Origin: Clostridiaceae bacterium
GTDB lineage: Bacteria > Bacillota > Clostridia > Saccharofermentanales > DTU023
Assembly (NCBI GenBank): GCA_012799825.1
Contig: JAAZKK010000050.1
Coordinates: forward strand, 1-29,237
Direction: 5' to 3'
Length of the DNA: 29,237 nt
Shown: one piece after another, positions 1 to 29,237 of the stretch
Layout of the letters: each line of letters opens with the position of its first letter
How positions within the stretch are numbered: the first letter of the stretch is position 1
Translations under genes and position numbers: made by a program
The notes under the pieces: generated by a model
Seen by the model: the letters and a program-made list of their open reading frames with translations, nothing else
What the model was told of the DNA's origin: nothing
The model's database searches: none

Positions 1-765
1 ATGACGTGTTCCAGAGGGAACTCAACATTTTCGGGCTCGATCACGCCTCGGAGGTTGGGAACCTTCCAATAGTCGAGGGCTTTTTTGCCGCAGATATATT
101 TTCGAAGATAAGTAGCCATGTGACAAGCTTAATGGAGTATGTGATGTTGTTTGTCGACTTCTTTCCGACAAGAGCTCCCTTTAACTGTCAATAGCTGTCA
201 AAAAGGCGTGGAAATACCGGAAGGAGAGGCGGGTGATAACGTGGCAAGGCAGAAGATGACTGAGGAAGGCGGAGGATAACGAGGCAGGGCGGGAGGAGAG
301 GCGGCGGGGCAAGGCAGAGAATGACGGGCTAATGTGGCGGAATGACGGAGGAAGGTTGAGGAATGACGGAGTAAAGCGGCTGATTTCCAGTTGTTTAAAA
401 TTAATTGAAAAATTGACCTCGGTGGTTAAGTGTAAAGGCAATTCTAAGGAGTAGACAGACAAAAAGGCAATAGCAACTGGAACACTCAATCTGTCTTTAA
501 CAGACAGATTAGAGGTTGCATGGCAATCAATTGAGACAACGAGCACAGTCTGCTAATCGCTCGATGAGAATGGAAGCTATACGGATAATGATGGAGATGA
601 CTGGTACCGCTTGTTATTCAGAAACGGAAGAGGATTTCCTGCTGTGTAGCAACAAAAGAGATAACAATAAATACCTATTTGTCATTTGTTGTGAGAACTG
701 TAAGAGATTGTGCACTACGAAGTCACTTAGGTTAAGTGAAAATAATATGATTACAACGCAATAAA

Positions 766-816
766 CGGGACACCTTTCGGATATCCGATCTATCAAAGAC
801 GGTGTCCCGTTATGAC
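766..816. terminator. Candidate terminator / large hairpin
   Basis: Perfect arms CGGGACACC (766-774) and GGTGTCCCG (801-809) around a 26-nt loop containing palindrome GGATATCC; followed by gttatgacttttt. Confidence 0.5.
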
Positions 817-1042
817 TTTTTGTATTGCTTATCGACCAAAACGTTAATCAGAAAAGACAAATCTTCCTTATTGCCTCGGATCATATGCTGTGAGTAGGTA
901 TATAGATGTTCTAGCGATGCAAGTATATCTTCCCTAGTGCCTAAGATCATGTGTTGTGCGCATATGTCCGGAAGCTCAAGAGATTTGAGTTTCCCTTTTC
1001 TTGGAACCCAGATCGTGTGACCTTTGCAGTTTCTCTCATTGA

Positions 1043-1381
1043 CTAGAAAATGAGGACTTCATATCCTTTATTTACATAGTTTGAGACTCCGGCGTGATTA
1101 TACATGTCTGAGAGGAATTTAAGTCCTGCCTTCTCATTGTCCTCATACACGCCGAGTGTCTTTGAACACCCAAGGCAGACGCCCTGAATTGTTCCGTCCT
1201 CTTTGAGCGAAAGATACAACCTGTTCTGTTCTTCTTCCAACTCCTTTGGAAGTACACATGACATGCCTTCTAGGACAATTTTTACTTCGTGTCCTGATTC
1301 CTTCAGCTGTTTGGCATTCATAAGCGCGTGCAAAAAGCACATTTTTTTACCATCCATTGTGTAAATCAAAATTTTTTTCAT
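1043..1381 (-). CDS. DsrE/DsrF-like small protein
   Basis: ORF from MKKILIYTMDGKKMCFLHALMNAKQLKESGHEVKIVLEG...; internal ATG at 1381 preceded by CAGGAGG, so the tracked start at 1426 is probably too early. Internal CLGC motif. Confidence 0.65.
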   Translation of the reverse strand: MKKILIYTMDGKKMCFLHALMNAKQLKESGHEVKIVLEGMSCVLPKELEEEQNRLYLSLKEDGTIQGVCLGCSKTLGVYEDNEKAGLKFLSDMYNHAGVSNYVNKGYEVLIF

Positions 1382-1592
1382 GGTGGTGAACCTCCTGTTT
1401 TCTCTGAAAAAACGTATTGCATTCATTTCATAATTAAAGAAATTCTAGCATAGAGTATCTAAGCTCATCGATTGCATTCGTAGCTAAAAATATAAACAAG
1501 GCTGTGAATATCAACATAACACCTCTGATTTTTTGAGTGTTGTCATAATCGACGTATTTGGAAGCACGTAAATATCTGGGAGACAGCAATTG

Positions 1593-1846
1593 GGAGCCGA
1601 AAACATGCTATTGAGAGAATACAAACAAGAGCCTGAAACCGAGAGCCCGCAACTATGAGGCAGTAAATGGGGGCCTACAAATAAGAGTTTGGAACTGAGA
1701 ACCCGCAACTAAGAGACCGCAATGGGGAGCCTGCAACTAAGACCCTACAATCGGGAGTTCGCATCCATCGCAGGGAACACGACAACGGTCAGTGCAACTA
1801 AGACCCTGCAACCAGGAGTTTGCAACTAGAAGTCTGGAACTAGCAG
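1593..1846. repeat. 28-bp degenerate direct tandem repeat, about 8-9 units
   Basis: Units e.g. 1621-1648 ACAAACAAGAGCCTGAAACCGAGAGCCC, 1677-1704 ACAAATAAGAGTTTGGAACTGAGAACCC, 1705-1732 GCAACTAAGAGACCGCAATGGGGAGCCT, 1733-1760 GCAACTAAGACCCTACAATCGGGAGTTC, 1794-1821 GCAACTAAGACCCTGCAACCAGGAGTTT. Confidence 0.85.
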
Positions 1847-2771
1847 AAAACCCATTGTCAGCATAATATATCTTGTTCGAACGTCGTCTTCTAACTACGT
1901 GCTCTAACACCGCCCTCTAACTCTCTCCTCTCACATCATGCTTTGACATCGTGCTCTGTAAAATAATTTGAGATTATTGCTTCTTCAATACACTGTAATA
2001 AGGGATGACGGAAGGATGAGTCATCATTCATGAAATTTGGCGCCCATAACATTTTAATATAGAATAAAAGAAAGACTAAGCGTTGGTTGTTGTAATATTG
2101 TAGGCTATTAGTTAAAATTCCCTCTATTTTAACCACGCCAATCAAGCAACTGATTTTTCTTATAATTAATTCCGCTTGTACATTATATTTCGTCAAGATC
2201 ATGGCGCAACTGATTTTGAGGGAAAAAGCGCGGACAGTTTTTTAAGTTTCTTAAATCTCTTGGCCGACAGGGTAACAACCATGGTCAATTTTTCGATTTA
2301 ATTTGATTTTAAATCTGCTAAAAAACAAGATAAGCAACGATTTCCTTCTTTATTTGAAAAACTGACCGGAAAGAGGTTAGACGCTGATCACTTTTTCTAC
2401 ATTAATTGATTTTTTGGACGATGAGAGATAGAGCGCTGGCAGATCTTATTAAAAATCGAATTTTTGGCCGGCAGGGGAATTTTGACCCAAAGATCCTTCT
2501 AAATTGGAGTTCTTTCGTGTTGTTGACTGATTTTATTTCTTTTAGCAAATTCAGCTCACGAATGAGTGTTAATTGGGACGCTGAAATTGCACCTTCACTT
2601 CTTGGCATCACGGAAGCTTGCATGCTGAGCTGATTATACAAGATTAGGACTGATAGTGAGAAATGTTTACAGGATGGGAACAGTGACTCTAATTAAACTT
2701 AGTCTAATTGGCGCACGGCAGAGAGTTGTAGTGAATATCACACGCTTCACAATTCTAGCTTATCATTTCAT

Positions 2772-2970
2772 CGCTGATGCAGGCGTTCTTTGTTGGTGCA
2801 AGCTCTCTTTACTAATGCAGCTACTCTTGGTTGATGCAGGCACTCATTGTTTGGGCTGGTTCTCTTTGTTGGGACAGACGCTCTTTGTTGGTTCAATCAT
2901 TTTTTGCTAATGTAGGCACTCATCGCTGATGCATGCGCTCTTTGCTGGAGCAGGCGCTCTCTGTCGGTGC
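2772..2970. repeat. About 19-bp degenerate tandem repeat (consensus near TTGGTGCAGGCGCTCTTTG)
   Basis: Serial copies: GCTGATGCAGGCGTTCTTTG, TTGGTGCAAGCTCTCTTT, ACTAATGCAGCTACTCTTG, GTTGATGCAGGCACTCATTG, ..., GCTGATGCATGCGCTCTTTG, CTGGAGCAGGCGCTCTCTG. Confidence 0.75.
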
Positions 2971-3013
2971 CGTCAGAAAAATGTCATCTGCATCAAAAAA
3001 TGACTCAAGGATT

Positions 3014-3658
3014 TTAGCCTTGTTGGCGCAGGTACCAATTGGGTGCATTGGGATCGTGACCATGTTTCTTGAGGTTTTTCAAAACCATTGATGTCAGGAA
3101 CTTTGAAAAAATACGAGTTACGAATCTACCGGGCGGGGTTTGAGCCTGTTCATAAAGACTGTCAAGTGAAGAGCTCCCTTCTGCGATATGTCTTATAAAC
3201 TGATTGAAAGCTGGCACGACCTTCTTTCTGCTCATGTGGTTCTCTAAGGGTTTGCCGTCCAGCATGGCGCCGCCACCCAACACAAAGCCGCCCTGCCATG
3301 AAAGATGGTTTTGCTCAGCGAATAATTGGAGAGTAGTTAGCCCGTGTCGGTGCGTATGGATGTAAGGCATGCCGCCGTTGATGATGCCGTACAGTTTCTG
3401 TCCCGAGAATCCGCCACTCCGGGATGCTGTCTCCAGCAACTCAATCAGTCTAGCCGGGTAGGTATTGATGTAACACGGGCCGGATATCACGATGGTTTCT
3501 GCCTGTTTCATGGTCATTGCAAATTCTTCGAGGCTGTCCTTTTGGGGCAAAAAAACGACATCTCCACCTGTGAGATTGCGTACGCGCTCCAACAACATGG
3601 CGCTCGTCCCTTTGCGTCTGGGGCTGGCACAAAGGAGCATGATATTGTACTTATTCAT
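3014..3658 (-). CDS. Flavodoxin-fold / NADPH-dependent FMN reductase-like protein
   Basis: 214 aa; N-terminal MLLCASPRRKGTSAMLLERV flavin-binding-like motif and ISGPCYINTYPARLIELLE; RBS GGAG before ATG. Confidence 0.7.
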   Translation of the reverse strand: MNKYNIMLLCASPRRKGTSAMLLERVRNLTGGDVVFLPQKDSLEEFAMTMKQAETIVISGPCYINTYPARLIELLETASRSGGFSGQKLYGIINGGMPYIHTHRHGLTTLQLFAEQNHLSWQGGFVLGGGAMLDGKPLENHMSRKKVVPAFNQFIRHIAEGSSSLDSLYEQAQTPPGRFVTRIFSKFLTSMVLKNLKKHGHDPNAPNWYLRQQG

Positions 3659-3930
3659 GGGCTATCTCCTTCGCGATTTTGCAAGACATGATTTCATCAA
3701 ACCTACACGTCCTCTAAAATTTCCGATTTTTTGTCAATCTCGTATGCGCACTGTCCTTCACTTTCACAATCTCGTTAATCTTGCATGCGCGCTACTATTT
3801 TCGACTTTTTGCCAATTTTGCATGTACTCTGCTTTTTTCGAAATTTTGTCAAATTAATATGTAGACTATCTCTTTTGCTTTTTCGTCACTAGCTTTCACG
3901 GATTTACACGTGGGCTATCTCTTTTGCGAT
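3655..3930. repeat. About 40-bp degenerate repeats between the two flavoprotein genes, including copies of the upstream gene's 3' end
   Basis: TGGGCTATCTCTTTTGCGAT (inside the upstream CDS, about 3911-3930), GTAGACTATCTCTTTTGC (3861-3878) and TGGGCTATCTCCTTCGCGATTTT (about 3659-3680); further copies anchored at 3744, 3785, 3822 and 3859 (spacing 41, 37, 37). Confidence 0.7.
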
Positions 3931-4443
3931 CGCTTCAATCGATACATTATCTGTGCGGCTATCGAGAATAAATGCACTTCCTTCAACGTTCATGATAATC
4001 CGGTTTTCTTTATGAAGGGCGAAAAAGGCTGACCGTTCCGCTTCGCTCAGCTTGTCGCCGACGCCGACCATATAGTAGTTCATCGTCTGCCCGCTCATGC
4101 CTTTGACGAGCTCCCCATTGTTCATATAATAGCGGGGATCGCCCAACGCGCACATACGGTCCATCACCTTCTTAATATGGTGGCTGACACCGCCAAAGAT
4201 CACGGGAGAAATCAGCACAAGCGCTCGACAGGCAGCGATTTTTGGCAGAACCTTTTGCATATCATCTTGGATTACACAACGGCCATACGTTTTCCCGCTG
4301 CAACTGCTACAGGCGGTACAAGGCCTGATATCTAGTTTGTTGACAGTAAAACGAACGACATGCGTTCCCGTATGGAGCACCGCTTCCCTCAGCGTTCTGC
4401 TCCAATTCCCTACGCGATTATCTGAAATAATCACTGCCGTCAT
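3904..4443 (-). CDS. NADPH-dependent FMN reductase / iron-sulfur-flavoprotein-like family protein
   Basis: 179 aa; Cys-rich CTACSSCSGKTYGRCVIQDDM, LVLISPVIFGGVSHHIKKVMDR; RBS AGGAGG upstream. Confidence 0.8.
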   Translation of the reverse strand: MTAVIISDNRVGNWSRTLREAVLHTGTHVVRFTVNKLDIRPCTACSSCSGKTYGRCVIQDDMQKVLPKIAACRALVLISPVIFGGVSHHIKKVMDRMCALGDPRYYMNNGELVKGMSGQTMNYYMVGVGDKLSEAERSAFFALHKENRIIMNVEGSAFILDSRTDNVSIEAIAKEIAHV

Positions 4444-4647
4444 GCGCTGTCCTCCTGATTAGAGAGTAATTTTGCAAAAAAGGGGTGTCAAGGCTTTTTG
4501 TCATCGCAAGGTAGCGCTGTGTGTAAAATCTTGGCAAATAATCCAAAAAATTAGTCTAAATGTCCGATAAATTCTATGTTTTCTCATTTTGTGTCGTGTT
4601 ATTTTCAGTCCTTTTTTCCTATTATGAGTTCATCGGGAGGTTAGACC

Positions 4648-5457
4648 ATGGACACAAAAAAGATTGGCACATTCCTAAAAGAATTAAGAAACGAAAATAA
4701 TTTGACGCAAGAGCAATTGGCAGAGCGCATGTATGTTTCTGGCAGAACTGTTTCTCGTTGGGAAACTGGAGCGACTTTGCCGAACATTGCGATTCTTATC
4801 GACCTTTCTGAGTTTTACAACGTTGATATAAGAGAAATCCTCGATGGCGAGAAAAAGGAACAATTTGGTAGAAAGGGTCAAATCACGGAGGAGCAGTTTT
4901 TTGAAAGAAGGAGTCAGTTTGATCGAGATGCGGAAATTGTGGAGACGCGACAAATCATGGAAAGGGAGCAAGTTGAGAGAGAGGAACAGTTTGATCAAGA
5001 TGGGCATGTCGTAGCAGATGGACAGATAGATGAAGAGGGGCAAATCGCAGAAAAAGACCGGTTTGTTCGTGATGGGCAAGTAAAGAAAGGACAGATCACA
5101 GAGAAAGGCAAGTATGTCCGAGATGAACAGATTATGGAGAAGGAGCAGTTCATGGAAAAAGAAAAGGAGAATACGATTTTGAAAGTGGCTGAATACAATC
5201 AGGAAGAAAAAAAGCGGATAATAAAGAAAGGACAGATCGGATTTATTATCTGTTTCATCTTTTCTCTTATCAAATTCACTATCGAGATCCTTGACCTTAA
5301 GAATGATGAATTTTGGTACAAGCTGGCTGATTTTGTTCGCGGCTTCATTGATGGTTTTATTTTCGTAATGATCATTGTCGGCATCCTTTACACGACAAAT
5401 CTTTTGAATAAAATTAAGAAAACAAAACAGCGCATCCTCAGAGGTCACAAAGGTTGA
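4648..5457 (+). CDS. XRE-family HTH regulator with hexapeptide-repeat linker and two C-terminal transmembrane segments
   Basis: HTH: IGTFLKELRNENNLTQEQLAERMYVSGRTVSRWETGATLPNIAILIDLSEFY; RBS GGGAGG; hydrophobic segments GFIICFIFSLIKFTIEIL and GFIDGFIFVMIIVGILY. Confidence 0.9.
   Translation: MDTKKIGTFLKELRNENNLTQEQLAERMYVSGRTVSRWETGATLPNIAILIDLSEFYNVDIREILDGEKKEQFGRKGQITEEQFFERRSQFDRDAEIVETRQIMEREQVEREEQFDQDGHVVADGQIDEEGQIAEKDRFVRDGQVKKGQITEKGKYVRDEQIMEKEQFMEKEKENTILKVAEYNQEEKKRIIKKGQIGFIICFIFSLIKFTIEILDLKNDEFWYKLADFVRGFIDGFIFVMIIVGILYTTNLLNKIKKTKQRILRGHKG
4864..5166 (+). repeat. In-frame about 18-bp repeat encoding about 17 hexapeptide units
   Basis: Units FGRKGQ / ITEEQ / FFERRSQ / FDRDAE / IVETRQ / IMEREQ / VEREEQ / FDQDGH / VVADGQ / IDEEGQ / IAEKDR / FVRDGQ / VKKGQ / ITEKGK / YVRDEQ / IMEKEQ / FMEKEK. 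Confidence 0.85.
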
Positions 5458-5803
5458 ATTTTGCTAACGAATTGAGATGAAACTTGTAATCATTCTTTTA
5501 ATCTTCTTTTATGAAGTGGTTCCGCGTTTTAGTGCTTACGAAGTCGGTTTAAAGGGCGGTTCCACTTCCTAATGTTTCAGTTTTCGGTTTAAGAGGAGTT
5601 TCATTACTTGGCCCTTCCGAGTTACGTTTCTTTGTCTGACAAACTTTTGAATCGCAGGCTGTAATTCTTAGATGCGAGAAATGCTCATCCGACTACAATA
5701 TCTTTAATACAGCAGCAACTCGTTATACAGATATGAAAGACTAATGCATAGACGTACTACTGTGTTACATGCGCTACTCGTTGCTCAGTCGTAAAAGCAT
5801 TGC

Positions 5804-5829
5804 GGCCAATCAGTTAAGCTTGATTGGCC
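5804..5829. repeat. Perfect 9-bp inverted repeat (hairpin)
   Basis: GGCCAATCA gttaagct TGATTGGCC; no adjacent T-tract. Confidence 0.5.
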
Positions 5830-5947
5830 ACAGATACGTTATGCGCTATATGTTGTTAATCGTCATATATGCTCGTGAACTCGAAGCTACGGGGCATTTT
5901 CCCGAAATGTTCCGAACATTGCATGATCGTGCTCGTGGATCTTGAGT

Positions 5948-6640
5948 TTACGGAACAAATACCCACGCGATTTCTGCGATTTTCGACCCAGATACGGTAA
6001 CCTCTACGAAGGTCAAACCGAGGTTATTATGCTCTATCGCAGGTATCATCGTGTTTAAAAATGTCTTGTAATCTACTTTGATGGGGTCAACCGACAATAT
6101 TTCATCAGGTAAATAAAACTGCGTGTTTTTCGTCGTGACAAACCATTTTGTTGGACCAACAGTGCGAATGTATCCGTATTCTTGTGTATCTTCTTCTGCT
6201 TCTTCCTGTGAGCAGCCGATATCGATCATATATGCTACGACCGCATCCATTCCAGTGAGCCATTCTACTTGGTCAAATGCGAATTCCGTCTCATATGGTT
6301 CTGTTCCTGCAGACCAGTCGGTCATATAAGCATAAAAAGTCTCGATTTTAGGAGGCTTCGTTGTTGTCGTGGTAGTTGTCGTCGTTGTGGTTGTCGTGGT
6401 TGTGGTTGTTGTCGTGGTTGTCGTATCGTCTACGCTCGTCGGAGGTATGGACGTTGCCGGAATCTCAGAGGGTTCTGTGGGCAGATCAGTGGCTTCTGTC
6501 GTCAGAGAGCTTGACTCCGGTGTGGTTTTTGAACTGGAGCCAAAGTTAAATAATTTCAGTAAATCGACGCACCCGCTTGATAAAGTTAAAGCACAGAGTA
6601 GCAAAAAAACTAACACTAATGCGATGATGTGTTTTTTCAT
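5948..6640 (-). CDS. Predicted lipoprotein with poly-threonine linker
   Basis: Signal peptide/lipobox MKKHIIALVLVFLLLCALTLSSGC, Ser/Thr/Pro-rich region with 22 consecutive Thr codons, then a globular domain; RBS GGAGG before ATG. Confidence 0.85.
   Translation of the reverse strand: MKKHIIALVLVFLLLCALTLSSGCVDLLKLFNFGSSSKTTPESSSLTTEATDLPTEPSEIPATSIPPTSVDDTTTTTTTTTTTTTTTTTTTTTTKPPKIETFYAYMTDWSAGTEPYETEFAFDQVEWLTGMDAVVAYMIDIGCSQEEAEEDTQEYGYIRTVGPTKWFVTTKNTQFYLPDEILSVDPIKVDYKTFLNTMIPAIEHNNLGLTFVEVTVSGSKIAEIAWVFVP
6359..6424 (-). repeat. (ACN)22 codon tract encoding poly-Thr
   Basis: Plus strand reads cgt tgt tgt cgt ggt agt ... cgt, i.e. mixed ACA/ACG/ACC/ACT codons on the minus strand. Confidence 0.9.
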
Positions 6641-7064
6641 AATTTATCCTCCTCTTCGTGATAGCGCCACAAGGCAGAAATCCATTCGCTTCATTGATTC
6701 GTGTCGTCTAAGGTCAGTACGATTGGTTGTATGTCGTCAAACACCATATTTCAAGCCGCTTTCCCATGCCGTTTACGATCTGCTCGTCTGCCCGCACATG
6801 AGTACATGAGATCGGCTTTCTTACAACTTTTTCCAATTTCCAAATTAAATAGTTTTTTTTCTCAACAAAATGAAGAGAGTACAAAGAAGATCGCACTTCC
6901 CTTTTCACTTTTCAACTTCAATTTGTTCTTACTTCTATTTTAGGAGCCGTTGAATGCGCTGAACAGCTACCAATTATGGTAGGTTTGTGCAAAGAAGACA
7001 TGCCTAATCTGTGGTAAGGTCATTTTTTACGAATGATTTACAGAAGATGTATTCCAGCATTAGT

Positions 7065-7490
7065 GAAGGCCGGCATGAGACCGACCTTCGACATAAATAA
7101 AAATATCACAATCGGTCAGAGCGAATCTTGCGGAAAGATCGCTGACCATTTTATCCTCGCGTCTCCCGTGCTGATACGTTGGCTAGCCTCAATTAGACTA
7201 CGTCGGCAGATCTCAGACAAAAGTCTCAGTACATCCCTCTGAGCAGATCGCGCTTAATCGCGTTGGTCGACTTTGACTAGAGCGAGCATGAAAGGTCACT
7301 GACCCTTTCATCCCTGCGTTCTCCGTGCTGATCAGGCTTAAACGCGTTAGCCTGCTTTGATCAGAGTAAGCCGGGCAGATCGCGAGAAAATTCTCCGTAC
7401 GTCACCCAAGGCTGGTCAGGCATGAACGCGTTGACCGACTTTGATTTGATCAGAGCGAGTCGGGCAGGTCGCGGGAAAATTTTTCTGCGA
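7065..7490 (-). repeat. 84-bp-period degenerate repeat array plus hairpins, overlapping and following the 3' end of the tryptophanase-family gene
   Basis: Cores at 7177 (CGTTGGCTAGCC), 7261 (CGTTGGTCGACTTTGA), 7345 (CGTTAGCCTGCTTTGATCAGAG) and 7429 (CGTTGACCGACTTTGATTTGATCAGAG), exactly 84 bp apart. Confidence 0.8.
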
Positions 7491-8895
7491 GTCTCTCCTG
7501 CCAGTCGGACAGGGGGGCGAGTTTCCCGAGGAAAAAACGCAGGATTTTCGGTTCGTGCTCGAAGCGCAGGCCGCCGATCAAATCGCGGTTTTCAAAGAGC
7601 CACGTCACGCGGTCGATCGCGTAGTCGATCTGGCTCAGGGTGAAAACGCGGCGCGGCATCGCAAGCCGCAGGAGCTCCATCTCAGCGATCTTCTCATTCC
7701 CGTCATCATCTCTATTTTCGCTTAGTGTACCGCGCTCCATCCCCCGGATACCACCGGCAATGTAGAGAGCCGCGGCAAGTGCTGCTGCGGGATACTGTTC
7801 TTGAGGAATATGCGGAACGAAACGTGAGGCGTCGAGATGACAGCCAAGTCCGCCCGCCGGCGTCACGACCGGAATGCCGCGTTTTTCGAGTTCGTCGACC
7901 ATGTAGGCGATAAACTCAGGGCCTTGTGACGTTATGGCAAGATCGAGCGTCTCCTCAAGCCCGACGGCAATCGCCTCAATCTCGCGAACGGACATGCCGC
8001 CATACGTGAGAAATCCTTCGTTCAGCACGATCAGCTCTTTGAGCGGATTGACAAGTTCGCTCTCTCTCATGCAGATGCCGCCACCTCGCGCAAAACCGAG
8101 CTTTCTCGCAGAGAAATAAATGATGTCGCACTCGTCAGCAACAGCACGCATGATTTCTCTAAGCGAGAGATCTTTGCATTCCTCATCCTTGATTTTCAAG
8201 AAATAGAGATTGTCCTGAAGAAGTGACGCGTCCATGACAAGCGGGATATCATGCTTCCGACAAATCGCCGCTGCCTCTTTCAGATTCCCGAAGGAGAACG
8301 GTTGCCCGCCGATCAGGTTTGTCCCCGCTTCGATACGGACAAATGGCACTCGATCATTATTCTCCTCCAAAAACTTTGCTAGCGCTTTCGTGTCAAAATT
8401 GCCTTTGAACGGGTAATCACTTTGACAGTTAAGGCCTTCCGGGATAAGAAATTCGATAACCTCACCGCCACAGCGTTCGATATGTGCTCTTGACGTTGTA
8501 AAGTGATAGTTCATTGGCACAATATCACCCGGCTTCACGAGCAGATCTGCGAGAACCTTTTCACAGCCGCGACCTTGGTGGGCAGGCAAAAAGTGTTCCA
8601 TTCCGAAGATGTCTTGGACTGTTTTCTCGAGCCGGAAAAAGGACTCGCTGCCGGCGTAGGCGTCGTCTGCCCTCATCATCGCTGACTGCTGGCGATCGCT
8701 CATCGCGTTGACGCCGCTATCGGTCAACATGTCGAGAAAAATATCCTTATTGTGTAAAAGATAGAGATTGCTCGATGCTTCCTTTAGACGGGCGAGCCGT
8801 TCCTCAACCGGCAGCAGATTCAACTGCTGTACAATGCGCACCTTATGGCGCTCGAGCGGGATTTTCCTGCCGTCAAAAAAAGAGATGGTTTCCAT
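7450..8895 (-). CDS. Tryptophanase / tyrosine phenol-lyase family beta-eliminating lyase (PLP-dependent)
   Basis: METISFFDGRKIPLERHKVRIV...LLTDSGVNAMSDRQQSAMMRADDAYAGSESFFRLE...LPAHQGRGCEKVL...NLIGGQPFSFGNLKEA...DIPLVMDASLLQDNLYF...IIYFSARKLGFARGGG...EGFLTYGGM...ELLRLAMPRRVFT. Start ATG at 8895 has AAGGAGG upstream; the tracked start at 9066 lies inside the leader. Confidence 0.9.
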   Translation of the reverse strand: METISFFDGRKIPLERHKVRIVQQLNLLPVEERLARLKEASSNLYLLHNKDIFLDMLTDSGVNAMSDRQQSAMMRADDAYAGSESFFRLEKTVQDIFGMEHFLPAHQGRGCEKVLADLLVKPGDIVPMNYHFTTSRAHIERCGGEVIEFLIPEGLNCQSDYPFKGNFDTKALAKFLEENNDRVPFVRIEAGTNLIGGQPFSFGNLKEAAAICRKHDIPLVMDASLLQDNLYFLKIKDEECKDLSLREIMRAVADECDIIYFSARKLGFARGGGICMRESELVNPLKELIVLNEGFLTYGGMSVREIEAIAVGLEETLDLAITSQGPEFIAYMVDELEKRGIPVVTPAGGLGCHLDASRFVPHIPQEQYPAAALAAALYIAGGIRGMERGTLSENRDDDGNEKIAEMELLRLAMPRRVFTLSQIDYAIDRVTWLFENRDLIGGLRFEHEPKILRFFLGKLAPLSDWQERLAEKFSRDLPDSL

Positions 8896-8988
8896 GCGTT
8901 CGTTCCTCCTTAGCTTTTTTCGATGCCATCGCGGCATCTCGCATGATCCGGCACTCATCGAGCCGGTGATCCGGGGGACGAAATGGAA

Positions 8989-9027
8989 TAAAAAACGTCC
9001 GCCCGACATTTTTTGTCGAGAGGACGT
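8989..9027 (-). terminator. Intrinsic terminator of the T-box leader
   Basis: Minus strand: ACGTCC-TCTCGACAAAAAATGTCGGGC-GGACGT-TTTTTA; nested GAC/GTC stem and a T-tract. Confidence 0.9.
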
Positions 9028-9049
9028 CTGCTGACGTGATACCACCTCT
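9019..9049 (-). promoter_or_regulatory. T-box antiterminator
   Basis: Minus strand: AGAGG-TGGTATC-ACGTC-AGCA-GACGT-CCTCT. Two perfect 5-bp helices flank the diagnostic 7-nt UGGNAcc-type bulge (9038-9044), and the 3' half is shared with the terminator stem. Confidence 0.88.
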
Positions 9050-9617
9050 CTTCGCTTCCACCTCACGGTGAAAACCTCTGCCGGTACGCCGATTCCTCAC
9101 TGCGAAGACAAAGTGGCCGTCTTCACAAAATCGGTTATACCGCCGCGCTGTCACGGGCGCACCCGTCGCCTCCTACCTCCGATCATACGGTCTCAGGACG
9201 CTGCTCGCGGAATGTATTCATCTCACCGTCTGCTTTTTGCCTCGCACCACCCGGCATATCTCTGGAAGCTTTCAATGGGATTACTTGTTTCCGGTCATGG
9301 CATTTATGTTGTTTACTGTACCACAGGAATAGATCTTTGGCTAGACACAAAATGAATGATTTTTTCAAAAACGTCCAGATAGTCCAGATAGTTGAGAATA
9401 ATTCAGCTGAATACTTTCTGAAAACAAAAGAATATACGCAAAAGTGACAACAGAAGCTTAGATATAAAGACATGTTGTTACTTTGCTCTATTCATAAACC
9501 AACACTAGTACTCATTCCGTTACGGACATGACCAGATGAAATGAAGGAACTACAAGGAAAAGCATCTTTAGTCCTATCAGTTTTAGCTCTGACCTGACGG
9601 AACGAGTTAACCTCACA

Positions 9618-9773
9618 ATGATGAGTATGGACATATACGATAACCTCATCAACAAACAGGAGCTCTATCGTTTGCTCAACGAAGCCGAAGACAATTTCAA
9701 ATCAGGTAATGAGATGAGCTCCCGTGAGTCACTTCAAAAATTGCGCAAGGGTTTAAACGACAGAACAACGTAA
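9618..9773 (+). CDS. Small ORF (51 aa), possible remnant of an antitoxin C-terminus
   Basis: MMSMDIYDNLINKQELYRLLNEAEDNFKSGNEMSSRESLQKLRKGLNDRTT; helical, resembles Phd/YefM-type C-terminal tails. No clear RBS or toxin partner. Confidence 0.25.
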   Translation: MMSMDIYDNLINKQELYRLLNEAEDNFKSGNEMSSRESLQKLRKGLNDRTT

Positions 9774-10138
9774 TTCTGTCAAAGCCAAAGATACCATCAA
9801 AGTATTAAAGTGTTCATCAGCTGCCCAGTCATGACTTGAAAACTTCAAAAATAGCGATTAAATTTCTTGATGCGGTAGAAAAGACGGATCAGGGATTAAA
9901 GGTGATACCTTTACCGCTTTGAACTGGTGAAAGTTGAGATAATATAGCAACGGGAATATTAAAAATACTCTATTAGCAATTATCTCTTTTTGCAATATTT
10001 CTGAAAATGATGTCCATGTTTACTGCACTATCTATAGAAGAATGAACTTGGAGCTTATGTTTTAAAAACTAACACCCCTCTATGTATTGCAAAATTACGG
10101 CCATTTTTCATGCATTTTGTAGGGCACGGCGTCATTAT

Positions 10139-10906
10139 TCACCTGTCGGACAACAACACCTTGTTCTGATGTGTCCCAACAAGCTGTTGTATGTGCCGAT
10201 AGCTCCCCATCTCCCGGTACGCGTCAGGGAGGCCTGCCTTGTCAAGCATTCTCAGGAAGGAGTAAGCATCGTCGTATATGCGGCTATTGCCTTTTGTGAC
10301 GTAGTAATGCCCGTCGTGCGCTCGGTAATCAATCTCGTATATCTCCGAGCCGGGCACCTTGCCAATGCCAAAATCAATGAGTACCAATTGTTTTTTGTCG
10401 TTTATCAGCAGATTAGTAGCGCTGATGTCACAGTGGACGATTTGGAATTGCCGGAAGCATTTGTGTATCTCGATAAATTCGCCGCAGTACCGCTCAAACA
10501 GGTGCTCATCCGTCGGAATTTCAAAGTTGCGCAAATCAGCAAAAAATTGCGTGACTAGCAACGAGGTGTTTGTATCAAACGCCTTATCACTAGTCAATGT
10601 CCTCGGCACAAAGGGCAAATCGCAACTGGTTACATAGTGGTTGACAAAGATTTCGTTCCGAATGGTGCTGTCATTTTGCGCCAGCTTGACAAAACAAGTC
10701 TCCCCACGGTAATTTCCCTTGTAGTATTTGCGGATGGTTCCCTCACTGTCATCACCGATATACCAATTCTCCGTCCGATAAAGCTGTAAATCGGAAAGGC
10801 CATAGTCGGCTAGCTGGCTGATGGTTCGTCTGTGCTGCTCCGTTAGGTATTCATCCATGAACTGCCTGTGACGGCGCGGGTCGGTTGGAATTGGTTGGCT
10901 ACCCAT
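10139..10906 (-). CDS. Protein-kinase-fold phosphotransferase, last gene of the yhf/hyu operon
   Basis: 255 aa; IVHCDISATNLLINDKKQLVLIDFGIGK (HxDxxxxN + DFG), candidate N-lobe Lys in CFVKL. Confidence 0.75.
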   Translation of the reverse strand: MGSQPIPTDPRRHRQFMDEYLTEQHRRTISQLADYGLSDLQLYRTENWYIGDDSEGTIRKYYKGNYRGETCFVKLAQNDSTIRNEIFVNHYVTSCDLPFVPRTLTSDKAFDTNTSLLVTQFFADLRNFEIPTDEHLFERYCGEFIEIHKCFRQFQIVHCDISATNLLINDKKQLVLIDFGIGKVPGSEIYEIDYRAHDGHYYVTKGNSRIYDDAYSFLRMLDKAGLPDAYREMGSYRHIQQLVGTHQNKVLLSDR

Positions 10907-10926
10907 CGCATCCTCCTTGAGTTTTT

Positions 10927-12084
10927 TCAGTTCAATTGGTTACCGTATTTGTCGAAGATGCCTAGCATACGTGGAGCGCCGGTCCTTAGCCCTTCCACCA
11001 CCGCGATGGATGCATTTACTACGAAAAGCTGCGTTCGGAAAGCATACAGCACACCAGTTCCTACTGGTTCTGAGCATTCCAGCTGCGCATAGTAGTCGAT
11101 GTTGCCCGGCTGTACGTTCTCTGCGTTAACCAAATGATAGCCGCTCTCTTGGGCTACAATGGCGCGATGGATCTTAGCACGTCCATAGAAACCGCCGCCG
11201 AATACACAGCTTTTTCCGTTCCACTTGTGGGAAACCTCAGTAACGTATGCCATCGCCATTATTTCAACGCCGGGTGTACTGGTTGCACTTCGGTAGGTGG
11301 TTCCCGTGAATGCGTGCCCTGGCTCCAGATGAGTGACACCACCCCCGGCCGCTAGGGAAAAGGTAGCGCAGTCGTTCCCGCCCGGAGCATTGACCTGCTG
11401 TACCCGACAACCACAGTTCCTGCCTATATCTACCGCCTTACGCAAGGTATGAAAGTTGTGGGTGGGCTCCACCCGCTCGGAATCAAGACCTAACGCAAAA
11501 CAGGGAAAGGCTGTGAAACCCACAAGTTCCACATGTTCAAGCTGCTGAATTTCCTCAATCACCATCGGAAGTTGCTCAAGGCTAACTCCGCCATATTGCT
11601 GTGGATAGATAGTATCACCGACCTCGGTCACGCGTAGCAACAGTTGCTGCCGTCTACCGCTTTTATTCGCGTGACGGGATATTTTTTTTGCATTTTCAAT
11701 ATCCATCACGGTGATCACTTCTGGATCCATAGCTAGAGCCTCGTCCACACACCACTCAGGAATTTGCATGAGGTGTCCCAAATGCCCAATGACGAAGCCC
11801 TGACGGTGTAACGCCCGTGCTTCATCTATGCTCACAGCCACCGCCCGGGGGATACCACACTCAGCAATGGTCTTGCAAACCACAGGAATGCGCCCAATTT
11901 GCTTGGTCATCATGTACAGCTGCAGACCGAAATTATCCGCCGTTTCTTTTATTACAGAAGCGTTGCGCCGGATCGCGTCTAAGTCCAACACATAGGTGTT
12001 GGGAAGAATCCTACCGGTTCTATGAGCATATATCGACCATTCCACAAGGTCTAAATTCTGCTGAAGCAATGCGTCAACAAACAC
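10927..12084 (-). CDS. yhfX-like: YhfX-like PLP-dependent (alanine racemase-type fold) enzyme
   Basis: 385 aa; PNTYVLDLDAIRRNASVIKETADNFGLQLYMMTKQIGRIP...; GTG start with AGGAGG; 3 bp after the yhfS-like stop codon. Confidence 0.8.
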   Translation of the reverse strand: MFVDALLQQNLDLVEWSIYAHRTGRILPNTYVLDLDAIRRNASVIKETADNFGLQLYMMTKQIGRIPVVCKTIAECGIPRAVAVSIDEARALHRQGFVIGHLGHLMQIPEWCVDEALAMDPEVITVMDIENAKKISRHANKSGRRQQLLLRVTEVGDTIYPQQYGGVSLEQLPMVIEEIQQLEHVELVGFTAFPCFALGLDSERVEPTHNFHTLRKAVDIGRNCGCRVQQVNAPGGNDCATFSLAAGGGVTHLEPGHAFTGTTYRSATSTPGVEIMAMAYVTEVSHKWNGKSCVFGGGFYGRAKIHRAIVAQESGYHLVNAENVQPGNIDYYAQLECSEPVGTGVLYAFRTQLFVVNASIAVVEGLRTGAPRMLGIFDKYGNQLN

Positions 12085-12087
12085 GGT

Positions 12088-13251
12088 TCAGTCCTCCTGC
12101 ATTATACTTTTTAGAGCTTCCTTCAAAATCCTCACTACAGTGTCGGCTCCAGCCCGCATAACATTAATGCGAATGTAATAGTTTAGACGCTCGGGGTTCT
12201 CAACGGCGAATGTTCTGGAAACCGTATAAAACAGCGCAGGGATCTCGTATTTCGATTCCGCCCCCACCGGACGGGGAGACGCACCCAGTTTTTCCGCCTG
12301 AGAAAGAACTCTGTAGGCAATGGGCTGTTCAAACTCAACCAAAAGTACTCGGGACTGCATATTGGCAACAAATACCCGACGAATGCCCCAAATCTTTTTG
12401 TCAGCAAGTTTTTGGATATCTACTCGCGCCTGCTCGGTTTGCATTGCCTGCACTGCCATGGCAACCGGTACGTTCACGAGACTTCGCAAGGCCTCCATGG
12501 CCTCCATTCCCTGCACCTGTGAGCCACCGGTACAGTTGCGTCGGCGAATGCGTTGCAGCAACTCGCGCTTGCCCAGCACACAACCAATACCTTCAGGTCC
12601 CTGCAGCTTGAAGAGCGAAAAAGCTGCAAGGTCCGCCCCTGCGGCAATGCCACACAACGGGGTTTTCAGCACAGCGTAGTTGTCGTCCACCACAACCTGA
12701 CACCCACAGCCTTTCAACGTCGCAATCACATCGCGAAGAGAATAGCTGTCGGTGAGCAACTGTCTTGCGTGTTGAACAACCGCTACGCTGGGCTTCTGCA
12801 AGGTAACAACGCTACGGGTTTCCTCCAGATCGTTGTAGTTCGCATTTACAACTCGCAGGGCCATGTCACGCAGGGTGATCTCGGTGGAAGGGTAGATAGG
12901 CGCAGCGTGCACCAGCACACTGCCACCCGGCTGTGCTACCGCCCCAAGAGCCTCACGAATGGCTCCGGTTCCAGCACCACGAACCAAAACGCAGTCCTGC
13001 GCGCCAAAAAATTGCGCCAGCGTCTGTTCTGCAAGGGTCGTGTGCAGGGGGCTACCGCCCTGCACAAGACCAAGATCACCCTGTTGCAAAAAAAGGCCGT
13101 TAGGGAAGTTCCTGTGTATACAATCCACCAATTTGAATTGCAGTTCCATTGCTTGCTCGATCGAAAGGGCATCCAACATTCCTGCTGTTGGCATCTCATC
13201 ACCTCGCATCCTCTGGCTATTTGGTTGTTTTGCGGGACACGCCTCGCTCAT
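12088..13251 (-). CDS. yhfS-like: YhfS-like PLP-dependent aminotransferase-fold enzyme
   Basis: SLFKLQGPEGIGCVLGKRE Lys region, ADLAAF, DNYAVLKTP; start either ATG 13251 (ATGA overlap with hyuA stop) or ATG 13194 with GAGGTG upstream. Confidence 0.8.
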   Translation of the reverse strand: MSEACPAKQPNSQRMRGDEMPTAGMLDALSIEQAMELQFKLVDCIHRNFPNGLFLQQGDLGLVQGGSPLHTTLAEQTLAQFFGAQDCVLVRGAGTGAIREALGAVAQPGGSVLVHAAPIYPSTEITLRDMALRVVNANYNDLEETRSVVTLQKPSVAVVQHARQLLTDSYSLRDVIATLKGCGCQVVVDDNYAVLKTPLCGIAAGADLAAFSLFKLQGPEGIGCVLGKRELLQRIRRRNCTGGSQVQGMEAMEALRSLVNVPVAMAVQAMQTEQARVDIQKLADKKIWGIRRVFVANMQSRVLLVEFEQPIAYRVLSQAEKLGASPRPVGAESKYEIPALFYTVSRTFAVENPERLNYYIRINVMRAGADTVVRILKEALKSIMQED

Positions 13252-15296
13252 TCCCAAGTGATGATGAGGTTTCCGCCTTTTTCGCAGTAAAATCTGTCAC
13301 CAGGCCCCACAAAAATTGTGGTGTCCATCTGCTCGATAATGACCGGACCTATTCCCGAATACCCCTGAGGAAGATCATCTCGTCGGAAAACTGGAACCTG
13401 TTGGAAGCCCGTCTCCCGGAAGTAGACCGACCGCTCGGTTGCCGGTTTTGGAACAGCCGCCCCGCCAACTTCAAAGAAGCCTATGTCGCCCGATTTATCC
13501 AGTATACCGAAGCCAGAGCAGCGGATACTGACCAACTCCAGTGGTTCGTCGTTCGAAGCAGCATACCCATAGGACGCTTGATGCAGGACATGGAATTTCT
13601 CGGCTATGACGTCCCACCCATCGCCCGCAATATCCTCCGGATCGATCTCCATGGTCAGCTCGTGAGTCTGAGCCATGTAGCGAAGGTCAGCGTAAATGGT
13701 AAACCGCCGGTGATCCGAGTCAAAATCTGCTCGAGCCAGGTCTTCACTCGCCTTTGTTAGTAGGACATGATAGCGCTTACGTAGCTGGGCAGGTGCGAGT
13801 TCAGATAGTGGCAGAATCACGCTCTCCACGTAATCGTATCGCACGTCGCTCATCAAAAGGCCGATAGCGGCCGTGATGCCGGGGTAGCGGGGAACAATGA
13901 CCTTAGTCATATTCAGTGTTTTAGCAACAGCAACTGCCTGTAACGGACCCGCGCCTCCGCAGGCAAACAGGGCAAACTCCCTGATGTCGAATCCACGGTT
14001 AGCGACCAAACGACGCACGGCGTTGGCAATATTCTCGTTTACGATGTCCAACATGCCCTGAGCCGCCTCGTACACATCCATGCTGAGAGGCTCCGCTATC
14101 TTTTTGGCAATCGCATCGTGGCTCAAGGCAACATTGATGGGGAAGCTACCACCCAAAAGTGCCGTTTGGTTCAGCCGCCCCAGCAACACGTTGGCGTCGG
14201 TAAGTGCCGGTTCCTCACCGCCCTGATTGTAGCACACCGGCCCCGGCATGGCTCCAGCGCTGGTGGGGCCCATGTTCAGCATGCCGCCCCGGTCTATCCA
14301 TGCCAGAGTGCCGCCACCCGCTCCAATGGTAGCCACGTCGATGATGGGTAAATGCACCACGGTGCCAAATTCGATCTCCTGCTCGTCGCGGGTCATTAAT
14401 TCACCGTTATACACTATGGCAATGTCGGTGCTGGTGCCGCCGCTGTCGATAGAAATCACCGACCGCTCGTCAAGCTGCTTCGAAATGCCCTTCATGGCAA
14501 TGGCCGCTGCAGCTGGTCCCGAGAGCAGGGTGCGCGGAGCAATATGCTCCACCGGGTATACTGGCGCCACCCCACCATTGGACAGCATCAAAAGAATATC
14601 ATTTTGATACCCCTTTTCTCGGCTATCCCGACTCAGAATATCGATATAATCCTTCAAAAGGGGTCCCACATAGGCAGCCACGCTCACGGTGCTCATGCGT
14701 TCAAATTCACGCCATTCACGTAACAGCTCGCTTGATGTGGTAACGTACAGATGAGGATATGCCTCACGGATGATGGCTGCCGCCTGTTCCTCGTGGGAGG
14801 GGTTGATGTAGGAGTTGATGAAGCAGATGGCCACAGCTTCAATCCCCTCGCTTGTCATCCCTTCCACCAGACTGAGCAATTCACTCTTATCCACTGAGCG
14901 AATCACATTTCCCATACTGTCGATCCGTTCGTCTAACTCTAGGCGGTAGCGGCGCTCTACCAGCTCATCCGGCTGATCCCATTGTAGATCATATAGCCGA
15001 CCACGAGTGGTGCGACGGATCTTTAAAACATCCCGAAAGCCCCTCGTGGTAATCAAAGCAACTTTCGATCCCTTCTTTTCGATAACGGCGTTTGTGGCTA
15101 TGGTTGTGCCGTGCATAAACAGATCCACAGCGGACAGGTCGTATCCACTTTGGGCAATGGCATTCATTACCCCTTCGCGCAGGTTGTGCGGAGTGCTGTG
15201 CACCTTTTTTACAATGGTTTTTCCGGTGACTGGATCTAGAAAAATCCCGTCGGTAAAGGTTCCGCCAACATCAATTCCTATGTTTGTAGTTTTCAT
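13248..15296 (-). CDS. hyuA-like: Hydantoinase/oxoprolinase family protein, HyuA-type subunit (N-methylhydantoinase A-like)
   Basis: 682 aa; NIGIDVGGTFTDGIFLD, MHGTTIATNAVIEKKG, SIDSGGTSTDIAIV, FACGGAGPLQAVAVAKTL. Confidence 0.93.
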   Translation of the reverse strand: MKTTNIGIDVGGTFTDGIFLDPVTGKTIVKKVHSTPHNLREGVMNAIAQSGYDLSAVDLFMHGTTIATNAVIEKKGSKVALITTRGFRDVLKIRRTTRGRLYDLQWDQPDELVERRYRLELDERIDSMGNVIRSVDKSELLSLVEGMTSEGIEAVAICFINSYINPSHEEQAAAIIREAYPHLYVTTSSELLREWREFERMSTVSVAAYVGPLLKDYIDILSRDSREKGYQNDILLMLSNGGVAPVYPVEHIAPRTLLSGPAAAAIAMKGISKQLDERSVISIDSGGTSTDIAIVYNGELMTRDEQEIEFGTVVHLPIIDVATIGAGGGTLAWIDRGGMLNMGPTSAGAMPGPVCYNQGGEEPALTDANVLLGRLNQTALLGGSFPINVALSHDAIAKKIAEPLSMDVYEAAQGMLDIVNENIANAVRRLVANRGFDIREFALFACGGAGPLQAVAVAKTLNMTKVIVPRYPGITAAIGLLMSDVRYDYVESVILPLSELAPAQLRKRYHVLLTKASEDLARADFDSDHRRFTIYADLRYMAQTHELTMEIDPEDIAGDGWDVIAEKFHVLHQASYGYAASNDEPLELVSIRCSGFGILDKSGDIGFFEVGGAAVPKPATERSVYFRETGFQQVPVFRRDDLPQGYSGIGPVIIEQMDTTIFVGPGDRFYCEKGGNLIITWE

Positions 15297-17026
15297 TCGG
15301 CAGCCTCCCTCATCTCCGCCCGCAGCCGGTCGCTAGCGGCGGTATCCACTTTGTCCTGATCGTCGATGACAATACCATATTCTTGATACAAGTGCTCGCT
15401 TGAGAGAAGCCCGTGCAAGAAATCCTTTTCCGCGAGGGCGTAGTCTCGCTCCAGCGGATCACCGTAGCCGCCGCCGCCTGCAACCAAGACGGTCACCTCG
15501 TCGCCCTCTTTCACTAGGTAGTTGCTGGCTTTCAGGGTAAGGTTCACCTCACGTTCGGTTCCCATGTTTAGTACCAGTCCTTGGGGCATTGCCGGCTTGC
15601 CACCAAACAGACCCCAAGGAGGAAATTTCTCCCTGTCACCGAGGGCGCTCAGTTTTGCGGTGCCTCGAGCTATCACAAAGCGCTTGATAGAGCCGTTGCC
15701 ACCCCGAAAGCGGCCAGGGCCACCCGAGTCCTGTCGTAGCGACCACTGGTTGAACAGTATGGGGTACTTGCGCTCAAACACCTCCACGGGGGTGATGCGA
15801 GCACCGCCCCCAAACAGTGACACAAGGCCAGAAGAGCCGTCCTTGGTGGCACGCCCGCCAAAGCCACCTTCGCTGAAAAGATACATCACATAGTATTCGC
15901 CGGTCTTGTCGTCCACACCTCCCATAACTAAGTTGATCAGCCCGTGGGGGCACCCGGTGGACTTTTCTGGGCAGGCATGGGCCAGCGCGCCCAATGAGAC
16001 GCCGATTACTTTCTCGTACACCGTGCCCGCCATGGCGCTAATGGCCGCGGGAGGTCGTGCGTTCACCACCGTTCCCTCGGGGATGATGAAGGAAATGGGC
16101 AGAAAACAGCCGTAGCTCATGGGAACATCGGGAAACAGCGACTTTATTGTGACGATGACTGCCGATACCGTGGAGGAATATGTGCCGTTAGCGGCGCTGC
16201 GTGTCTGTGGGTCAGAGCCTGAAAAATCAAATTCCATGCGATTTCCCTTCACCGTCATCTTCACGGCAATTTTCACCGGGTCTTTGCAATACTTACTTTC
16301 CTCGTCCATATACTCTTCAAAGAAATAGCTACCGTCTGGAATTTTATCAATCTCCTTTTCCAGCATCACCTTGGCGTACTCAATGGTTTCTTCCATAAAC
16401 TCTAGGATGTTTTCCACACCGTACTTATCCGCCAACTCGATGACCCGGCGCTCGCCAATGGCTACCGAGGATATCTGGGAGGAGAGGTCTCCCTCTCGCT
16501 CCCAAGGAATGCGCACGTTTGACATGATGATATCGTGGACACCCTTGGCCATTACGCCACGCTCCATAATCTTCACTGGCGGTATGCGGAGACCTTCTTC
16601 AAAGTGCTCTTCAGCAACAGAGTTCAGGCTACCAGGTGTAGAACCTCCCACGTCAGCCCAGTGCCCAGCAATGGCCACAAATCCAATGCGCTTGCCCTTG
16701 TAAAACACTGGCTTGATGACCCCTACATCGTTGAAATGGGTGCCGCCAATAAAGGGGTCATTGTTGATAAACACATCGCCTTCAAACAAGTTTCCTTCGT
16801 AGACTTCCACGATTTTTCGCACGGAATATTGCATCATAGTAACGAATACCCCTAGGTCAGATTCTCCCTGAACGATCAAATTGCCGTTACCATTGAATAA
16901 GGCAGCACCTATATCCCGTCCTTCTGTAATGACCGCGGAATAAGCCGAGCGAAACATGTTGATATTCATTTCATCTGCAATACTTTTAAAGGCGCTTTGC
17001 AAAACCGAAAAAGTAATGGTATCCAT
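15293..17026 (-). CDS. hyuB-like: Hydantoinase B/oxoprolinase family protein, HyuB-type subunit
   Basis: MDTITFSVLQSAFKSIADEMNINMFRSAYSAVITEGRDIGAALF...NNDPFIGGTHFNDVGVIKPVF...RRDSGGPGRFRGGNGS-type motif; ATG 17026 with GGAGGAC upstream; ATGA overlap with hyuA. Confidence 0.93.
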   Translation of the reverse strand: MDTITFSVLQSAFKSIADEMNINMFRSAYSAVITEGRDIGAALFNGNGNLIVQGESDLGVFVTMMQYSVRKIVEVYEGNLFEGDVFINNDPFIGGTHFNDVGVIKPVFYKGKRIGFVAIAGHWADVGGSTPGSLNSVAEEHFEEGLRIPPVKIMERGVMAKGVHDIIMSNVRIPWEREGDLSSQISSVAIGERRVIELADKYGVENILEFMEETIEYAKVMLEKEIDKIPDGSYFFEEYMDEESKYCKDPVKIAVKMTVKGNRMEFDFSGSDPQTRSAANGTYSSTVSAVIVTIKSLFPDVPMSYGCFLPISFIIPEGTVVNARPPAAISAMAGTVYEKVIGVSLGALAHACPEKSTGCPHGLINLVMGGVDDKTGEYYVMYLFSEGGFGGRATKDGSSGLVSLFGGGARITPVEVFERKYPILFNQWSLRQDSGGPGRFRGGNGSIKRFVIARGTAKLSALGDREKFPPWGLFGGKPAMPQGLVLNMGTEREVNLTLKASNYLVKEGDEVTVLVAGGGGYGDPLERDYALAEKDFLHGLLSSEHLYQEYGIVIDDQDKVDTAASDRLRAEMREAAE

Positions 17027-17115
17027 AATTGTCCTCCAATGGCTTGTAAGTTGCCACAGTTTGGTTACTGGTTTACCTATACTGATCGCCGTATCAGCAG
17101 AAGGTACCGCCGAGC

Positions 17116-18420
17116 TTAGTTTTTGGCAGGAATTGGCTTCATTACCTTGCTTAGGACGAGGTAAGCCACACCGCCCACAACCAGACTGTTGATGCCCGAA
17201 ACACCGATGGCAGCGTAGGGCAGCACACCCAAGGGATTGCCGGTAAAAAAGTCTGCAACAACCGCGATAATCCATGCTAGTATGGCCGGCCAATGGAAAT
17301 CCCCTATACCTTCAGTCTTTTTTTCAACGCCCCGCCTTACATAGAAATAGTCGATGGCGATAATGATGCCAATAGGCGGCATGAGCATGGCCAGTACTCC
17401 CAGATAGACAGCTAGATTCGTATACACGCCGGTAGCGCACACAATTGTTCCGATGAGCACCGTGACGATGGTGAAGATGTATTTTGGCATTTTGAACAGT
17501 TTAGAAAGAGCTAACCCGGCGGAATAGACGTTGTTGTCAGCAGAGGACCAAGTGGAAAACAGCAGAAGCAGAAAGCCGATGACGGTGAATAGTTTGCCTC
17601 CCATAGTCACGATGAGAGTCACCAGATCGGGGCTTCCGGTGCCCTTCACCGCAATGGCACCTAGAGAAACAAAGATGAAGAATCCGAGACCGAAAGAGAG
17701 CAACGAGGCTCTTGCAGCGCTTTTTCCAGTCTTGTCATAACGAGTCACATCTCCTGCCAGCGTGGCGCCGGCGATAAAAATACCGATGGTGGTGGTAACG
17801 CCCGTACCAAAGGTGATTGGAGCAGTTGTGGGGCCAATTTGGTTGATAGCAGTCCAACCGCCGCCGGCGATGATACCCTTGATAGCAGCAATCAGAACGA
17901 GTAGACACATGGGAACAACGATGAAGTTGCTGAGTGCAGCAACGCCCCTAAAGCCCAAAAAGGCGGAGGTGCCCATGAGTAGGCTAGCTATGATGCCACC
18001 TGACACGGTCAGTGAGCCGCTTGCCATCCCAAACAAAGCCTCTAGACTAGGGATGAAAAACCCAACGGTTACACCGTAAAACAGTATGTTGGCAATTGCC
18101 ATGGCAGCTGCCACGATGTTGGAACCCCTTTCGCCAAACGCGATTCTCGCAACCATAGATGTGGACAAGCCCTCCTTGGCGCCAATCATTGCCAGCGGCA
18201 TGGAGTAGACACCCAAAATCACGGCGCCTACAAAGATGGCCAGCAGAGCCATGGGCAGGGTCATGCCGGTGGCAATGTTGCCTCCTGTGATGGCAGGAGC
18301 AGGGTTTATGACCCAGCACAACAGCACGGAGATGATGGTGAACATACTTTTTCGTTCGCTTTGTGGTACTACGGACAGTTCGTTATCTTGCAAAACGCTC
18401 TTGCTTTTACTCTTGTTCAT
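17116..18420 (-). CDS. NCS1-family (CodB/cytosine permease-like) transporter
   Basis: 434 aa, about 12 hydrophobic segments; WVINPAPAITGGNIATGM, YSAGLALSKLFKMPKY, GIIIAIDYFYVRRG; RBS GGAGG. Confidence 0.85.
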   Translation of the reverse strand: MNKSKSKSVLQDNELSVVPQSERKSMFTIISVLLCWVINPAPAITGGNIATGMTLPMALLAIFVGAVILGVYSMPLAMIGAKEGLSTSMVARIAFGERGSNIVAAAMAIANILFYGVTVGFFIPSLEALFGMASGSLTVSGGIIASLLMGTSAFLGFRGVAALSNFIVVPMCLLVLIAAIKGIIAGGGWTAINQIGPTTAPITFGTGVTTTIGIFIAGATLAGDVTRYDKTGKSAARASLLSFGLGFFIFVSLGAIAVKGTGSPDLVTLIVTMGGKLFTVIGFLLLLFSTWSSADNNVYSAGLALSKLFKMPKYIFTIVTVLIGTIVCATGVYTNLAVYLGVLAMLMPPIGIIIAIDYFYVRRGVEKKTEGIGDFHWPAILAWIIAVVADFFTGNPLGVLPYAAIGVSGINSLVVGGVAYLVLSKVMKPIPAKN

Positions 18421-18587
18421 GATACTTACCTCCTCATTTTCTTTTACTATGGTGTATCATTGTGTATCCCGCAGGTGTCCTCACTCGACAGAAGTGTGTC
18501 CTGTCTTTTTAGTGGGGAGTTTCACACAAACGGGAAACTTCCAACCGGATTTATCCGCCTCCACAGAACACTGCGCAGCGGGTGCCT

Positions 18588-19811
18588 TTATACCGGAAAA
18601 GCCGGCAGGGCAAGTAGCTCTAAAAAGCTAGTGCCGTTTTCTGGCGAAGCGGCACCGAAGTAAGCGGTGGCGGTTGCCCCTATGTCAGAAAGGGTCTCAC
18701 ACACACCAATGTTCAAGGGTCCACCCTGATGAGAATGGATCATCAAAGGCACCATTTCCCGAGTGTGGTGCGGATGGCCAATGGCGGGATCGTTCCCATG
18801 ATCCGCCATCACCACCAAGATATCGTCACCGCTCAATTCCCCTACAATGTCCGCAATGCCCGCGTCGGCAACCTCGAGTATGCTGGCAAATAACATCGCG
18901 TCCTCCTGGTGGCCACTCAAATCAGTTTCCTGCACATTGACGCAAAAAAAGCCAGATTTCTCTTTTCGTAAAAGCGCTAGGGTCTCCTTTAGAACGGCTC
19001 TTGTGTCCACCATAGATACACTGGTTCCGTAGGCATTGCTCACCACATCTGCCACCTTACCAAGCAGGTACACCGGTACGTCCATCTTCCCTAGAATAGT
19101 AGGCACCTGCACCTCCGCATTCACTCCGTAACCCAAATGTACGCAATGGTAATCGCTTCGGTATACGCCTGAGGCGGGAGCGTTGACTCCGATATAAGCT
19201 CCATATTCTTCTATGGCGGCCAACATGTCCGGTAGATGCACCCCTCGTCCTCCGAAAACGATTACTCGTGAAATGGTGCTAACCTCACGCACAAGCCGCC
19301 CAACCTCCACTGCCCACTCAAATGAAATGTCGTCGAGGGCAACCGTGACATTGAACGCCAAGCCAGGATCACACTCGATATTGTCGGCAATAGTAATACA
19401 CTCCTCTACAATCAGTAGCCGCTCTTGATCGCCCTGATACACACGGGTATTCCATCCGTTTTTGGTTAGAGTATCGTTTATTGTGTCCAGTTTGTTCTTG
19501 ATCGGTTCCATGACAGGTTTTTTTGGCAAGGTGCCCATGATCTCCTGATGGCCGAAGAAGGTATCCGCGCCGTCGTGCATAAGCTTTGCCCTTCCCCACA
19601 CCGCCGTTTTGCTGTACAGGATAGAATTCGTCTCAAATCCGCTGGCATTGGCAAGACCCAACCGCGACAAGGTGGGCAACTCAAGAGAAGGCACCGCTTT
19701 TACTATGTGCGCAAAGGTATTAGCGCCATGGTCTTGCGGACGCACAGAAGACACGTCAGGCATCTCCCCGATGCCAAAACCATCCAAGACAATAACAATG
19801 AATCTTCCCAT
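18588..19811 (-). CDS. yhfW-like: YhfW-like phosphopentomutase-family (alkaline phosphatase superfamily) protein
   Basis: MGRFIVIVLDGFGIGEMPDVSSVRPQDHGANTFAHI...DGADTFFGHQEIMGT...VVMADHGNDPAIGHPHHTREMVPLMI; ATG at 19811. Confidence 0.88.
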   Translation of the reverse strand: MGRFIVIVLDGFGIGEMPDVSSVRPQDHGANTFAHIVKAVPSLELPTLSRLGLANASGFETNSILYSKTAVWGRAKLMHDGADTFFGHQEIMGTLPKKPVMEPIKNKLDTINDTLTKNGWNTRVYQGDQERLLIVEECITIADNIECDPGLAFNVTVALDDISFEWAVEVGRLVREVSTISRVIVFGGRGVHLPDMLAAIEEYGAYIGVNAPASGVYRSDYHCVHLGYGVNAEVQVPTILGKMDVPVYLLGKVADVVSNAYGTSVSMVDTRAVLKETLALLRKEKSGFFCVNVQETDLSGHQEDAMLFASILEVADAGIADIVGELSGDDILVVMADHGNDPAIGHPHHTREMVPLMIHSHQGGPLNIGVCETLSDIGATATAYFGAASPENGTSFLELLALPAFPV

Positions 19812-19875
19812 TTTGCGCCTTTCTGCTTGGGATGGTGTTAACAACTAACTTATATACAGAATTTTGTACTATTTG

Positions 19876-20001
19876 CTATATCATATCACGTGTTTTACCC
19901 TGCGTCAATGCACGATACATATGAATTATTTGTTTATAAATTGTGCATTTTCCATAATTATTCGGAATCATTATTGCTCTTTTCTCTGCGTGATGATATA
20001 G
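19876..20001. promoter_or_regulatory. Candidate operator pair in the divergent yhfW-yhfZ intergenic region
   Basis: CTATATCATATCACG (19876-19890) and its near reverse complement CGTGATGATATAG (19989-20001). Confidence 0.4.
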
Positions 20002-20060
20002 TTCTATTGATATATATATTACTCTGTATATTTAAATTGTTGCATAAGGAGGACATTGTT

Positions 20061-20987
20061 ATGAGTTCGGCCAACACCATGTTCCGACAAAAAGTGGGCA
20101 TCGCTGCACAGCAAATTGCCGCTCAAATCATCCCGCTGGACGTGGGAAACCGGGTTCCGACAGTTTCGGATTGGACCCTGCAGTTAGGCGTTGCGCGAGG
20201 TACGATCCAGACGGCAATCCAATATTTGAGAGATTCTGGTGCTGTCAAACTACAGTTCAGGGGGAAAAAGGGTTCCTATATTGTACAGATGGATCGTATG
20301 AAACTTACTGAAATAGCAGGCTTACACGGTTTGATTGGGGTTATGCCGCTTCCGTATTCTAAAAAATACGAGGGGCTAGCAACGGGAATTTATAATGTAT
20401 TAAACGATGCCGGGCTGAACACCAACCTAGCTTTTATGCGTGGATCCGATAACCGCCTGCGCACACTTATGCAAGAGCGGTGCGATTTTGCGGTGATGTC
20501 AGAGCTAACCGCTGAGTACTACATAAAAATGGGTTATCAGGTTGCGGTAGTGCTGAACCTAGGCAATTTTTCCTATGTGGACAAGCACGTGGTGTTGGTA
20601 AGAAAGGACTTTAAAGGCCATTTCAACGGTTTAAAGGTAGGTGTTGACAACTCCTCCATCGATCAGAAAATGATGACGGCCTCCTTTTTTGAAAGATACA
20701 ACGTAACCTACGTCCCGCTCATTTACAGCGATATCATTGCCAGTCTTCGAAGTAGAAAAATAGACGCCGCTGTATGGAATTTTGACAATATTAATTTCTC
20801 GGAAAACGAACTCTCCTATTTGCCGATCAGCCAGAATGAGTTGCAAATTGCCGACACTCGTGCAGTGATTCTATGTCGCCAGGCTGATACACTGGTGTGT
20901 TCCCTTCTGGGAAAAAACGTAAACGCCCAAAGCATCTTAGAATATCAGCGCGACGTTCTCGTAGGCAGAATGACTCCGCGCTACTGA
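20061..20987 (+). CDS. yhfZ-like: YhfZ-like GntR-type transcriptional regulator, divergent from the operon
   Basis: MSSANTMFRQKVGIAAQQIAAQIIPLDVGNRVPTVSDWTLQLGVARGTIQTAIQYLRDSGAVKLQFRGKKGSYI winged-HTH, then a periplasmic-binding-like domain; RBS AAGGAGG; ATG 20061 rather than tracked start 19890. Confidence 0.8.
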   Translation: MSSANTMFRQKVGIAAQQIAAQIIPLDVGNRVPTVSDWTLQLGVARGTIQTAIQYLRDSGAVKLQFRGKKGSYIVQMDRMKLTEIAGLHGLIGVMPLPYSKKYEGLATGIYNVLNDAGLNTNLAFMRGSDNRLRTLMQERCDFAVMSELTAEYYIKMGYQVAVVLNLGNFSYVDKHVVLVRKDFKGHFNGLKVGVDNSSIDQKMMTASFFERYNVTYVPLIYSDIIASLRSRKIDAAVWNFDNINFSENELSYLPISQNELQIADTRAVILCRQADTLVCSLLGKNVNAQSILEYQRDVLVGRMTPRY

Positions 20988-21119
20988 GACGAGGCCGGTG
21001 TAAAAAACTGTACTTGTGCTAAGAGTGACATCTTATCCGCAATTTGAAACATCTTCGGGTACAAAGAAATAGACCGAATTGTATGACTGTGATCTAGTTT
21101 TGAAAAAGAAAAGAGCCGT

Positions 21120-21559
21120 CTCAAAAAGTGAAGCAGTCATTAGTCTGTCTATACCGGATAATCGCTGGGTCAAGTTGACGAACCTTATTTCTCGGCCCTT
21201 TGTAGAAATGAAGTACCGGAAGAATTTTCGCGGTAATCGTGGATAGCAAGCTCATTGCGCATCACAGACATCCATCTTGCGGCCAGGCACGGCTTTAATA
21301 TATTGTGTATTCACAAGCATGGCGCGCACGTTCATCACTTCCAAGATGTTGTAGATGGGCTTCTAATATGAACCCGTACTCTCCATTGCCACCATCTGAA
21401 TCTTTCGTTTCAATAACCATTCGCAAAGCACAATCAGATCTCCGGTCATCGTCCCAAATGTCCATATCTCTTGTCGATTCTTCTCGTCTAAACAGCAGGA
21501 AACGATCTTTGCTTAGCGAATATCCATCCCACAACAACGCTCATATACAACTTTCATAG
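21120..21559 (-). pseudogene. Degenerate IS110-family transposase remnant
   Basis: One minus-strand frame reads CCGMDIR*AKIVSCCLDEKNRQEIWTFGTMTGDLIVLCEWLLKRKIQMVAMESTGSY*KPIYNILEVMNVRAMLVNTQYIKAVPGRKMDVCDAQ*ACYPRLPRKFFRYFISTKGREIRFVNLTQR: IS110 motifs (VAMESTGxYWKP, LVNxxxIKAVPGRKxDVxDAxW) interrupted by stops. Confidence 0.85.
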
Positions 21560-22228
21560 AATCCTCCCATAGAGCGCGGCATCTCATATCCCTTGATCTA
21601 TTACGCGTGCTCGGCTAGGCCGGCAACAATGTGTGGTGCAAATAAGATGCCAAACCAGACTACATAACAGGCTTGGAGCACTATTGTGACCTCGATCTTT
21701 GTCTGCTAAGAAAATTCTACGCTAAAATCGCCGCAACAACCCGGTTATGTAGCGCATGGCGAGGAATAGGACACGACGCCTCATGGAGGACTACATGTTG
21801 TCTTTGCTATCTGTCCAATGTATCAGTGTTTTAATTCTTTCTCTGTTATTAACGCCTCAAAGTCCTTCTAAGAGCCTTCTTTTCCGATTTAGGTCAATGT
21901 CGCTGAAATAAATTCTACTTTTCCAAAATTGGTCATGATCCCAGGATAACCTCCGCATAATCGTCAAAACCATGGTATCATTCGTGTATTCCACACCGTT
22001 ATAAAAGACTCTAATCATATTGTCGGGGAAGAATTTTCATGGCAAGAATAGAGCGTAAGAATCGCATCTTCCCCACTCCGCTTTCAAGATCATCTTTTGT
22101 TAATTTTAGGAGCCTATTTCTTTACTGAATAGCTGCTTAATAGGGTAGGTAAGCGTAAAATGCAAACCACTGTTAACAATTCTGGATAAATATAAATTAG
22201 AAGAAAAATAGGATGAGAATCGTGGGTT

Positions 22229-22879
22229 TCAAACAACTGCTTCGTCAAAAACACCGTCTGATACGAGACGTGATCGATCACACCGTGTCAAAGTGTCTTG
22301 GAGTACCAATGTGTCGTGCTCGCGCGCAATCTTTTCATAAAAATCAGACGCTTCCAGTGACAGAATACAGCCGCAGTATTTTTGGCGATAGAGCCCTATT
22401 TCTTTTGCCATCTGCTGGCCGCGACGGTAACCGTTACGCCAATCGCATGGAACAAACTCGATCGAGTACGGCTCACATGCGCGCCTGCCTTCCTCAATCA
22501 AAACATCGCGATTTTGCCACGGACTGACGAGTAACGTCGTGCTGACGTATTTGATGCCTAGTCTGTGCGCTACTTTTGCCAGGTGCTCAAGACGAACACG
22601 ATAACAAAAACGGCACCGCCCAGCACCGTCATTTGCGCGTTCTCGCCAAGCACTCGGCACACAAAGTGGATTGACGATCAACGGAATTTCGTAATATGCA
22701 GCCGCCTTGCTGGCGTTTTCCATACGGCGGCGCCATTCCATATTTGGATGAATATTGGGGTTAAAGAATAGCAATGTTACGTCGACGCCGGCATGGAGAA
22801 GCGTGTCGAGCGGCCACATTGAGCACGGACCGCAACATTGATGAAGCAGCCATTTCTGACCTTTATACTCCTCGTTCAT
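22229..22879 (-). CDS. queH: Epoxyqueuosine reductase QueH (DUF208)
   Basis: LLHQCCGPCSMW, FFNPNIHP, GRCRFCYRVRLEHLAKVA, TTLLVSPWQN, YRQKYCGCILS. Confidence 0.93.
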   Translation of the reverse strand: MNEEYKGQKWLLHQCCGPCSMWPLDTLLHAGVDVTLLFFNPNIHPNMEWRRRMENASKAAAYYEIPLIVNPLCVPSAWRERANDGAGRCRFCYRVRLEHLAKVAHRLGIKYVSTTLLVSPWQNRDVLIEEGRRACEPYSIEFVPCDWRNGYRRGQQMAKEIGLYRQKYCGCILSLEASDFYEKIAREHDTLVLQDTLTRCDRSRLVSDGVFDEAVV

Positions 22880-22885
22880 ATGAAC

Positions 22886-23150
22886 CCCTGTCCATCGTAT
22901 AGATCATTGATTGTGATTTGCGCGTCTGGCAAAACACAGGAATCGTCTCGTATTGTGAACGGCTACATAGCAAGCTCGTTATTTTGGCCTTTGCACACCC
23001 CGGAGAACTGTCGCGTCTTATGAACGGCCACACAGCAAACTCGTTTTTGGCTACTGCACTCCGCGTTCACATGTCACCCTGACCATCTATTAGATCGTTG
23101 AGCGTGATTTGCGCATCAGAAACTCCGCGGGAATTGTCGCGTGTCTTGTA
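22886..23150. repeat. Degenerate duplication of the ruvB 3' end between ruvB and queH
   Basis: CCTGTCCATCGTATAGATCATTGATTGTGATTTGCGCGTC (from 22887) versus CCTGACCATCTATTAGATCGTTGAGCGTGATTTGCGCATC (from 23078); trailing unit ATCGTCTCGTATTGTGAACGGCTACATAGCAAGCTCG repeated as ACTGTCGCGTCTTATGAACGGCCACACAGCAAACTCG. Confidence 0.8.
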
Positions 23151-24185
23151 AGGCAACCCGAGATGCTCATACCCTCCCCTTGTCAAAATACGTCCGCGCG
23201 GCGTCTTCGCGATAAAGCCAATTTGCATTAGGTATGGCTCGTAAATATCTTCGATCGTCACCGAATCTTCTCCGGTCGAAGCTGCCAAAGTATCTAAGCC
23301 AACGGGGCCGCCGTCGTAAATTTCCGCAATGATGCGCATGATCAGCCGGTCATTGCCGTCGAGCCCGATTTCATCAATGTCAAGAGCCTTCAAACCAATA
23401 TCACATATTTCGCGATTGATGACGTTGTCGCCGATGATTTGCGCGTAATCACGCATGCGACGCAAAAGCCTTATAGCGACACGCGGCGTACCGCGGCAGC
23501 GAGTTGAAAGCACCTCTAGGCCATCGGCATCTATGCCGACGCCGAGCAAGCCGGCATATCTTGTCAAAATCAACGCAATGTCAGCAGGTTTATAGAGATC
23601 GAGACGCTGAATCAGTCCGAATCGGTCACGCAGCGGTGATGTCAGAAGACCGGCGCGTGTCGTCGCGCCAATCAGCGTAAAATGCGGCAAATCCAGTCGG
23701 ATTGAACGCGCAGAAGGACCTTTTCCGATCATAATATCCAGCGCGTAATCTTCCATAGCCGGATAAAGAATCTCTTCGACTTGGCGGTTTAAGCGATGTA
23801 TTTCATCGATGAACAGCACATCGTGCTCATTGAGATTGGTGAGAATAGCGGCAAGATCGCCTTGGCGCTCAATCGCAGGCCCGGACGTAATGCGCATCTC
23901 CGCCCCCATCTCATGCGCGATGATGCCGGCTAGCGTCGTTTTTCCCAGACCGGGCGGACCATAAAGGAGAACGTGATCGAGCGCTTCCCCACGTGCTATC
24001 GCCGCGTCGATCGCAATTTTCAAGTTCGCTTTAACCTTGTCTTGGCCGAAGTAGTCATTCCAACGAACCGGTCGAAATTGGATTTCTTCTTTGTCTTCAC
24101 GGAGCGCCTTGCGGGAAAGAACTCGTTCTTCCGCCTGTTCACTCTCATCGTCATATTCAAATGGTTCTCTGTGAAAAAAATCCAT
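23067..24185 (-). CDS. ruvB: Holliday junction branch migration helicase RuvB
   Basis: [70 protein letters not shown]. Confidence 0.98.
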
Positions 24186-24275
24186 ACCTACCTCGCCGTC
24201 GTTGAGCTTCTTTCACCAAAGCGCATTATCTGCCTATGTCATCTTATCAGATCCTGTCTTTGTGAGGTTACAGGA

Positions 24276-24887
24276 TTAGACGATCGCAAGGTGTTTGAGC
24301 GCGCGTTTCAGCAGCGTTTCGACGGTGTCGCCTGGCTCAGGATTGGCGCGTCGTATCGCTTCGTCGGCTTCTGCTCGGCTATAGCCTAAGACCGCCAAGG
24401 CGACCCCTGCTTCTTCGATAATCCCGCTGCTGGGTGAAAGCGTCGGTGTCGCAGACAAATCCTCGCGCGTAATGGGGACACCGGATTTTTTCAGTTTGTC
24501 CTTTAACTCAAGGATCATGCGCGCGGCACTTTTTTTGCCGACACCACGAATGGCGGTGAGCCGCTGTACATCTTCTTGTAAAATAGCAAGCGCAAACTCG
24601 CCTGGCGACACGGCGTCAACAATCTGAAGCGCCAATTTCGGACCGATCCCGCTCACTGTCTGGACGAGTTCAAAGAGTTTCTTTTCTTCCTCTGCTTGAA
24701 AACCAAAGAGGGCAAGCTCATTTTCACGGACGTGCAAGAACGTGTAAACAGTGCATTCTTCGCCGGAAGGCGGAAGCGATGCAACCATACGTGCAGGCAT
24801 CTCAATTAGAAAGCCGATGCCGCTCTGCTCCAGAACAATTTGTTGCGTTCCCTTGCGGACAATACGCCCTTTTATGCTTGCGATCAT
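24276..24887 (-). CDS. ruvA: Holliday junction branch migration protein RuvA
   Basis: MIASIKGRIVRKGTQQIVLEQSGIGFLIEMP...VSGIGPKLALQIV...AIRGVGKKSAARMILELKDKL; ATG 24887 with GAGGTG upstream. Confidence 0.97.
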   Translation of the reverse strand: MIASIKGRIVRKGTQQIVLEQSGIGFLIEMPARMVASLPPSGEECTVYTFLHVRENELALFGFQAEEEKKLFELVQTVSGIGPKLALQIVDAVSPGEFALAILQEDVQRLTAIRGVGKKSAARMILELKDKLKKSGVPITREDLSATPTLSPSSGIIEEAGVALAVLGYSRAEADEAIRRANPEPGDTVETLLKRALKHLAIV

Positions 24888-24960
24888 ACCAATGCACCTC
24901 TTTTCGTCTCGTCTATAGGCGAGCACCCTCGCCCATTCGTAATTTACCCATCTGTAGTTT

Positions 24961-25200
24961 AGCGCATCCGTCTATCCATAGGCTAGCACCACCATATGCC
25001 AGCGGGCTAGCACCACCATATGCCAGCGGGCTGGAACCACCACATGCCTGCGGACTAACACCACAACATGCCAACGAGCTAACACCTCCACATGCCGACG
25101 GGATAGCACAGTCACTCTTCAGTGGGTTAAGCGCGAACGCCGTTCGTTAGACTAAACACGGATACCCATCATTAAGTTAAGCACGAACACACCTCATTAG
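24961..25200. repeat. 24-26-bp degenerate tandem repeat array between ruvC and ruvA, about 10 units
   Basis: Two identical units GCTAGCACCACCATATGCCAGCGG at 24981-25004 and 25005-25028, then GCTGGAACCACCACATGCCTGCGG, ACTAACACCACAACATGCCAACGA, GCTAACACCTCCACATGCCGACGG and increasingly diverged units towards ruvC. Confidence 0.9.
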
Positions 25201-25223
25201 GTCAAAGCGAAAGCCCAACTGTG

Positions 25224-25760
25224 TCAGCGCCCTCGCCGCTTCGGCGGCCCCTTCTGGTATCCGCCGACGGCGCGGGTTGAATCGAGATCACCCGTATGCG
25301 CGTGGCAAATCGCGACAGCCAAGGCGTCCGCGGCATCATCGGGTTTGGGAACATCTTTCAAATTAAGCAAAATGCGCACCATTTCCTGAACCTGCGCTTT
25401 TTCTGCGTGACCGTAACCGGTAACGGCTACTTTGACTTGCATCGGCGTGTATTCATGAACGGGCAGGTTCTCCCTCGCAGCCGCGACGACGGCCACACCG
25501 CGAGCTTGAGCCGTACCCATGGCCGTTGTCGTATTGCGATAGAAAAACAATTCTTCGACGGCGACGCAGTCAGGCCGATACAATTGAATTAGGGAATCGA
25601 TGCCTTGATCAATGGCCAAAAGTCGTTCAGGAAAGGGCATGCCCGCCGACGTCTCGATCGTTCCGAAATCAAGCGTATTAAAACGCCGACCGTCATGTTC
25701 GACCACGCCGAACCCTGTAATCGCATAACCGGGATCGATACCCAGAATGATCACGTTCAA
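25224..25760 (-). CDS. ruvC: Holliday junction resolvase RuvC
   Basis: IILGIDPGYAITGFGVVEHDG, VAVEELFFYRNTTTAMGTAQARGV, YTPMQVKVAVTGYGHAEKAQVQ, DAADALAVAICHAH. Confidence 0.97.
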   Translation of the reverse strand: MNVIILGIDPGYAITGFGVVEHDGRRFNTLDFGTIETSAGMPFPERLLAIDQGIDSLIQLYRPDCVAVEELFFYRNTTTAMGTAQARGVAVVAAARENLPVHEYTPMQVKVAVTGYGHAEKAQVQEMVRILLNLKDVPKPDDAADALAVAICHAHTGDLDSTRAVGGYQKGPPKRRGR

Positions 25761-25821
25761 CCACCTTTCACGCGCGTTCTGTAAAACCTATTATAAATGG
25801 GAATTTGTCCGTTTTTGCCCG

Positions 25822-26835
25822 TCAGCTTTCCATGAAAGTGTGTAGCGCATTGATGTTCTTCACCCAATCAATATCATACATCTCGAGATCGTAAATGTAT
25901 TTCATCGCTTCATACGTTTCGAGAGGAAGCGACAACTGATCGAATGAATAGCCCTTATACTGCGGCGCTTTGAGGATGAACTGCATCATCTCCTGATCGG
26001 TGAGATTCGTCTTCACGCAGGGCATCAGCGCTTTGACCGAATCGTTAAGACGCGTAAGGTCGCTGCTCTTCATCTTATCAAAAAGCGCTAAAATCACCTT
26101 CCGCTGACGTCCCATGCGATTGAAATCGGAGTCGATTTTTCGAATGCGCGCATACGCAAGCGCTTGCTTACCGTTTAATAGCGCCTTTCCCACCTTAAAG
26201 TCCGCTTGTCCGGCCTCCTTATGCGAATTCAGGATCTTAGCTTCGGCTTCCGTAAGGACAATATCGACACCGCCCACCCGATCGATCGCCGTCTGAAATC
26301 CGCCAAAATCGGTTTGCATGTAACGCGTGACGTGCACTCGAAAGTTGCGCTGAACGGTCTTCAAGAGCAGCCTCGGGCCTCCCCACGTATGCGCTGCATT
26401 CAGCATGAAAAGCGGCACGTAAAAGTCGCGGAAAGCCGGATCGGGGTCGTTAGGGATGCTCACGTAAATCCCTCTCATCAGTGATGACAGATGAAGCGAC
26501 TTTGTTTTGTCGTTGATGGTGAGCAGCATGATCGCATCGGCACGTCCGTGACTTTCCGGATCACGAGTGTCGGTACCTATGATGAGTATATTCGTCAGCC
26601 CTTTGTCATCGACTAAGGGGACCTGCATCCCGTGACGCATATGATCAGGGACATCAAGCTGTTCAAGACCTGTTTCGATCGGAATCGGATCGTCGATCGG
26701 CTCGTAATCTCGAAGCCCGACGATCGAACGAAGGTACACGTACCCTAAAAGAACGACAGCAAGAAGCAAGCCGAGGACCACACCAAAAGCGATCAACGGC
26801 CAGCGTCTACGTTTCGAAGAATGTCGGGCAACCAT
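25822..26835 (-). CDS. LytR-CpsA-Psr (LCP) family protein
   Basis: N-terminal TM segment; TNILIIGTDTRDPESHGRADAIMLLTIN, SLMRGIYVSIP, GKALLNGKQALAYARIRKIDSDFNRMGRQRKV. Confidence 0.95.
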   Translation of the reverse strand: MVARHSSKRRRWPLIAFGVVLGLLLAVVLLGYVYLRSIVGLRDYEPIDDPIPIETGLEQLDVPDHMRHGMQVPLVDDKGLTNILIIGTDTRDPESHGRADAIMLLTINDKTKSLHLSSLMRGIYVSIPNDPDPAFRDFYVPLFMLNAAHTWGGPRLLLKTVQRNFRVHVTRYMQTDFGGFQTAIDRVGGVDIVLTEAEAKILNSHKEAGQADFKVGKALLNGKQALAYARIRKIDSDFNRMGRQRKVILALFDKMKSSDLTRLNDSVKALMPCVKTNLTDQEMMQFILKAPQYKGYSFDQLSLPLETYEAMKYIYDLEMYDIDWVKNINALHTFMES

Positions 26836-26905
26836 GATTTGGTACCAAAAAAAGATGCTCGCAGGATACCCGCGGCCGCATCTTTAGCACATCTTGATTG
26901 TGCGT

Positions 26906-27166
26906 TTAGTCCGAGAGTTGCTGAGTGCGGGCAATCCGAGCCTTGCGGCGTGCAGCCGTATTCTTGGAAATGATGTTGTCCGTCACCGCACGGTCAAGAG
27001 CCGCTTGCGCTTCGCGCGCCAGCTTTTCGGCGTCGTCTTGGCCTTGCTCCTTAGCAAAAATGGCTTTCCTGACAAGTGTATTCATTTCCGATCTACGGTT
27101 TTTGTTTGCCACTCTCTTCGCTTCCGACGAGCGGACACGTTTTATTGAAGATTTAATATTTGCCAC
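26906..27166 (-). CDS. rpsT: 30S ribosomal protein S20
   Basis: (M)ANIKSSIKRVRSSEAKRVANKNRRSEMNTLVRKAI...NIISKNTAARRKARI; GTG start at 27166 with GGGAGG upstream. Confidence 0.95.
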   Translation of the reverse strand: MANIKSSIKRVRSSEAKRVANKNRRSEMNTLVRKAIFAKEQGQDDAEKLAREAQAALDRAVTDNIISKNTAARRKARIARTQQLSD

Positions 27167-27377
27167 GTTTGTTACCTCCCAGTTGTAACTTACAAGCACG
27201 CCGTATTCTATCACGACGCCTGATCTCGCGCAAGTTTTAGCGATAGTGCCATGAGCCAAGAAGAACGCAAAGAAGAACGCAAGAAAGACGTTTGGTTTTT
27301 GTATATTTTCATTTTTACTTTATTCGTCTTTGTCTTGCTTCTTAGTAAGTTCTGCGTTCTATAATGTAATAAAATCA

Positions 27378-27407
27378 TTGACAAGAATAAAGCATTAAGG
27401 ATAATAC
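27378..27407 (+). promoter_or_regulatory. Probable sigma-A promoter for the Ldh-family gene
   Basis: TTGACA (27378-27383), 18-bp spacer, TAATAC (27402-27407), about 30 bp before the RBS/TTG start. Confidence 0.7.
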
Positions 27408-27436
27408 TATTGTGATACAAGAGAGGAGGTTCACAC

Positions 27437-28567
27437 TTGTCTTATCAATACTTATCGTATAGCGTTCTACGTCAGTTTTGTGTGGATGTTTTTCAACGGT
27501 TTGGCTTTACCGAAAGTGAAGCATACATCATTCAAGATGTTCTATTATCGAGCGATTTAAGCGGTATAGAATCACACGGCATCCAACGCATGGTTCGCTA
27601 TCATAAAGGCATAGAAAAGGGCATGATTGATGTGCACGCCAAGCGTGAAATTGTGTTTGAGACGCCTATTTCCGCCGTCTTCGATGCGCATAACGGGATG
27701 GGACAGCTTGCGGGATATTATGCTATGGAACTTGCAATCCAGAAAGCAAAGGCGAACGGTGTGAGCATCGTAACTGTGCGCAATTCAAACCACTTTGGCA
27801 TTGCGGGATACTATGCGAAAATGGCTTGCAATCAAGGATTGATTGGGCTTTGTTGCACCAATTCGACTGCGATTATGGTACCTACATACGGACGGGTTGC
27901 TATGCTAGGCTCCAATCCCATCGCGTGCGCATTCCCCGCGGAACCAAATGATTTTCTGTTTGATTCGTCCACTACCGTGGTCACGCGTGGCAAATTGGAA
28001 GTTTACGATAAAATGCAGATACCGCTCCTTGAGGGATGGGCACTGGATAAAGACGGCCATCCTTCTACTGATGCATCGGACGTTCTTGCCAACATCGCCG
28101 GTAAAAATGGAGGTGGCATTATGCCTGTCGGCGGAAACAAGGAAGAGCTGGGCTCCCACAAAGGCTATGGCTTTGCCATGCTGTGCGAAATCTTCTCCTC
28201 TATTCTGTCGCTTGGTTGCACTTCTGATGAATGCAACATAAATAACAAAGGTGGTATTTGCCATGGTTTCATGGTTATCAATCCCGCGCTCTTTGGCGAT
28301 GCCGAACAGATCAAACAGCATTTATCCTCGTATCTTTGCAAGATTCGCAATTCACCAAAAGCAGAGGGGCAAACACGCATCTACACGCACGGAGAGAAAG
28401 AGCTTGAGGCAATTGCCCGAGCCAAAGCACACGGCATCCCCGTTCAAGACAATACCATCATGGAACTATCCAATTTGTGCGATTACTTGGATTTGGATTT
28501 TACTGAATATTTTGGTGAACAGTTTTTGAATTTCAAAGACAGTGGGTATACCAGTCAGTACTCTTAA
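27437..28567 (+). CDS. Ldh family (malate/L-lactate/ureidoglycolate dehydrogenase type, AllD/YlbC-like) oxidoreductase
   Basis: 376 aa; SGIESHGIQRMVRYHKGIEKG, TVRNSNHFGIAGYYAKMA, IMVPTYGRVAMLGSNPIACAFPA, GSHKGYGFAMLCEI; TTG start with GAGGAGG. Confidence 0.9.
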   Translation: MSYQYLSYSVLRQFCVDVFQRFGFTESEAYIIQDVLLSSDLSGIESHGIQRMVRYHKGIEKGMIDVHAKREIVFETPISAVFDAHNGMGQLAGYYAMELAIQKAKANGVSIVTVRNSNHFGIAGYYAKMACNQGLIGLCCTNSTAIMVPTYGRVAMLGSNPIACAFPAEPNDFLFDSSTTVVTRGKLEVYDKMQIPLLEGWALDKDGHPSTDASDVLANIAGKNGGGIMPVGGNKEELGSHKGYGFAMLCEIFSSILSLGCTSDECNINNKGGICHGFMVINPALFGDAEQIKQHLSSYLCKIRNSPKAEGQTRIYTHGEKELEAIARAKAHGIPVQDNTIMELSNLCDYLDLDFTEYFGEQFLNFKDSGYTSQYS

Positions 28568-28719
28568 AGAAATGGAGTAGAAGTAGATTTCCTTACGAAT
28601 TGAATGGTTCGTTAAGCGCTGTTCTGTACTAATTGAAACAGCGTTTGATGGATCCGGAGCTTCAGACAAAAACAGCCGACCTAGATGCTTAGTATTATAA
28701 ATAAAAATCTAGGAACGTC

Positions 28720-28910
28720 GTGGAAGATACAACACCAGATAGATACATGTCCGGAAGGATACACCGCTAATAAGATTCACCGCAGGGAAGATATATGGCC
28801 AAAGAGATTCAAGGCCTAAAAGGTTACAACACCGGAAAGATAAATGGGCAAAAAAGATACACCGCCGGAAGGATGCATGAGCAAAAAGATATACCGCCGG
28901 AGCCTCTGCC
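28720..28910. repeat. About 32-bp degenerate tandem repeat (AAAAGATACACCGCCGGAAGGATGCATGGGC-like)
   Basis: AGATACAACACCAGATAGATACATGTCC, AAGATTCACCGCAGGGAAGATATATGGCC, AAGGTTACAACACCGGAAAGATAAATGGGC, AAAGATACACCGCCGGAAGGATGCATGAGC, AAAGATATACCGCCGGAGCC. Confidence 0.75.
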
Positions 28911-28919
28911 ATAACTACA

Positions 28920-29063
28920 CCATCTCATGAACTTAGCAACACAAACGGAGCCTCGATCATGGCGCAGCCTTCTCATGAACCTAGCAATACAAACGGAACC
29001 TCGATCATGGCAAAGCCATCTTTCGAATCTAGCGACACAAGCGGAGCCCCTGCCATGACCGCA
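28920..29063 (+). repeat. 48-bp tandem repeat, 3 clear copies plus partial
   Basis: 28920-28967 CCATCTCATGAACTTAGCAACACAAACGGAGCCTCGATCATGGCGCAG; 28968-29015 CCTTCTCATGAACCTAGCAATACAAACGGAACCTCGATCATGGCAAAG; 29016-29063 CCATCTTTCGAATCTAGCGACACAAGCGGAGCCCCTGCCATGACCGCA. Confidence 0.9.
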
Positions 29064-29237
29064 TCATCTCACGAAACCAACGACAACGAATATCATGACG
29101 AGTTTACGAGGGCGATCCCTGATGAATCGCTGTACAAGCACTATGCGTTCGATGTAGAGACGATAAGGAGGATGCGAAAAAATGGTGTCCCGAGTTTTGA
29201 GTACAGTTACACATGTGGCAATCCCGGTTGTCAATTT
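28959..29237 (+). CDS. Partial ORF running off the right edge, repeat-bearing N-terminus
   Basis: Open frame MAQPSHEPSNTNGTSIMAKPSFESSDTSGAPAMTASSHETNDNEYHDEFTRAIPDESLYKHYAFDVETIRRMRKNGVPSFEYSYTCGNPGCQF...; frame is open from about 28880, start uncertain. Confidence 0.45.
   Translation, partial: MAQPSHEPSNTNGTSIMAKPSFESSDTSGAPAMTASSHETNDNEYHDEFTRAIPDESLYKHYAFDVETIRRMRKNGVPSFEYSYTCGNPGCQF

Follow-up and report, generated by a model that had tools for sequence, protein, structure and literature searches.

Tyrosine phenol-lyase (TPL) and tryptophanase are textbook catabolic enzymes, induced by their substrates. In E. coli, for example, tryptophan induces the tryptophanase of the tnaCAB operon through the TnaC leader peptide, a ribosome- and peptide-mediated arrangement that serves catabolism. 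Similarly, the tpl genes of Citrobacter freundii and Erwinia herbicola are activated by TyrR together with tyrosine, and by CRP (PMC10170061).

T-box leaders specific for tRNA-Tyr are known in other settings. The founding T-box, described by Grundy and Henkin and by Grundy, Rollins and Henkin (1994), as cited in PMC7778990, is the leader of Bacillus subtilis tyrS. It has a UAC specifier, a UGGU bulge that pairs with A73 of tRNA-Tyr, and a terminator that competes with an antiterminator. The gene controlled encodes, of course, an aminoacyl-tRNA synthetase. In the Bacillus cereus group, Tyr T-boxes precede phenylalanine-4-hydroxylase, which converts Phe to Tyr, and a tyrosine biosynthesis operon (PMC2494555). 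Enterococcus durans has, in its tyramine (TDC) cluster, a tyrS that is under a Tyr T-box and is induced without tyrosine (PMC3315439).

The window analyzed here (the whole stretch of DNA, 29,237 nucleotides) contains a leader with the same specifier, bulge and competing hairpins as that of B. subtilis tyrS. Here, however, the gene controlled encodes a PLP-dependent lyase of the TPL/tryptophanase family. The E. durans cluster resembles the window in that a Tyr T-box sits among genes for tyrosine consumption, but there the T-box governs a paralogue of TyrRS and not the enzyme that converts tyrosine. With tnaCAB, the window shares an enzyme superfamily and leader-based transcription attenuation upstream of the gene; it differs in having no leader peptide. 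Literature searches returned nothing relevant on T-boxes with TPL or tryptophanase, nor on TPL in tyrA operons. The membership of this lyase in a Tyr T-box regulon, and what that implies, thus appear to be unreported.

The leader and its competing hairpins

A match to the Rfam covariance model, combined with folding, delimits a complete transcriptional T-box leader with its terminator at 9307..8987 on the minus strand. The features of the leader and of the gene that it precedes are the following.

9315..9343, minus strand: weak candidate sigma-70 promoter, TAGCCA-17 nt-TACAGT, with TGg before TACAGT (found by eye)
9017..9307, minus strand: T-box leader (full-length RF00230 match, model 1-219, 89.1 bits, E 5.4e-20)
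9203..9301, minus strand: Stem I (covariance-model alignment and motif positions)
9301..9293, minus strand: K-turn/GA motif GCCAUGACC, within Stem I
9265..9255, minus strand: AG bulge, inside CCAGAGAUAUG, within Stem I
9252..9240, minus strand: distal loop GGGUGGUGCGAGG, within Stem I
9214..9216, minus strand: specifier codon UAC for Tyr, flanked as GAA-UAC-A, with the helix UUCCG next (covariance-model alignment and motif positions)
9053..9202, minus strand: region of Stem II, IIA-B and Stem III, including a 60-nt insertion specific to the lineage (covariance-model alignment)
9018..9050, minus strand: antiterminator helix carrying the T-box sequence (fold -13.7 kcal/mol, z -3.3)
9044..9038, minus strand: 7-nt antiterminator bulge UGGUAUC, with UGGU at 9044..9041
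8987..9029, minus strand: intrinsic terminator with an interrupted stem of 15 bp and an A-rich loop, followed by UUUUUUAUU (-21.8 kcal/mol)
8905..8911, minus strand: ribosome binding site AAGGAGG, 9 nt 5' of the ATG (motif position)
7450..8895, minus strand: lyase gene, 481 amino acids, PLP-dependent, TPL/tryptophanase family, distinct clade (translation; PF01212, E 4e-47)

An earlier note on this DNA had held that a T-box controls a gene of the tryptophanase/TPL family. The full-length RF00230 match, with the lyase gene directly downstream, bears this out. The note placed the element correctly but cut it short: its limits of 8989-9245 omit the 5' half of Stem I, with the K-turn and the 5' strand, at 9307..9246. 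Stem I and a specifier loop, on whose presence the note had made its reading depend, are both found by the covariance model. Model positions 1-103 align with the K-turn, a specifier loop made of the S-turn GAA, the codon and a purine, the AG bulge and the distal loop. Across 21 homologous leaders, compensatory changes occur in 17 of the 18 pairs predicted for Stem I.

A default-threshold Rfam search of the whole window returns no match, because the leader scores just below the gathering threshold of RF00230, which is 93 bits; the T-box appears only under an E-value threshold. The shortfall of 3.9 bits arises from the 60-nt insertion, which the homologous leaders of loci L001 and L002 also carry. 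Both the insertion and the score just under the cut-off distinguish the window leader from that of B. subtilis tyrS. Among 13 homologous leaders scored against RF00230, 12 reach the threshold (range 93.0-154.2 bits), and an nhmmer profile built from homologous leaders matches the window leader at E 2.7e-64. The low score is therefore treated as an artefact of the threshold, not as failed membership, and the window RNA is an ordinary member of the known T-box class.

The antiterminator string given in the earlier note, AGAGG-UGGUAUC-ACGUC-AGCA-GACGU-CCUCU, occurs exactly at 9049..9019 on the minus strand and, as claimed, overlaps the intrinsic terminator (9029..8987), with which it has one arm in common. 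The T-box sequence AGAGGUGGUAUCACGUC lies at 9049..9033, with its UGGN in the 7-nt bulge. Over 23 leaders, GGUGGUA is invariant and five of the nine antiterminator pairs covary. The terminator hairpin (9029..8993 plus the U-run) has a z-score of -5.13, and none of 200 shuffled sequences folds as stably. Its 5' arm is the 3' arm of the antiterminator; therefore, formation of one precludes the other. The terminator is the more stable (-21.8 versus -13.7 kcal/mol). Downstream, the 89 nt from the terminator to the ribosome binding site fold no better than shuffled sequences (z -1.2).

At the other end of the leader, the candidate promoter scores 8 of 12, below the threshold of the promoter scanner. 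If it is used, the transcript would begin some 7 nt downstream, around 9308, in agreement with the Rfam match, whose 5' end is 9307. Beyond it, an antitoxin-like open reading frame at 9618-9773 has no Pfam support.

Switching between terminator and antiterminator by uncharged tRNA is the established mechanism of the T-box class. In the window, the terminator would form by default and transcription would end before the lyase gene. Uncharged tRNA-Tyr, with its free 3' end (expected to be A73-C-C-A), would pair with UGGU and stabilize the weaker antiterminator, and RNA polymerase would then read through into the single downstream lyase gene.

Amino acid specificity of the T-box

That this T-box is wired to tyrosine, which the earlier note had raised along with other amino acids whose tRNA has A73, is supported by the specifier. 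UAC (9216..9214) stands at the canonical specifier position, and UGGU (9044..9041) matches A73; both are invariant in 25 of 25 leaders. In every leader, UAC fills the Rfam codon columns, at positions 2-4 from the bulge end, and it is the sole triplet invariant among all 25. The next base is usually a purine, such as the A of the window or the G of L032; L080 alone has C. The UAC specifier together with the pairing of UGGU with A73 therefore makes this a tyrosine T-box, and the sequence leaves the identity of the RNA and its specificity for tRNA-Tyr almost certain. A search for tRNA genes in the window and 48 loci found none.

The bulge had been used in the earlier note to argue against tryptophan. 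UGGU does fit A73. By itself, however, it cannot exclude Trp, because 46% of the Trp T-boxes in TBDB have U at this position, where it pairs with G73 by wobble (PMC7778990). It is the specifier codon, not the bulge, that decides amino acid specificity. A Trp T-box, as the “tryptophanase” annotation would imply, is compatible with UGGU through that wobble, but the UGG triplet, which the note had named, together with a tRNA-Trp bearing A73, as the finding that would refute its reading, is absent from the specifier loop; UAC is there instead. A shift of the reading by one nucleotide gives ACN: most of the 25 leaders then have ACA, L080 has ACC and L032 has ACG. All of these are Thr codons. Nevertheless, none of U, A and C varies, whereas the third base of ACN does, and the canonical register gives UAC in every leader. 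Further, the enzyme has a tyrosine-type pocket and its operon partner is TyrA (see below). The Thr and Trp readings are accordingly rejected; that the T-box is specific for something other than tyrosine is extremely improbable.

The lyase and its clade

The lyase gene starts at the ATG at 8895 and ends at 7450. It is monocistronic in the window, the next downstream gene on the same strand being 810 nt away. The name “tryptophanase” in the source record derives from a broad subfamily model, NF009709, which the lyase matches with 581 bits. The same name is attached to the clade in at least 591 species-representative genomes. More exacting models do not support it. Against the TnaA equivalogs TIGR02617 and NF053783, the lyase scores 343 and 397 bits, where the cut-offs are 825.8 and 750. 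Against the TPL equivalog TIGR02618 it scores 428.8 bits, also below the cut-off (720.7), and therefore it is not filed as an orthologue of characterized TPL.

Its nearest relatives with solved structures are nevertheless TPLs (E 2e-117), to which it is about 42% identical, and in a protein tree the sister of its clade is C. freundii TPL, not E. coli TnaA. The protein has the beta-eliminating lyase fold. In 81 sequences of the clade, K265 and Y80, the equivalents of K257 and Y71, are invariant, as is the TPL pocket T124, M379, R381, F448 and F449 (C. freundii numbering). At the pocket columns, E. coli TnaA has D137, V394, I396 and H463. Thus, D137, I396 and H463 in the indole pocket of tryptophanase correspond to T, R and F in the clade, a further difference from the enzyme of tnaCAB.

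The cofactor site is another matter. In place of R217, H343 and K256, all 81 sequences have L225, L350 and R264. Two of these clade-wide replacements, R217L and H343L, affect residues common to TPL and tryptophanase; K256R is accompanied by E69D and Y122H. The chemistry may therefore differ from that of TPL. Compared with classical TPL, then, the lyase shares the family, the PLP lysine, Y71 and the pocket residues, and the TPL reaction is reversible; it differs in its separate clade, its modest identity, its sub-equivalog score and its fixed R217L, H343L and K256R.

Distribution, neighbours and a probable role in tyrosine supply

The clade is widespread: its members belong to many phyla and occur in biogas reactors and in guts, those of termites included; the protein of the window itself occurs in biogas-fermenter metagenomes. 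A T-box precedes the lyase gene in 24 lineages besides that of the window (25 in total), always with UAC and UGGU. In species-representative loci of the lyase family, it lies directly upstream in 22 of 80. All 22 are of Firmicute type, and make up 22 of the approximately 47 loci labelled Firmicute (Bacillota/clostridial), as counted from record titles. Thus, about half of the Firmicute members of the clade have the T-box, and none of those from other phyla. The T-box-bearing lyases are scattered over the protein tree, its deepest branches included. The T-box-lyase unit is also present in two cultured isolates, Acidaminobacter hydrogenoformans and Miniphocaeibacter massiliensis. No known Rfam RNA family was found at 15 Firmicute loci that lack the T-box, nor for the alternative leader at L023.

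One biogas lineage (loci L174-L178) is particularly informative. Here, a Tyr T-box is followed on one strand by the lyase gene, as first cistron, and then by the genes for DAHP synthase, TyrA (prephenate dehydrogenase), AroA, AroC, AroB, AroE, AroK and AroQ. The gap between the lyase and DAHP synthase genes is 61 nt, without a U-run terminator. At L176, a divergent Phe T-box (UUC) precedes a second DAHP synthase and PheA. A lyase operon containing tyrA was found in this lineage only. At L042, a non-Firmicute locus without a T-box, DAHP synthase and PheA-CM lie downstream of the lyase, and at L067 DAHP synthase, which pointed to the tyrA operon, is the only informative downstream neighbour in the Pfam scan of T-box loci. 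Otherwise, Pfam scans of neighbours at non-T-box loci, and of most downstream genes at T-box loci, were uninformative; clustering all flanking open reading frames by sequence gave no conserved neighbour, and no phenol-related partner gene was linked to the lyase.

The retention of a Tyr T-box in 25 lineages and the operon of DAHP synthase, TyrA and shikimate genes argue, therefore, that the lyase belongs to a tyrosine-supply regulon; it would be made when tyrosine is scarce. The proposal in the earlier note that the enzyme may work in the synthetic direction is much better supported by these two observations, although it is not proven by them. Judged from gene order and regulation, the lyase probably has an anabolic, tyrosine-supplying role, whatever its chemistry. 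The phenylalanine hydroxylase T-box of the B. cereus group is the best precedent for this logic. There, as proposed for the window, a Tyr T-box turns on an alternative one-step route to tyrosine in addition to the de novo pathway. The B. cereus enzyme is, however, a pterin-dependent hydroxylase that acts on Phe, and its direction is not in doubt.

The alternative that comes with the family annotation is an ordinary catabolic TPL, which converts Tyr to phenol, pyruvate and NH3, with the T-box tying the scavenging of carbon and nitrogen to starvation. The TPL-type pocket agrees with this, and the non-Firmicute members without a T-box could well be catabolic. For the T-box-bearing members it is very unlikely. 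The signal is a lack of charged tRNA-Tyr, and destruction of tyrosine would worsen the shortage. Regulation is the opposite of that of classical tpl, which tyrosine induces via TyrR, and co-transcription with genes for tyrosine biosynthesis contradicts a catabolic role. Finally, none of 80 canonical TPL loci from metagenomes has a T-box; this is a weak control, as the ten loci typed for taxon are mostly non-Firmicute, with only one (Oscillospiraceae) from a Firmicute.

Alternatively, the lyase might destroy a toxic tyrosine analogue, such as a halogenated or hydroxylated tyrosine or an antimetabolite resembling azatyrosine. With TyrRS blocked by the analogue, uncharged tRNA-Tyr would build up and induce the lyase, which would then cleave the analogue. 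Such logic is compatible with the same Tyr T-box, the lyase gene is solitary and moves horizontally between phyla, and TPL accepts many ring-substituted tyrosines and phenols (PMC10170061). It leaves unexplained, however, the first place of the lyase gene in the operon of DAHP synthase, tyrA and shikimate genes, as well as the adjacency to DAHP synthase and pheA at L042. Resistance-type neighbours (efflux genes, a second tyrS) are absent from the loci examined, and we know of no precedent. This explanation is quite unlikely.

If the enzyme supplies tyrosine, the most likely reaction is that of TPL run in reverse or as a beta-replacement, in which phenol, pyruvate and NH4+, or phenol and serine, would give L-tyrosine. 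TPL itself makes tyrosine from pyruvate, NH3 and phenol with a reverse kcat 1.5 times the forward, and also from Ser and phenol; counting against phenol salvage, the reverse reaction of the classical enzyme needs millimolar substrates, with Km values of 12 mM for pyruvate, 20 mM for NH3 and 1.1 mM for phenol (PMC10170061). A “tyrosine synthase” that salvages phenol would be suited to anaerobic digesters rich in ammonia and phenol. From the sequence evidence, phenol salvage as the specific chemistry has about an even chance of being correct.

A second chemistry would serve the same Tyr T-box equally well. The lyase-like protein may be an aminotransferase that forms tyrosine from 4-hydroxyphenylpyruvate and an amino donor, or another PLP enzyme of the tyrosine branch; it would then stand in, without being orthologous, for the aromatic aminotransferase missing from the operon. 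In L174, that operon encodes all seven shikimate steps and TyrA without an aminotransferase, and the lyase homologue is its sole PLP enzyme. The PF01212 fold is the fold-type I aminotransferase fold, and the clade has lost R217 and H343, common to both true beta-lyases, while retaining the tyrosine-binding pocket. Against this, the protein remains similar to TPL and keeps K257, Y71, T124, R381, F448 and F449, the set for C-C cleavage or formation; in 24 of the 25 T-box lineages the gene is solitary, with no tyrA beside it; and the two enzymes coexist at L006, where a gene for a class I/II aminotransferase follows the lyase gene at a distance of 41 nt. To our knowledge, no TPL has become a transaminase, which also counts against the idea. 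An aminotransferase is thus unlikely.

Overall, the best explanation, a Tyr T-box with a TPL-like lyase that supplies tyrosine, most likely from phenol, is somewhat favoured. It is an evenly balanced matter whether the clade as a whole is a dedicated tyrosine-forming enzyme, with phenol salvage leading and a TPL-derived aminotransferase as alternative, that was recruited into the Tyr T-box regulon of Firmicutes.

A conserved riboswitch that would be on only under a shortage of tyrosine, together with an operon that includes tyrA and the shikimate genes, argues for a physiological role in making tyrosine. If this is correct, anaerobes would have a new one-step entry into tyrosine. In the form of phenol salvage, it would be the counterpart of indole salvage by the beta subunit of tryptophan synthase. 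The “tryptophanase” label across the annotated genomes would be wrong both in substrate and in physiological direction, and metabolic models and predictions of indole or phenol producers that use it would be misled. The hypothesis is directly testable: the T-box and lyase occur together in two cultured and sequenced isolates, and the enzyme consists of one soluble PLP protein. Should phenol be the substrate, the enzyme would tie a toxic product of fermentation and lignin to the amino acid economy of ammonia-rich digesters.

The leader and the tRNA that it reads

The T-box of the window and the lyase gene that it precedes lie on the minus strand.

9307..8987 (-): T-box, a tRNA-sensing leader RNA
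9216..9214 (-): specifier, UAC
9049..9019 (-): antiterminator, AGAGG-UGGUAUC-ACGUC-AGCA-GACGU-CCUCU
9044..9041 (-): bulge, UGGU
9029..8993 (-): terminator hairpin, followed by UUUUUUAUU
8895..7450 (-): lyase gene, 481 codons

An earlier note, made from the sequence alone, had placed a T-box at 8989-9245. The element is there, with its upper limit set 62 nt too low. A default-setting Rfam scan of the window reported no RNA family; searched by E-value threshold, RF00230 gives a full-length match at 9307..9017 (89.1 bits, E 5.4e-20). This score lies under the gathering score of 93 because a 60-nt insertion separates Stem IIA/B from Stem III. The covariance model (CM) finds the specifier loop and a complete Stem I, the latter containing K-turn, specifier loop, AG bulge and distal loop. 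The antiterminator string spelled out in the note is present; it folds (-13.7 kcal/mol, z -3.3) as a helix from which 7 nt, UGGUAUC, bulge out. The 3' arm of this helix doubles as the 5' arm of a more stable hairpin (-21.8 kcal/mol, z -5.1; 0/200 shuffles equally stable), which is the overlapping terminator that the note described.

Aligned to the CM, the specifier loop has GAA-UAC-A on its 3' side, and then comes the helix UUCCG. This register makes the specifier UAC (Tyr), with the usual purine next; the UGG that a tryptophan T-box would show is not what the loop reads. The bulge is complementary to A73-CCA, and A73 is an established feature of bacterial tRNA-Tyr (reportedly from Grundy, Rollins and Henkin 1994). 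The bulge alone is an unsafe guide. The note took UGGU to rule out tryptophan; in TBDB, 46% of Trp T-boxes have this U as well, in a wobble pair with G73 (PMC7778990). Codon specificity is settled by the specifier, not by the bulge, and it is UAC, with UGGU pairing A73, that bears out the suggested tyrosine wiring.

Read one nucleotide further on, the loop would offer ACN, a threonine codon in every homologue. Like the tryptophan reading, this is rejected, because the canonical register is UAC in all leaders, because U, A and C are invariant while the following base differs between leaders (mostly A; C in locus L080, G in locus L032), and because the downstream enzyme and its operon partners are tyrosine-related. 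The window leader is shown to be a class-typical terminator/antiterminator T-box reading tRNA-Tyr. As an RNA it is genuine but ordinary, its class being already known.

The lyase clade

The lyase reading frame starts at ATG 8895, with AAGGAGG ahead of it. Its product matches PF01212 and the broad NCBIfam subfamily 'tryptophanase' NF009709 (581 bits), and falls below the equivalog cut-offs for tyrosine phenol-lyase (TPL; 429 vs 720.7) and tryptophanase (TnaA; 343 vs 825.8). The closest solved relatives are TPLs (E 2e-117), with tryptophanases behind (E 1e-96 and weaker). Residues were compared by aligning 81 family members with C. freundii TPL and E. coli TnaA.

Residues of the clade in the 81-member alignment (C. 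freundii TPL numbering)
TPL-diagnostic pocket T124, M379, R381, F448, F449: invariant in the clade
Catalytic/binding K257, Y71, D214, N185, R404: invariant in the clade
Residues common to TPL and TnaA: replaced clade-wide (R217L, H343L, K256R, E69D)
TPL Y122 (F135 in E. coli TnaA): H clade-wide

In a neighbour-joining tree with TnaA as outgroup, the clade is sister to TPL. It is thus a third clade, has a tyrosine-type pocket, and is filed neither as TPL nor as tryptophanase. Sources label it 'tryptophanase', sometimes 'tyrosine phenol-lyase', via NF009709. Predictions of indole production from the former label are doubtful, because the clade has no tryptophanase pocket residues and misses both equivalog cut-offs.

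Distribution and genomic company

The lyase family has at least 591 genome matches (60-89% identity); those listed include Firmicutes, Proteobacteria, Spirochaetes, Actinobacteria, Verrucomicrobia-like lineages, Synergistetes, Fusobacteria and one archaeal MAG. Among the best 80 of these, an nhmmer leader profile places a T-box directly 5' of the lyase in 22, all Firmicute-type (22/22); this is about 22 of the 47 loci labelled Firmicute (Bacillota/clostridial), 47 being an approximate count from record titles. One locus, L002, bears a Chloroflexota label, yet its lyase shares 87% identity with that of the window. A T-box also precedes the lyase in two cultured isolates, Acidaminobacter hydrogenoformans (101.7 bits) and Miniphocaeibacter massiliensis (118.6 bits).

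All 25 leaders share the specifier UAC and the bulge UGGU, and compensatory changes occur at 17 of 18 predicted Stem I pairs and 5 of 9 antiterminator pairs. T-box-bearing genes are dispersed across the protein tree, deepest branches included, so a single recent event does not explain the association, which is either old or recurrent. At 80 canonical TPL loci (62-100% identical to the C. freundii enzyme) no T-box was found, a control that supports clade specificity only weakly because the taxa sampled are mostly non-Firmicutes, with a single Oscillospiraceae locus.

Other leader elements were seen. A Firmicute sub-clade without the T-box has a different conserved leader of ~270 nt before the same gene (L011 3731-4003; L021 3723-4003; L023 3323-3595; L029 3699-4003; L045 3717-4003). 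Its parts are an invariant 5' GCAUGGUAUUAYRGUAG, a hairpin with U-run (AAAUACCCUG...AGGGUAUUUUU) and, 3' of the U-run, a segment whose complementarity to the 5' end gives a 14-bp long-range helix. It has no match in Rfam, and may represent a further attenuator or riboswitch, or else an operator pair. Seven T-box leaders (L015, L018, L028, L032, L038, L041, L053) carry a short conserved GC-rich hairpin (GGGCGUnCCGGCGCCAAAGGGCnCGCCC and variants) between terminator and RBS, absent from the window leader.

The lyase gene is monocistronic in the window and at most other T-box loci, and no neighbour recurs across loci when the surrounding genes are clustered by sequence. The window also holds:

3014-4443 (-) and 4648-5457 (+): two adjacent FMN-reductase-like genes, adjoining an HTH_3 regulator whose C-terminal half has a repetitive Glu/Gln/Lys-rich segment, then a membrane-like tail
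5948-6640 (-): predicted lipoprotein with an unbroken run of ~23 threonines and a Ser/Thr/Pro-rich linker; only a weak 'Mucin' match in Pfam
9308-10138: 830-nt AT-rich spacer from a kinase-like gene (10139-10906, -) to the T-box, probably decayed genes, with a tandem GTCCAGATA repeat
9618-9773 (+): 51-aa ORF in this spacer, antitoxin-like by eye, no Pfam match
10927-20987: stretch with a separate minus-strand operon of YhfX-like (alanine racemase fold), YhfS-like (aminotransferase V fold), hydantoinase A and B, cytosine/purine-type permease and YhfW-like metalloenzyme genes, which resembles a catabolic island of yhf type joined to a hydantoinase/oxoprolinase pair
19890-20987 (+): YhfZ-type regulator in that stretch, divergent to the operon

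Longer contigs (L174-L178) were retrieved for one biogas-reactor lineage, that of locus L067. In L174, a Tyr T-box (231-588) heads a same-strand series: lyase, DAHP synthase, prephenate dehydrogenase (TyrA), EPSP synthase, chorismate synthase, DHQ synthase, shikimate dehydrogenase, shikimate kinase and type II dehydroquinase. The 61 nt between the first two genes contain a GC hairpin without U-run. This order puts the lyase at the head of the tyrosine-branch biosynthetic operon, as its first cistron. In L176, two divergent T-boxes partition aromatic biosynthesis by branch:

800-2741 (-): second DAHP synthase and prephenate dehydratase
2835-3121 (-): Phe T-box controlling them (UUC, UGGU, 102 bits)
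3315-3439: near-perfect palindrome of ~125 nt; a plant miRNA model matches both strands, a family assignment rejected as spurious
3523-3821 (+): Tyr T-box (UAC, 118 bits)
from 4219 (+): its genes, lyase, DAHP synthase, TyrA and shikimate genes

The non-Firmicute Ca. Spyradenecus (L042) has no T-box at this gene; there, genes for DAHP synthase and a PDT-chorismate mutase protein come after the lyase, on its strand.

The L174 operon encodes no aminotransferase, as would suit a TPL-derived aminotransferase completing it. Such a role is conceivable though less probable: the clade keeps all of the TPL catalytic set, the gene is mostly solitary, and a Kiritimatiellae-like lineage (L006) has a class I/II aminotransferase gene (5490-6797, +) 41 nt after its lyase.

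A probable role in tyrosine supply

By the established mechanism of the T-box class, uncharged tRNA-Tyr, signalling tyrosine limitation, would let the lyase gene be transcribed. The lyase itself, we infer, would supply tyrosine. The most economical chemistry would be the TPL reverse reaction (phenol + pyruvate + NH3) or beta-replacement (phenol + serine), making the enzyme a putative phenol-salvage tyrosine synthase. The classical tpl gene, regarded as catabolic (PMC1173090), is activated by TyrR-tyrosine and CRP (PMC10170061); control of the window lyase would be the opposite. Ordinary catabolism by the lyase contradicts both T-box logic and the biosynthetic operon, while detoxification of tyrosine analogues agrees with the former and is at odds with the latter.

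For TPL, the reverse kcat is 1.5 times the forward (Km 1.1 mM for phenol, 12 mM for pyruvate, 20 mM for NH3; PMC10170061). Parallel logic is seen in the B. cereus group, where a Tyr T-box precedes phenylalanine hydroxylase (PMC2494555). The exact window protein is present in biogas-fermenter metagenomes, and many MAGs with a family member come from digesters and termite guts; this habitat fits. The weak points of the reading are the high Km values of the classical enzyme, the altered cofactor-site residues and a phenol supply that is presumed.

The full-text literature searched, which did not cover TBDB entries, holds no report of a T-box linked to TPL or tryptophanase, nor of TPL placed in tyrosine biosynthetic operons. 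The interest lies in the controlled gene rather than in the RNA. The T-box is conserved and specific, and in one lineage it heads a biosynthetic operon, which is evidence that a widespread TPL-like clade, labelled 'tryptophanase', belongs to the tyrosine-supply regulon. The clade probably makes tyrosine, a reading that can be tested in the two cultured isolates.

Follow-up and report, generated by a model that had tools for sequence, protein, structure and literature searches.

A rare version of the yhf operon in a Clostridiaceae bacterium with swapped uptake and ring-opening genes

The yhf operon, which ranges from E. coli, Yersinia and Vibrio to Bacillus, Clostridia and Streptomyces, has a rare version in which the genes for uptake and ring opening are swapped. 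This hybrid, a variant of a known, uncharacterised system, lies in a 29,237-nt stretch of DNA from a Clostridiaceae bacterium (GCA_012799825.1 JAAZKK010000050.1:1-29237), referred to as a whole as the window. It is probably a catabolic operon in which uptake by an NCS1 permease, ATP-dependent hydrolysis of a cyclic amide and phosphorylation at the expense of ATP take the place of YhfTU uptake and Php, with both front ends feeding the same YhfW/YhfS/YhfX core. The substrate, as far as we can guess, is a hydroxylated cyclic amide derived from an amino sugar, and its breakdown would end in a glucosamine-6-phosphate-like product.

Organization of the hybrid locus

Seven genes occupy the minus strand between 10139 and 19811, with a regulatory gene diverging from them. 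The operon starts with a yhfW-like gene (18588-19811) encoding a 407-aa metalloenzyme, a phosphopentomutase-type phosphomutase, followed by the gene for a CodB-like, NCS1-family permease of 434 aa (17116-18420). Next come hyuB (15293-17026, 577 aa) and hyuA (13248-15296, 682 aa), which encode the metal-binding subunit of an ATP-dependent hydantoinase/lactamase and its ATP-binding, ASKHA-fold partner, respectively. They are followed by genes for two pyridoxal phosphate (PLP) enzymes, a YhfS-like protein of fold type I (12088-13194, 368 aa) and a YhfX-like protein of fold type III, i.e., with an alanine-racemase fold (10927-12084, 385 aa, GTG start). The last gene (10139-10906) encodes a 255-aa kinase-fold protein, a minimal protein-kinase-like (PKL) kinase that we propose acts on a small molecule. 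On the plus strand, the yhfZ-like regulatory gene (20061-20987) encodes 308 aa from an ATG at 20061, its open reading frame reaching up to 19890. The divergent control region (19812-20060, 249 nt) holds a sigma-70-like candidate operon promoter, TTGACG-17-TG-TATGAT, on the minus strand at 19908-19880, which is a consensus match only. These eight genes, with their order, strands and divergent regulator, had been recognized in a first-pass annotation, all positions and family assignments of which hold. For three genes the open reading frames are too long, the true starts being 17026 for hyuB (an ATG with a GGAGGA ribosome-binding site), 19811 for yhfW and 20061 for yhfZ.

Apart from the 167 nt that separate yhfW from the permease gene (18421-18587, minus strand), in which no RNA family or terminator was detected, the operon genes overlap or are 3-89 nt apart, and there is one promoter-like site. 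Three tight junctions had been described previously. The 4-nt ATGA overlap of hyuB and hyuA is genuine, as is the 3-nt gap after which yhfX follows the yhfS stop codon. The third, an overlap between hyuA and yhfS, is probably not real: the ATGA is present, with an ATG at 13251, but the ATG at 13194 is more likely to be the yhfS start because it has a GAGGTGA ribosome-binding site, yields 368 aa (homologues have 367-378 aa) and produces a flush alignment with E. coli YhfS. This start would leave a gap of 53 nt to hyuA.

The core proteins are those of the yhf system

Profile and PDB matches place the proteins in the subfamilies to which they had been assigned. The YhfX-like protein combines an Ala_racemase_N barrel (PF01168, 57.7 bits, cut-off 24.1) with a YhfX-like C-terminal domain (PF21279, 93.4 bits, cut-off 27), is similar over its full length to E. 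coli YhfX (PDB 4KBX, 275 bits over residues 1-384), and retains all the invariant columns of a 22-sequence family alignment, including the conserved PLP lysine, K61. The YhfS-like protein likewise displays a class-V aminotransferase-like core (Aminotran_5, PF00266, 47.9 bits) and a YhfS-like C-terminal domain (PF22475, 112 bits, cut-off 27), matches E. coli YhfS (PDB 4J8L) with 337 bits, and is 49% identical to it (residues 7-364 versus 6-361). The YhfW-like protein belongs to the YhfW type of phosphopentomutase-like metalloenzymes within the alkaline-phosphatase superfamily, scoring 529 bits against NF009049 (NCBIfam PRK12383, cut-off 254), and its metal and nucleophile motifs all match when it is aligned to B. 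cereus phosphopentomutase (DG.G, DT..GH.EIMG, D..GH..D, DHGNDP and HTRE). Finally, the regulator is a member of the YhfZ family (NF041241, 344 bits, cut-off 260), in which an HTH_41 domain is combined with the ligand-binding domain YhfZ_C (PF14503, 220 bits). Identity to the E. coli orthologues is 33% for YhfZ, 47% for YhfW and 38% for YhfX.

The E. coli operon had been described as poorly characterised and the pathway of this gene set as uncharacterised, which our searches bear out. No function has been assigned to yhf genes in the literature that we searched, all of them are labeled putative in E. coli RefSeq, and structures 4KBX and 4J8L were deposited only as "uncharacterized protein." The E. 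coli K-12 cluster, yhfZ-yhfY-yhfX-yhfW-php-yhfU-yhfT-yhfS (b3376-b3383), shares with the window the YhfZ, YhfW, YhfX and YhfS orthologues, a single regulator and a compact operon. However, its regulatory gene is codirectional rather than divergent, and the window has an NCS1 permease, HyuA/HyuB and a PKL kinase instead of php, yhfT, yhfU and yhfY, of which tblastn detected neither genes nor remnants in the window.

The replacement module encodes a permease, a putative cyclic-amide hydrolase and a small kinase

HyuA comprises the three hydantoinase A domains (PF05378, PF01968 and PF19278) with ASKHA ATP motifs DVGGTFTD, DSGGT and GAMPGP, while HyuB matches PF02538 with 561 bits. Among PDB entries, HyuA scores 452 bits with N-methylhydantoinase (7hk5) and 394 bits with caprolactamase (6yra_A), and HyuB 312 and 254 bits with 7hk5 and CapB (6yra_B), respectively. 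Residues D38, H97, D100 and H122 of HyuB align with the metal tetrad of CapB, which is D41, H99, D102 and H124 (PMC8453981), and this Asp-His-Asp-His site, together with the ATP motifs of HyuA, identifies the pair as a member of the ATP-dependent hydantoinase/oxoprolinase/lactamase superfamily. CapAB (6YRA), N-methylhydantoinase (7HK5) and OplAB share with the window pair the two-subunit composition, the B-then-A gene order, the DxGGTxTD, DxGGT and GxxPGP motifs and the metal site. In contrast to these systems, which sit with aminotransferase/dehydrogenase or carbamoylase genes, HyuAB in the window sits with PLP enzymes, a kinase and a mutase. The pair lies outside the caprolactamase equivalogs, with scores against CapA and CapB (NF050156, 522 bits; NF050157, 304 bits) far below the 1000-bit cut-off. 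The permease is an NCS1 superfamily member (PF02133, 75.5 bits, cut-off 23.5), with a score against the cytosine permease CodB equivalog (NF008241, 216 bits) that is below the cut-off of 326, and its gene precedes hyuB-hyuA in all hybrids.

The last protein of the operon has only weak profile matches, to Pkinase, RIO1, ABC1 and Bud32. Its AlphaFold model (pLDDT 92.6) nevertheless has a bilobal PKL fold, matched to kinases by Foldseek with a probability of 1.0, and the catalytic Lys (K74), the alpha-C Glu (E85), the HxD....N loop (H158-x-D160-x4-N165) and the DFG motif (D178-F-G) are invariant across 13 sequences. It does not qualify as a Hanks-type Ser/Thr protein kinase, as it scores 24.1 bits against Pfam Pkinase (cut-off 31.7), has no APE motif, and ends ~45 residues past a subdomain-IX-like motif (YDDAYSF). 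The family is rare: a set of 1.84 billion proteins includes 56 representatives of it at E<=1e-30. Kinase relatives are found in polysaccharide-synthesis loci, adjoining pyruvyl transferases.

Canonical and hybrid modules are mutually exclusive

A species-representative scan matched at least 600 stretches; among the matches listed, 566 encode a YhfX relative. In 80 species-representative YhfX loci, php, yhfT, yhfU and yhfY are each present in 63-76, Php being found in 74/80, YhfT/U in 76/80, HyuAB/NCS1 in 1/80 and the kinase in none. These canonical clusters have a phosphomutase and the PRD protein (YhfY), and no kinase. The hybrid operon is not of the canonical E. coli type. All eight genes recur in at least four further lineages from metagenomes (L001/L002, L003/L004, L115 and L117), with identities to the window of 51-56% for YhfX, 66-72% for HyuA and 41% for the kinase. 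The yhfW and kinase genes occupy three different positions among these loci. The gene arrangement is not due to chance, because the same set is kept in other lineages at 41-72% protein identity.

This answers the question posed earlier, whether HyuA/HyuB and an NCS1 permease recur with YhfX and YhfW in other genomes, and directly supports the earlier suggestion that they, plus a kinase-like enzyme, stand where Php and YhfT are found in canonical clusters. Php is absent from all six complete HyuAB loci, YhfT and YhfU are absent from every full hybrid, and the kinase is found only where YhfY/U/T are absent. The two modules are mutually exclusive in pattern, with opposite patterns of presence. 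Replacement proceeded in two steps, of which intermediates are still extant (L005/L011 and L116): in these, NCS1-HyuB-HyuA is inserted beside YhfY/U/T, there is no kinase, and Php is missing where this can be judged (L005/L011).

A proposed pathway and its candidate substrate

In the pathway that we infer, YhfZ would repress or induce the operon, and the NCS1 permease would take up an unphosphorylated cyclic amide. HyuA/HyuB would then open the ring at the expense of ATP, with the metallo-hydrolase Php as their putative counterpart in canonical clusters. A hydroxyl of the product would be phosphorylated by the PKL kinase using ATP, supplying a phosphate that canonical clusters would obtain via YhfY/YhfU/YhfT, possibly in a PEP/HPr-linked manner; kinase and NCS1 permease together would be equivalent to YhfYUT. 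YhfW would move the phosphate, after which the amine would be the target of YhfS, a fold-type I enzyme of lyase/transferase-like character, and of YhfX with its racemase fold. PEP-dependent phosphorylation in canonical clusters is a guess, because YhfT and YhfU were not detected as PTS components: hhalign probabilities were <1% when their alignments were compared with single sequences of UlaA/B/C and GatA/B/C. The order of the steps may also be wrong, since L005/L011 have HyuAB and no kinase; otherwise, YhfTU/HPr/EI would phosphorylate the opened product in these loci.

As for the substrate, an uptake and ring-opening pathway for a cyclic amide had been proposed previously. This is supported, and genomic context favours an amino-sugar-type compound over the nucleobase or plain hydantoin then envisaged. 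A bona fide NagB (TIGR00502, 317 bits, cut-off 237) is encoded directly downstream of canonical yhf in 9/80 loci and inside one more, and genes for MupG, a PBP4B-like protein and a chitobiose-type EIIC are adjacent to or embedded in others. The nearest outgroup HyuA proteins (52-53% identical) are encoded in two undescribed metagenomic clusters (L091/L092) in the order NCS1-HyuB-HyuA-AnmK-deacetylase (PIG-L)-NagB-NagA, and the next relative (45%) adjoins a SIS protein and a sugar ABC transporter. L091/L092 have the same NCS1-HyuB-HyuA cassette as the window, followed by a kinase, but their downstream enzymes are AnmK, NagA, NagB and a SIS protein rather than YhfS/X/W and a PKL kinase, and their regulator is GntR/UTRA rather than YhfZ. 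The kinase relatives in polysaccharide loci form a third line of context pointing to an amino-sugar-derived cyclic amide. Two points go against it: NagB is a neighbour in canonical loci only (0 hybrid loci), and the two PLP enzymes and the mutase are left with no satisfying chemical role on an amino sugar.

A bolder version, which we regard as doubtful, casts the yhf system, in the E. coli as well as the HyuAB/kinase form, as the missing pathway for catabolism of an amino-sugar lactam. The obvious candidate would be muramic-delta-lactam, or its 1,6-anhydro form, released from the spore cortex. No catabolic enzyme has been described for this abundant sugar in the literature that we searched. 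The lactam hydrolase would be HyuAB here and Php in canonical clusters, and the sugar phosphate would come from the kinase or YhfTU. Ring opening would free the 2-amino group for the PLP enzymes, which could for example remove the lactyl ether, and the resulting glucosamine-6-phosphate would pass to NagB.

Alternative readings of the locus

The substrate might instead be a plain hydantoin substituted at position 5, a base resembling dihydropyrimidine or a simple lactam of an amino acid, for example of ornithine or lysine, with YhfX as a racemase like those of hydantoinase or aminolactam-racemase processes. The permease is CodB-like, N-methylhydantoinase and caprolactamase are the HyuAB relatives that have been characterised best, and the pairing of a lactamase with a racemase is known from the aminocaprolactam-to-lysine process. 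We nonetheless find such a substrate unlikely, as it would need neither kinase nor phosphomutase, HyuA and HyuB fall well short of the caprolactamase equivalogs, and both the canonical loci and the nearest HyuAB and kinase relatives have an amino-sugar or carbohydrate context, not a nucleobase one. That HyuAB is an ATP-dependent carboxylase of the acetone/acetophenone type is more improbable than any other reading: the superfamily and the ATP and metal sites are common to both activities (PMC8453981), but there are only two subunits, gamma/epsilon subunit genes being absent, and scores are 96-283 bits to carboxylases versus 254-452 to N-methylhydantoinase/caprolactamase.

The 255-aa kinase could alternatively be a regulatory protein kinase acting on YhfZ or on an enzyme, in place of the lost PRD protein YhfY. 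Its best fold, sequence and profile matches are eukaryotic-type Ser/Thr protein kinases, the YDDAYSF motif resembles subdomain IX of these enzymes, and it appears exactly where the PRD protein disappears. This role seems improbable, however: the protein has a truncated C-lobe and no sensor or docking domain, its relatives are encoded within polysaccharide-synthesis loci, where pyruvyl transferases and a nucleotidyl transferase are neighbours (one relative being fused to an FrhB-like domain), and the hybrid operon keeps a phosphomutase with no other source of a phosphorylated intermediate. Lastly, two unrelated systems with no common substrate may simply adjoin, a mobile NCS1-HyuB-HyuA hydantoin/lactam cassette having landed in a decaying yhf operon. 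The cassette does move as a unit outside yhf (L091 and L092), and a transposase and an integrase adjoin one hybrid (L003). Against this scenario, which we hold to be very unlikely, at least five lineages diverged to 41-72% identity retain the full set, with order varying and no gene lost, genes are compactly spaced under one promoter-like site, catalytic residues are intact in all core enzymes, and Php is absent in every complete case.

Implications and parallels with known systems

Under the preferred reading, a single catabolic operon with an exchanged front end, the natural module swaps act like genetic experiments on yhf function. They suggest that an ATP-driven cyclic-amide hydrolase can stand in for whatever Php does, that a secondary permease and an ATP-dependent kinase can stand in for the contribution of YhfY/U/T, and that the pathway product is near enough to glucosamine-6-phosphate for nagB to have been incorporated repeatedly into the operon. 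They thereby reduce the question of yhf annotation to a few substrates that can be tested, and point to a small, new family of PKL kinases with carbohydrate-like molecules as substrates, as well as to a branch of HyuAB lactamases associated with sugars.

The logic proposed for canonical yhf, import with phosphorylation followed by hydrolysis of the phosphorylated ring, is that of the L-ascorbate Ula system (UlaABC and the UlaG lactonase) and of phospho-sugar lactonases of the PTE family, Php itself being a member of that family. Unlike these systems, the window has neither a PTS nor a PTE-family enzyme. The Mycoplasma pentonolactone 5-phosphate hydrolases are also members of the PTE family (cog1735). 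Hydrolysis of such phosphates by Mycoplasma enzymes is cited in PMC10971088.

For the hybrid, there is a parallel in pairs in which a PKL-type or other small-molecule kinase makes a phosphate ester for a PLP enzyme, with no sequence relationship claimed. Hydroxylysine kinase works with phosphohydroxylysine phospho-lyase, and homoserine kinase with threonine synthase. The window differs in that a phosphomutase and another PLP enzyme come in between.

Two contextual hints of a PTS link for YhfT/YhfU were also seen in canonical clusters, namely the PRD protein YhfY itself and the proximity of PTS genes, an HPr gene adjoining four of these clusters and an Enzyme I gene three of the four.

Gene content and junctions of the hybrid operon

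ORF listing and family scans bear out the gene list that the first-pass annotation gave for the operon. On the minus strand lie, in this order, a yhfW-like gene (18588-19811; NCBIfam PRK12383, 529 bits against a cut-off of 254), an NCS1 permease gene (17116-18420; PF02133, with 216 bits for the CodB model, whose cut-off is 326), hyuB (15293-17026; PF02538, 561 bits), hyuA (13248-15296; three hydantoinase A domains), a yhfS-like gene (12088-13194; PF22475), a yhfX-like gene (10927-12084; PF21279 and PF01168) and a gene for a 255-aa kinase-fold protein (10139-10906). The YhfZ regulator gene (20061-20987; NF041241, 344 bits versus a cut-off of 260) is divergent. The window belongs to a metagenome-assembled Clostridia genome, in whose GenBank record the kinase and the permease are named simply hypothetical proteins. 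YhfX and YhfS match their E. coli counterparts of known structure with 275 bits (PDB 4KBX) and 337 bits (PDB 4J8L), respectively, both of which are titled "uncharacterized protein" in the PDB.

The junctions read from the sequence include the ATGA overlap of hyuB and hyuA and the 3-nt gap between yhfS and yhfX, as previously described, together with gaps of 20 nt between yhfX and the kinase gene, 89 nt between the NCS1 gene and hyuB, and 167 nt between yhfW and the NCS1 gene. The second ATGA that had been described, at hyuA/yhfS, is present (ATG at 13251), but it is less likely to be the yhfS start than the ATG at 13194, since the latter is preceded by a GAGGTGA ribosome-binding site, gives a product of homologue-like length (368 aa) and aligns flush with E. 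coli YhfS. Translation of yhfS more likely starts at 13194, which is the one small correction to an observation that otherwise stands. Within the 249-nt divergent region, a promoter-like site (TTGACG, 17 nt, TG-TATGAT) is directed into yhfW. This was the sole noteworthy site in a terminator/promoter scan whose counts were not above those of shuffled sequence, and Rfam searches across the entire window returned no riboswitch, no leader and no family match.

The catalytic motifs of the encoded enzymes are conserved. HyuA has all three of the ATP-site motifs (DVGGTFTD, DSGGT and GAMPGP) defined for caprolactamase and its relatives (PMC8453981), and residues D38, H97, D100 and H122 of HyuB match, by alignment, the Asp-His-Asp-His metal site whose residues in CapB are essential to activity, as found by mutagenesis (PMC8453981). 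The top solved relative of HyuA and HyuB is a fused N-methylhydantoinase (PDB 7hk5; 452 and 312 bits), followed by caprolactamase (PDB 6yra; 394 and 254 bits). Assignment of HyuAB to the acetone-carboxylase type was rejected, as acetone/acetophenone carboxylases score far below these two structures. Every metal and nucleophile motif of Bacillus cereus phosphopentomutase aligns with YhfW, and YhfX has all the invariant columns of a 22-member family alignment.

Conservation of the hybrid set and its relation to the canonical cluster

The hybrid gene set recurs elsewhere, a point that the first-pass annotation had proposed to check. The nearest YhfX relatives are only 51-56% identical and metagenomic without exception, and the same genes are found on their contigs (L001/L002, L003/L004, L115 and L117). 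The order in L001/L002 and L003/L004 is YhfZ, NCS1, HyuB, HyuA, YhfS, YhfX, kinase, YhfW; the last two genes are YhfW and then the kinase in L115 and L117, and yhfW comes first in the window. The set is thus constant, with yhfW and the kinase gene occupying three different positions, and identity to the window across the hybrid loci is 66-72% for HyuA and 41% for the kinase. Taken together, these features indicate that selection has maintained the set, as opposed to recent common descent.

How the hybrid relates to the canonical cluster was determined from a scan with a YhfX alignment of one genome per species, which gave at least 600 matched stretches; 566 among the matches listed encode relatives. 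The best 80 of these were fetched with 10-kb flanks, and all their ORFs were searched with the window proteins and with YhfY, YhfU, YhfT, Php, HPr and Enzyme I of reference loci. In these best 80 loci, YhfU and YhfT are each found near YhfX in 76, Php (a PTE-family metallo-hydrolase) and YhfZ each in 74, YhfW in 72, YhfS in 66 and the PRD protein YhfY in 63 (plus five divergent versions). Conversely, NCS1, HyuA and HyuB occur in a single locus (L011) and the kinase in none. All the complete HyuAB loci (the window, L001/2, L003/4, L005/L011, L115 and L117) are without Php, and the kinase is restricted to loci without YhfY, YhfU and YhfT. The proposed replacement of Php, YhfT and YhfU by HyuAB, NCS1 and the kinase is supported by these opposite patterns in the best 80 loci and in the full hybrids. 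The window was also searched for decayed copies of php, yhfT and yhfU, and none was found.

Two loci are intermediate between these arrangements: L005, on the same contig of a Clostridia MAG as L011, and L116. Both have the order YhfZ, PRD protein, NCS1, HyuB, HyuA, YhfU, YhfT, which continues in L005 with YhfS, YhfX and YhfW, then HPr and Enzyme I. The kinase is absent from both, and Php is absent from L005/L011, the sole intermediate complete enough for judging. We read this series as two non-orthologous displacements, in which NCS1-HyuB-HyuA would have replaced Php first and the kinase would then have replaced YhfY, YhfU and YhfT.

The locus is a rare, conserved variant of the widespread yhf system rather than a new kind of system. 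In E. coli K-12, which has the canonical order, RefSeq names all eight genes putative or uncharacterised. In the literature searched, yhfS/T/U/W/X/Z, DUF2620 and the phosphotriesterase homology protein turned up solely in lists of genes or as names used in another sense, and no function is assigned to them. The hybrid is of value for comparison, since the exchanged modules limit the roles open to Php, YhfTU and the core enzymes and make the long-standing yhf question approachable by experiment.

Canonical clusters encode a phosphomutase and a PRD-domain protein but no kinase. HPr adjoins yhf-type clusters in four cases (L005:12353-14353, L012, L013 and L035), in three of which Enzyme I is present too. 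These neighbours and YhfY hint that YhfT and YhfU are linked to PEP-dependent phosphotransfer. When alignments of YhfT and of YhfU were compared by hhalign with UlaA/B/C and GatA/B/C of E. coli, no relationship was detected, so that a PTS link is suggested by gene context. On the simplest account, YhfTU-dependent uptake would deliver a phosphorylated compound, whereas the NCS1 symporter of the hybrid would not, and a kinase would therefore be needed.

Canonical loci also carry further genes. A protein of ~363 aa with a weak amidase-signature match is encoded between yhfT and php in 27 of the 80 loci (e.g., L007:6895-7986) and is absent from all hybrids. Directly 3' of the canonical cluster in L007 (12455-14306), and also in L008 and L009, are an Indigoidine_A-family, pseudouridine-5'-phosphate glycosidase-like gene and a PfkB kinase gene.

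The kinase and the likely substrate class

The 255-aa kinase belongs to a small family: a word-indexed search among 5.8 billion proteins gave 11 clusters, and HMMER run exhaustively over 1.84 billion representatives gave 56 at E<=1e-30. All members have K74, E85, H158-x-D160-x4-N165, D178-F-G and a YDDAYSF motif. A confident AlphaFold model (pLDDT 92.6, pTM 0.88) predicts a long N-terminal helix followed by a kinase N-lobe and a short C-lobe. Foldseek and profile searches, including the kinase-family profile against PDB sequences, returned generic eukaryotic-type kinases only. Relatives at 31-44% identity lie outside yhf loci. In L094:4768-10030 and L099:7303-12019, they are found in polysaccharide-synthesis clusters, directly 3' of a polysaccharide pyruvyl transferase gene and surrounded by glycosyltransferases, a flippase and a Wzy polymerase. 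Neighbour-joining groups the operon kinases in a clade of their own, sister to these polysaccharide-locus kinases, except for P0128 (from L115), which branches outside. A regulatory protein kinase is less favoured, since the polysaccharide-locus context of the relatives argues for a small-molecule or carbohydrate kinase. Further along, L094 encodes a 505-aa protein without family match, a nucleotidyl transferase and a metallophosphoesterase. In one family representative, P0283, the kinase is joined to an FrhB/FdhB-like domain.

A carbohydrate context is also seen for HyuA. Its nearest outgroups, in L091 and L092 (52-53% identical), keep the NCS1-HyuB-HyuA cassette within a cluster (L091:5074-16658, L092:5113-16603) that encodes a GntR/UTRA regulator, an SIS-domain protein, NCS1, HyuB, HyuA, an AnmK-family anhydro-sugar kinase (434 bits, cut-off 387), a PIG-L deacetylase, NagB (267 bits, cut-off 237) and NagA (279 bits, cut-off 226). 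In this previously undescribed cluster, a complete anhydro-amino-sugar pathway is combined with an ATP-dependent lactamase/hydantoinase, so that amino-sugar lactams such as anhydro-muramic-delta-lactam are candidate substrates. The next HyuA relative, in L093 (45% identical), lies beside an SIS protein and a sugar-type ABC transporter.

Clustering of unassigned ORFs around the best 80 canonical loci showed a bona fide nagB (TIGR00502, 317 bits, cut-off 237) to be the commonest accessory gene. It accompanies yhf clusters in 10 of these 80 canonical loci (L013, L015, L017, L025, L038, L041, L045, L048, L059 and L083), a linkage not observed in hybrids. It is co-directional and 3' of the last yhf gene (yhfW or yhfX) in nine, immediately so except in L025 (~0.95 kb gap), and inside the cluster in L048 (6809-7546). 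The 6-phospho-muramidase gene mupG is found in four loci, embedded with a chitobiose-type EIIC in L019, and a PBP4B-like gene in five, directly 3' of yhfX or yhfW in L075 and L085. In L041 and L059, a PfkB kinase gene follows nagB.

The first-pass annotation had proposed uptake and ring opening of either a cyclic amide/hydantoin-like or a modified nucleobase/nucleoside-like compound. The cyclic-amide reading is supported and can be refined. Based on three independent lines of context, namely the HyuA outgroups, the accessory genes of canonical loci and the carbohydrate contexts of the kinase relatives, the most economical substrate class would be a hydroxylated amino-sugar-derived cyclic amide, with a compound resembling glucosamine-6-phosphate as the end point of its degradation. 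A plain hydantoin, nucleobase or amino-acid lactam is disfavoured, because it leaves the kinase, the mutase and the nagB linkage unexplained. An amino-sugar substrate also fits with YhfW being a sugar-phosphate-mutase homologue, and with Php being related, within the PTE family (cog1735), to hydrolases of phosphorylated sugar lactones. Reports of enzymes with the latter activity are cited in PMC10971088. Two points limit this reading: the nagB linkage comes from canonical loci, and convincing chemical roles on an amino sugar are hard to assign to both PLP enzymes.

Muramic-delta-lactam makes up a large share of the muramic residues in spore cortex. The literature searched deals with how it is made and what it does in germination, and describes no catabolic route. 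For the anhydro form, the L091-type cluster is a candidate, and it is conceivable, if improbable, that yhf systems are a second route for muramic-delta-lactam catabolism. Opening of this stable six-membered lactam would free a 2-amino group, an unusual point of attack for PLP enzymes.

Surrounding DNA

The 1.2 kb between yhfZ and queH (20988-22228) contains no ORF longer than 84 aa and no Rfam match. Beyond it are housekeeping neighbours (22229-28567), namely queH, ruvB, ruvA, ruvC and genes for an LCP (LytR-CpsA-Psr) protein and an Ldh_2-family oxidoreductase, and two FMN_red-family flavoproteins are encoded at 3014-4443; in other genomes, none of these accompanies the operon.

Downstream, the ~1 kb 3' of the kinase gene (9067-10138) has no sizeable gene. 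A small plus-strand ORF there (~9618-9775, ~51 aa, MMSMDIYDNLINKQELYRLLNEAEDNF...) looks like a putative small antitoxin-type protein. The minus-strand gene at 7450-9066 encodes a member of the tryptophanase/tyrosine phenol-lyase family (PRK13238, 580 bits), with ~65 extra N-terminal residues, so that its true start is probably internal. We rejected it as an operon member because of the intervening non-coding DNA and its absence beside every other hybrid. At 5948-6640 (minus strand), a predicted lipoprotein-like protein has a Ser/Thr/Pro-rich linker followed by an unbroken run of 24 threonines. The HTH_3 (XRE-type) protein encoded at 4648-5457 (plus strand) combines a long, repetitive central part rich in Glu, Gln and Lys with a hydrophobic segment at the C terminus, and a 254-aa ORF antisense to its gene is probably an artefact of the repeat.
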